The notes under the pieces are model-generated. The model saw only the letters and a program-made list of their open reading frames with translations, did not search any database and was not told where the DNA came from. This document shows, piece after piece, positions 1 to 64,000 of a stretch of 64,000 bases of DNA. Each line of letters begins with the position of its first letter. Position 1 is the first letter of the stretch. This DNA is from Asterias rubens (lineage: Eukaryota), in NCBI RefSeq assembly GCF_902459465.1, contig NC_047079.1, positions 7,502,001 to 7,566,000 of the forward strand, read 5' to 3'. The translations under genes and the position numbers were made by a program.

Positions 1-3000
1 GTCAAATAGAAGAATAAAATGACGAGCACCCTACCCATGTGTTTAATGGGGCAATGGCCTACTGAAATCTTTGTTTGTTGTTATGAACACATTATTTTTT
101 ATGAAGATATCATTCAGATAATGGTGATCTTACTGGGGGGGGGGTTATAAAGAACCTTTTAGGGTGGTAATTATCAAAATAATTGTAAATGTTTCAAGCT
201 GACGAAGTCCGTCCCGCTATACAATACAAGTTTGCCAAAGAAGTAGCCCCCCCCCCCCCGCCCTATAGTTTACTAGACTGCGCCGGGGGGGGGGGGTAAT
301 AAATAAGGCTTGTTATTTGTATAGATAATGTTTATATTCTTATTATGTCGTCTTATAGAAAACTTCCCACAAGGGGAAGAGTGATTGGTCAGAAGTTTCG
401 CGGGCGCCGCCCAGAGCTTGACCTCTGTAAAAACAAGTCACAAGAGGGCGCCCCATTATGCGCCGTTAGAAAATCCACTACGGTACGGTGCTTTGATGAT
501 GATAGATCATGGATAGGGCTTTAGACTGAGGGTGTGGCAGGAGATTCTGTTCCCCCGGAGATTCGCCCCCCCCCCCCCCCCCCCATAATTGCGAATTATG
601 TACAAACAACTTCTGATAGCACCCTCTTTTTAATCCTCCTCCTCGGCCTACGTTAATGTTCTATGAGGGGACCGAATCTGCGGCGCCGACAGAATTCCCT
701 GGGACAGGGGCACTTCCGGCGCGCTTGACGCTTGTTGTTGTATCCAACTTTCAACACAGTTTATTTTTAAAAAAAAAGCAATTAAAAACTTACAAAGGGA
801 TATTTTGATGTTGTCTTCCTACCCACCCTAGCGGAAACCAATTCTCCCGGTTCTCTGGAGAAACTGTTTCTAGTGTGGTAGCACTACCCTCTTTTTATGA
901 CAGAAACTGACTGCTAACTTCAACTCTTGATCGCTGCAAAAAAAACAAAAAAAAGTCACAAGAGGGCGCCCTAATTATGGGCCGTTAGAAAATCCACCAA
1001 GTGCTAGCATGCTGTGATGATAGGTCGAGGGGTGTCAGTGGCGCGCGCTTGTACCAAACCTTTAACCATGGAGGTTCTACCTCCATGCTTCAACTTCACA
1101 GTTTCTTAAATTAAAAAACTTACAAAGGGATGTTTGCAGGTTGTCACCCTACCCACCTGAGCAGGAACAATCCTCCCGCGGCGCTGGAGAAAAATGTGTG
1201 GTAGATAGGCCACAGCTAGCAATACACCCTCTTATGATGAATAACTGACTGCTGAAATGTAGTGTTTTTATAATTATTAAAATCCGGAGACAATAAAAAG
1301 GCCGCACATTGTTAGGGGTTGCTCACTGGTACATAGTCATCTGCTGGCAGCTTTATTCAAAATCCAAAGAAAACCGATCCGCCTCTCTATAAAAATGGCT
1401 CCATGAGCCGGTCTCCTCACTGGCTTCATCCACCAAAATATTGGAATTGACTCTATCATTGTTTACCAATGTGCCAACTTTTAGAGACCAACACAGAATA
1501 AGGACGCAACACACAGACCGGCCCACCGTCTACAAACCCAGCTAAAATTCCATGAAGAGCTACAGATTGAAAATAAAATAGTTAGTAATTTATTTTGTAT
1601 AAAATGTGCACAACTAGTTTAAATACCAGGAATGAAGACGATATTGATACTAATTATTTAAAAGATAAAATAATCCCACTAACTAAGTTATGCCTTTTTA
1701 CATCCTTGCGTTTTGTATCAGTGCGACTACCGTTAAAGCACAATGGCGCCCTCTATCGGTTAACAAAGTCATTCAACAAAACTGTCTATCACCCCCGTAA
1801 CAAAAATGCCCATGGGTGCACAAAATTGTGTTTGTTAAGGTTTTTGTGGCCTTTATCTAAAAGCATTCATTTCGTACTCCAAAATAGAAGCAGCAATCTA
1901 TTCAGCTGATCTTAACATTAATTTTTGTGTAACTTGAACCATCACCGTAATCAAAATTTATTCAGTTTCTCCTAGTGTGGATTAAATAACTAATTTAAAA
2001 ACAGTGTAAGAATAGTTTTTATGTTTAATTCAATTATTGCTTATAACATAGGGCTACCCTCCTCCCGCCTGATATCCATCTTTCATTCTTCAAACGACGC
2101 CCATTGGATCCCATATCCTCTATTTTTACACGCAACTAGGTTTCCACTAGAATCATGTGATAATCTTCTACTACAAAAAAGAGTAAGTGGGGGAAGACAG
2201 GTTGTTACGTAGTTGATACAACAGATCATATAAATGTTTTATTTGGGTGGGGGGGGGGGGGGGCTGAGGTCTCCCGGATTGTTGTAGTATTGACTTAGTG
2301 TCTACTCGGGAGCAGATTATAGTGCGCGCCAATAACCATTGTGGCTCAGAACTGGTGAGCCGTACGACAAGTTCACTATCGGTTTATGATACTCATATAG
2401 ACCTAGAGACTTACTGAACCGTTAAACTCCTTTTGAATCTATGCAATATTGACGGCCAAGGGCACATCCAGACTCTACAATAAGCTCACGCTCTTGTTTT
2501 TTCTATAACATGGTTTTAAAAACTTGACAGTCAATATTGTGATCTGGTTTGGTAAAGATCTGCAATGCACAGATTGGTGATGAACACCAAAGGGGACCTT
2601 TCATCAGAACATCACGTTTTGCATAATGTTTTGGTCTGCATGCTTCTAAACATTAGAGATGGAAGGGATGGTTGATTATTTTACTCCAGTAAGCTAATTG
2701 ACAGAAGCTGTGATTTGAGGGATGTCTAACGACGAAAGAGAGGTTGAAGTTCCAGTGGTAGCAGAAGAGCAAGCAGAACGCCGCGCGGAGGAACATGATA
2801 GCTCTGCATTGGAAAGGTACGGGGTGATTGAGTGTGAAACTGACGGGATGACTAATATTGATGGTAGTTGCTATTCTCTGCAAATATCGTGGCATCTTCT
2901 AGTATTGCAAGTAACGTGTCTGTTTGTAATTGTGTTAGAAAAAAACTCCCAGGTGCCTTTACAGACTCTGGCTGCAAATTTTCTTACGGCATTTTTTAGG

Positions 3001-3109
3001 TCCGGTGATCATGCATGCGGTTCAATTTTTTTATTTCTACGTATTTCAAAATTTGACTTATTTCACGTCCTTTTTTTGAAAGAGGATGAACGAATTCAAG
3101 ATATATGAA

Positions 3110-3320
3110 AGCGAAGCTTTCAATGATGCCCAGGTATGAAGTGTGACGTCAGATGCTATATGCAGCACCAAGAATAATTCTAAGTGTACGCTTCTGAACC
3201 CGCTCTCAAGAACATCAACTTGTTTTGCAGTCAAACCAGCGTTCCATACTGGAACCATGGAGACTGGAACGGCGTACTCTAACAAGGACCTCACATGCCC
3301 CTTATAAATCTGTCAAAAGG
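3110..3320 (-). mobile_element. Decayed non-LTR retrotransposon (CR1/L2-like) ORF2 C-terminal fragment
   Basis: Minus-strand translation RSLLEYAVPV..WNAGLTAKQVDVLE resembles the post-RT 'LEYAxPVW...LERVQKRA' segment of CR1/L2-group LINEs and is frameshifted afterwards. Confidence 0.65.
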
Positions 3321-5259
3321 TCAGCTGTGGAGAGATTAAACACCAATTTGTTGTCTTCTTCTTTTTATGTATTTTTTTATATTTTTTTATAGTTGATTAT
3401 TGGATTAAGAAGGGCCCAAATAGGCACTTGTGCCCATTTTTTAATAAATAGTGTAACATAATAGCAGAGAAGGTAATTAAAAGTTGTTAGATAATGTTCT
3501 TATGGTGACCCTACGTTTTAGGTTATTGACATTCAAATAGCCATCAGTTCTAAAAAATTAAAAAAAAAATCCCTAGGCTTTTGAAGTATTAGGGTATTAA
3601 TGGAAAAAATTTGCCAATCCCGAAAAATGAACATTAGTCAGCCACCAACAAACACTATTGGTACAAATTGCCCATGGTGTTATGGCCTTGAAAATCACTT
3701 TCACGCTGTAAACGGTCTTTGAACTCAGGTGAAGGCAGTGGCCATGGATGCTCTGGTTGACCGCCAAAACCAAGGAGGAAATAAACATACAACAACCGAG
3801 AGCTATTCTTCGTCACATGATGATGTCATGAGACCAGGGTCACCTGATAATAAACCGATTGTATCGCGCGGTGCCGTGTTTGCTCGCGTAAATTTGGAAC
3901 TTGCGCGACAAAGCTAGAGCGCAGTATTTTGCTGACTTGCTTTCAGTAAAACCAATTTCTAGGTTGGTTCTTAATTAATTCATGTGACAATGCGCTAGAA
4001 AATGGACTGGAAAACAAATTCAAGTGAAATTTAGCCATCAGTAGCTTGCGCGCGCAAATGAAATATACGTATGCACTGCCAATTATCAACCTCGTTTGCA
4101 TGGTTAGTAAATCGTCGAACACATAGCGCTAGGAATAGCTTGGCAAATTAAAAACACCCTTGGAATCGAGCTTGTTTTAAGGTCACGTAAGGGTCACCAG
4201 TCAGTTGTCTCTAAAACTGAGCTAAGGGTCCCGTGCGTGATTTGACGATGACACAGGCGGTGTGTGGTGTCTGACAAAATTCATCCCTGAATTATTTGAC
4301 GTTCGTTGAGTTGATATGACAATGTAAAGAATTGATTTCTGTGACTGTTTCCGATAATAATGAGTAGCATAAACGAAGGTGAAAGCAAAGGAGGAAACAG
4401 TAAAAGGTAAGGGTTAATTTATGAATGCCAGCCTTCGGCCCCCTACTCGATCGACGTACCGTCGTACGGTCTTGCAGATTGGCCTTGGCCCTTGCCCTTG
4501 GTTTTACCTGTATCGTTATTCTTTTGGGTTTACAACTTTTTAAATGATATGAAATTGTTAAGCTGGCATGTTGTGTGTTGACTTTAGTTTGGGAGTTCAT
4601 GGTAGTTAAAACACGAATATTTACACCACACTTTTCCACTATTAACACACTTTGTCATTACTTAATTTTAAAAAAAACTACACTACAGACTGCAAACAAA
4701 AGTGTGGACTGAGTCAGCTTTCTTCAAGTTCAAAGTTTCATTCATTCAACAACACAGCCATTCGTGTAAATCAAGTTCGGAGCGATTTCATTTCTATTTC
4801 ATCATCATAATTATTTATTATTGAAAACAACACATGACGATTGATACAACTTGGACAAATATTAACCAGAATTAGAAAGAGCATCATTCTGAACATGAAT
4901 AAAAGTAATTAAACGCAGATTCAAACGACATGCAGCAGTCACTCCAGTTCAAGCTCTCTCGAAAGGTACACACAGGGCCAGGCCACTTTTTTCGCCCTAA
5001 ATTTAGCTTTGGTCACTTGAATAATTTGATAACTTCAATTTCCATTTTTATAAGCTTTCATCCCAGCATATGGAACCACAGTCAAGTAGGATTCACTTGG
5101 GATTAAGATTCTCGTTCATCTTTATCTGTTCATTGATTCTCTGACCAGAGGTACGTTCATTCCAACTACCTTCAACCTACATTCTCAAACAGCCGTAACA
5201 ATGTTCCTCTCCCCTTTTTCCATTTTAGGCTGACGCTGTGGTTAAAAAAAGAAACAGAC

Positions 5260-8200
5260 ATGCAACGAGCCGGCATGAATGAAAAATCACCGCTCCTAAG
5301 GTATCGATTGGACAGCCAAGATCACAGTGTCGAGGTACCGGACAATGATGGCAACCATGAAGTTCATGGCGCTGGATCTACCCGTCATCTAACGACATTC
5401 TTCGGCGTTTTTGTGCCATGTGTGCTGTCTATGTTCAGCGTAATCTTGTTTTTGAGAGTCGGTAAGTGGCATGTCTTAGTATTTTTTAGGAATAAAACAT
5501 CTGTCCCCTTATAAATGTTGGAGTATTAGTTTGGTAGTCAAAACATTTACAATTCTGATAGCAACAAGAATTAAGAAATATTACCAGTTGGTTTTTATTT
5601 TTTAGAGTGAACATTTTTTATTTTTTGTTTTTTATTTTTTTAAATTTCATTTACCCTTCACTATGTGTGATAAACACCTGTAGCTTACTCAGTCCGTCTT
5701 TGGCTGAAAAAAAAAATCCCAATACCTGGATGGGGTTCCATGGTTTGCCCTTTCAGTGACTAGCCAGCAGGACAAGGGCCTAACTTCATGGCTCTTCTTA
5801 TACTGTAAGCAAAGAAATCAGGGAATTCCACGCTTACATGAAAGCATATTTCACAGGTTAGCAGTGAATGTTTGATTTGACTTGCGTTCTCCATGTTCTT
5901 CGCTGACATAGCTAGCGCAGAAATTTGGCAACTGCCCTGTAAGCAAAGATTGGTGATCGTAAGCACAGAGTTTGACAGTAAGCAAAGCCATGAAATTGGG
6001 CGCAGCTGGCTTGTCATTTTGCTACTCCATCAGCTTTATAGTTCATAATTCCTATTAGCGAGACTTTAAAATAACAGCGAGACTTCAAGACTTCATAATA
6101 GCGAGACTTCAAAATTCTTATGTCTGTCTCTCTCAGGTTACGCTATCGGTGAGAGCGGCTTGTTACAGTCTCTGGGTATGTTTGCTTTGGGTTATTTCAT
6201 CGTCTTGCTCACTGTTCTCTCCATCTGTGCCATTTCCACCAATGGAGCCATCGAAGGAGGAGGAGCATACTGTATCCTTTAAGGCACTGAAGATTTCTCA
6301 GAATTTGTCTTGAATTCTCCTTAACAAGTCTTTATATGTTCTTGAGGAAGTAAAGCACTTCACCAAAGGGAGAAAGAAACAACACATAATTATTATCTGT
6401 GTCCAAACCTGTAGTTTTGTATTTCAGTGCACATACAGTGTAGTTTCCCAAAGGGATGTTTCTGTGAATTGCAACTCAGGTTCACTACACTACACTGTGT
6501 AGTGTAGAAAAAATGAGTTCCGACCCTTTGGGAAACTTTCAATAGTTTGCAAGAGGGAATTTCCTGTCATTGGAGTCGAGAACAGGGACCCAATTTTGTA
6601 GTGCTATTTTGGGCTAAGAATTCACATGCACCGATTCTGATTGGTATCCTGCTAATTGTTGCTAAGCACAGAACTTGTAAACAAAGTTGTCTGCAAGCAG
6701 CTGTATGTAATTGGGCCCAGATTGTGAACAATGACGCCTGTATCACATGATGATGTACACAATACCATGATCCTGATCGACCTTTGACCCAATCACCACT
6801 ACTGGTACAAAGATTAGAGATCAGAGTTTGTTCTCTGAGCTAGCCGCTACCAAAGTCTGTCCTACTTGAGATAATTTTTATCGATTGGTCATAAATTATC
6901 ATGTAAACAATTGTTCAACAGGTACCAGTCTGAAAATTTGGTATTTAGTTGTTAAGGATTAAGACAGAATGCAAGACCCTTTATGCAACCTGTATTTAAA
7001 AGACCTGTTTGATTCAGACATTGTAGGCCTATTGTTTGTTTTCAAGTGATTATTGTTGTCCATGAACTCAAAATTCACATTGTTATCTGGGGTCATAGGC
7101 TTATGTTGATAAAAACCTTAAAAAACAAATAAAATGAATATGACACACAATGGCTTCCAATCAAACCCACATTGACCCACTTTCTAACCCACATTGACCC
7201 ACTTTCTAACCTTTCATGCATTGCCAAACATTTCTTGCTGAAGTAAGATAAAAAAGGGAACAATTCAATTTAATGTAAAAATCTTCCTTGAAACTGTTTC
7301 CTTGTATTTTGAACAGCCATAGAAATATATCAGGGGAAAAACAATTTTTATGGAATTAATTTTACGTTCCAATTTATTGTAAATCCTGAAATAAGATACA
7401 TTTAAAAAAGGTCAACTGTGTTTTTGTTTTTTTAACACAGATTCTTTTCTTCAGTTATTGCCAGTATCTAAACCCGTCCCTAAAAATAAAAGTTCAGATG
7501 CATATTTTTTTGGTGGAAATTATTTCTTTGTAACGAAAATTGACCTTAATTTGAGTTCATCAGTTATGATCAGCAGAGCTTTAGGACCAGAATTCGGAGG
7601 AAGTATTGGAGTCATGTTCTTCATCGCTAACGTATTCTCCTCAGCGCTTTATTGCATCGGCTTTGTAGAGGCTATTATGGATAACTTTGGAATTGGAGGT
7701 AAGATTTTAGGTCAGAAGTTTCTGCAAAGCTAACTGGAAAAATAGTAATTATTAATTATAAATTGGGATGATGTCCTGATTTCTTAAGGATGTGGCTACC
7801 TGATTGTCAGACTGCATCAAGCTTGGATCTTAATTCAAGTGTCATGGCAACCCACAATCTGTTTGATTAGAATACCAGTCAACTAGAATCTGGTGCTCTA
7901 GACTGGTCATCATGGAGACTTCGAGTTTCAGATTATTTTGTCTGGTACCCTGTATTTGCTTCTAAACCAAAGACTTTGATTTACGTTGATTTTGTTTTCA
8001 CAGGAGCACTTCTCGTTGACAGACAGAGCGGACTTCCTATCGACCTTTGGTGGCCATTTTTGTACTCCTCTATCGTCCTCTTCTTCTGTCTCAGCGTCTG
8101 CCTCATCGGAGCCGGGATGTTTGCCCGTACCTCCTTCCTCATCTTCTTGGTTGTCATGGCAACACTCGTAACGGTGATTGTGAGTTTCTTCACCAAGCCA

Positions 8201-11200
8201 GCAGGGGATATGCCGATCCCGCACAACAATCCAATTCATAATGTGACGTCTAACGCTTCGTATACCGGCTTCAAATGGACTACGCTACAGAGCAATCTGT
8301 ACGGTGAGTATGCCAATACTTTAAGGATTTAAATGCGACACCACTAGTCTCGGTTTATAGATCTTATGGTACATGACGTCGTCAGAGTCGAGAGTAATGT
8401 ATTGAGAGAGTTGCGACAAAGAGGGACCAGTTTTCTTCGATGATGTGGTTGCTGGAGGCCATTTTGGAACCAGATGCTGCACAACCACATTGGCAGACTA
8501 GTATGGCACCTTGTATACGCCAATGTGTTTTTTGGACACAAAGTGACTTCTAATTGCAAGTTCCCATAACTCTCTCAATCTGGCTTTGGATATTGTTTGT
8601 GGAGGGTGCCAACTCAGATTACCATCTCATATAAACATTTCACTTTCTCTTTCAATTTCCGCAGAGGACAATATTCCTGACTATACGACAGGCAAGGATG
8701 TGAATTTCCTTGTAGTGTTCGCCGTGTTGTTCAATGGATGCACAGGAATCATGGCTGGAGCCAATATGTCGGGTCAGTAAAGCCGATTGTGCCCCTGATA
8801 GTTTTGAAAAAGTTAGGGTTAAGTTTTTTTTGTCCTGATTTTACAGATGCTTCTGTCATGTCTGTAGATGTTTGACCAGCTGGGAGGCCAATTTCATGAA
8901 GCCTGTAAACACAAATACTTGCTAAGCACAGAATAGTACTGCTGAGCAGAAACTCTTTACCAGCCAAAATTACATTAAGTTTGCATTGTTGTGGCTTATT
9001 TTTTGCTTAGCCCTTATGAAATTGGGCCCAGGTCTTACCCCTGGAGTGCGTTGTGGTGTTGCACGTCCATTCAGTCCAGGGTATTGGACTCAAGTTCTGA
9101 TCGCTTATTTATCAGAAAATGAGTTCATGTTTCTCAAATATATTAGGGTTGTTGTCTGTTCTTGTATGCTGCAGTTGACTGTCAGAGATGTAGTTAGTAC
9201 CTTGTTTGAGTGGATTTAGCTAAAATGGCTGGACGGTTTTTGCCATTTTTTCAACAAGTTGACACTCAGCTGGAACTTTAACTAGTGATTTTAATACATT
9301 ATTATCATAATTATGTTGACAAAAAAAATCAGCATTTTGTTGACAAAAAATCTGTTGAAATGTTTGTAGGTGAGTTGAAGAACCCAGGTAGATCGATTCC
9401 CAGGGGCACTCTAGGAGCTTGTCTCTTTACTGGATTGATTTACGCCTTAGTAGCGTTCCTCGTTAGCGCAACCTGCTCAAGGTAAGACTAAGATTCGCCC
9501 ATCTCTAGATTTTTCTTGTTGTTCTTGTTGTTTTGCTTTTTATGACAGTAGTTCATTCTGATTGAAATGTTTAAGGTATCGTAAAGAATTGGTAAGGATA
9601 AACAACATAATTGCTTAATTTCAATCTGAAAGCCTACTTAGTTTGAAGTTCCTACCACAACAAAATAATAATAATAATTTTCCTATACATATAAAAAAAG
9701 TCATATATTTGAGAAAACTAGGTGAAAACCCGACTAAAAAAAACGCAACAGCTGATTTTGGTTGTTACAACCGAAACTAAGTTTCCTTGCTTAAAATTCT
9801 GCATGGTGTTTCACTATTTTTTGGAAAGAAAGTTTGTTGGCTAAAGTTGTCATCTAAATTCCCCTTCTCAACTCTTGTTCATATTCAGAGAACTTCTGCA
9901 GAATTCTTACGGCTTTCTGCAGCAGATTAATATCTTTCCACCGGGTGTGGTTGTCGGAATCCTAGTAGTCTCTTTATCAGCCGCTCTTACAACTCTCATT
10001 GGAGCATCTCGAGTCCTCCAAGCCATCGCTAAGGATGCTGTATTCGGTAAGTTCCTTAAAGACACTGGACACTATTAGTAATTGTCAAAGACCAGTCTTC
10101 TCACTTGGTGTATCTCAAATTATGCATTTTGGGATATTTGTTGACAGCTGCTCAGCAAGAGGATTTGGTGTTAATAACAACTTCCTTTGAGTTGACTAAA
10201 ACATAATATTTACAGGTTCCATATGGTGGAACAACTGTGTAAAAGTTGGGGGTCGGCCTATCGGTATCTTTCCTTGCCTTCCACCTCTAGGACCCTGGTT
10301 CGAATCTTACCGGGGGCACTATGTGGATTGAGTTTTCAATCTCTACCTGACTGCCTGGGTTTCCCCCTGGATTAGTCCTCCCACATCTGAAACAAACATC
10401 TAAAACTGAAAAAAAAAAATTGCTGTGATAAATTTTGTTAATGATTACTGATTAGTATTTGACAGTATGATCAATTAAAAAAAAAATTACCAACTATTTT
10501 CTTTTCTGACGTTCTCGTTTTTCAAGGTGTTATTCTTCTGCCAGTACACAAAGGGATCACAAAGGATGGTAATCCCATTGTTGCAGTTCTTGTCTCTTGG
10601 TTTCTTGTCCAGGTATATACAACCAATGCAAATATTGTTTTTAACAAATTAATAGTGTGAACTTATTTTTATATAACTTGTATATTTGGTATTGCCGTAA
10701 CACCATGTATGTATCTACTTGCTTGGTAATTATGATTATAAACTCATCTGAAGATTACTTAAATAGTTACAAATATTTTGTGCTAATTTATCTTGCCAAA
10801 ACAGCTTGTTCTATTGATGGGATCATTGAACACCATCGCTCCCTTGGTCACCATTTTCTTCTTGCTGTCATACACGGCCACCAACTTGGCTTGTATGGCC
10901 ATGCATGTTGCATCAGCCCCGAACTTTAGGTAAAGTGGTTTGAGAAAAAATTGTATCTGATATTTTGACAAGTAAAAGTATAGTTATCTCTACTTAATTA
11001 GGTTTAGCATTAAGGGTTTATATACCCTTTATAGATAAAGTTTTTGGTCGTGGCATGAATCCCTACCCACTGTCAGGGCTCATTGTGAGGGAAGATGAAT
11101 GTAGAGCGTAAACTAGGTCATAAACAGGCTTTAAACTACTGTGAATGAAGATGTATGTACATCCAAACCTAGATCCTAAACCAGAGCAAACCTAGACCCT

Positions 11201-14200
11201 AAACCAGTTCTGAAAACAAACCCAACACTAGAACCATCGTTCCAAAAAGTTCCTTGATGTTGACTGTTTTGCTTCTTCTTGCCCATGCCACCTTCTCCAG
11301 GCCGTCCTTCACGTACTTCTCATGGCACACATCGCTTCTTGGGATCGTGTGTTGTCTGGTCATGATGTTCCTCATCAATCCACTCTGGGCATCCATCAGC
11401 ATCGTTGTCTTCATCCTCCTCTTTATCATCATCTCGTTCCGCATCAGTGAATCGGACTGGGGTTACATCACACAGGCGCTCATCTTTCATCAAGTGAGTG
11501 GATTTTTATATTAATTTTAGTTTGACCCTTACACCGATGAGTGTTAGCAGTGTATTGACCCCTTGTACGCACATCACACGCTCACCATTTTGAATAACCC
11601 ACGGTGACATTGACCAGGTTATTCTGATGATGACGTGTGGTGAATTGGGTCAATACTCGGTACTTTCATCAGTCGCTCTGTGAACAAAATCACAGGCATA
11701 TTACTTGTGTGGGATTGGAACCCACGACCTTTGCAGTTGTTCATGTCCAGTGTTCATGTTCAACTGTAGTGTCTTACCAACTAGTCCACTGAGATTGCCC
11801 GGTAGGTAGAGGCAGTCATCTGTGTCTTGAAATCAAATCGGTTTCTTAATCTGGAGGTCATTGGTTCTAGTCCTGTTGCAGTCAATTTTTCTTTGTTCAA
11901 ACCCAAACTATCTGAAATCAATCAAGTCATAAACAAAGGACCATGGTAAACAACTCAAATTTGTTGGGTTAAAATATTTCCTTTTTCTTGTCGGCAGGTT
12001 CGTAAATATTTACTACGTCTTGACGTCAGAAAAGATCACGTCAAGTTCTGGCGCCCTCAGATGCTCCTACTAGTTGCGAATCCTCGTTCGTGCTGTGAAC
12101 TCATCAGATTCGTCAACGACATGAAGAAGAGTGGATTGTATATTCTGGGTCACGTCAAACGAGGTCAGAAAAAGAATTAATTTATGAAATATTTTGCCAT
12201 TTTGTGAAGCCTAATTAACTTTAAAAATATAAATTGTTATGAAGTTAAATGTTTTTGTTATTTAAGAGTGCGTTGTCCATGTTTCATGCTATGATTCAAT
12301 GTATCTGGATATTTCAATATTGTTTGTTTTTACCCAATACTGTGGTGTGTATTAAGCCCTGTATACTCTTCTTACTTTTCTGAGCTCTGTGAAAAATCCA
12401 AAGGCATATCACTGGGTTGGGATTCAAACCCACGACCATTTTATTTCTGACTAACAAAACCACCAAGCTAGCCCAGTAGCTAGAGGCAGTTCAAATCCTA
12501 TGTGTTGACTGCGGGTTCTGCAATGATCTAATAGGTGTTAGTTTTGCATCAGGGATATAAGCTGTTATACAATTTTGATTTAAGTTACAAAAGCTGTTAA
12601 GAAATTGTTTACAAATTGTTTGAACATTATTGTGATTTTTATTGTTGATACCATTTTAAACATTTTTTGTAAGCTACTTGAAAAGTGTTCAGAAACTATT
12701 TAGAAACTGTTTTGAAACTATTTTGAAACTTTTTAAAGACTATTCAAAAACTTTGTTGAAACTAATTTGAAATTCGTCAAAAACGGTTTATAAACATTTC
12801 CAAAACTATTTTGAAACTGTTCAGAAACTAGGTTGAACACTAAAGAATCCCTTGCCACATACTTTAGCTAGTTTTAAAGCACAGCACTCAAATTGGAATT
12901 TTTAATAGGTGGGCCATGTGGTGCTTTTCCTGGCTGGTCCAGAATTTTAACCTTTTTCTTTTTTCTATATTGGCTTGTTGTAAAGATTTTGCGCTGTTGT
13001 CGTCTGTCCGTAGTTTTTATTTAAATTTGGCTGTTTTTCTATTTTAAATAATGCTCTTAATCATTTAGTATTTATAAATATATATTTTATATTTTAGAAT
13101 ACAATTTTAAAATTTTGATTTGTTTGTAGTTGCTGGGCACCTCTGAAAAACAGTGTTTCACTGAGAGGTTATATAAGAGGGTATATAAGAAATAAATAAA
13201 TAAACTATTTAGAATCTATATAGGATTTGAGGTATTGCATGGTGAGGTATCAATATATATTTGGTTTGCGGTAACACCATGTGTGTATCTACTTGCCATG
13301 TAGAGTTTGTTCTTAGAGAACTGTCTTTATTCTACTACTGCGGAGTAGATTTACCGGATGTTCGGGAGACTTTTCAGTTCTGAAAAGAACTGTCCTGCTT
13401 TTTAGAAGCTATTCAATATATATTCATAACCTGTACTTGTGAACTATTAACAATAACTCATCCTTACAACTTTTCTTCAAGGTGTTTTGGATGAGGGTTA
13501 CTCCGATCCTGTCCAGAAGGAATACCCAGCATGGATCGTCCTGGTAGAGAAACTTAAAGTGAAAGCATTTACTGAACTGACTCTCGCTCCAACGATTCGG
13601 GAAGGAGCTCAACATCTCATGAGGATTTCAGGACTTGGAGGTAAGGAGAAAGCTGAGTTTCTGTTAAGTAATAATTTTACGGAAAATTATTTTGAAAATA
13701 AAGGGAAATCTGATATTTTGTGGCGTGTCAAAAAGACAGAATAGTTTAACGCTTCCTCTAGTTAATAAATATTTGGTTTATTTTCTTGTAGGTATGAAAC
13801 CAAATACAATAATTCTAGGTTTCTACGACAGCTGCCCATCCAAAGATTCATTCGATAAATGCAAAGTGACGAATAACCATGGCAACATATACGGAACAGA
13901 AGATTCAGGCATTGAGGAAGAGAGAGGAGATCCGTTGAATGCCTTTGAGCCCGTCAGACAGTTCAATAGTCCAAACAGACTGTCCATCGAGGAATATGTT
14001 ATGATCATCAGCGACAGCATCCGATTAAGGAAGAACGTCTGCCTCATGCGTTACTTCAGTAAGTTTGACCGGGATGCCATCGCTGCTAGCAAGACCCCGG
14101 CGTTCATCAATGTCTGGCCCATCAACTTCTTCAAGCCGGAGACCAGCGGGTACCTGGATACTGCATGTATCTTCCTATTACAGCTTGCCTGCGTCCTCCA

Positions 14201-14645
14201 TATGGTCCGTGTCTGGAAGAAGCACACCTTACTACGAGTGTTCCTGTGCAATGGTGCCGATGATGACAGCTCCATCAGCAAGCACAGACGAGAGAAAATG
14301 GAGAAGTTTCTAAATGAGTTGCGCATCAAGGCCACGATCATCATGGTCAGCAACAGCAACATCCAGCCGTTTGCCGTTATGAAGGATGACATGGGTGCTA
14401 GTAGTGACCACGGCCATGCCCAGTTGGTTTACTCCCAGGTCTCCGATACGTACATTCAAGAAGTCAACACTATGATCAAGAATTACTCAAAGAACACCGC
14501 TGTGAACTTCTGTTACTTACCGCTACCTCCAACAGATTCCACTCAGCAAGCTGATTACATGCGACATCTAGATGCGCTGACCTTTGACCTGCCCCCAACC
14601 GTTCTTGTTCACGGTATACAAGAAGTAACATGTACAGCACTCTAG
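5260..14645 (+). CDS. SLC12A9: Solute carrier family 12 member 9 (cation-chloride cotransporter family), 13 coding exons, 910 aa
   Basis: Exons 5260-5461, 6137-6271, 7564-7698, 8004-8303, 8665-8772, 9370-9481, 9889-10046, 10527-10612, 10805-10929, 11301-11493, 11998-12163, 13482-13640, 13792-14645. All introns are GT-AG with matching phases; total 2733 nt. Motifs [84 protein letters not shown] and C-terminal [17 protein letters not shown] are characteristic of SLC12A9 (human 914 aa). Confidence 0.96.
5776..6003. mobile_element. MITE family with GGGCCCAATTTCAT-type terminal inverted repeats
   Basis: gggcctaacttcatg...catgaaattgggcgc. Related copies at 8886-9029, 30139-30382 and 34251-34491. 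Confidence 0.75.
6272..7563 (+). other. U12-type (minor spliceosome) GT-AG intron in SLC12A9
   Basis: 5' site GTATCCTTT at 6272 matches the U12 consensus RTATCCTTT. Branch-like CCTTAAT at 7544-7550 lies 11 nt before the terminal AG, with no polypyrimidine tract. Splicing restores GGAY-F-MISR. Confidence 0.88.
12692..12834. repeat. Degenerate 11-bp tandem repeat (GAAACTATTTT-like, 13 units)
   Basis: gaaactattta gaaactgtttt gaaactatttt gaaacttttta ... gaaactgttca gaaactaggtt, with an exact 11-nt period. Confidence 0.8.
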
Positions 14646-16058
14646 AAGACGTCGTGTCAAAGTTCATACAGATTCCTTTTATGCATCTAATGCTTTTATA
14701 TTTGTAATTATTTTGTACTGTGCCTTTACATTTTATTTATGATAATGATATTAATTAAAGCATTTTTTTCAAGGACATGTCTTTTTTTTTCTAGTTTGGC
14801 TACTCAGAAAAGGCTTTCACCATTAGTTGAAAAATAGAAAAACCAAAATATTTTGAGGGAAAAAGAGTGACTTGTTTTGGTGAAAACTTGAATTGAAATT
14901 ACTCAATTAGTGACAGAACAAAAAAGATCTTGTTGTAAATTGGAATGAGGACCAACCGTTTAATGACTATTTAAAGCCAATGGCCTTGAACTACGTCTTC
15001 ACTTCTTATCAGCCATTTGTTCCCTTTTGTAAAGAATGCATCTATGACAGGCCTGGGATTTTATCATTTAGAGGGCTAGGCCATTTTCTTAAAGGCAAAA
15101 TTTTTGTTTTGATAAACAAAATGGGGAACCATCGAACATTTTTGGTGTAAAGTTGTAGGATCCAAGATCAGGCACCTGCCTAAACTCAAGTAAAGTTTAT
15201 TTGCTCAACAAATAGATGGGCTTTCGATCTTTCATCAAGGGCTTTTGTTTTGCTAACTCACTTTTTGAACCCTATATTTAATTTAAATTATGATATTGTG
15301 AGAATTAAAAACTTCAAGCTGTGTTGCAACTAACATCACAAAATATATAAAATTGTTCAATCAAATTGTGTCAATTTTAAATTGCAATTGCAACTTTTTG
15401 TTTTAGTATAACTTAAAAGTTTTGTTACGTTTCCCTTAGGTTATTTTATAACAAGACTATACCATGAAAGTAACTTTTTAAACAAGAAAAAAAAAATATA
15501 GACAAAAATAGAAAACATGAACTCTTTAAATATTGTTAATAAGGAAAGAAAATTGCTGCATATTATGAGATTTATCATCCATGGTATGGTAGAAAAGAAT
15601 AGCATTTGTAATAGCATTTTTTTTCTGCATATTATATTTTTTTGTAAATTTTGTTAAAACATAAGAAAACAAATTGAATTTAGAAAGGAGCATAAACTGT
15701 GGAGCAAATGTTAAACCTATTTTATGAACAACGTTTTGTGTTGGTATATATTTGAGATCAAAGAGCGAGTCACATTTTAAGGCAGTGTACAAACATTGCT
15801 CTGTAGAAATTTGTTGCCAGAGCCAAAATGTTCATACTGATGTGGTCGGAACCCTGTTTAAAAGCTGCAAATTCTCCCTGAATCTGCTATTTCCATGTTC
15901 TGATTATCAAATCTGAAAATCTATCTGATTATGGAAATCTTTTCACTATTTATGTTGAATGCAATTTAATTATCTCCCTGATATGAAAACAATCTTCCTG
16001 ATTGCAAGATAAAGGTGTTGGTAACTGTAGGTGTTGGTAACTGTAGCTATCTGTCTGA

Positions 16059-16420
16059 AGGCACTGGACACCTTTGGTACTTTGTCAAAAAGATTAGTAT
16101 TCTCACTTGGTGTATCCCAACATAGGCCCCTATGCATAAAATAACAAACCTGTGCAAATTTGGGCTCTATATTGGTCATCGAAATTGAAAGAAAATAATG
16201 AAAGAACAACACCTTGTTTCAGTAGGTGTACTCTCACATGTATGATAAAGGCTACAGGCCTGAAGTCTTTCTCAGATTCAAATACTTTAGTCCGAAATTA
16301 TCTCTCTAAAAAACTGTACGTTATTTACTTCATAGTGATTCATTTCTCACAATGTTTTACACTTACAACAGCTCTCCATTGCTCATTATTGTGAGTAACT
16401 ACCAAACGTGTCCAGTGCCT
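16059..16420. mobile_element. Non-autonomous DNA transposon (Kolobok-like), AGGCACTGGACAC TIR family
   Basis: aggcactggacac...gtgtccagtgcct. Same family as 61615-61969, with partial copies near 10065-10130 and 21240-21377. Confidence 0.75.
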
Positions 16421-16881
16421 TTCTGGGGTAGTGCCTTTCTGGGGTCCCAATTCTTAGAAGCAAAATGATGGTTAGGAGGTGTGGTTTTCGGAGTGATCAG
16501 TGGTGTTTTCTTGACGTTTCGACCAGTGCTCTCTAGTATTCAGTATGTTATTTGATTTGTGCGTTTTGCTGTAATGTTAATGTCTGAAATCCTAATGGCG
16601 TAATTGAAATAAAATTAATTTAATTTTTTTAGTTTAAAAGGCAAAACAATGGTGTTGTATTCATTGATTGTGGTCAGGGTCTAATGAAATTGCAATGATG
16701 CTTCTGCAGAACTTCCCGTCTACAGCTTTTTTTTTATACAACATGCGAGGCAATTGTCAAAAATGAGTGGGGCACAGCACAGTCACAAAATGTAACCATG
16801 TATCTTTGGCTGTCTATCATTGATTCCTTTAGCAGGCATTTTATAATGAGAGTGGCACTATGGCGGCCATTGATACAATGT

Positions 16882-16979
16882 TAGCCTTTAGTCAAGGCGC
16901 ACGCGGCACACCGGATGGCACGCACAGCTTCACCGCTCGCGCTAGTCTTTTTTCGTGCTTGCGCCTTGACTAAAGGCTA
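16882..16979. mobile_element. Short MITE with TA ends
   Basis: tagcctttagtcaaggcgca ... tgcgccttgactaaaggcta: a perfect 20-bp inverted repeat. Confidence 0.75.
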
Positions 16980-19720
16980 TAGCAATGTACGGTCAGCAGA
17001 GAGATCGGGTCCTCAAAACACAAACAGAAGTCTGTTCTTTATATAACAGAGGAAGTCCAGGTACTCGACTCCGGCCTTTGGATATCAGTCGGTCATCCTG
17101 CAAATTATTATTGCTTTGAAAAAAATACCCTTTGTCGTCGAATCCTCTCTCTATTGTAGGCCTACCAAGGAAAAACAATCCCCGGACCTCAAAAGCCCCA
17201 AGCACAAACCGACTCCTAAATTACCCCACGACACATGACGGCACACTAGTCAAGGGCGAAACCGGTAAACTGTGACTTTATGTGAAGTCACGCGTCGGTC
17301 ACTTAGGTGCCATGATCGAACATCTAAGCCGTGAGTTGTGGTATCCATTTCAACAAGTTACGATTGAATTTCATCGGATTGTGTTTGGTTGGTCCTGCGA
17401 GACTGGAGGCTTTAGTCTTAACTCTTTCATTTTTCCCCAGGCGTCTTCAACATCTCAGGTAAAATCTTCCAGCACAGCTGTGCGCGCACGTGCGGTTAAA
17501 ACCTGTACTTGAACATTGCGCGTGCTCTAAATGCACACGTATTGCGATATTGAATAGTGCTATATCATGGCAGTTTTAATGGCGAGGATTTTAAAGTGTG
17601 TTTTAAATTCTAGAGACACTGTAGGTTTTGTCTTCGTTGATTGCAGCTTATTAGCTTGGCCTTGGCATTAACCATGCCTTGAAATCTTGAATCGTTTTTT
17701 TAAAACGGTTCAAGAAAGGGTTAGTACTTAAAAGTACTTATCACTCTGTACTGAGACGAATCTTTTAAAACTTACTATTTGACATAAATCAATTATTAAA
17801 TTTGAAAGAATCGGCGGCCAATCGTAATCGTTTTGTAGTTCTAATTACGTATTATTATTATTTAAACTCGCGATCAAAGCAGATTTTAATTGGCCGACGA
17901 GGTGTCGTAGTCAGATCCTTTATTACCAAGGGGTATTGGTACATCTTCTTTTTAATTTTGTTTGGTTTGTCTTGGGATATTTTTTTTAGATAATAATAAA
18001 AACCTCAGACACAATTAATTTATTTGAATATGCCTGTCTTTAATATAAACCTAATTGCTTTAATAATGGTACTAAACAATGATGTTGACCAGAAAAATTG
18101 TCAAATAAAAGAACATCGACGACTTTGTATACCTTTTGAACGGTAGCGATAATGTGTATGCCCAAATCTTATATAATTCATAATTATAAGTTATGAATAT
18201 CATCTCACCAGACTTGCGGTTTAACAGTCTTAAGTACTTGAGCAAAAACCAACAAAATGCTGTTAATTATCGAAGTTGACAGTGAGTGAACACATGGTTT
18301 CACACAACTGCTGTTTTATGTTTTATGTTTTAAATCACGTAGAAGCCTCTTGCGTTTTGGCTTGAACCGAAATCCACCCTTTACGATTTATTATTAGTTA
18401 TTATCCGGCTTTTTATTTTAAAATTATTTACACTGGATAACTTAAATTACTCAGTTTTAGACGACGTCACCTAATTGGTCGTATTGGGGATGCTACTATG
18501 ATGGGCCGTCTCGAAATGATAGTTTTTCCTCTGGCCTCGCCCACAAAATATAAACCTGCGATCCAAGCAAATTCAAAAGTGGCCGACGAGATGTAATTGT
18601 CATCAAAGACTCATACCCTTTATTAGCAAGAAGCCTGTGGTGACGTCACGGAGAGCAAACGTAACATATCGCTATATACTTTGTGAATAGTTTGCCTGTT
18701 AGACAATGCCAGTATGCCTTTACAACTAAACATGCACCTCACCATGCCAGTGGGCGGTGCTTAACTAATTATCTATTCGTTTATGCAAACAAGTGGGAAG
18801 CCGAATGCGGATGAATAATATTTACAGCAATAATTAATCTTTGGATGAGTAGGCCTACACTGGTATGGTGCTAAAGAAACAAAACTAATAATACTAGAGG
18901 ACGAAGACAGGAGTTGGCACCTAAAACTACAATTGGCTAAAGGATGCATTTTACAATCTAAACTTTGCTAAAAGTTGAGTTTTTCTCTATCAAATAATGG
19001 CAAGGCGCTCGTTTTGACATTTGTGTTGTTTTAATGTCAACTGCAAGGCGAATGCACATTTCATTATAAACACCTAGCAGTTACCAATCGCTTTTCTTAT
19101 AAGGACAGTTTTGATCTTCGATTTTTTGAACTCATTTGGAAGGTCATTATCTAGATCAAAGTACAAGAAAGGCGATGACATTTTATGGAAGAGGGAAAGG
19201 GGTTGGGGATGGACACAATTACCAGGGTTCACATTCTGAATTTAACACCTTCTAAAAAATTGTCCTTTGCGAGGACCTTTACTGCAGTGCAATTGTTTTT
19301 AGGAATTATTGGGGGGGGGGGGGGTTGCAGGAAAATCTGGCAACCACTGTACACAGTGCAACTCGCTGAATCTACTTAAAATAAATGTACGTGTGCGAGT
19401 AACTTTGATGACGTCGTTTAAGACGTAATAACTTCGAGCGTTTCAGAAACTACGGTTTGAAAAAGAAGAAGAAAACCCGCATCAGGCTAAACCTTTCTCA
19501 AACCAGCAAGATTATTGTTACTTCGGTCGCCATTTGCTTGCCCAAGTACGGCAAGAAAATAACCCCAAATGTTGTCCGCTATCCGTGTATATGAATTAAA
19601 CACCTCTGGCTACGGCTGTTCACTGTAGTAAGCCGTGGCCATAGCCAAAGGCGTAGTATCCTTACACGACTATGTTTAGTTGAATCGTGATGTAGTCGAG
19701 AGTCACTTGATTTGTGGTCC

Positions 19721-22700
19721 TCAAATGCTTCTTTTCTGAGATCCTTGTCCTTTGTCAAATACGGGTGTCCTCCAGAACAGAAAGTGTGCTGGATTTGAAA
19801 AGGGAGGCAGAGAAAGTACAAATTAGGTAAAAAGGCCTTCGCTTTACTGAACAAAAACATAGAGCAATTGAACGATCGTGTAGGAAACTTTTAAAGTATA
19901 TTAAATTTGCATTGGGGATAAAAGATGTTTTACCCCTATGTCGACGTGTATCAAGCCCTGTATTTGGTGTTTTTCCCGAGTCCTTTGTCTGGTTAGACGG
20001 TTCTCTGGGTATAATAAAGAGGGTTCGATTTCCACCCGAGTTATGCCTGAGGATATTTTTCACGTGACTCTGGGAAAAGTTCTTATAGATACAGTGCTTT
20101 ACACAGATTTGGTAAAACAGAATTATAGGGTTAACTTGATTACTTTTACGGGTAATAATGTTATCTTTCGGAGGAGAGGTGTTTCTGAAAACAACTATTA
20201 GTGGTGAGATTCTCGACGTTTCAATCAGTATACGCTGTTGGTCTTAGTGTGAATGCTAGCTCATGTATTTTTTTTTAAACAATATTTTGTTTGTTTTTGT
20301 TTATGAAAAATGTTTATTCCAAAATTAAAAGCTATTTATTTTACTCTTCTAGACTTCTCCTAAGCATATTAATGAGCAGACAATTATTAATTATGGGTAT
20401 GCACAAGTTTGATTGTAAAGTTCTTTACTTTTTTTTTTAATCTCGATTGTTTAGTTTGTCCTTGAGAAAATTGACTCCCGTGAAAACAAAATATTTCTGA
20501 ATTTTACGGTAAAAATATTTGAAATATGGCTGGGGTTCATGTCCGGTTCCAATGACAATAAACAACTGAGAATATTTGTAGGCCCTGAACAGGATGCCAG
20601 TCCATCGCAGTTTACTCCCCAGCTCTCACCAATACCCATTTGTACTCCTGGGTGGAGAGAAGCAATTATGATAACATTCCTTGCTCAAGGACACAAGTGT
20701 CGCAACTAACCAGGCCCAGGATTCGAAGTCCATCAATCTAGACCGCTCAGCCACGACATTTAAAAAAGAACAGTTAGTGGTATAATCATTACCAGATGGT
20801 CCTTTAATAAAAATCATCTAGGCTAAACTGTATCTTTAAAACACTTTTTTTCACCGTAAATGCTGACGAGACGAAAGTACAGTCTATGTTGAAATAGACA
20901 CGACTCGACGCAAACCCAATACCCGCTCTTTTGATCACGTATCGATTTATCCATAGCCGCAAAGACGGCTTGTCTGGGAGACTACACACCAACCCACCCA
21001 CGTCAACACGAAACCGATCCCCTACTTCAGACTTTTGAAAATTCCAAATGATCCGATTACATCCCCCAAAATATTTATTTCACCGTCTGTTAAATATTCT
21101 TAATAATTCTTGAATAATTGAATACTTGAATCACTGGGAAAAGAACTTCAAAAGAGGTAAATTCTCACTCAACTAATATTAAAGACTTCAGCTGAAGCCT
21201 TTTGTTATGCATCCGAAAGCATACCAAGTAAGGGTGTTTTTATTTCATTATTCTTTTGCAAATTCGATGACAAATTGAGCCAAATGTTCATAGACTTGTT
21301 ATTTTATATGCATATTGGAATACATCAAGTGAGAATACTGGTCTTTGACAATTGCCAAAGGTGTCCAGTTCCTTTAAAGCGCGCTTGATGATATCTTTTA
21401 TGTGGAATCTTAAGGAATAGTAACTTCACTTCTAGCTGAATCCCAGTTGCACTTCCCTAGACACGTCAAGGTGGATTTACGGAAACTTTTTTTAAACATT
21501 TTATTTGAGCAAACGTGTCAAGCGACTCTCATGTCAAGCCAAAGTAATAAATGTCGAGTATCATAGAAAAGTGTGTCAACCCCCAACTTATCATTACAGC
21601 ATTTGGATCAGGATAAACCTCAGAAGCCCCTGGAGTTATTGGAAGTAACAAAGAAATTGGGGTTGGACAAATAAAGAATGTCCAACAACCCTAAGGATCC
21701 GTAAATGTTGTTCTTTCTTCGATGGTGAATGAAACGAGCGCGGTTGAGCAGACGTTAAAATAAGGCGCGAAATATCCGTGGGGTATTTTGTAGTAAAAAC
21801 ATATCACGGGGTGAATTCTTTAGATCTGAAATTTCCTTTTTGCGAAAGAAGGCGGTTTTGTATGTTATTCGCAATTAAATTTCTGGGTATAGTGAGATTG
21901 TTTTTCTTATTCAAAGAGTTGTTGACGAAAGAAGCTGGTATATGGGGCCAACCAATCAAAAGTTGTGTTAGAAATATTATATTAGTATGGCGCATATTAA
22001 TTTGTATTTGTGATGGAAGTTTTGTTCTAATGTTCATAAGAATAGAAAAAGAACTAAGTAATGTTTGCGTTCATGTCTTATAAAGACTGGTTGTTTTCAA
22101 GAAATATTATATTCATATTGTTTTACTCAACTCCTTTATAGGGCTAAGACTTTGACGAACATCCAGTTATCAATCTCCAACAACATTCGACAGAGAGAAG
22201 TGATTTGACCATTCTGTAAGTTTACGTAAAGTGAAATATTTCCGGTAGTATTTTTGTTACCGCGATTCACATGGCAGCATGCGTGATGGGTGACAACCAT
22301 TTCTTTTTGTTTCCTTTCTTTATCGGTACTTTCCTTCCCAGCAATGTGACAAGTTTTTTCTTTATCAAAATTATATATAGGCCTTTACTTTTTATAGTAA
22401 ACAAATAATAATAATGCAGAACGAGAACAATATCATTACATCATTGGTTTTATGGAAGAGTTAATAGAGGTTAATTATTTTTGCATTGTAAAATTTACGC
22501 GTACCGTTACACTACAAAAACGGTATTCTCTCCATACGTTATAATCCCGTTTTAAATCATTTCGGAGATAATTACGGTTGTGCGTTATCTGGTTCGTAAC
22601 TATTAAAGTAAACGTTTGAATTTGGTTGTAAGGAATTGTGTTCTTGTGGCTTTAAGTGCGTTTTAAGTAAGTTTTTGTGTGTATTTTGTGCTTTTAGAAA

Positions 22701-25700
22701 CTCAAACCATAATGCATTTCGCTGAATATGGTTGTGTATAATGTGATAATAAAGCAAGCTATATAGGCCTACTATAATTTGCGTGCCAGATGAAATAATC
22801 ATATAATAGTTTTTGCATCAAAATTCAGATAATTTTATGGTGATCCAAATCAATAAACGAGAATAATTTCCCGCTCTCACTATTCAACGATGAGACCTTA
22901 ACACATGATGCGACATAGGAGCTTCATCGTGTAAATCAAAATCTAAACCCGGTGTGGCGGTTTCAGTCTTCCGCCGTGTTCAGTTTTCCGGGTGACGTAG
23001 TCGCTCATATCAGCACGTTGTTCGAACGGTTTTAGCTTTCCGGCGTGTTCAGTTTTCCGGGTGACTTGTCAGATACCTCCGCGAGTACCCTGGCGAGCAC
23101 TGTAGTTCTCTCAGCAGTGACCCCACATTGTTTATATTACGATTCTTTTCTGTGTAGTTACATAATCTCTTGCCCCATCTTTACATGTATTCATGGGTAC
23201 AACTTCAGGCAGGTCACACTCTGCTTGCGTAAAAAACAACTCATACGATCCACGCGTTTGCCGCTAGTTGTACTCGACTCGTGGACGCCGCCATGACAGC
23301 TACCGGAGGGTAACGGATGACTCAATACGGCACTAAAATTGAACTACTTTCGCTTGCTGTGCGCAGGCATCGCATGACGTAATGCTACCGTGTTTGGTCA
23401 TTCGGAAAACTGAACACAGCGGAAAGTTGAAACCGCCACACCGGGACACGTTAAGGACTGACGGATGGGTTACGTGATTGGCCAAAGGCACCCATGTGAC
23501 CTTTATCCTTCCACGTCTTTGAATCAAAACCAAATTGTCCATTTTTATTAAAGATGTCATCAGATCGTCACGATAGACACGAAGGAAGGAGTGTAGAAAT
23601 GTCTCCAAGCTATGCAGCTTCTTGTCAATCGTCAAAATGTCATAAACTAATTTCCACTATTGTGAAATAATATTATTATCCACATTAGAGGAGTCGTTGT
23701 GAACGTGTATACGTGTGTTGGCCACAGGAAGAAAATTAACACAAGTATACCTGAATAGGGTTATCAGCCAAAATACAACGTATACACCATTTGCTATGGT
23801 TTCCTGCTTATTTTTTGCTAAGCAGAAACATTTTACCACTAATATCTGTTTAAGCAGCTCAACGAAATTTGTCTCTGTGTTTAACCTGCATGCATATTTT
23901 AAAGTTTAATTTAAACTAATTTATATACCATATGTATAATTCTGTAAACTAAAAGTTTCTGCGAAGCAAAAGTCACCAATAAGGTCACCCAAGAGAATCC
24001 GTCGGTGAAATGCATCTACGTAATCTCTCTGCGATTCCCATTTAACGTACATTATCTTGATTCAAAGAGCGTAAGAATAAACTGTAGTCCAGCAACCTAA
24101 TGCACTTTAGCTTGATTCAAAACAGTATGTTTTTGCCTGCGCTCTCATGAGAAATGTCATCAGCATTGCCAATAACTAACAGAATAAAGGGAAAAAATCC
24201 AGCAATCATACAAACAAAACTATTTGCTAACAAGACTTTATCGGGAGATTTAAAATGAAAGAAGCCGAAACCGGAAATGACGATTTTCATTTTCCATTTT
24301 ACCATTACATTTTGGTAAAAAACCGAAAAACTAAAACAGTTTAAGTATTTGCTCTTCGTATTAAATCGATCTTACTACGGTTTTTGTTGTTCATTTTTCG
24401 AGATATCCTATTTCCAGCACTGCCTGTAAATATTTTAAAGCATTTTCTCAAAAACTTTCTCTCGAATCTTCCTTTCTACTGACGCAAGACCCACTTTCCA
24501 TTAGACTTAATTCAGCCGCTTAATCTTACTGCCGGTAGGGTTTCCCATTACCCTGTACGCACATCAGCCTTCAGATGAATTAGCTGTAACCGTAGTAGAG
24601 ACTAATAACGGTAAAAGCCCTAGTAACGTACGTACAGGCGCATTTGTTTTAATTATCATCATATTGAAAGAATTAGGTTTTAACCTATATTATGGAAAGG
24701 AAGTTGGTGTTAGATTCATATAAGACTTAGGCTATGCATGTTTGAACAAATTAAGTAGGGTTCGGTGAGACCATGTAATCAATCTATTTTGTGATTAGTG
24801 GTGGCTCTGAGAAGAGCTGGTTCCTTTATTAATTTGAGTTACCTATACGTACATTGTTGTTAGTAAGCTGCTCTTGTAAATTCTACTCGACTAGTCTCCT
24901 CACCACAAATATTACTCTTTCTTATAATCCAGAAACGTTCAAGTTTATTACTTGAATGTTATGACCCGAGGAAATACATGAAAGGGAAATTAAATAAATG
25001 ATTCAACTTTCAGTAATTGAAAGGAAATGATTGCGGCGTTTCTTGGGAGAAAAGAGCGGGTCTTTTTGTTTTATCTCGTTCGTCAAAGTATTTATTTTAT
25101 ATTTTATTAATCGTGATTTCATTTCATGATTCAGTTTTTTTTATGATTTAATTTCTTTTTAAAGAAACCGGGGTGGATATCACAAAGAGTTAGGACTAGT
25201 CTTATCTCGAGTTAGGACCAGTTACTCGTCCTAATTAGGACTATCCATGCAATTTGTATATCTCTTAGGACTAGTCTTAGGACTAGTCCTAACTATGTGA
25301 AACCGACCCCAGTACACTTATCGAAAAGAGAAGGGGTTCGCCCCGGTATTCCTGGTTTGATCGGAACTTGGCAGCATACTGCGCCACAGCACCTTGTAAA
25401 CCATTCATGTGGTGATATATAGCATAGACCTCATAATTCAAACGTATAGTCCCACATCCTTGAATGAAAGAACTGTACGTTAAAGCACCTTGAGCGACAC
25501 TGAACGGTTTTTGTTTGTAATGAAACTTTCTAAAAACAGATATTTTGGAGGTACCTTTCATGTCGATGTTTGATATAGGCCTAATGCAAACGATGACTAT
25601 TATGAGCAACTCAATACACACGCCATACGGCATAAATTCAGCATTAGTTACTAAACCTCATCAATATTTAAAAAGGGCATGGTTAATCTTACATTTTCTT

Positions 25701-28088
25701 TTTGAAACTCGTTGTACGTCATCTTCATTAGGCGTGTCCATGTCTTCTCTTAACAAGACCAGGGCATCCAGTAGCAGGTCTACCGTCCTTCTTTGCCATA
25801 GCCCGGGGGATGTGGCTGCTGGTCTTGCAACCATGTCGTACGGGAGGTTCTCTGAGTTGTAGACAAAAAAAAGAGGAAAACAAATCATCATATTTTCTCA
25901 GAATTTCTTTTTATTTGCAACTTTCTGAATAATTATTGGTTAAATTAAAAAATGCAAACATCGTGGCAAAAAAGCCGAATTGTGGATGCATTACAAAGAT
26001 TTTTTTTAACAAATTAAGCAGAAGGATTGAATCGGTGTGTAGGCCTGTTTAAAACAAAATCTGTTGGAACTCTGATTATTCAGAAAGTGATGAAGAGATT
26101 TTTTTGTAGAAAATAAACAAAAATAACTTTCTGCTTTTCGTTAAAGAAAACAAAATTAAAACGCCAAGTGCCTTTACCTCCGTGACTCGTTTTTGTCGGC
26201 ATTAAACTTTGATCGATAACTAATTTTTGTTAAAATAAACGAGGATTACAATTGCCTGTTCATTTTAAAATGAAATCTTTAATATTGGATAAAAAAAAAA
26301 AAAAAAAATAACTGCCCTTTTTTAAGTACCTCTAAACAATTTGACATTTTCTTTTAAGGTTTTATATTCATTTCACGTTTTTGAGCTAATGGAACTATGC
26401 AGTATTCATTGTAGGTTATATCTGTTGTCGAAAGTCAGAAGAAAAATGCACTGTTTGCACGAAATAAAAATACATTTTTACATCTTTGAGAAGATATATT
26501 CTCGTCTTAGGGTCTGCTGATATAAATAATTTAAAAACACACAAATCAAAATTATCTTAGAGGTAAATATGGCTATAGGGTAGTTCAGTAGTAGATTACG
26601 TTTATCCGGAGGGTGTTGGTTCAAATCCACCATAGTCACTTTTCTTTGTTCAAACCAAAATTAACTGCGACATAATGACTGTTTTGTTTTTGGTTTGTTG
26701 TTTTCTTTGACCAAGTGAATCCTAAACAAAGTCACTGAGGTGAAGTTTTTCACCCAGCTGAACAGGCTAAACAAAGTTTCGCAGACGACTGAATGTTTTT
26801 CCTATTTGCGTTGATATGAGGATATGGAATCTATACACAAATTTAAATATTTGATAAGTAAATCAATCAGTTCTTCCTTAAAGGTTATTTTGTGGAGTCA
26901 GCTATGCGTATGGTTTTATGGTATGGGCGATACAGAATAATTAATGCTCCACTGAAACATGAACAAAGGGAATTTTAAGTCTCCTCTTTTTATTCTGTGA
27001 TCAAAAGATATCTTTAATGCACAAATGTTTCTCAGAAATTAAACAAAATTGTGGACAAATTTTAGGTAATTACTGAAACTCTAAAGGCTGACCAATTAGT
27101 TTAATTAGCGCGTAGAAAGACCACAACTCAGAGTATACAATCTTTTCAGGGTTAATTGAAAAATGTTCAATATTGATTTGTACAATGCACATAGAGGACT
27201 TAGCCATCAGGCTCACTTAAAAACTTAAATTCAGAGAATCTCTCACTAGGTAAATTGCTCTTATTGACCAGTCATTCCCACTAAGCATTAGTCGGATGAA
27301 ATGAGAAACTAATGACCGTCTAATCCAAACAATGCCACTTGTTGACGGAGGTTGTTGTCCTAAGACGCTAATCTGAATGCAAATTAATGTTTTCAACCGT
27401 CCACTTTAAATACCGACCAAGATTGTACAACAACAAATCAAAAGGTTGGCTTTGTTTTACACACTGCGTTCACGGTGTGGAGAAAATTTCATGACAAATT
27501 TCTCCAAAATGAAAAGTTGAGCGCTGCCACTCGTAATTTAATCAAATCTTATAAGATGATTATGAATATTGGAAATAAGTTCATCTATTGTTTCGAGTAC
27601 CTACTAACAAAATAACAACTTTTGAAATGAATTTGACGGCGATCAGAGCACACTGATCGGTACGTCGAGTTTCTCACATCATCTTTTTAGAATCCTACTG
27701 CCGCTCCGTTTTGAACCGACTACAGTTTACAATAAATCCGTCAAGTAAACCAAAAAAGGACAAAAACGCGACTTGTCTTGTTTCTAGTAAAAATAAATCT
27801 TTGGCAAGTGAGGTCAAGCAGAAATCCCTTCACACAATATTTAAAAATCACATCCATTTGGTGAAACTGATTATTTGAACAAAAGCGCACCTCAAATTCA
27901 ATCAAATTATTGTCAAAAAAAAAGATTAAGGATTGTGTAAAAAGAAAAGGAGTAAGTGACTAAGATGCTTTCTTACCTTCTTCCGAATAAGGCGTTTCCA
28001 TTGTGCTAGCTGATCGTGTGAGTGTCGATATAACTACAGCAACCATTGCTAAAAGCACGCAAATTCTTGCGCTAGTCGTTCCCGCCAT
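19721..28088 (-). CDS. Putative secreted neuropeptide precursor (112 aa), 3 coding exons, family unassigned
   Basis: Exons 28088-27977 (donor GTAAGA), 25851-25693 (acceptor ...tttgtctacaactcag, donor GTAAGA) and 19788-19721 (branch CTAAT plus ctttctctgcctcccttttcaaatccag). Both introns are phase 1; total 339 nt. Protein MAGTTSARICVLLAMVAVVISTLTRSASTMETPYSEEENLPYDMVARPAATSPGLWQRRTVDLLLDALVLLREDMDTPNEDDVQRVSKRKSHFLFWRTPVFDKGQGSQKRSI has a hydrophobic signal peptide, acidic spacer and RR/KR sites. Exons 1-2 are well supported; exon 3 is my best acceptor candidate. Confidence 0.75.
20600..20757 (-). mobile_element. tRNA-headed SINE with a CORE/Meta-like central domain
   Basis: Minus strand reads gtcgtggctgagcggtctag...ggacttcgaatcctggg (A/B-box-like), then cttgtgtccttgagcaagg...tctctccacccaggagtacaaatgggta. 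Confidence 0.6.
22948..23445. mobile_element. ~500-bp element with ~49-bp terminal inverted repeats
   Basis: cccggtgtggcggtttcagtcttccgccgtgttcagttttccgggtgac versus gtcattcggaaaactgaacacagcggaaagttgaaaccgccacaccggg. An internal direct copy of part of the TIR lies at 23040-23065. Confidence 0.8.
25318..25505 (+). mobile_element. SINE body fragment with a Nin/Deu-domain-like core
   Basis: aaaagagaaggggttcgccccggt..cctgg...tgcgccacagcaccttgtaaacc resembles, from memory, the conserved central domain of DeuSINE/Nin-SINE families; not database-checked. Confidence 0.45.
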
Positions 28089-28208
28089 TTTCCGTAAAGT
28101 TGTCGTCTGCTCTTGGTATCTGCTATGGTTGATACACAAATCTGGTGGACATACGGCTTGGATCACTGTACTCCGAGTTAATGAACTTCTCTCTTTGGCT
28201 CAAAGTGT

Positions 28209-28634
28209 ATAATGACCGAAGCTACGGCCGAGGGAGCGGTTTTTATGCGGAGACTACGTTAGGCTCCTCCTCAACTCGCAACTACAAACAAAAAAACTGT
28301 GCGTGAGTTGTTTTTGCTGTCAGAAGAGTCCCCGGGCGGCGACTTCACGGACAAAAGATAACTAGCCTGTTCTTGGACGGAGGAATGAGTTCGTGTCGTA
28401 ATTGCTAAAGCAGCGTGTTTCGTTTTTTGCATCTGATGGAGTGGTTAACGTTTGGTGATCGCAGGCGACATTTTAATGAACATCTTGCAGGTTTTTTTTC
28501 CTTTTTTTTCTTCTTCATGCCCACGCTGCTGCAAAACGTCTAAGTTACGGATGATCTGATTGGCTGGAGGGGTTCCGGTGTCACACACACGGATGTACCT
28601 GTGGTTTCCATTGGTTCACAGCGGTATGACGTCA
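28209..28634 (-). promoter_or_regulatory. Candidate promoter of the neuropeptide-precursor gene
   Basis: On the minus strand: Inr-like TCATTAT (A at 28213), TATA-like CATAAAAA at 28247-28240, E-box CAGATG at 28435-28430, CCAAT at 28563-28559 and a perfect CRE TGACGTCA at 28627-28634. Confidence 0.5.
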
Positions 28635-29003
28635 ATTTCGTCTCGTGCAACTTTTTTTTAACATATAGCGAAATGATAATGGAACACGGAACATCATGTT
28701 AAAGTACAAACAATGTTTGACATGAAAAATAAAAATAAACTTTCATTATGAAGCCAGCATTTTTATTAAGGTACGGGCACTACATCTTTGAGCCCATTTG
28801 GAGCCACGGCTAAGGCTTGGACCCCGGCTTGTGCTCTGGCATAGGGAAGGTACAACACAAATTTAGCCACGAGATGAATGCAAGTAAAGAATTAATAAAC
28901 TTCTCAGACCAACAGAGAAACCTGGGAATAAGACTATGGCCTCTGTTTCCAGTTAGCGACTTATTTCTTTTCTTCTTCTGTACATTAAAATCTGCCACAG
29001 GAC

Positions 29004-29161
29004 CAGCCGTCGATTTCACCAAACTCTTCCTAACTTAACATTAATCTTAGGTCTTAGGACGAGTCCCAACCCTGCACTGTAGCATGCAGACCTTAAGATT
29101 GATCCTAAGTGTCCCAACTCGAGATAGGATCAATCCTAGCGTTTCGTGAAATCGACGGCTG
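29004..29161. mobile_element. MITE family with (C/G)GATTTCAC...GTGAAATC TIRs and TAGGA-rich interior
   Basis: Perfect 16-bp TIR cagccgtcgatttcac / gtgaaatcgacggctg. Relatives at about 25170-25310, 35400-35485 and 38184-38356. Confidence 0.8.
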
Positions 29162-30642
29162 ATCACGTGCTTCTGGTTATACCGTAAACAACTGAGAATT
29201 TTGCCCAAGTAGCGTTTATCATAACCGAGACTACTATGGTCGCACAACTTCGGACGTGATTGGCAATTGGGCTTCTAAAAACCTAAGCATCATCATAAAT
29301 AATTTGTTTTGTCTCAATGTTTAGTTTAACAGATAGTTTCTCTGCAACTTTTTTGTTTAACAAATTATTTTCAAGTGCTTATAAATAAAATAGATCCTAA
29401 AAAGAAGACTTGGTTTTATTGAGACGTTTTTTGTTTGGTTTTTTTTTTGCTTTTCACCCCATACCAGGCTACTTCTTCGTAGAAAACAGTCACATCTAGC
29501 AATGGATTTGGGTCTTATGATTGTCTAACATAAGGAAGGGTTATCGTTTTCTAAAAATTGACTTCCAGCTCAAAATTCTTTTCAAAGGTCAAGCAAAGAG
29601 CTGAGCCATCCTGGAAAAAGATATATATATTTTATATAATATAATCATTTACTTTTCATCTTGCAAAATATCATTGAAACTTGACAGCTAGTAAACCAAT
29701 GCTATTCCGTAATCAGTGGGTAGATCATGCAGATTCGCAGGGTTCTGATCTGTGCAATTTTCACCGTGAATTACCGACTTGCTAGACGGGCAGGAAGCGC
29801 ATCTTGCCCCGGGGGACTTTGCGACGATATTTAACCCTCAAACAAGAGATCAATTTCAAAGGAAAAATCGATAATGATTATGAATTATTTCCGAATAATT
29901 TTGAGGATTTTTGTTTGTAATTTGTTCCCGAGTATTTGTTCATCTTTGATTCCAACCACGTCATTGCCTAGACGTTTTAGATGAGTTGTATACCAAGGTA
30001 CAAGATAATCACCTTTTTGAGAAAATAGAATTAGGCCCCTTGCTGTATCAAACTGCTTACCAACCAACATGACCTTGAATGCAAACAATGACATTGCGAC
30101 CCTATAATAAGCGAAGTCGTTCTCGAAGGCTTACCACTGGGCCCAATTTCATAGGAGTTGCTTAAGCACAAATTATGCTTAAACAAACAAATCCATGCTT
30201 AGTAAAATCAGATTATCGGCCAAGACTCCACTCAATTGTTATGCTAAGTAAACAACAGCTAACTACGAGTCACAAGCAATGTCATAGGTCATAAAATTTT
30301 GTCCAGTAACACGTAAAAACGAGCAAGCTTTTTTCGTGCTTAAGCAAATTGTTTGCTTAAGCAGCTCTATGAAATTGGCCCCTGTTCTTTAGCATCCGAG
30401 AAAAGACTATGCCATAGATAAAAACGTCAGGCCAAACTATTTTTGTCGCAATTGTTTTATTGTCTGCTATTAAACTTTCATCCATAATCTATTCGTAGAG
30501 AGTTTCATGATATGATATGAACGATAATAATGAAAATTGTTTCGGTCAGTCGGCAATTTTCTTAAAAAGAGGATCTTTGGAGTGAATGTTTAAACAAAAT
30601 CTCGTCTAAAACAGAAGACAGTGACCTACTATTACCAAAATG

Positions 30643-30725
30643 CTTGGTTAGCTCAGTTGGTATAGTGCCAGCACGTATAGGTTCAAGTCCCACTCTAGTC
30701 AATTTAACTTTGTTATACAACCTAA
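30643..30725 (+). mobile_element. Short tRNA-derived SINE (tail ...gtcaattttctttgttcaacccaaaa)
   Basis: tagctcagttggta A-box plus ggttcaagtcc B-box. Related copies near 11850-11910, 26577-26660, 48870-48922 and 50518-50590. Confidence 0.65.
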
Positions 30726-33700
30726 TTAAAATTTTAACTCCATCATTTTACCTTGTAGTTTAGTTACTTGACAATTATAATTTATAATAGTGTAATCAAC
30801 TGTTCTTGTCTATAATCCTTGAGTACGGCTGTGGCTATCGCAATATAGCCGATTCTTTACTTCAACATAATACAGCAACAAGCAACAGCCGCTCACCTTG
30901 GCTACGGCTTAGAGGATAGTTGGTTTGTGTATTTCCATATAACTATCAGCAACCATACCCGTTTCATATTACACTGTGACGTTGTGGTTCGAAGAAAGTC
31001 CCAGTCGTGACGCATATCATTAAAATGATGGTTCTCATTGACGTATGTTTGTAAGTTTTTGCATAATTATTTTTCGTCTGCGATTGATCTATTTCAGCGG
31101 AACCTATAACTTAACACGCAGCAGATAATTCAAATGATATTCTTCGTTTTGTGTTTGAATCAAGAAATGGTTGAGTTTTGTTTTAAATGTTTTTATTTGC
31201 AAAAAGTGCAGAAGGGGATATATTCTGATAGAAGTAAAAGCTCAGAAGATAAATATAGGCCAGTTCTTGGCGGACAAGGACAAACTAATTAGGCTGATTG
31301 TATGAAGCAAATCTGCAGTTGCAGGTGAGATTCGTTTTATTGGCCCCTTTAAAATGAAATTTAAAATACTGCTGTCAGTTCTAATAAAGACTCAGCCTTT
31401 ATTATGAGTCGTTTTCTTTGGGCAGTTATAAAAAGACTATTTGAATTACCCTCTCTACATTTGACTCGCGTTCCACTTTCTACGAGAGTCGATGACAAAG
31501 ACTAAGAATCGAGTTTTTCTTCCGAGAGCTCTACGTCATGTCTCCCCGCCGGCCGGCCTTCAAATAACAACACTTTTGGGCACAAACTTGACAGAAAACA
31601 CTCCAAGTGTTCTAAATCAACACCGATGTCGAATCTATCGAGGGTCGGTTGGAGCTTTAAGAGGTTTACCAACGTAACTTGCCCGTATTTGCAGTATCAG
31701 CAGAACCCCTCGTGCGTGATTCGAGCGAGAAAAAGCCCGCGCTTTTTCGCAGCAGACGACAGCTGGTGCAACAAGGGGAAGTGTGTGAGTAACGTTTTTG
31801 GTTGTTACACATGACTCCCACTCGGAAAGCTGTGATGTCGAGTCTCATTGTTTTTCACTCCCTTCCTGGCAAAATAGTGAATTTGAGAAATTAATAACCC
31901 TCGTACTCTAATCATGTCAGAGTCGGACATGATGGGCATACTAAACACTAACACATCCAAAACAAGATTGACGTCTCACCCACCAATGCTCCACAAACTG
32001 TTATTAAATACGTCGTTCATGCATAAGATCCACTGTGACATTATATTTTGAACAGTTCCCAGTGGCAGCATTTTGTCTGTGCGCTTAGAGTCATATCGTT
32101 GTTTTAAAACTGCTTCAAAATAGTTGGCAACTATCTCATCCAGTCATCCGTCACGCAGTTATTATGTGTGAATGCTTGTCCCAAATTTGCCAACAAATAT
32201 TTCCAGACACTGCACAAGCTGTGGTGTTAAACTGAACTTTTCTGGTATCTATTGTAACCGCACTGACATGATGTTAGTTGTCACCATCGTTGGTGAAGTT
32301 AACACCGTTTTTGTGTTGTCCAATGTAGATACTAAAAGAACAATTAAAACACAATTTTTTTGTTTTTATTGAATTGACTTCAATTGAAATGGTTTATGGT
32401 TGAAAACGCCATCGCAGCCAGAGGCTGAACTAAGTCAAATGTTACAGTGTATGGCTATGCTCTTAGTAAGTGTGAACTAAGACTATAGTAATAATCTGTT
32501 TTTAAGCACAAAAGCCAAGGCTGTCTTTATTGAATAGGCTACTTTAAATAACAATAAAACAAATTTAAAAATCGAATCTAATCTTTCATCTGTATATACC
32601 TTGTAAGGCAAGTTCCTTGTAAGACAAAAGTTCATTGAGGTTTTAAGACCATAAACCACTAATGCCATGACTACTCGGCATGAGATAATACTTCATGCTT
32701 ATAACATACAACCATCTAGAGTCTAGTAATCCACTATTAGACCCCACGTAGCGAGGTTAAACGCTCTCTATTTTCTGTAATCACTGAAAAATGATCCATG
32801 ATAGCTCAACATTCTGGGGGGCTCGCGTTTCAAACTCAAATAATCTTAAGTGTTTGTGAAGGAGACTACGAGACTCCCCGTAGTCTTGCTCAACTGTTTG
32901 TTATTTACGCAATCTCCATCTTGTTTTAATTGACATAATATATCAAGAACGCCTGATGAATGGGTGGGGATCGGGAGACAATCGTCGCCAGCAGAAACGA
33001 AAAAGAAGCAGCAAAGTTGTTTCACCGCTCTTCAGGATTTGCAAAGAAATAATTGCATGTGGTAAAATTGTCTAGGGTGTGGTTTAAAAATGAGTGGGTT
33101 CTTAATCAGAAGGGTTTGTTCTTGGATTAAAGAAGATTTGACAATAACTCTGGATGAAGTAACGAGGCAATTTATTTGCATTAAGCAACTACTATCAAAT
33201 CACTAGAAACCGAAATCACATTTCAATGTTCGCCTAAATTTACTGTGGTTGGACAGACACTGGAAGATTGTCTCTTTTACTTCCCAAAACATTAATGTAA
33301 AATTTGTCCCGAGTCAATAATAGCTCAGCTTCTGTGTAGTGACCCATTTCCTTTGCATTAGTTGGCACAGGAACCCCTCTGGACAGATGCCAGTCCATCG
33401 CATGTTAATAGTGAAAAGATTTTTGAATGTTTTCACTGTTTTCATTTCAAACACTGGGTTTTGGATGAACTCCCACAGAGTACAACGCAGCAGATATGGG
33501 GCACTTGAATAGTGGTATCACTTCTTGCTGTTCCGTTGCTTCAGTTTACCTTTAAAATTACTTGCGTCTAGTTGGCTTTTCGTGACTTTATTTTGCTTTG
33601 CAGCCAAGCAGCACATTGAAACCGCTTTAACAAAATTGAGGCTGTACGGTACACTTGTCTGGCACCTGCACTTCTTTACCTATAAAACAACATTGATGAC

Positions 33701-36373
33701 GTATATCAAGGGACATGAGCAGACGCAATGTTACCATAGAGCATCTAAGCGGGGATTAATGTTTACAAAACTCATTATTTTCCCAATATCCACACTTGGT
33801 GCATTTGGCTTCGGGAATTAAAACTAAATTGCTTCCTTTGGTCTAATTAACCTTGATGTATGGAATGTTTTAGATAAGTAATATTATGATTGCACAGGTA
33901 GATAATAAACCATAGCGCGCACCAAGGACGAGGCCATGTTGACTGAATGTTTAAGACGGTATTCTCGATGACAAGACGTATGGTTCCGCCTTGTTTCCCG
34001 TGCAGGGAGTCTGTCTTGTTTGAGGACTTGTTATAGAAAAATGGTTTGTAGAATGAAACCACTCGGGGTAATTGCTAATTCTTCATCATTCCGAGGTTTG
34101 ATCACTGAAGATTGATTAATCTCGTCCACCGTGTCTTGTCTCTGATTCGTTACCCGTGATTATGCGGTATCACACTGGGACGTCTGAGGTCGGTGACCCC
34201 TACACTCAAAGCAATCTCGGATAATGGGGACTCTGTTATACCACAGAGACGGGCCAAATTTCATAAAGCCTGTAAGCACAAAAATTTGTTTAGCATGAAA
34301 TTTCTTCCTTAATAAAAACAGGGTTACCAGCCAAATTTCCACGTGCTTTTCAGGATAAGCAAACAACAGCTGAATGTCAAAAACAAGCAATACGCAACAA
34401 ATTAAATGTGGTTGGTAATCTTGTTTTTATCAAGGAAAAAATTTCATGCTTAGCCAATTTTTGTGCTTACATGATTCATGAAAGTGGGCTCAGGTATGTG
34501 GGTCCTTTCTCTATGGTTATATTGTTGTATAAAAAACTACAAAATATTATTAGTTCATCTTCTTTGAGGCATAGTTTGATTTTTGAGCCGTTGCATTTGG
34601 TAACACCATGTGGAACTGTCTATACTTTGCTGTCAAAATGTCTGTCAGTGTTAAATTTACAGGCCTTTGTTACTTTTCAAGTATTTTTAATTAAACCCTC
34701 TGAAAATAACCGTGAGTGGAACACACACTAACACAGTTAGCCATTGTTATTTTTATATTACTTAAAATTAAAAACACCCAAGGAGCAACAGCAGAAAGGT
34801 AAATTGAAACAAAAAACGACCGTCAACGGAATTATAATCATCTTTATGCAACTATAATATTAATAACTAAGAATGTTGTGTAAGCGCATCAGCACGCCGT
34901 ACAGCACCGGGGCGAACGTGCCGTCGGTCCCCACTGCCCGTTTAGCTCTCTCTGGTGTTTATCTTATCCCGGGCCCACACTTCTTCAACATGTAAGCCAT
35001 GTCTAGTGCTATTCTAAGGGGACATGAATACAATTCTAGATGAGAATAGATTACGATGTTACCTTTTACGGAAGTAGGTACTTGAAGGGTAACAGGGCAT
35101 TGAGCTAGGGTTGCTGAACTTGTATCAGTAAATTAAATAAAACCGTATTTAAAGAGCATTTCCACCTTGCAGAAAACTTCACGTTGTTATTATTTAGTGA
35201 CCATTGGTGATGCACCGTGTCTTTCTATTTGTCGAAGGATTTTTTTCACATAGTTGAAAATGATTATAGATTTCCAGAAAAAGGAAAGTATCATCATGGG
35301 GAATGTTTTGAACACAAAACAAAAAACATATAATAACACCGAGCTACCAGTCAGTTTGTAAGCCTTTTTGCAGTTAACCTTTGACAAAGATCTCGGGTGT
35401 ATAGGACAAGTTTACTCGTCCTAATCTCCTAAAGAGTTCTAGGACTAGTCCTTGTTCGGACTATCTACGGTGAAATCGACCCCTGGGCGTTTATGATGTA
35501 TAATACAGAATGACGCCGGACACATCACAACTCCTCTAAAGATTTAATAAAAAAGTGACATACTTTTGTTGAATGTTCTTCTCTAATTTGCAGTTTAGTG
35601 AAAATGTATCCATTGTGAAATCAAGTGTTTTGACGTTGTAGGTTAGAGCAACACGCTCCCCGAGTCCAAGATGATCGGATCGTGTGGGTAAATACGTGCA
35701 ACGCCGTCAGATGGTGTGGATAGACGGGGGGAAAGTTGGGACGGGGGACAGGTTGATGACGAGTTTGTACTCGTCGGAAAGCTTTGAAGTCGCCGCTTTT
35801 GATGCTACCTAAAAATGGTTTACAATGTGTTGGCGGGTATTAAAATCTCTTTTAGATTTGATTGTGTGGGCTTCAGTTGTGTTATTTTTTCTTGAGACGG
35901 AGGTCAGTATCTGGGATAAAAAGAAATCGTATTTCATGTTTTTTGTCCTTTCTTTTTTATTAAAATTTCAGCTGCCGTTGTGGGCGCTGTTGACAGGGAA
36001 GCTCAGTGTTCTTTGTTTCATCTGTCTTCTTTTCTTGATATGAAAATAAAACCGAGGTGGGTGATGAGCTTTTTGTAGCCTTGCACACATGGGAGAAAGT
36101 TATTCAATTTTGAGGGTGTGCTCCATTTGATATTTCCATTATTCTACTATATTAGTCGAAATTAGCTGAACTTATTACATTAGTAATAGTGAGGTTTAGC
36201 TGCATGTTACGCGAGCAAACACGCGTGAACGTGAACGTCAAAAACTCACCGGCACTGCCAACATGTGGCTACAGACACCAGCCAGAGTCACGAGAAGTCA
36301 ATTGAGTTCAGTCACGGCCTAAAGCCATTTTTCCAACAATCCATGTTTTCGGTTACTTTATTTTCCATACCTT

Positions 36374-36482
36374 TAAGGGGTGACTTTATAAGGGGTGACT
36401 TTGTAAGGGCGTGACTTTGTAAGGGCGTAACTTTGTACGGGGTGACTTATTTGTAAGGGGTGACTTTTAAAGGGGGTGACGT
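36374..36482. repeat. 15-16-bp minisatellite (AGGGGTGACTTTGTA-like)
   Basis: About 7 degenerate copies, e.g. aaggggtgactttata aggggtgactttgta agggcgtgactttgta. Confidence 0.75.
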
Positions 36483-36907
36483 TGTAGGCTGTAGACTTTG
36501 ACTGCCCTGTATAAACTGACTCTATGTAACGGAGGGGGCAACTTCGTTGTGGGCAACAAGTTGCTGAGGCCTGTGGGGCGAGAACTGGTATTCGATTTGA
36601 GCATCGGGCCCCTTGCACACAACGGCCCGCGCTGGATGTATGAGTTTGTGGGAATACCAGTCATCTCGCCCCCAGCAAACACGCCCACTGCAAAGTCGGT
36701 CCCCCCCCCCCCCCCCCCCCCCAGCAAAGTCGACCACGACCGGCGCGGTGTGGTGGTGGCCTCAAATCGAAGAAGGATCGACACTGACAGTTACTGACGG
36801 TCGTTGTCGTGTTTTGGGGGCACGTGTTATTATCAGGTGGTCTCTACCACGTGTGCACACGATTCACAACCATTGATTCCATCATACATGCCTAATCCGG
36901 CTTGGAA

Positions 36908-42394
<5,487 letters not shown>

Positions 42395-43350
42395 GTTTAT
42401 TATGCACTTATTAATGTTGTAAACAGGATCGTAATAATTGGGGCAAGTTTAAGGAAGTTTCCCTTGTCCTATTTGTAATGTAATGCACCATGTTATTATA
42501 AATTGCATAATCGATCCAAGGACTAAATCTTATCGGAATTTTCTTCGCTGAAATCAACGACCATCTCAATTTTGTAAAATCTTGGAACTTGCTTGGATCT
42601 TGACTTGCCTTGAATGGTTCTCTTAGTTTCTGTATGTGGGAATTGATATCACCATAGTGAGTGATATATCATTCAAAAAATGACAAAAAGGAGTTTTGTT
42701 ATAAAGTCATCAACCACAAGGGAACCTGACTGGTTGAATGTTAAATAATTTTGAGTTCAACTTGCCAATCGAATCAGGCCCTGAAAGTTCCTCTTTTTAA
42801 ACGTAAACAATTAAAAAAAAACACCAAAGTACAATATCGACTTTGATAAAATGGCACTTGATTTATAGCAATTCCAGAATGATATAAAATCCAGACATCT
42901 TATAATATACATATTATATACAGAAATGTTATTCTACAGAATACATCTAAACAATAAATATGGGACCAATATAAAATAAAAGATAATGTTGAACTTGTAA
43001 TGAATATGTGCACAGACATACTATTCTTCCTTTAGTCTGATTTTCTATTTTTGTTTGACCTTGGGAGAAAAAAAAAAGAGTATTTTATTTACAAGGTCTG
43101 AAAACTTGTCAAGTATGTAAAGTCTCATATCCCCCCCCATGACAAAACATCAGTCATGTTTGTACATCAATTTATTAAGAATTTTCTTTAAGAAAATAAG
43201 TCACCAATATTTATTGTTCTGTTACAGATAAACGTTTTTGTGGAGTCTAGTAATTCTCACCAATGAACTTAACCAGGGGCAACTTTAAAAAGGTTAATAA
43301 TAATCAATAAGTAACTTAAAGTCACTTTTTAAATCTTAGAGCGAGTCTTA

Positions 43351-46300
43351 TCACAGGATCAGCACCAGAGCCACAATGATGCCATAGAAAATGAGGGCTG
43401 GAAGCCACGTCTTCAAAAAACCACCAATCCTGTTGGGGAAAAAAGAAACAAATTTCTTAGTATATTAATTTTTTTTTTTTTACCCATACACCGATGTGTG
43501 TTAGCACTGTATACTCAGTACTTTCCCCGAGTCCTGTGAAAAAAAAATATCACAGGCATGTCACTCGGGTGGGATTCGAACCCACGACCCTTGCAATTCT
43601 AGAGCAGTGTCTTACCAACTAGACTACCGAGGTTGCCCGGCAGCTAGAGGCAGTTCGAATCCTATGTTTTGGCAGCGGGTACCGCAACGATAATAGTGTC
43701 CTTTCATAAAACCTTTGGTTAGTAGCCTACTGCAGCATTTGACAGTATGTAAAGTATTTTGAGAAACATTTCACTTTAAATAAATGTCGATGTGGAAAAA
43801 GAATGCTTCTCAGATTTGTGTCCTATTAGAGATTATTCTTCCTGTATGGAGTATATTCGCTCTAGATTTTCAACGATATCTCAAAAGCGTGACCAAATTT
43901 TCAGATGTTAGTTTTATTGTGTACATCTTCATTGAAAAAGGATTAGAACAACCCAATGGTTCCAAAAAACAATGGGTTAGAACAACCCAATGGTTCCAAA
44001 AAACAATGGGTTAGAACAACCCAATGGTTCCAAAAAACAATGGGTTAGAACAACCCAATGGTTCCAAAAAACAATGGGTTAGAACAACCCAATGGTTCAA
44101 AAAAACAATGTGTTAGAACAACCCAATGGTTCCAAAAAACAATGGGTTAGAACAACCCAATGGTTCCAAAAAACAATGGGTTACTTTGCATTTAAATAAC
44201 ATGCATAAAACTTGAAAGAACATTTAGCAATCTTTGTTATTGGTTAACTTCAGCACTGGTCAAGAGCTTAAAGTGACATACTCACCCAGTGTGCCGACCA
44301 AATATCAACATGAGGAAGCAGAGTTTGATCATATTCCAGCTTTGACCTTTGTACTGCATCAAGTTGAGCGCCATGGCGACGTGTGAGTGACAGTTATCAC
44401 AACAAAGATTGTGCTGTAAAAAAACAAAACAAAAAACAGAAATCCATTATGATACAAGGCATGCAATTTTTCACTTGTAAGTTTGAAACCTCCAAATATA
44501 AGATCAGTCTTCCGTAAAATCTTGATGTCAATTGTCTGTTTTAATCTGTCCTCATTCACAACAAACTGGCATGTTTGCTTCTACAGTAGTATGCACATAT
44601 GCATGTAGGTTCTTCCTTTCCCCTGATCAACTCAATTTCTGAAATCTATTTCACCCAAACTTATTTTATGGGTTTGAAGATCAAAAATCCTGAAAATTTG
44701 CTAACAACATGTTCTTGGTCTGGAGATGAAGCTCACTCAAGAAATAGAATGTTAGGCCCTATATTTCAGAGGTTTATAGACTCTTTACGAGACCACCAAA
44801 AGAAATTGATTGCTTTGATCACAACTAAAGCTGAGACGTTCTTCTTTTGCTTTGATCACAACCAAAGCTGAGACGTTCTTCTTTTGTGATTGATGGCGAG
44901 TTCATCTCTTTCAAGAAAATCTAAAGGTCTAGTCAGGTCAATTGTAACATCCAGAGAAATCACAGGCCTTAATTTTGAAAAAAAAAAATATAAATCTGCA
45001 AATATTACCATTCTATTTTTATACTCTTCAGACGCCTCCGAAACGCTGACATCCCAGGAGTTTGGTCGAGCTTGGCTCTGGTCCAACATCCAGTACTTTG
45101 TAGGTTTGCCGAATCCCATATCATCTTCCTGTAACAAAGAAATATATCACTGTGCTCAAGACAAACCTTAGAATTGACATAATTATATGTTTACTTACAA
45201 ATCAAAGATCATGTGGTTCATATTTGTATTCCATGCGGCCTCTATCTAACCCAGTGAAAGTTTTCCCTTGTTTTATGGCATATGCAACAAAAACGTCAGT
45301 CCATTTTAAAGCAGGGTAAATTTTGGTAATAGACCTTTATGCACATGACGTCATTTCAGTACGGCGCCCTCGCCTTGAGGTCAAAAGGAGGTTGTTCATT
45401 GGCCAATCTATGTGTGTTTCGATTGTTTCGTCACCGTTTTACCTCAAAGATGGCGGCTGGATGACGTCAATGCATAAGGTCTATTACTCCAAACAAATTA
45501 TCGCCATGAAAACATAGTTGGAGAGAAGCACTGCAGCTGTTGATAATGTATCAAATTTAATGAGAAATGATTCCCTTCTGAGAAAATGTGGTCTTTAAGA
45601 GAGGGTTTCCAATCTGGGAAACGTGTTGGGCTCTTTATTTAGCTGTTAAGTTATGCCGACTTACCGAGACATAGTAAGGTGCAGCAAAATCCCGGATGAC
45701 TCCAGATGACATTGCGATACCCATATGACCAATGAAAGGAAATAGCCAGCTGAAAATAAAGGTGGATTATTAATAGACTTTAACAAAAATATAATTTTGA
45801 ACAGATAAAAAAATGGAATCAAAAGCATTCCATTTGTAGTTTTAACATTTAATATATTAATTTAAATACAACACAACACAACAATCAATTAATTACATTT
45901 TAGGAGATATACTGCTGTACGCAAGGAATACACACCAATACTAAACAAAATAACACAATAATATGGTGATATGACGCCATGAAAAACAACACAGGTTTTG
46001 TAAGAATAGTTGGTTCATTTTGAGCCACCAGATGATACAAAACTGAATTGTTTAGGCAATGGCATTTTTGCATGATTGAATAACATTTCTAGAAATTCTA
46101 ACTTTTTAAAAGTTTACTCACGTTAAAAATGGAATTGGCGTCCAAACGACACAGTGCGGATACCTGACCCGCTTATGGTCAACGGGCTGGGTCTCATGCA
46201 TGCTGATCTTGGAATCTCGAGCCATATTGGCTCCGTTTTCTCCTGAAGTCGGGGGACTAAAGTTGACTTCTTGATGATCCATCAGCCGTAATGTTGACAT
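43351..46300 (-). CDS. TMEM222: Transmembrane protein 222, 5 exons, 196 aa
   Basis: Exons 46300-46122, 45749-45665, 45128-45009, 44413-44286, 43429-43351; 591 nt. Motifs [67 protein letters not shown] and FLKTWLP. Confidence 0.95.
43470..43696 (-). mobile_element. tRNA-containing SINE-like repeat with poly(A) tail
   Basis: Minus strand has a conserved leader, a tRNA-like fold (tagtctagttggtaagac...gtgggttcgaatcccac), a body and an A-tail. Copies at about 11520-11820, 12330-12570, 20010-20115 and 61400-61610. Confidence 0.8.
43943..44180. repeat. 34-bp minisatellite, 7 copies, in the last TMEM222 intron
   Basis: Unit ttagaacaacccaatggttccaaaaaacaatggg, nearly identical copies with no spacers. 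Confidence 0.95.
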
Positions 46301-47373
46301 CTTTTTCGACGTAACTTTTATTTTATAAAAAGTATGCTGGTAATCACTTGAATCATTCGTTGAAATTACATTATATAAGCCGAGTACCAGTGATATGATT
46401 GTTTGTCTTAGTGCTGAACGTCATTACACTTAGATTAAATGTAACTTTGTTTAGGGTACCTGACTTTTCTAATCCAGAGCTTTTGCGATTGCGGATGCTG
46501 AATGGACCAAACTACCAACTGGCGTAACTTTTCTTAATTTTATGGTAACTATTCGTAAAACTTGTATTTGTAATTGTAACATAGTGTTCATAGTGCCTCA
46601 TACATCAAGTGTAGTACTAAGCTAGGTAATTTTCTTATGCAGTGTTGGGGAATACAGATCTTGATTGCTATTATTTGACTCGATCAGGGAGGAGGGGGCG
46701 GTGTCTGGTGGGGGAGGGGGGATGTGGGTCATGGATGAGGGATGATGCTGGTGGTTGTCAGTCGCACATCAACAATTAAAGAGGTTGAATAGCGGTTAGT
46801 CTCAGTGGAATCAGCAGCGGGAGGATGGGGGTTATCTGCATTTATTCTGTTAACTATTCTAATAATAATATAGCCAATAAATAATACTTGTGTAGGCCTA
46901 GTTCAAGTTGTGATAACGTAACCCTCCTCCCGACGGCGAATAGTATGGGTTACGTTATCGCAACTTATACTAGTACTAGTAGTAGTACTCGTACTATGTG
47001 TAGACTTATTATGTCCTCTATTTATGTCTATGACGATAGCAAAACAAACCTCACCTAACTAGACTAGTCTAGAGTAGGAGTATCTGCATACAGCAACATT
47101 GCGGCTAGTTTTGGTGAAGTGGTGTAACGTCAAAATTGTGACGCTCTGGCGAGGGTGTGAGAGCGTTACAATTATCGTAACTACGTAAAAGTATGACAAT
47201 TGAGAAGTGGCGTACATTTTTGTGTTGCAACTAGCTAGGTTGATATTTACCCCTTTAATTCGCTTATTTAAATATGTTTTTTCTCCCACACAGGTTCACA
47301 TTATTTGGCAAAGACTGCTGGGTGTGGGACGATTAATTTGATTTCTTGGCAGTAAAATCTTACCAACAAACAA

Positions 47374-47485
47374 ATAGCATGGAGACCATACCTGATGTCG
47401 ACCAGGCAAAGGTTAGTAGAATCTAATTCATAGCATGGAGACAATACCTGATGTCGACCAGGCAAAGGTTAGTAGAATCTAATTC
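47374..47485 (+). repeat. 56-bp tandem duplication containing the PEX14 start-codon exon and its donor
   Basis: atagcATGgagac(c/a)atacctgatgtcgaccaggcaaag|GTtagtagaatctaattc, two copies with one mismatch. Confidence 0.95.
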
Positions 47486-50400
47486 AAGAGAAACACTTTG
47501 TCTTCTTTAGTATTTTATTTTGGCAACTCTCCTTTTTTTCCGCTCAGAATAAATAAATAAAAAAACAACGAATGTAGCATGCTGCTTACAATTCTTTGAT
47601 CAACTTAAAGTCCAAACTTTTGAGTTGTTTCAGAGCCATATTTTCCACATGGCTGATGCTTGAAAGGGCTAGGGCACTAAATAAAGCAATGTCTCTTTTT
47701 CTAAAGGGCACCTATTTATGGGGAATTGTAAACTTCTCTTTTAATATGTTGAGGGGCACTAAGGCATTGACAAGGGACATTGAGGCAATTGCCCCTGTTG
47801 CCTCCATGAGGCATCAGACCTGTTGCCTCCATGAGGCATCAGACCTGTTGCCTAAAACGACAAGGGACATTGAGGCAATTGCCCCTGTTGCCTCCATGAG
47901 GCATCAGACCTGTTGCCTAAAACGACAAGGGACATTGAGGCAATTGCCCCTGTTGCCTCCATGAGGCATCAGACCTGTTGCCTAAAACGACAAGGGACAT
48001 TGAGGCAATTGCCCCAGTTGCCTCCATGAGGCATCAGACCTGTTGCCTCCATGAGGCATCAGACCTGTTGCCTAAAACGACAAGGGACATTGGGGCAATT
48101 GCCCCTGTTGCCTCCATGAGGCATCAGACCTGTTGCCTAAAACGACAAGGGACATTGAGGCAATTGCCCCAGTTGCCTCCATGAGGCATCAGACCTGTTG
48201 CCTCCATGAGGCATCAGACCTGTTGCCTCCATGAGGCATCAGACCTGTTGCCTAAAACGACAAGGGACATTGAGGCAATTGCCCCTGTTGCCTCCATGAG
48301 GCATCAGACCTGTTGCCTCCATGAGGCATCAGACCTGTTGCCTCCATGAGGCATCAGACCTGTTGCCTAAAACGACAAGGGACATTGAGGCAATTGCCCC
48401 TGTTGCCTCCATGAGGCATCAGACCTGTTGCCTCCATGAGGCATCAGACCTGTTGCCTAAATGAAATTTCAAATTCACTTCTGAATTGTTGGACGTTTGT
48501 AGTTGTTTATGTGTATTGGTACTTAAGATTAAGATTTGCTAATCGCAGACTGGGGTAAATGTTGAAGCTCCAAGTTCAATGTATTTGATTTGTTTTGTTC
48601 TCCACAGCCTGATGCCGTTGCTCAAAGTCCCAGTGTTACCGCAGCACCAAGAGAAAATATGGTAAATATACTTTTAAGTACAGTGAAAATGAACTTTTAA
48701 CTAAACCCCAAAACAAATTTTCTTTTTCTTATCTTGCCTCCTTCACATAGATTGAGACTGCACTGCGCTTCTTGAAGAATCCTCAGGTCCGTTCTAGTCC
48801 TCTGGCTCAGAAGAAAGTCTTCCTACAGAAAAAGGGTAAGAATTTATGTACAGGTACTCTTTTATCCTGAGGCCACATGTTCAGGTCCCGCTCTAGTCAA
48901 TTTTGTCTTTGTTCAACCCAAATGATTTAATATGCAGTCTAATATGTACCCAGTTAGTTTTCCTTGTGATTTATTGTATGTATGTTGAATTTTTGTATAT
49001 TGTTTATAAAAATGTTATTTAAAACCTCTATCAATACAATTCATAGGTTTGACTGCACAAGAGATTGAGATAGCAGTAGAGCGGTCTGGCACCCAGCAGG
49101 ATGTAGTGGCTCCTGTACAGACACCAACAAACCAGGCTATGGTCCCTGCTCAAGGAAACCCAATGCAGCAACAAATGGGTGAGTTAGCTGTCATGTCTGC
49201 TTGATATTGAGTTGGTGTATAATTCAAAAAGAGAAAATAAAGAGTAATCTCAACATGTTGGTGCTGAGTGACCATAGAGTGGAGGATAGTGGTGGATTGA
49301 GGACTGTAGGCCCAACTAACAATTGCTTATCAGCGGGTCAGGCATACCAATCTTACCCAAGTCCAAACATTTTGGTGCTGAGTGACCATAGAGTGGAGGA
49401 TAGTGGTGGATTGAGGACTGTTGGCCCAACTAACAATCGCTTATCAGCGGGTCAGGCATACCAATCTTACCCAAGTCCAAACATTTTGGTGCTGAGTGAC
49501 CATAGAGTGGAGGATAGTGGTGGATTGAGGACTGTAGGCCCAACTAACAATTGCTTATCAGCGGGTCAGGCATACCAATCTTACCCAAGTCCAAACATGT
49601 TGGTGCTGAGTGACCATAGAGTGGAGGATAGTGGTGGATTGAGGACTGTTGGCCCAACTAACAATCGCTTATCAGCGGGTCAGGCATACCAATCTTACCC
49701 AAGTCCAAACATGTTGGTGCTGAGTGACCATAGAGTGGAGGATAGTGGTGGATTGAGGACTGTATGCCTAACTAACAATTGCTTATCAGCGGGTCAGGCA
49801 TACCAATCTTACCCAAGTCCAAACATTTTGGTGCTGAGTGACCATAGAGTGGAGGATAGTGGTGGATTGAGGATTGTACATGTATGCCCAACTAACAATT
49901 ACTTATCATTGGGCCAGGCATACCAATCTTTACCCAAGTCCAAACATGTTGGTGTTGAGTGACCAAGAGTGGAGGATACAGATGGTTGTGGTCACATCGT
50001 TGGCGTCTCTGGAATTCCTTGCAAGACGAGTTGAGGGACACACCTGTTCTGTCAACATTCAAATGCAACCTTAAGACCCTGTCGTTCAGTCATCCACAGG
50101 GACTTGCTAGCAATCTGCACCTTTGAAGGGTCTTCAGATACTGTGCACCTTATAAATGTGGTGTTATTATTATTTTTATTACCTGTGGCAAGTGGGCTAA
50201 GGTGGTATGTGTTTGAAAGGCTTAGAATGTCTGTATTTTTATAAACCACTGTATACTTTAAACTTTAAACTATATACTTTAAACAGTCCCTTATGGTCAG
50301 CCTGTGCCATCTCAAGTAACGAGATGGCGTGACTACATGGCCATTGCTGTAATCGTTGGTGGGGTGAGCTTTGGGATCTACAAATTAATATCGGTAAGCA

Positions 50401-52111
50401 CAACTTGAAAAATTTAAAAGAGTGCAAAATAAATAAACAGCAAAAAACCTAAAACAACAACAAAACAAGCAAACAGCAACCACTTTTACAAATGTTAAAG
50501 TGAAACTGCCAACATCGGTAGCTCAGTTGGTAGAGCGCCAGCACGTTAATTTGGAGGTTGTTATTTCAAGTTTTCTTTGTTCAACCAAAAAAGTTGTACT
50601 TTTCACAAAATACTTACTCATTGAGAGAATATTTGCATAGAATTTTCACAATCTTTAGTTTAGCTAATACAATACAATATTTTATTTTTAATGGTCTTCA
50701 TTCCATGTAGAATTTCCTGATGCCGTACATCAAGGGTCGACAGGAGGAACGAGAGAGATTAGAAAGACTTGAAGCTTCTATACAAGAACTGAATAAAAAC
50801 GTTGCGCACACGGGTATGTACAAAGCACCCCCTCTCTCTGGTCTCACTGTCGCATTGAACAACTCTGAATAAGCTTTTTGCCATTTTTTATTTTTTTAAT
50901 GTCTGGTTCTTTAACCTGTCTAGTCACAAGTGCACACTTAGTATTGGTTTTCTCGATCCGAAGACCCTTGACTTAAGGAGATTAGTTTTACTTCTGCATT
51001 TAATGAAAGCTATTCAAACTTCACACGAATTGTAAATAGCAAAGTTCATTTCTTAGTGCCACAATTTGAAAACAGCACATTAAATATTGTTACACATCGC
51101 AAAACTTTCTCATGAAGCATAAACTGGGTTAAACAGTTATATGTATTTTTTATTAATTCCTTGCAGTTCAAGAAGTAGAAAAAGCGACCAAATCAATCCA
51201 AGTTCTCCTTGAGTTACAGCAATCTAAACTGGATAACCTGACGACCAACATTGCGGCAAGTAAATCTGTTTCATCAAATAACAAGAGTACTGATGTAGCA
51301 GATCTCAAAGCAGAAATCACTTCACTAAAAGGACTCCTTCTTAATAGGTGATTACCCATACTTACTTTGTTTTCTAATCAAGTATTACAAGTAATAAACC
51401 ACAATGGAAACTGTAAGTAAATGTAGATGACAATAAAACTAACGTTTTTTAAATATCACAGAAAACCCAGAATATGTCCATGCAGGAATACAATAGAAAT
51501 ACACAATCTGAAAAACATAACTGACAGTAACGCTTCCCAGGTTCAAAGTTGGTGTTTACAAACTGATGTCTTTTTACATAACCACATTAAAGTAGTTCGA
51601 AGTGAAATGTTTCTTAAAATGTTTTATACGTTCCAAAGCTGCTGTAGGCTTCCTACCAAGAGTTTGATTGCTGAAAATTGTGATAACCAAACGTATACCT
51701 TCCTTATAGGTTTACAAAATCCTTTAAATGATTATCTCTTTTCTTTGTTTTAGGCATCAGTTTCCAGCAACGCCTCAGCCGGCCCCCATTCCAGCCTGGC
51801 AACGTCCAGCTAGTAGCTCATTGGTCAGTACAACTCCAGTCAAACCCAGCATAAACCAATCACAAGCTTCTACCACTCAACTCGGCCCAGAAACCAAATC
51901 CATAGCAACCGACTCCCAGAATGCCGCAGCGATAGAGGGTGTGGCTAATGGAGGCCTTGGAGATGTCAATCACAGTGATGGACTTGTCAATGGTGGCACA
52001 AATGGGCAGGGCGACTATCAAGTGGAAACAACAGCTGATATTAACATTGATACAAATGCCTTGGCTGGAGACAGTAATGTCAATCAAACTGAAGTTGCTG
52101 TGGCAACATGA
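47379..52111 (+). CDS. PEX14: Peroxisomal membrane protein PEX14, 8 coding exons, 350 aa
   Basis: Exons 47379-47411 (or duplicate 47435-47467), 48608-48661, 48751-48835, 49047-49178, 50287-50393, 50711-50813, 51167-51347, 51754-52111; 1053 nt. Contains the Pex14 N-domain RENMIETALRFLKNPQVRSSPLAQKKVFLQKKGLTAQEI, TM segment RWRDYMAIAVIVGGVSFGIY, a coiled coil and DLKAEITSLKGLLLNRHQFP. The first-exon assignment is inferred from phase and position. Confidence 0.93.
47770..48460. repeat. Compound minisatellite of 36/25/29-bp units in PEX14 intron 1
   Basis: X=acaagggacattgaggcaattgcccctgttgcctcc, Y=atgaggcatcagacctgttgcctcc, Z=atgaggcatcagacctgttgcctaaaacg. Order XYZ XZ XZ XYZ XZ XYYZ XYYZ XYZ'. 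Confidence 0.95.
49252..49965. repeat. 114-bp tandem repeat, about 6 copies, in PEX14 intron 4
   Basis: Units start at 49252, 49366, 49480, 49594, 49708 and 49822. They account for the 253-aa repetitive ORF at 49201-49962. Confidence 0.95.
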
Positions 52112-52407
52112 ATATTCAACAAATAAATAAGGAGGAGCTAATAGAAAGTTGGACATTGCTAGATTGGACATATGAATAAACATTGTCAGATGAATCAAGT
52201 GAAGGTGTAACATTAATAGATGTACTAATCTTTGGGATAATTTATAACATAGTTTTGTTTACTATATGGTAAGCATTGTGTACTCGGTGCTTGTTGTAGT
52301 CCTATGGAAGAAAGGAGCAATTACAGGCATACTACTTGGGATAGATTCTAACCCAAGACCCCAGCATTAGAGCATAATATCTGTGGATCTTGGATCGTGA
52401 ATATAAT

Positions 52408-52660
52408 GGGTGCATTCAATTAGCTTCCCTGGGTCTACCCCGCGGTGCTCACTCGGGTGAGCCCCTGACAAGAGCTAAACAAACGATCGCTCACCGCTCT
52501 CGTAGTGACGTCATGCACCTGGGGCCAGCCCCCAAGTGACCCACTCCACAAGCAGGGCACTATTGGCTGACCCGGGTGAGCCCCTAGAATGACGTCAAAG
52601 CTATTCGAACGCACCAGGGGCAGACGGGGTTCGACCCAGGGAAGCTAAAGGAACGCACCC
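52408..52660. mobile_element. MITE with GGGTGCGTTC-type TIRs
   Basis: gggtgcattcaattagcttccctgggtc / gacccagggaagctaaaggaacgcaccc. Confidence 0.8.
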
Positions 52661-54526
52661 TCAATAAAGAGGAGGAGACTGATAGGGATATCAGTCAAAA
52701 GCCATTAATTAAAAGTTAATAACTTGCTGTTAAACTGCCCACATCGTCAAGAAAAAGGCCTGATTTTACCCTTCCCCCTTACAACTTGAGCGTGGTATAC
52801 CATAACGATTTAAACTACCCTTTTGTCGGGGGTGGGGGGGGGGTAACTTTGGTAGTTTTTTTCCTATTGAAAATCATTTTTTTTTTTTTTTAATAAGGTT
52901 TACTGAAGGAATAACTTATACTGTGCCTCCTAATACACAACCAAGATCCCTAGGATGAAATCACTTATGATTAAGTTATGATTCTTATATTTGTATTGCA
53001 ATAAATTTCATGATAATGAATAAAAACGTGACAAGTAAAATTATAAGAGTTGTCAACCAAATTTACTTTGAAGTGGAGCAGGTTTGTAAAGTTAAGAATT
53101 AAACGTGGATCGATTTCGGAAAAGAACAGAACAAAGTTTTCTGCCGGGCATGTTTCTTTTTCATCAGTTTGAATTTTAATAACGATCTTTTCAGATGCAA
53201 AAAAAAAACATTCTATAAGTCGCTGTTAATAACTATTTAATTTCGCTTATCTTGGAGAAAAAAAGTTTCCCCGATCGATTGTCTTTTCGGGGCATCCGTA
53301 CACAAGATTTTGGACAGCGCCACCTAGCAAACACCCCGACGTCACATCGGTACTTTAATAGGCATTTTCTGAAAATACGTACAGGCACCAGTCTGGCAAT
53401 GGCGCCTTGTATGAAAAACGGTGGATCGATGGATTGTGATCGTAAGTTTTTGATTTTCTGTCTGTGTTTTGATAAAATTAATCCAGTATTTGCCATGTTT
53501 CAGTTAGGGACTGGGGCATGAGATGTGTTTGTTTTTACCCATCATCAAACCGAATGACAGCCGCAAAAGTTGGTAGATAGGAGCGCGAGTAGGACTTCTT
53601 TTCCACAGTCCAGTGACGTGTGTTATTTTACTAATAATAACGCCATGGCCATGGCCATGGGGCGGGTGTAACAACACGCCTCAACTCAAGTCACTGTCTC
53701 AGTGTCTGTCTGATCATGGAGGTTACCTCCATGGTCTGATGATCTGAGAATGAGATCAGTAGATGTGCCATGGATAGGGTGGGGTTTCAAGAGTGACTAA
53801 GACTGGTTATACAGTGCAGTGGTTGGGAGTTCAGTGTGTGTGTTGGGGGGGGGGGGGGGGGGGTGGGGTTGTTTTCCATGTACTTGTTTTATTGTGTAAA
53901 AGAATGAGGAAAATTTACGTTATTTTTATGCTGCCACCACTTTTTCATTCAGTACTTATAAAATAGTATCTAATTTACCTAAATGAGAAACTCCTTTTTG
54001 TAAAAATTTGTGAAAAAGTGATGGCAGGATTTAGGGAAAGTTTTCCCATGAAATACGCTTGATGATGTATTGTAAGCACAGAATTCCCTGCTTCCGCAAG
54101 CGTTGATTCATTGCTTACGGTAAACAGAATTATGAAGCTGGGTTAAAAATTAATGGATGTTATAATTTTATTATATTTTATTCAACATCCAACAGTGCAA
54201 GCGTCAACTACATGACGGATACAAATATTAACATTAAACATTATAAAAACAGTAAAATGTTGACCTTATACTTAGTATTTAGTGTATGTGAGGTCCATTC
54301 CACTATCATGGAGACGATGGTCTCTAACGGAACAAAGAACCTCATGGAATAAATATCGCCAGTGTCTCATATTCTTCTTGAGGTTTGAGTTTTGTTGTAT
54401 TTTATATTTATAAAGACTAAAGGCAGTGGATATTTTGACTGTGACACCAACTCTTGTTAACTTGTTTTTGTTTTTCTCATTTTCAGTGAACCAAAGTTAA
54501 TAAGGCATTTTGACGATCAAACAAAC

Positions 54527-57500
54527 ATGACTCAACTGCGACAGAGCAATTTAGCAGAAGTGCTGAATGTCAAACATGTGAAACCAAAGCCAAGACTTCA
54601 TCCGAAGTCCACGAGGCGATCTCTGTTCAAGGAGAATGTTGCCCCAGGAGGAAAGAGCTTCAACAGAGGTCAGAGTTCTCCTCCAGAGAGAATTCTAAAG
54701 CCTCAAGAAAATGTTTGTTTGCAGCATCTTGTTGAGGAAAGGAATAAGCTGGAGAAGAAAATCGTCCAACATGGCCAAGAGACTAAAATCAGGACTGTAC
54801 ACCATCTACAAGACGTCACTGAAAAAACAATGATCCATCGTCACAATGAAGATTCAGTCTGGTTTCCATCAAACAAAACAAACAGTTTTATGAACGGACC
54901 TGTCAATGAACACTCAAGAAAACTTGATGCTGTTCTACAAGACAATGTTTTGTATCAATCGCGATCAACTGATTGTCTGAATGTAAAAGGAGCCAGCAAT
55001 AAGGCGCTAGACAAACAGACTTCAGTCCAGGATAATGTGTTGAATAGACTATGGCCACTGAATGACATTAACAGACCAATTTTGGAAAGAAAAAATCAAC
55101 AGACGATGGGAAGATTTCAGGATAATATCAAAAACAGCTGGAAATTACCTCTTGGAAGATATAATGAGGAAACTTTATGCAGTGACGAGCATTCAGTGAC
55201 ATCACTACTGCTTGAAATCGGTCCAGATTGGATCGAGGCAGATCAGAGTGGATTGATTGAGATTGGTGATGATAGAGGGAGTCGATTGAGTCATCACCCT
55301 CCGGTCCAAGAAAACCGGTACAATCCAGCTCTTCAAGATCATCACAACAAGCCGAAAGGGAATTCTGCTTCACAGTATCAAGAATGTGAAGAGACAGATG
55401 ACTGGAATAAACCAGATAGAACCGGTTCTGACCAGTTTCATCCAGCTATTGATGTTGAATCTGCATTCCTTGAAGACGCCCTTAGTGTACACACAGAGGC
55501 TGAACGGGTAAGATTTCTGTTTTGTCCTTAGATCAGGTCATTTCATCTTAGAGATGACAGGAACATTCTCACTTTGAAATGAGCACAGGACTAACATTGG
55601 AAAATTGTATTGGAAACTTTTAAGGGACACCTGGACCAAGAGTTTTTAAAATCTAAGACCGAAAACTAAATGAAGCAACTAAGATTATTGTGACGATGAA
55701 CTAAGGTGAATTAGATTTCAAGCTTTGTGTACATTTGGACTTACTGACATTGTTTATTCACCATGATGTTCAGTTGTGACACCACTTGCTACATTTGTGT
55801 AATAAATCACTTGCCATTTTGGGGAACTGAGCCCTCTGTTGGTGAAGATGAGGCAGCCGGTAAGATTAGAATAATGTGTCTGAATAGTAATTTAAATGCC
55901 TTCAATGGTTCCACGAGTCAGGCCTGTGGGAGTCCACAAGCTGTGTACTTCTTCCTTCCATGATCAAATAACTTAAGTTGTAAAAAAGCAATCAACAAAC
56001 AGCTTCTCTGATTTCCTGGCTCTATTCTCAGACAGTGTATCTCTTTTCAGCATTGCTCCATGCCTTCACAATGTACATTGAGGATGGGGAAAGGTGAATC
56101 CATTGTTTGTTTGGTATGGGTAGAGTGTCCTGGTAGTAGAATGAGGTGTGAAGAAAACAAGTTTTCTGTAGTCAATCAGAAAAGATCGTTGCTGGAGTCG
56201 ATTCTTGTTAACTGAGATCCTTTTAATGGAACAAAAACAATCTCCATGAAAAGATGTTTGTAAACTTGTTGTAATGGAATTTGAGTCTAGCAAGAATAGG
56301 TTGAGTAGACTACTTTGTAGCTTGAAGCATCAACGAGAGAGCATCATGTTCCTTTCTTGAAATATTTTTCTTAGAAAAAGTCTACCGAATGCTTTTATCT
56401 CCCCATGTCTCAGTAGAACAGTCCAACATTTACTGCCCAATCTGGTTTTGATTAAAAAAAAAATAATAATAATTCCCACAGTGACAGTGACCATTCAGTT
56501 TTCCAACTCGACAGAAAATCAGCCCTCACCCCTATCAGCCTAAATGAATGATATAGAAACTTGTGCACACCATAAGCTACTCTGAAAAGTCCATCCAATA
56601 CTTGCCACTGACATCTGTTAAACATATTTTAGCAACCCTAAAAACATTAACTTGTAGACTGCAAGTTGATCTCATGGTGTCACCCAAAGGTCACATAAGC
56701 AGAAACACTTTGAGTTGTAGTAATTTTCATCAGTTCACCCCTGAGAACAAAATGGTTCAATCCAATAAGTAACAGCCAATCATATCAAAGAACATGTGGC
56801 CATTCATGCATCTGATGAGAGCGACTGATGCTGTTGTGACAAATCCTAGTGTGGGTCCTACCATGGTCCTACACATAACTAGATGGACAAATACAGCCCA
56901 GTAAATACAACTACGTGCCATGTCCACAGAGAGCTGTGTACACTTAATAGTTTGTAATCCCATCCCATGGGATCTGTACTGTACACCAACCTTCACCACC
57001 TGTCGTGAAATATCATCTAAGTATGGTTACCAGGCCAATGGGTAAGCACCCGGCAGCTGGGATTTATTCAAAGTTAACCGGAGAGATTTGATAAAGTTCA
57101 AGTGGACAGTTGACTCGGTTTTTATTACCTGATGTGAGATTGAAATTTTCAAAAACCCACTTCTGGTTTTGTAAATCTCAATGGTAGTGCTCGATTTGAA
57201 TTTTCATTTTCTGAGTTTTACAAAAATAGATAATGAGCTTTATGTTTGAATACTTTGGATGCATTTCTCTGCACTCAGGATATTGTTTGTAATTTGGATT
57301 TGAGGCAAGGTAAGTTGTTTTAATTTTTTGTACATATTATGCTGTAACTATGAATGTTTTATCGTAGTGAAATATTTGATCGCTGTGTTGTGTACATATT
57401 TAAAGTAGATAGGAATCGGTTTAGTTGTAATTTATACAAATACAGCCAACCGCGAGTTGAAATTTGTTTGGATTATAATATAACTTGTTTTAGCTTGCAA

Positions 57501-60500
57501 AGGATACATGTATATCTTGGGTGTGAACAAGATAATTTTATGATTTATCAACTGTGCACTTGTAGTTTTTGAATAGTTTAAGACGAATGTCAGTTCTCCA
57601 TTCCATTTTCTGTAGGTCTATGATTATCACAGGTTCATGTAGATAATAAATGTTCAAATGTTCTCTACAATCTAACTGGTATGAAACATGAATCATTATA
57701 CACAATTTGAATCTGTCATGTCTGTAGAATCTGATCAGTGAAACTGTTATGTTTTGAACCAATACTTTTGTTGTGTTTTTCAGGAAGCAATACCCAATGT
57801 GTTCCTCCTCCTTAACTAATCCCCAAGACCTTGAAATAGTGACTGAGGAATGTTGCCTGAAGGGCAGTTGACATTTATGCAGCTGTCCCACTCTAGGTGT
57901 TTCCTGTCACCATGGTAACACAGGCTTACCAACTCACATATTTGCAGCTTCTCTGTAATTTATAGACAAACTGTAAATCAAAACTCTTCATATTGTTTGC
58001 CCTCTTGGTAGGAACATAGGAAGGGTAGGAAGGGAAATGTTGTAAACTGTTTGATTTGTTGTGCCCTTTGGCCACCATCTTTAGGTGTGATTCAAACTTT
58101 TGTTTTTGCTCAATCCACCCAGAAAACTATGTCACCTTCTGTTTAGAAAAGAGACCTTGTACATTCCGATGAATTTACTATGTTTTGATGCAAAATATGT
58201 TCTTTTACAAATTGAATACCCAATTAAAGATAAAAACTTAATGTACTTCGTTTTACTTGAAGAAGAAACAAAGACTGAAACCAAAGGAGACCAATGCAGC
58301 CATAAATCAGTACATGTATAAGATCAAATGCCAGTTGTGTATTTTTCTAAGAAGTTTTTATTTCATAAGCACTTACCTCTTGAAATTTGACCTTGAGACA
58401 GACAGGATCCCATCAGGATATTCTGTTTATTTCCAACTGCCAAAAGATGAATAACTATTTGGGAGGATCAGTGGATTCAATTAAATAAGGAGATTAGTTT
58501 GAAACTCTTGTGTTGGTTCAGATTAAAGCTGAAGGAATAAGAAGGCGGGGAATCGATATCTTAACAATGGTTTCTTAGTGACCCACTTACCTTGAAAACT
58601 CCTACCTCCTCCAAATATGTTGGCTAAGGTGGCTTTTGGTTTGTTTCCCCCGTCCCCCACCCCTCCTCCTCCCCTCCTTACCCCATCTTTTTAATAAATT
58701 CTCCCAACATTATCCTATCTTCAAACGCAGCTGCTGTGTTCATAAAAAATGCTCAAGTTGAAACTGCCAGATCAATCCTAAGTCTTGTTGAAAGATTTTT
58801 TGCACTGGATATAAAAAGCTAATGTTTTTTTTTTATGTCTAAAAATTGTGATTTTTTTTTTCATACTTCGTTTTGGGTTTATTTGTTGTCATTCTTAAAC
58901 TGAATTATTCTCTTGTTGTATGCACTCTTATCTTTTCCAGTTTTAATTTTTTTTTTTTTTTTAAATGCAACTTAATTCGTTTAGGTTACTTGTTTCATTC
59001 CATTCAATTATCTGAAATCAAGAAGTCAGTCTCTCTTTTACAAACAAGCTTCAGAGCGTTTCTTTTTCTAGTTTCTTACTCAACGTACACAAGGTGCCAA
59101 GACGTAGTATTGACTGATAGTAACAATGTACACAGAATGAGCTTTACTTTGTGATTTACAATGTTGGCATACATGTTATGTTGTGTTTGGGTGTGTGTGT
59201 TTAAAGCTAATCCGCACACATAACGTACACTTACTGCATTCAGTATGTCTCAAGATTTGAAACGGATAAAGGACATGATGGAGGAGGGGCATGTATAAGG
59301 TTTCCAGTACATTAGTATTTTGCCATGGAAGAAAGAAAATGGTTGGGACTTCATTTGTTTGTTCATGAGTTGTGGCTATCGGTCTCTATCCAGCAAAGTG
59401 TTTGAGAGAGATGACTGCTTCTAGATTAATAGGGGAGGAGGGGTAGGTACCTGTATGAAGTTTTCCAGTACATTAGTATTTGGCCATGGAGGAAAGAAAA
59501 TTTTTCTCTAAATTGTTTGTTTATTGATGACTTGATGAGTTGTGCCTATCTGTCCTTGACAAGCATAGTGTAAGAGAGAGAGACTGTATAGAGACAGCTT
59601 AGACCAGAGGATTTCATGGTCATGTTATGTTGGGACAACCTGTGCGATTAGGGGTACAGGTCTTCCAGGCATGTTTTTACACGATCTTGGCAATGTAAAA
59701 AAAAACAGCTCAGTCTGAATCAACTTCTAATCATATTCAAGCTCATGCCCAGTTTTCACTGACCATAAACCACATTTTATCAAACCACGCAAACCACTTT
59801 GTGCCAGTTGCTAAGTGCTTTAGTTCTGAACGGGTCATATTTCACTGTCAGCTAAGCTGAGGGCACAGAATCTGTGTTGACATTCTCCTTTATATAGATT
59901 AAGTCCAACATATGGAAATTAGTTCAAGTACTTTGATTGTTTGCAGTTCTTCCATCGATTGAAGTATATTATAAAAATTTGAATTTTGAATCGTAGAACA
60001 AATTATCATCTGTCTGCAGGCTTCCACAGTTTCCAATGAATTGAATTGCAGAGATGGGCTTAAAAGATATTTGACAAGTTACAACAATGTAGTTGTAGTT
60101 GACATTAGATGTTGGAAAACATTAGATGTTGGAAAACTACAAACTTCCAAAATAGTTTCATAATTTCCATTTGTTTTTTTTTTAAGTTAAACTTCATTTT
60201 GAAGCAGACCAGACCTGCTAGCAAGCGAAAAAAACCTGAGAACTTTAAATTGTTAGAATATTTTTCGCACAGTAATTTTCAACCGGACATTGGAAAACTT
60301 TAGTTTAAAAAACACAAAATTTGTGTTTTACTTGATCAATGATGACCTATTGCTTTTCTCTTATTTACAGGTGTTGAGTCCCGAAAAATGGCCAATAGAC
60401 GATCAAGCCATCGATGACATCATCATTAGCCAATCAGACAGCTCGCAGGACCAAAACAGCACCATGGACAATGATAGGCTAGGGTATATGGTTGACGAAT

Positions 60501-63500
60501 CACAGTCACATAACCCTGGACAAATACACACACACAACCCTGGACAGACACACAGACACAACCCCGGACACAGCCCAATGCAGACACCAACATACCACCC
60601 TGAGCAGTACATCGCTTCGGGTAAGTATTTGTTAGTAAATTGATCCTGCAGTGATCTTGCGGGAATATCAGGTTTTACTTTTAAAAAATGAGTTTATTAA
60701 AAGAATATTCAGATGTAATACATGGAGTCCAAAACTTGACTCCACAAAATGGCCGACAGTGAAAGTTCGCAGAGCAAAAGGAAAACCACGCACTTTTGAG
60801 GCATATGTGAATCATTGTATTCTACTTTAAAAAAAAACATCTTTCCAACCCGATACATTTCATAACAGTTTCAAACACTTTTTTATAGACGAACTCGCCC
60901 GATCCAAGGCAACGTGTTTCGTTTAAGAATGCTCCAGATTGCACAGTAGAGCTTTTTAAAACAACAAAGATAAAGCTCAAATTGAAAGTATTCAGAAGAC
61001 CTTGTTTCAATTCAAGCCTAGAATACCCTCAGTTAAGAATATCTTGGGGAGAACCTGCTCTATGCAGGTCACTGCCAGATTGAAAAAAATCACAGAGAGA
61101 AAAGGGCAGTGAAATTTGCAACTGTCAGATCTGTGTCAAACACCAAGATTTGTTGTCGTTGTGTGAAATTGGTGAAAAGGCAAATGTTTTCCGCTTTATC
61201 TTGATGTATTAGCAGACAGTGCAAAGAACTCATTAATTTATGTTCTAGTTCTATTAATGTCAGACAGTATGACAAATTAACTTGTTATCTTGACCTAAAA
61301 CTAACTTTGGATAACATTTTGTATTTGACAACGAAACTTCCTTTGTGATATTGGGGACACCTTTTACAGCCTAGAAGTAGACCATTTTGGAAATCAATCT
61401 CTATTGAACTGTGTTTTTTCCTGTCCCTGAGCACTTTGTACTCTGTACTTCCACAAGTCACAAGCTTATTACTTGGTGGGATTTGAACCCAAAACTGTTG
61501 CCATTCTAGAGTAGATGTCTTACCACTAGACCATCAAGCTTGCCAAGTAGCTAGAGACAGTGAGTTCCAGTCCTATTAGCAGCTGGCATCGCATCAACTT
61601 AATAGAATGTTTAAAGGCACTGGACACTATTGGTAATTGTCAAAGACTAGCCTGCACAGTTGGTGTATCAACCTGTGAAAACTTGTGCTCAATCAGTCAT
61701 CGAACTTGCGAGATAATAATGAAAGAAAAACACCCTTGTAACACAAAGTTGTGTGCGTGTAGATGGTTGATTTCGAGACCTCAAGTTCTAAATCTGAAGT
61801 CTCAAAATCAAATTCGTGGAAAATTACTTCTTTCTCGAAAACTATGGCACTTCAGAGGGAGCCGTTTCTCACAATGTTTTATACCATCAACCTCTCCCCA
61901 TTACTAGTTACCAATTAAGGTTTTATTCTAATAATTATTTTGAGTAATTACCAATAGTGTCCACTGCCTTTAATTTGCATCAGGGATAAAGAATGTGTGT
62001 TACGATACGTATTCTGCCTGTTTGCAGAGAATGCCATTATCATTAGAGCTACCAGCATGCCCAGTGACAAGAGGCAGTTTTGAGTCCCTGTTGGTCTTAC
62101 ATAAACAATAGTATTGTGGGAGTGTATGCAGGAGGGGGGGTTTACATAGGTTTATTAAAAGTACTGCTGGGGTCAGCTCATACTCAAATATTGGATTGAA
62201 CTTTGAAGTTAAGTATTCATAATTTTTGAGACCTAGAAAACCACTTGATGAAATCACCTATCAAGCTTGTTTATTGTTATACTAGCAGTATAAAGATGAT
62301 GTCATCATGTGTACACATTAAGTCTTTAAGTTCATGGTGGTATATTCACCCCAGTAATTGCCAGTAATTTGTAATCTTAAAGTGTTGATAAACATCTGAA
62401 AAGTCTGGCGGTTGTTAATGTGGAGTTTGCTGTAGTCGCCACAATGCATGATTGACTAATTCAAAAGCATTTGTCACCCAATTCAGACATTCTCTGAGTC
62501 AATCATCAACCCTTGGCTTGCGTTATTAATAATCTGGAATTCGTCCAACATAACGCTTGCCAGCACACCCTGATTCAGGCTCTGTAGATAATACACAAAG
62601 GTTGCTTGTTGACACTAACAGACAACGCCGTGAATGCGTCAAGTGTTTAGCAAATGGACGCACTGTATTATTTACTGGACTTTGCCCCGTAGATGAGTCT
62701 AGCGTTGCCATGACGCTGCCCTGGTTTGGACTTAAGCAAACGGAGCATGGATTGAAAGTCAATTCACCTAACTCTGATCAATTCTTTCGTCTGTTTGTTT
62801 TACTCTCTTGGTATTTTTTCTTTCTTGAATAGTGCATCGTGTGGAAGAGCTGGTCATAAAGAGCCCTTTACCACCATGGGATAGTCACGTCTACTCGCTG
62901 CCATCATTCCACAATCAACTTGGCTGCCCCCTGAACCAGAAAAGATTTGATTCAGATTACGAAGGACATCCCTATTCAGTCTTTCGACAGGATTCTAACT
63001 GCCACCCAGATGACGGCCTTCAGTCAAGGTCAATGTCTTCCCATCAAAGCCAACAAGAAGACGAGCTGTACTCAAAAAGGACTAACAGTTATGACGACAA
63101 ACATTTTATTGGCCGGAGTTTGGATACATTGTCAGGGAGCCAAAGAGACCATCCTGTCGACAACAGGTGGTTGGGAAGTGGTTCTGGAAGTACCTTCTCT
63201 GATGATGGTAGAGCGAGCTTGTACAGTCATGTAACTAACCCTGACAATCACTCCTGGGAAGTCAACTCCTCGTCTCAGAGTGAACTTTTCTCACACAGAT
63301 CAGATTCACATCATCTTAGCAAACACAACCTTGTCTCTGATAAAAACCAACCAATGTCACATTATGCAAGGAACTCATCAGGGAAAAATCGGAACCACAA
63401 CTTGCCGTTTTCTACCTCATCGTTAAGGTCAACTGGTGTTTATCCAAGTCCATCAGATGACAGTTTTGTTTATCCTCATCAAAGTAGCAGTTCTAGTCTC

Positions 63501-64000
63501 TCTGACTCGGCTGATGTTGCCGATGTTGATCTTCGAGAATTAGATAAACTAGATGATGCAGACCTTTATAGACTGTCTGAGGCTGATGATTTTATTCATT
63601 TGAAACCTAGGGAGGGTCTGTACACAAGATGTACTCCAGTTAAAGAGAACAAGAGGTTTCAAAAGGAGAGCGGGTCAACGATGAGGTCAATGGATGATGA
63701 TGAACCTGACAAGGAAGATGGCAAAGAAAAGGATGAAAGTGAAGAGGTCAAGGATGTCCATGAGATAAGAGGTCTGTCCAAAAACTGGAACAACAACAAC
63801 CTTGATGATGCCAACAGGATTCCTTCTCGACGAAAAAACCAACAAACTCTTGCATCCAATTCCAAGGATGTTAGGCGGAGAAAGCTCCATCTTGGACATG
63901 GAGTAGATTCAGTAGTAGACTCTGAGGAGAAGCTCAATGATGTGACAAAGGCCCCAACATCATGGAGGACTAACGAGGATAAGAAAAGACCAAGTGCTAA
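54527..64000 (+). CDS. Uncharacterised large low-complexity protein, 5' part (continues beyond the window)
   Basis: Phase-compatible exons 54527-55507 (phase 0 donor GTAAGA), 60371-60620 (phase 1 donor GTAAGT) and 62833->64000 (acceptor ttttctttcttgaatag; read by eye as open to the window end, about 389 codons, absent from the ORF track). S/D/E/Q/N-rich with no domain I recognise; extra exons are possible. Confidence 0.7.
61615..61969. mobile_element. Non-autonomous TTAA-specific DNA transposon (Kolobok-like)
   Basis: TTAA|aggcactggacactattggtaatt ... aattaccaatagtgtccactgcct|TTAA: 24-bp TIR with one mismatch, TTAA target duplication and AG..CT termini. Confidence 0.85.

Follow-up and report, generated by a model that had tools for sequence, protein, structure and literature searches.

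The minus strand of the window, a 64,000-nt stretch of Asterias rubens DNA, contained a three-exon gene, LOC117302119, located on chromosome 18 at about 7.522-7.530 Mb. Its features are listed in Table 1. The three coding exons summed to 339 nt, corresponding to 112 codons and a stop, and both introns were of the GT..AG type and in phase 1. An earlier note, made from the letters of the sequence, had joined two fragments of the open reading frame track (present on the minus strand at 27960-28166 and 25661-25891) with a more distant third exon to give a 112-aa product. Its wording located exon 2 solely through the open reading frame range. The junctions it placed at 27977/25851 and 25693/19788 were exact, the CTAAT and pyrimidine tract were found ahead of exon 3, and the spliced translation (P0003) was letter-for-letter that of RefSeq XP_033641809.1. 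The description of the gene as hidden had to be dropped, since RefSeq already annotates it in A. rubens, A. amurensis and A. planci, under the label of uncharacterized protein in all three.

Table 1. Features of LOC117302119 (positions are those of the window)
Feature	Position	Strand	Basis or remark
5' UTR, minimum extent	28089..28299	-	X1, X2 and X3 RNA contigs span 27977-28169/28299; one contig extends beyond; transcription start further upstream
Exon 1, coding part	27977..28088	-	ATG at 28088, 37 codons + 1 base; signal peptide and start of pro-region
Exon 1 donor GT	27976-27975	-	Sequence
Intron 1, 2125 nt, phase 1, GT..AG	25852..27976	-	Joint 25851/27977 in X1, X2 and X3
Exon 2, 159 nt	25693..25851	-	Ends in ...VSKRK + 1 base (first base of Ser91); RNA pieces 25693-25851
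Exon 2, acidic N-terminal pro-region	within 25693..25851	-	Translation
Exon 2, conserved RR, codons 58-59	25792-25787	-	Orthologue alignment
Exon 2, conserved 28-residue acidic helical peptide, codons 60-87	25786-25703	-	Alignment; predicted helix 53-74
Exon 2, KRK	25702-25694	-	Translation
Intron 2, 5904 nt, phase 1, GT..AG	19789..25692	-	Loose RNA end at 25693 continues into exon 3
Exon 3, coding part	19721..19788	-	C-terminal peptide SHFLFWRTPVFDKGQGSQ, then KR, dipeptide SI and stop TGA
Core SHFLFWRTPV	19788-19760 + base 25693	-	9/10 identical in A. planci
Exon 3, KR	19735-19730	-	Translation
Stop TGA	19723-19721	-	Sequence

RNA contigs supported both splice junctions. The first was seen in three runs, at depths of 5199 (X1), 4458 (X2) and 4535 (X3); for the second, a loose end at 25693 was observed in X1 and X2, the reverse complement of which matched exon 3 exactly over its first 30 bases. 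In run X3, summed exon depth was 1.7-3.9x10^5 versus 5-50 in introns, and the contigs showed zero differences from the window across the coding exons. Repeats lay within intron 2 as well, near 22900-23500 and 25100-25500, with depths of 10^3-10^5 in all four runs.

Orthologues were present in A. amurensis (XP_071805524.1) and A. planci (LOC110982700, 116 aa, 55-58% identity), and a homologue of exon 2 (P0002/L001) came out of another starfish read set. The A. planci gene consisted of exons of 112, 153 and 86 nt, with two phase-1 GT-AG introns at the same positions, and the A. amurensis gene had the same three-exon phase-1/phase-1 structure; sharing of this structure with both species indicates that the gene model is more than chance. 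The coding sequence is under purifying selection. Between A. rubens and A. amurensis, exons 1 and 3 were identical, 6 synonymous changes and 1 non-synonymous change were counted, and the flanking DNA was 89% to 94% identical. Between A. rubens and A. planci, dN was 0.31 and dS about 1.55 (saturated), with 9 of 10 residues identical in the core SH[F/Y]LFWRTPV versus 4 of 12 in the tail.

The deduced protein had the architecture of a prohormone, as the earlier note had proposed, that is, a signal peptide, an acidic pro-region and basic cleavage sites. Its N-terminus was hydrophobic and was modelled by AlphaFold2 as a helix (residues 4-29); for the A. planci orthologue, SignalP gave a positive call according to PMC9971248 and PMC9759900, one published table each. 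Basic clusters at RR58-59, K[R]K88-90 and KR109-110 were conserved in A. rubens, A. amurensis and A. planci, taking the forms RR, K[R]K/KK and KR/RKR across species and flanking the conserved core. The sole cysteine, at position 10 in A. rubens and A. planci, lay inside the signal peptide, and no Gly preceded any basic cluster as an amidation signal. AlphaFold2 predicted no globular fold; the mean pLDDT was 50.6, helices were placed at residues 4-29, 53-74 and 80-88, and the C-terminal peptide came out as disordered. For both orthologues, the protein language-model neighbours were almost all neuropeptide-precursor clusters (DH31, NMS/NMU, UTS2B, NPFF, CCK, PDH and tachykinin), the single other named cluster being a C11orf94/Frey homologue. 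Against the prohormone reading, lack of predicted amidation, pyroglutamate or disulfide makes the products less typical of stable bioactive peptides, and no relatives outside starfish were found among 1.84 billion representative proteins.

Expression of the A. planci orthologue has been documented in PMC9971248. In Table S1 of that paper, entry oki.91.50 corresponds to the orthologue and is listed as SignalP Y and as identified in the radial nerve cord by RP-HPLC and mass spectrometry, an identification at the level of the protein, the table giving no observed peptides. The TPM values are 5404 in female nerve, 13111 in male nerve, 406 in mouth, 115 in podia, 68 in spine and 0 in testis, the eight non-nerve samples ranging from 0 to 406. 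For comparison, the female/male nerve TPM values in the same table are 11981/30316 for the calcitonin-type precursor, 1538/3059 for pedal-peptide-2 and 545/663 for F-SALMFamide. The orthologue mRNA is nerve-restricted and makes up 0.5-1.3% of transcripts, being among the most abundant in the radial nerve. Nerve expression of the gene is claimed on the basis of the Acanthaster orthologue, the A. rubens data consisting of the high exon depth in X3.

Such a profile could also belong to a secreted nerve-cord protein without a neuronal signalling role, such as a peptide of defence or antimicrobial function or one made by glia or epithelium, as non-neuronal cells are part of the radial nerve cord, many secreted defence proteins were found there by the Acanthaster study, and the orthologue is expressed to some extent in mouth, podia and spine. 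However, its tissue profile runs parallel to those that the table gives for known neuropeptide precursors, the mature segments have an acidic or near-neutral character and not a cationic, amphipathic one, and the conserved dibasic sites and language-model neighbours indicate a prohormone, so that a non-signalling role appears highly improbable. The neuropeptide-precursor reading is well supported. The best explanation, to which we assign a probability of about 0.8, is that LOC117302119 is a true gene of three exons, strongly transcribed, whose 112-aa preproprotein is of the neuropeptide-precursor type and is conserved in forcipulatid and valvatid starfish at the least.

On this neuropeptide-precursor reading, the signal peptide would route the protein into the ER, and its acidic, amphipathic helix (roughly residues 53-74) may aid sorting to dense-core vesicles. 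Cleavage by prohormone convertases and carboxypeptidase at the three basic clusters would be expected to yield an N-terminal acidic peptide (29-57), the acidic 28-mer (60-87) and a linear, non-amidated C-terminal peptide, predicted as SHFLFWRTPVFDKGQGSQ in A. rubens (monoisotopic mass 2136.05) and as GNSHYLFWRTPVITSRSLSEESS in A. planci. The core peptide would be released by nerve-cord neurons and act on a putative receptor. As the most conserved stretch, SH[F/Y]LFWRTPV is the likeliest candidate for receptor binding.

The region between RR and K[R]K had been regarded as an acidic spacer. Its acidic character stood, but a mere spacer is not what was seen, because it is 28 residues long in all three species, and A. 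rubens and A. planci agree at 17 of the 28 (counted by eye on the alignment). Since the 28-mer is conserved too, either it or the C-terminal peptide may be the active product. An alternative is that this helical segment or the whole pro-protein is the functional product, serving as a second peptide with bioactivity or, in the manner of granins, as a protein for sorting or chaperoning in dense-core vesicles. Its constant length between conserved basic sites, its predicted helix (the best-modelled part of the protein) and an mRNA share comparable to that of abundant vesicle matrix proteins are consistent with this, but the C-terminal core is more strongly conserved, 112 aa is far below the size of known granins, and highly acidic helix-bearing spacers are common in ordinary neuropeptide precursors; this alternative is thus considered rather unlikely.

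The view of the earlier note that the predicted products were not recognisable as any characterised echinoderm family held as far as tested. No Pfam family was matched by P0003 at E<=1, and the single match of P0005 at that threshold was sub-threshold and to an unrelated family, TPR_NAA35. The peptide motif, the locus and the accession numbers gave no match in the literature searched. The sequence was absent from the text and supplement of the sea-star list of Semmens et al. 2016 (PMC4772807), the Acanthaster list of Smith 2017 lying outside the comparison; the 2023 Acanthaster paper (PMC9971248), from the same group as Smith 2017, names the orthologue only as 'uncharacterized'. A close likeness in kind is to the Arnp11-25 candidates of Semmens et al. 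2016 and the ApNp series of Acanthaster, small (about 100 aa) secreted proteins with signal peptides, dibasic sites and nerve-cord expression, recognised by architecture alone and without relatives beyond the phylum. However, the length and cleavage pattern of LOC117302119 fit none of Arnp11-25, and, unlike most of these, it has no cysteines beyond the signal peptide and no amidation signal.

Neuromedin U/S and urotensin II/URP were also compared. Neuromedins end in FLFRPRN-amide, which the FLF-R-P string of LOC117302119 resembles, and NMU and NMS were among the language-model neighbours; the motif is internal, however, with no Gly and basic site and no amidated FxPRx end, and no match to PF02070 was obtained. 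With urotensin II and URP, the gene shares a phase-1 intron after the signal-peptide region, a mature peptide on the last exon, an FW-basic motif and a UTS2B cluster among the language-model neighbours, but the cyclic CFWKYC hexapeptide is absent, there are no mature-region cysteines and PF28458 was not matched. We know of no UII-type system in echinoderms.

The FWRT motif gives a weak lead towards somatostatin and, with it, a narrower form of the best explanation. On that view, the C-terminal peptide would be a linear, cysteine-free branch of the somatostatin/cortistatin/urotensin-II superfamily. A duplication on the ancestral chromosome that carried somatostatin would have given rise to it, and its target might be ArSSR1-3 or a related receptor. 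Vertebrate somatostatin-14 contains the stretch C-K-N-F-F-W-K-T, with which S-H-F-L-F-W-R-T pairs when the Trp residues are aligned, placing Ser91 at the first Cys; in ArSS2, RAKNARCMADFWKGRGLVDC, the first Cys likewise lies 5 residues ahead of the Trp. The peptide also occupies the C-terminal end of the precursor, following a basic site. These features, a single C-terminal candidate peptide with an aromatic-Trp-basic core, are those of the somatostatin/cortistatin/allatostatin-C precursors (ArSSP1, ArSSP2; PMC7536072, PMC8851493), from which LOC117302119 differs in having no disulfide ring and an extra KR-SI/RKR-SN tail. Both defining cysteines are missing in all species, the basic residue is Arg and not Lys (FWR versus FWK), and the likeness of the conserved FWR-T to the FWK/IWK core is a match of only 3-4 residues, spotted after the fact. 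A phase-1 intron in the N-terminal part is shared with the UII and URP genes, and UTS2B appeared among the language-model neighbours, but the phase-0 intron common to SS/ASTC-type genes is replaced by a phase-1 intron (first intron, A. rubens and A. planci), no match to Pfam Somatostatin, UTS2B or any other family was obtained at E<=1, and the language-model neighbours disagree on a single family.

Location offered further likeness. Human CORT lies about 25 kb from PEX14; in the window, a Pex14_N exon was found at 48751-48837, and the annotated PEX14-like gene begins 18 kb from the ATG of LOC117302119. The neighbouring SLC12A9-like, NSUN5-like, TMEM222-like and PEX14-like genes map to A. rubens chromosome 18 at 7.506-7.554 Mb (PMC8851493, Dataset S1), and ArSS2 is on the same chromosome at 8.908-8.939 Mb, 1.38 Mb from LOC117302119. 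This chromosome shares 252 orthologues with the amphioxus somatostatin-bearing chromosome (PMC8851493), although a location on it is supportive only, as roughly 1/20 of genes lie there. The amphioxus somatostatin gene is 1.37 Mb from PEX14 and does not adjoin it, and the A. rubens orthologues of the human CORT neighbours are scattered on chromosome 18 (CASZ1 at 3.27 Mb, DFF-like at 6.18 and 7.59 Mb, PEX14 at 7.55 Mb). Thus, the adjacency to PEX14 may be chance within a conserved linkage group. Membership of the C-terminal peptide in the somatostatin/urotensin-II superfamily is judged quite improbable. If true, it would mean that the FW-basic-Thr pharmacophore works without a ring and that echinoderms gain a third somatostatin-related signalling peptide, and the core peptide would become a candidate ligand of a still-orphan receptor.

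The minus-strand gene that an earlier note had called hidden proved to be annotated already. A search with the exon-2 open reading frame (ORF) returned a 112-aa protein of A. amurensis, the cluster of which includes XP_033641809.1, 'uncharacterized protein LOC117302119 [Asterias rubens]', identical to the spliced translation of the three exons; the locus is LR699109.1:7,521,721-7,530,088 on chromosome 18, which places the window at 7,502,001-7,566,000 of that chromosome. Since LOC117302119 is present in RefSeq, it was hidden only to a reader of the raw sequence. The exons total 339 nt (112 + 159 + 68), and both introns are phase 1. Exon 2 translates as ENLPYDMVARP...WQRR-TVDLLLDALVLLREDMDTPNEDDVQRVS-KRK plus one base and exon 3 as (S)HFLFWRTPVFDKGQGSQKRSI. 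The two ORF fragments from which the gene had been assembled were found in the ORF list of the window, and the strong exon 3 acceptor and the CTAAT element were present as described.

Exons of LOC117302119 and other genes of the window (other genes from PMC8851493 Dataset S1, offset 7,502,000)
Feature	Position (nt)	Strand	Details
LOC117302119 exon 1, coding part	28088-27977	-	112 nt; ATG at 28088; 37-codon hydrophobic N-terminus plus one base; followed by GTAAGA
LOC117302119 exon 2	25851-25693	-	159 nt; preceded by acceptor AG; ends one base into a codon; followed by GTAAGA
LOC117302119 exon 3	from 19788	-	68 nt; stop at 19723-19721; preceded by strong pyrimidine tract, CTAAT upstream
SLC12A9-like	4194-16130	+	Dataset S1; SLC12 Pfam match on ORFs
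NSUN5-like rRNA methyltransferase	36785-42539	+	Dataset S1; RsmB-F methyltransferase Pfam match
TMEM222-like	42618-46303	-	Dataset S1
PEX14-like	46481-52489	+	Dataset S1; Pex14_N Pfam match
LOC117302632, long uncharacterized gene	from about 55106	+	Dataset S1

For transcript evidence, four public RNA runs were aligned to nt 22300-28299. The joint 25851/27977 (GT..AG, minus strand) occurred in contigs of runs X1, X2, and X3 at depths of 5199, 4458, and 4535, respectively, and the X1 and X2 contigs at 25693 continued into letters whose reverse complement, CACACTTTCTGTTCTGGAGGACACCCGTAT, is the exact start of exon 3 at 19788. Both predicted junctions, 27977/25851 and 25693/19788, were thus observed, and the three-exon structure with phase-1 GT-AG introns is confirmed by sequence, RNA contigs, and identity to XP_033641809.1. 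X3 was identical to the window across the coding exons, and its summed depth was 1.7-3.9x10^5 in exons versus 5-50 in introns, indicating that the transcript was very abundant in that one A. rubens library (tissue not stated). X1 and X2 differed from the window at five exon-2 sites; the A. amurensis genome has the same five, plus two near contig ends. A minor X3 joint, 25852/27979, shifted by 1-2 bases and carrying one extra letter, had a depth of 76 versus 4535 for the main joint, and probably reflects noise in assembly or sequencing and not the use of an alternative acceptor.

No other joint of exon 2 was observed among contigs within 22300-28299. An alternative 3' exon or read-through was rejected, the 76-aa and 199-aa read-through ORFs (P0004) being genomic ORF calls only; X3 coverage of intron 2 was about 43, versus more than 10^5 in exons, which fits pre-mRNA. 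In each of the four runs, summed contig depth rose to 10^3-10^5 at 22900-23500 and 25100-25500, within the same intron, where partial matches and loose ends were numerous; these stretches resemble dispersed copies of a repeat or transposon, and a 114-aa ORF (25289-25633) sits in one of them. The 64-kb window contained no paralogous exons or tandem copies of LOC117302119.

A phmmer search, run exhaustively against 1.84 billion representatives, recovered nothing beyond the Asterias cluster, one genomic read-through ORF, and a 76-aa ORF of a different starfish read set. Profile search added one relative, the 116-aa A. planci protein LOC110982700 (58% identity, 55% in a later alignment), and neither search yielded relatives beyond starfish. 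The exons of the A. planci gene measure 112, 153, and 86 nt, and its two phase-1 GT-AG introns are positioned as in A. rubens. The orthologue alignment keeps four elements, namely the signal peptide, WQRR-TVD[LI]LL[DE]AL.LLRE.M, a basic cluster, and the core SH[F/Y]LFWRTPV, after which come a variable tail and (R)KR-S-x. For the A. rubens and A. planci pair, identity was 9/10 in the core and 4/12 in the tail, with dN of 0.31 and dS of about 1.55 (saturated). Between A. rubens and A. amurensis, six synonymous changes and one non-synonymous change were counted; exons 1 and 3 were identical, while the surrounding DNA was 89-94% identical.

The A. planci orthologue is listed as oki.91.50, 'Uncharacterized protein LOC110982700', SignalP-positive, with neither a sea-urchin BLAST match nor a Pfam family reported (PMC9971248), and as gbr.124.36, likewise a SignalP-positive uncharacterized protein (PMC9759900). 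Its expression was 5404 and 13111 TPM in female and male nerve, respectively, 406 in mouth, 115 in podia, 68 in spine, 10 in egg, 5 in oocyte, 3 in mid-gastrula, 4.5 in sensory tentacle, and 0 in testis (PMC9971248). Female/male nerve values in the same table were 11981/30316 TPM for the calcitonin-type precursor, 1538/3059 for the pedal-peptide-type 2 precursor, and 545/663 for the F-type SALMFamide precursor; the orthologue mRNA thus reached about half the level of the first and several times those of the other two (PMC9971248). The main text of that paper does not discuss oki.91.50.

Conservation, composition, and the nerve expression of the Acanthaster orthologue support the reading of the gene as a neuropeptide-type precursor. 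No Pfam family was found for the A. rubens protein, the sole cysteine of which lies within the signal peptide, and three basic clusters are conserved (RR58-59, KRK88-90, and KR109-110). AlphaFold2 did not predict a fold with confidence (mean pLDDT 50.6); its model has a disordered C-terminal peptide and helices at 4-29, 53-74, and 80-88. The language-model neighbours of both orthologues were nearly all neuropeptide-precursor clusters (DH31, neuromedin S/U, UTS2B, NPFF, CCK/gastrin, PDH, and tachykinin) with no dominant single family, the only other named cluster being a C11orf94/Frey homologue; they back the precursor class and not any one family. DH31/calcitonin was the top match but was rejected as the family: only three of the ten best matches agreed, and the tool flags this assignment as probably wrong. 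A CRH-like reading of the LLRE helix was rejected because only four residues match, compared by eye. With no Gly before a basic site, the protein lacks the amidation signal that its likeness to FLFRPRN-amide, the end of neuromedin U, would require.

Most likely, LOC117302119 encodes a prohormone of the ordinary regulated-secretion type, which convertases would cleave at the three basic clusters. The signalling product would be a non-amidated linear C-terminal peptide bearing the conserved core, and the conserved acidic 28-mer helix would serve in sorting or form a second product; we infer that the peptides are processed, released, and active at a receptor. Computed monoisotopic masses were 2136.05 for the predicted C-terminal peptide SHFLFWRTPVFDKGQGSQ (2264.15 with an N-terminal Lys), 1550.77 for the shorter SHFLFWRTPVFD predicted if the single Lys is cut, and 3183.60 for the predicted acidic 28-mer.

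True homology of this peptide with somatostatin was also considered, as its FWRT aligns with FWKT and the gene lies in the somatostatin linkage group. NSUN5-type and SLC12-type exons flank LOC117302119, and a Pex14_N exon was located at 48751-48837 (Pfam, E = 9.5e-9). On A. rubens chromosome 18, the SLC12A9-like, NSUN5-like, TMEM222-like, and PEX14-like genes occupy 7.506-7.554 Mb, whereas the somatostatin-type gene ArSS2 lies at 8.908-8.939 Mb adjoining LIG3; the chromosome has 252 orthologues in common with amphioxus chromosome 14, on which a somatostatin-like gene also adjoins LIG3 and PEX14 lies 1.37 Mb off, beside CASZ1 (PMC8851493), the latter two being adjacent as in human. The placing in the linkage group follows from these neighbours and ArSS2 sharing a chromosome that matches the amphioxus somatostatin chromosome. 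The A. rubens orthologues of genes flanking human cortistatin (CORT) are all found on chromosome 18, megabases apart, at 3.27 Mb (CASZ1), 6.18-6.29 Mb (DFF-like and KIF1-like), 7.55 Mb (PEX14), and 7.59 Mb (DFF-like) (PMC8851493), so that the CORT-flanking linkage is kept but its order is scrambled. PEX14 adjacency as a strong sign of cortistatin orthology was accordingly downgraded, the amphioxus somatostatin gene not being adjacent to PEX14 either. However, the peptide lacks the two defining cysteines of somatostatin, the first intron is phase 1 versus the phase 0 common to SS/ASTC genes, no profile match to somatostatin was obtained, and the FWRT motif is short and was spotted after the fact. 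With the scrambled gene order, this evidence outweighs that in favour, and homology with somatostatin is improbable.

Elsewhere in the window, tandem repeat arrays at 47374-48458 and 49252-49978 both fall within the PEX14-like span by published coordinates. The first has units of 25/65/115 bp at 47.8-48.5 kb, immediately upstream of the Pex14_N exon. In the second, a 114-bp unit is repeated 6.3 times (95% matching) and gives rise to a spurious repetitive ORF of 253-259 aa. A 356-aa open frame without Pfam match (54461-55528, plus strand) shortly precedes LOC117302632 or lies at its start, and may represent a 5' exon of it that is large and of low complexity.

The earlier note had not recognised the precursor as a known type, and as far as compared this holds: none of the A. 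rubens Arnp entries of Semmens 2016 fits in length or cleavage pattern, and the motif strings are missing from the supplement. FWRT in a crinoid paper's supplement occurred only inside vasopressin/oxytocin-type peptides, which are unrelated. In the literature searched, to which Smith et al. 2017 did not belong, no main text contained the peptide motifs, locus, or accession numbers; that study reportedly names novel Acanthaster precursors as an ApNp series, so an earlier listing of the Acanthaster orthologue is possible. The evidence supports LOC117302119 as an annotated, functionally unassigned gene and a new, or at least unnamed, lineage-restricted candidate neuropeptide precursor.

Among non-chordate deuterostomes, starfish serve as the main model of neuropeptide evolution, and a curated catalogue of precursors exists for A. 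rubens. A protein conserved across starfish orders, for which no name, family, or function was found, represents a gap in this model system. Its interest is moderate and would be greater if bioactivity or a somatostatin relationship were proven. Synthetic versions of the predicted peptides can be tested on established A. rubens preparations and in receptor assays. The exploration of nerve-cord peptides as a means of controlling the crown-of-thorns starfish, a coral pest, lends interest to its orthologue. If the somatostatin-like core were homologous rather than convergent, it would bear on the diversification of the somatostatin, urotensin, and allatostatin-C families.

Follow-up and report, generated by a model that had tools for sequence, protein, structure and literature searches.

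The gene LOC117302119 of Asterias rubens lies on the minus strand of a stretch of 64,000 nucleotides (the window) that covers positions 7,502,001-7,566,000 of chromosome 18 (NC_047079.1). Its coding sequence is distributed over three exons (Table 1) whose spliced translation is a protein of 112 residues, identical to RefSeq XP_033641809.1, which is annotated as "uncharacterized" in Asterias rubens. The gene is real, expressed and spliced, annotated yet unstudied. The joint that removes intron 1 (25851 to 27977) is present in contigs of three RNA runs (X1, X2 and X3) and absent from DNA run X5. At the exon 2-exon 3 junction, contigs of X1 and X2 ending at 25693 go on with 30 nt of window positions 19759-19788, a joint that was not seen in the DNA run. 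The RNA contigs cover 27977-28319, so that the 5' UTR reaches upstream to at least 28319, while the X3 contig (427 nt) runs 226 nt beyond exon 2, with a 3' UTR of at least about 158 nt past the stop codon. Word depth in X1 and X2 is about 3,000-5,200 in exon 2 versus 11-18 in intronic sequence; another A. rubens RNA run has the gene at a low depth of 6.5. Exon 2 is also matched by the genomic read-through ORFs P0002 and P0003. From the acceptor tccag/CA at 19788 the minus-strand frame reads (S)HFLFWRTPVFDKGQGSQKRSI up to the stop codon, the Ser codon (T/CA) being divided by the phase-1 intron 2. The first-pass annotation had proposed this FWRT-bearing frame with its intron-split TCA codon, and the splice, the RefSeq identity and the RNA junctions confirm it.

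Table 1. Features of LOC117302119 and genes found with it in the window. Coordinates of the four other genes were taken from PMC8851493, Dataset S1, and converted to window positions with an offset of 7,502,000.
Feature	Position	Strand	Remarks
Exon 1, coding part (112 nt)	27977..28088	-	ATG at 28088; donor GAAG/GTAAGA, phase 1; signal peptide (about residues 1-29) and start of the proregion
Intron 1 (2,125 nt)	25852..27976	-	GT..AG, phase 1; RNA joint "skips 2125", with CT..AC ends on the + strand
Exon 2 (159 nt)	25693..25851	-	Residues 38-90; ENLPY..RP..W-Q-R-R-TVDxLLxALxLLRExM block, acidic spacer, KRK
R58-R59	25787-25792	-	Within exon 2
KRK, predicted processing site	25694-25702	-	End of exon 2
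Intron 2 (5,904 nt)	19789..25692	-	GT..AG, phase 1; placed at codon 1 of the predicted mature peptide; harbours high-copy repeat fragments
Exon 3, coding part	19721..19788	-	(S)HFLFWRTPVFDKGQGSQ-KR-SI-stop
Conserved core SH[F/Y]LFWRTPV	19760..19788	-	Residues 91-100; first base of the Ser codon at 25693
FWRT	19766-19777	-	Within the conserved core
K109-R110, predicted C-terminal processing site	19730..19735	-	RKR in Acanthaster
SLC12A9-like	4,194-16,130	+
NSUN5-like	36,785-42,539	+
TMEM222-like	42,618-46,303	-	TMEM222/RTE1-like exon within 46121-46420 (-) by Pfam
PEX14-like	46481..52489	+	Pex14_N exon 48751-48867 (+) by Pfam

The protein begins with a hydrophobic signal sequence and ends with KRK-SHFLFWRTPVFDKGQGSQ-KR-SI, where residues 91-108 of the 112 form a single candidate peptide. 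No Pfam domain was found in the precursor (E<=10). The AF2 model, which is of low confidence, is largely disordered with helices at residues 4-28, 53-74 and 80-88.

The protein has orthologs in two starfish orders. That of A. amurensis (XP_071805524.1) differs from the A. rubens protein only by G54A. Exons 1 and 3 are identical in the two species and the flanking DNA is 85-95% identical; the 6 synonymous and 1 non-synonymous changes give a dN/dS of 0.05. The Acanthaster planci ortholog, LOC110982700 (P0005; 116 aa, 58% identity, E 1.7e-32), was reached solely by a profile that included an exon-2 genomic fragment. It has the same three exons with both introns in phase 1 and a first coding exon also of 112 nt, while the acceptor of intron 2 is found at the homologous site, followed by a 6-nt indel, with the split codon G/GA. 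Nine of the ten residues of SH[F/Y]LFWRTPV are identical between Asterias and Acanthaster and the next 8-13 residues are unalignable. The dN/dS between A. rubens and Acanthaster is 0.25, dN being lowest in the exon 2 helix block and in the core, with the tail unconstrained. These substitutions show LOC117302119 to be under purifying selection. All three basic sites are retained in both orders, the two predicted processing sites as KRK/KK and KR/RKR (A. rubens/Acanthaster), and the sole cysteine of the 112/116-residue precursors in A. rubens, A. amurensis and Acanthaster is C10, within the signal peptide. Queried with exon 2 and the A. amurensis protein, word-based searches returned nothing but Asterias proteins and a single genomic fragment of exon 2, a phmmer search of 1.84 billion representative proteins matched ortholog fragments alone, and a published table gives no sea-urchin BLAST match for the Acanthaster ortholog (PMC9971248, Table S1). 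The lack of orthologs outside starfish in these searches is weak evidence because such short, fast-evolving precursors evade them.

Published data place the Acanthaster ortholog in the nervous system. It is SignalP-positive and was identified by mass spectrometry (MS) in soluble radial nerve cord extract; its transcript reaches 5,404 TPM in female and 13,111 TPM in male nerve, with 406 in mouth, 115 in podia, 68 in spine and 0 in testis (PMC9971248, Table S1). In the same table the calcitonin-type precursor is in the same range (11,981/30,316 TPM in female/male nerve) and F-SALMFamide is lower (545/663 TPM). Expression of the ortholog is thus very high and nerve-cord-specific. Note that the MS detection does not prove processing, because the HPLC fractions were digested with trypsin; the table gives no peptide identities.

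LOC117302119 probably codes for a secreted prohormone of 112 residues, conserved among starfish and outside any recognised family. The generic features of neuropeptide precursors are found together: a signal peptide, basic sites conserved on both sides of a short conserved stretch, and expression in neural tissue. Its protein-language-model neighbors are a mixture of peptide-hormone precursors (DH31, NPFF, NMS/NMU, UTS2B, CCK and tachykinin), while a search of this type with the 27 C-terminal residues gave generic hormone classes alone, with lead-level scores. After removal of the signal peptide, prohormone convertases would act at K88-R89-K90 and K109-R110, which are KK and RKR in Acanthaster, and a carboxypeptidase would trim the basic residues. 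The peptide predicted to be released is linear and not amidated; in Asterias it has 18 residues, SHFLFWRTPVFDKGQGSQ, with a monoisotopic mass of 2136.05 Da, and in Acanthaster 23 residues, GNSHYLFWRTPVITSRSLSEESS, of 2652.29 Da. The conserved SH[F/Y]LFWRTPV would be the receptor-binding part of a neuropeptide or neurohormone that acts via a receptor, probably G-protein-coupled. The conserved helix W56-M75 around R58-R59 may serve sorting or chaperoning within the proregion, or may itself be a second product. The mature peptide is a prediction, made for a precursor whose orthologs are known so far from starfish alone and which misses features that secure many neuropeptide predictions (an amidation signal and repeated copies). 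LOC117302119 is absent from the 2016 list of A. rubens nerve-cord precursors. It resembles the Arnp/Spnp/ApNp candidate precursors, which are small, carry a signal peptide and dibasic sites, are enriched in the nerve cord, have no relatives outside echinoderms and were recognised from their layout alone; none of the 2016 A. rubens Arnp entries, however, fits it by length or by the positions of the cleavage sites.

The whole proregion is unusually conserved, and the protein might work uncleaved or via another segment. In that case LOC117302119 would not be a classical peptide precursor: the functional unit would be the secreted protein of ~85 residues, or its helix 53-75, for instance a granule, chaperone or binding protein of neurosecretory cells, and the basic sites would be incidental. 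This is unlikely, even if the block WQRRTVDxLLxALxLLRExM, predicted as a helix by AF2, is as conserved as the C-terminal core, the transcript level is very high as for granule proteins, and the tryptic digestion preceding MS is compatible with an intact protein. The retention of the three basic sites in both orders argues against it, as does the near-invariant decapeptide placed right after the second site and followed by a freely drifting tail, as expected of a bioactive peptide released by processing. The AF2 model is also disordered elsewhere.

The FWRT motif calls for a comparison with the somatostatin/urotensin II family (SSRP). When the whole window is translated in six frames, FW[KR]T is found a single time, against an expectation from composition of about 0.78 per window. 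Taken alone, the motif is thus no rarer than expected, and what matters is its context. The first-pass annotation had cautioned that four residues can match by chance. In human, CORT, DFFA and PEX14 are arranged together, and the same annotation had taken the proximity of PEX14, about 19 kb from the ATG with TMEM222 in between, as a possible mark of an ancestral locus. PEX14 does start 18.4 kb from the ATG, at 46,481, with a TMEM222-like gene in between, but NSUN5, also in between, had been missed: the direct neighbors of LOC117302119 are SLC12A9-like and NSUN5, not PEX14. At the Acanthaster locus neither a called gene nor a match to NSUN5 or SLC12 was found within 10 kb. Amphioxus chromosome 14 carries SLC12A9, TMEM222, PEX14, CASZ1, SS-like and LIG3, and A. 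rubens chromosome 18 shares ancestry with this somatostatin-bearing chromosome. ArSS2 lies at 8,907,785-8,939,261 of chromosome 18, 1.38 Mb from LOC117302119 (gene table of PMC8851493), and it is ArSS2 that retains the LIG3 neighbor as in amphioxus. The distance from PEX14 to the somatostatin gene is about 1.35 Mb in both starfish and amphioxus; proximity to PEX14 therefore marks the linkage group rather than a cortistatin locus, and the ancestral-locus argument is weak.

LOC117302119 could still be a third echinoderm member of the somatostatin family, of urotensin II/SSRP-like ancestry: a diverged paralog duplicated on the ancestral somatostatin chromosome, 1.4 Mb from the somatostatin gene, that lost both cysteines, kept the F-W-basic core and acts through F-W-basic-T on receptors of the ArSSR type or related ones. 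Such a descent is decidedly doubtful. In its favor, LFWRTPV is conserved across the two starfish orders, FWRT being kept between Asterias and Acanthaster, so that the loss of FWRT in orthologs, which the first-pass annotation had named as a refutation, is not what is seen. LFWRTPV lines up with the urotensin II core CFWKYCV (F, W and V identical, R for K) as well as with FFWKT of somatostatin-14. As in ArSS2 (RAKNARCMADFWKGRGLVDC) and in vertebrate somatostatin/cortistatin, the core consists of an aromatic residue, W and a basic residue, and a single peptide is found past a basic site near the C-terminus of a small precursor; with ArSS2 the gene also shares the chromosome and nerve-cord expression. 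UTS2B is among the protein-language-model neighbors. Against this, Arg takes the place of the invariant Lys: F-W-R is conserved in both starfish, while the cited papers describe the SSRP motif solely as W-K after an aromatic or aliphatic residue. All described SSRP members carry a disulfide loop of two cysteines around the core (PMC9048919), whereas none of the three starfish species has a Cys outside the signal peptide, no Cys reappears in the Acanthaster peptide, the loop cysteines of urotensin II are replaced by Leu and Pro, and no ring can form. The first-pass annotation had equated Ser and Asp of the A. rubens peptide with the two cysteines of somatostatin, which is not supported, both positions being unconserved (the split codon is Gly and Asp102 is Thr in Acanthaster).

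Gene organisation points both ways. As in urotensin II and protostome SSRP-like genes there are three exons: exon 1 encodes the signal peptide, exon 2 closes with the processing site and exon 3 carries the W-basic motif. The phase-1 intron 2 at the first mature-peptide residue is found as in protostome SSRP-like and consomatin genes, a layout that is common among peptide genes and carries little weight. The Pro after the motif is shared with protostome SSRP-like peptides. Intron 1, in contrast, is in phase 1 (after 112 coding nt in Asterias and Acanthaster) where the family shares phase 0, and somatostatin genes have one phase-0 intron instead of two phase-1 introns. Unlike in somatostatin, a variable tail comes after the peptide, and then a dibasic site and two further residues, although post-peptides are also known in protostome SSRP members (PMC9048919). 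No similarity of the precursor was detected beyond orthologs by Pfam (E<=10) or by phmmer (1.84 billion representatives), and the likeness to urotensin II and SSRP-like precursors lacks statistical support; that of the peptide to somatostatin has a shuffle P of 0.01-0.04, with neuromedin U about as good. ArSSR1-3 are reported as the sole A. rubens receptors of somatostatin type, and neither a urotensin-type peptide nor its receptor has been reported in echinoderms. The linkage to ArSS2 recalls that of somatostatin and urotensin II in vertebrates, and about 0.7% of the genome of about 417 Mb lies within 1.38 Mb of ArSS2, but a place on chromosome 18 is common to every gene of that chromosome. 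Of the points that bear on the superfamily membership first proposed for this gene, the genuine neuropeptide-type precursor, the conserved core and the somatostatin chromosome are supported; precursor similarity and conserved Cys positions are not. Convergence most likely accounts for the resemblance of FWRT to somatostatin.

The core H-F-L-F-(W)-R-(T)-P is also reminiscent of YFLFRPRN-amide, yet descent from a neuromedin U-type precursor is most improbable. The FLF..R..P likeness has a shuffle P of 0.03 in Asterias, the peptide is found near the C-terminus before a short tail, and 29 of the 100 nearest protein-language-model neighbors belong to neuromedin-S and neuromedin-U clusters. The alignment, however, takes two insertions in eight residues, Acanthaster scores less well (P 0.08), and there is no Pfam NMU match. 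The defining feature of the neuromedin U/pyrokinin family is a C-terminal PRX-amide, while in LOC117302119 the motif sits at the N-terminal end of the peptide with 8-13 further residues after the conserved block: RTP is followed by VFDKGQGSQ-KR in Asterias or by VITSRSLSEESS-RKR in Acanthaster, without a Gly before the basic site and hence without the Gly-dibasic amidation signal. Likenesses seen by eye to spexin, to the "LLRE" helix of CRH-like peptides, to motilin and to neuropeptide S were rejected, their matching residues being unconserved in Acanthaster or the precursor layout different. A chance open frame or annotation artefact devoid of a biological product, for which only the expectation of about 0.8 four-residue motifs per 64-kb window in six frames could speak, is already refuted by the spliced RNA in three runs, the ortholog of the same structure in another starfish order, the dN/dS of 0.05-0.25 and the MS detection of that ortholog.

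LOC117302119 probably stands as a starfish peptide precursor of its own. Work on neuropeptide evolution in non-chordate deuterostomes relies chiefly on starfish as its model, and the catalogue of their peptides is regarded as fairly complete, yet this gene has neither a name nor a family despite a nerve-cord transcript level in Acanthaster that compares with that of the calcitonin-type precursor; neither the peptide strings nor the gene identifiers are mentioned in the main texts of searchable papers. With its high expression in nerve and its conservation across at least two starfish orders, the gene is well suited to be followed up as the source of a possible new signalling peptide. Short, linear and unmodified, the predicted peptide is easily synthesised and can therefore be assayed on orphan receptors and starfish muscle preparations. 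Should descent from somatostatin/urotensin be true after all, that family would have its first naturally linear member, its disulfide ring would no longer be indispensable, and a urotensin-like peptide would be known for the first time from a non-chordate deuterostome; the date of the somatostatin-urotensin split would change, with a duplication older than chordates. The gene may also have practical interest for the biology of crown-of-thorns starfish.

The stretch that the first-pass annotation read as a cysteine-free somatostatin/cortistatin-like peptide close to PEX14 is the third coding exon of LOC117302119, whose exons are spliced through two phase-1 introns into a 112-residue protein. 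This product matches letter for letter XP_033641809.1 ('uncharacterized protein LOC117302119 [Asterias rubens]' in RefSeq, whose locus is identical in sequence to the window); the gene is annotated but without a name. The splice of exons 2 and 3 bears out the proposal that the Ser preceding His is an intron-split codon (T/CA). Contigs of four sequencing runs (three RNA, one DNA) were mapped to window 22320-28319. The joint 25851 to 27977 leaves out 2,125 bases bounded by GT..AG when read on the strand of the gene; it is found in all three RNA runs and is absent from the DNA run contigs over this interval. The exon 2-exon 3 junction is proven because contigs stopping at 25693 run on into ATACGGGTGTCCTCCAGAACAGAAAGTGTG, that is window 19759-19788. 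Depth is ~3,000-5,200 in exons versus 11-18 in introns in two runs of a sister species, which carries a 2-nt insertion in the 5' UTR at 28152. RNA contigs reach at least 28319 upstream of the ATG, beyond a TATA-like element near 28245 (window 28120-28319), and therefore either the 5' UTR exceeds 230 nt or another start lies further upstream. In the repeats of intron 2, word depths reach 150,000-700,000 for the DNA run and 10,000-65,000 for the RNA runs, and rearranged joints and loose ends are numerous; these repeats are probably pieces of transcribed transposable elements.

Features of LOC117302119 and its surroundings on chromosome 18 (NC_047079.1)
Feature	Window	Chromosome 18	Strand	Details
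Exon 1 (ATG exon)	28088-27977		-	begins MAGTTSARICVLLAMVAVVISTLTRSAS; donor GAAG/GTAAGA
Exon 2 (internal)	25851-25693		-	polypyrimidine acceptor; donor AAAT/GTAAGA
Exon 3, coding part	19721-19788		-	68 bases; acceptor tccag/CA at 19788; frame HFLFWRTPVFDKGQGSQKRSI-stop
High-copy repeat fragments, intron 2	22920-23520, 25120-25520
Two minisatellite arrays, PEX14 introns	47769-48458, 49252-49978
SLC12A9-like		7,506,194-7,518,130		PMC8851493
NSUN5-like (rRNA methyltransferase type)	36785-42539	7,538,785-7,544,539	+	PMC8851493
TMEM222-like		7,544,618-7,548,303		PMC8851493
PEX14-like		7,548,481-7,554,489		PMC8851493
ArSS2		8,907,785-8,939,261		PMC8851493

The A. amurensis precursor (XP_071805524.1) differs from that of A. 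rubens by a single residue. The coding sequences of the two species show seven differences, six of them synonymous (dN/dS 0.05), and the DNA around the gene is 85-95% identical. A profile search drawing also on an exon-2 fragment from another species' contig matched LOC110982700 of Acanthaster planci, a starfish of another order (116 aa, E 1.7e-32, 58% identity; dN/dS 0.25 over the whole coding sequence). Its gene has three exons as in Asterias (first coding exon 112 nt, two phase-1 introns); the second acceptor occupies the homologous position, with a 6-nt indel just after it, and the product of the gene ends ...VVKK-GNSHYLFWRTPVITSRSLSEESS-RKR-SN. The FWRT core is kept, as the first-pass annotation had asked, within a decapeptide SH[F/Y]LFWRTPV identical at 9 of 10 positions; the block WQRRTVDxLLxALxLLRExM is conserved to the same degree, and the tail after the decapeptide is unalignable with dN/dS above 1. 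The idea that Ser and Asp mark former Cys positions fails in Acanthaster, where the split codon is Gly, the Ser of the core comes from the insertion and Asp102 is replaced by Thr. No Cys is present outside the signal peptide of the A. amurensis or Acanthaster orthologue. Exon 2 was also found, 75% identical, at 329-559 of L001, a genomic Logan contig of SRR26532981; it ends KK+G, resembling Acanthaster and not Asterias, and the species behind it would make a useful third lineage if its exon 3 were recovered.

The Acanthaster orthologue appears as oki.91.50 in supplementary Table S1 of PMC9971248, a proteome study of the radial nerve cord in crown-of-thorns starfish, where it is SignalP-positive, was identified by mass spectrometry in soluble nerve cord extract and has no sea-urchin BLAST match. 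Its TPM values are 13,111 in male nerve, 5,404 in female nerve, 406 in mouth, 115 in podia, 68 in spine, 10 in egg, 5 in oocyte, 4.5 in sensory tentacle, 3 in gastrula and 0 in testis. By comparison with the calcitonin-type (11,981/30,316 TPM) and F-type SALMFamide (545/663 TPM) precursors of the same table, its transcript is therefore among the most abundant secretory ones of the starfish nerve cord. The peptide strings and gene identifiers are absent from searchable paper texts, and the 2016 A. rubens catalogue (text and supplement) holds no precursor of matching length or cleavage sites. The sole public trace is this supplementary-table row, which the text of PMC9971248 does not discuss; the 2017 Acanthaster neuropeptidome may hold an earlier 'ApNp' listing.

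LOC117302119 is most likely a neuropeptide precursor, because its signal peptide, disordered body, basic sites, decapeptide and nerve-specific expression fit that role. The signal peptide is accompanied by three conserved basic sites, the near-invariant decapeptide lies directly after the second, and the drifting tail follows. The body is largely disordered in the AF2 model (pLDDT 50; helices 4-28, 53-74 and 80-88, one conserved). Protein-language-model neighbours are mixed hormone precursors (DH31, NPFF, NMS/NMU, UTS2B, CCK, tachykinin). A real neuropeptide-type precursor with classical processing is highly probable, and a protein acting without such processing is unlikely.

True descent from the somatostatin/urotensin II (SS/UII) lineage is quite improbable. 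The F-W-basic-T core is retained across a deep starfish split, the FWRT peptide is a single copy near the precursor C-terminus, and the LFWRTPV heptad fits urotensin II CFWKYCV no worse than the somatostatin ring. The phase-1 intron where the mature peptide begins recalls protostome SSRP-like and consomatin genes, but the disulfide loop of all described SS/UII-related peptides (SSRP) and the phase-0 proregion intron of all SSRP and allatostatin-C genes examined are missing from LOC117302119, whose first intron is phase 1 and whose peptide has W-R in place of the SSRP W-K motif. Pfam and phmmer do not link the precursors to SS/UII, the expected number of FW[KR]T matches in six frames is 0.78 per window, and ArSSR1-3 are reported as the sole somatostatin-type receptors of A. 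rubens. Peptide shuffling gives P 0.01-0.04 against somatostatin-14 and 0.03-0.08 against neuromedin U-8, both before correction for the number of comparable families; a neuromedin-U link is very hard to credit.

Gene positions were taken from the gene table of PMC8851493. Because they agree with the RefSeq locus, LOC117302119 can be placed 1.38 Mb from ArSS2, the recognised somatostatin gene, also on chromosome 18 (GenBank LR699109.1, 12.86 Mb; accession order, which would point to chromosome 22, is no guide to chromosome numbers in this assembly). This location on the somatostatin chromosome keeps a paralogue idea alive. The coincidence is mild, that chromosome being ~3% of the genome and the span within 1.4 Mb ~0.7%, if the genome is taken as ~417 Mb. 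Closeness to PEX14, offered as a sign of an ancestral cortistatin-type locus, does not single the gene out, as ArSS2 shares that linkage. PEX14 is 1.359 Mb from a somatostatin-like gene on amphioxus chromosome 14 and 1.353 Mb from ArSS2 in A. rubens, each of these two somatostatin genes adjoining LIG3; CASZ1 is beside PEX14 in amphioxus and 4.2 Mb off in A. rubens (PMC8851493 Dataset S1). Because this nearly equal spacing and the LIG3 neighbour agree, PEX14 and somatostatin form one old linkage group, whose recognised orthologue is ArSS2. Direct neighbours of LOC117302119 are SLC12A9 and NSUN5, whose human counterparts are on chromosome 7; human CASZ1 is next to PEX14, as in amphioxus. TMEM222 does lie between the gene and PEX14, together with the NSUN5-type gene that the first reading had left unlisted. 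TMEM222 and PEX14 are head-to-head, ~180 bp apart by published coordinates. One PEX14-intron array is built of 25/65/115-nt units that are 98-100% alike; in the other, a 114-nt unit recurs ~6.3 times with copies 95% alike. The two arrays are open in some frames and could pass for coding repeats.

That the gene is an artefact has next to no likelihood. The best explanation, and a probable one, is an orphan family with a convergent FWRT likeness. Processing would release SHFLFWRTPVFDKGQGSQ from the Asterias precursor and GNSHYLFWRTPVITSRSLSEESS from that of Acanthaster, each predicted to be linear and non-amidated, and the released peptide would act through a receptor.
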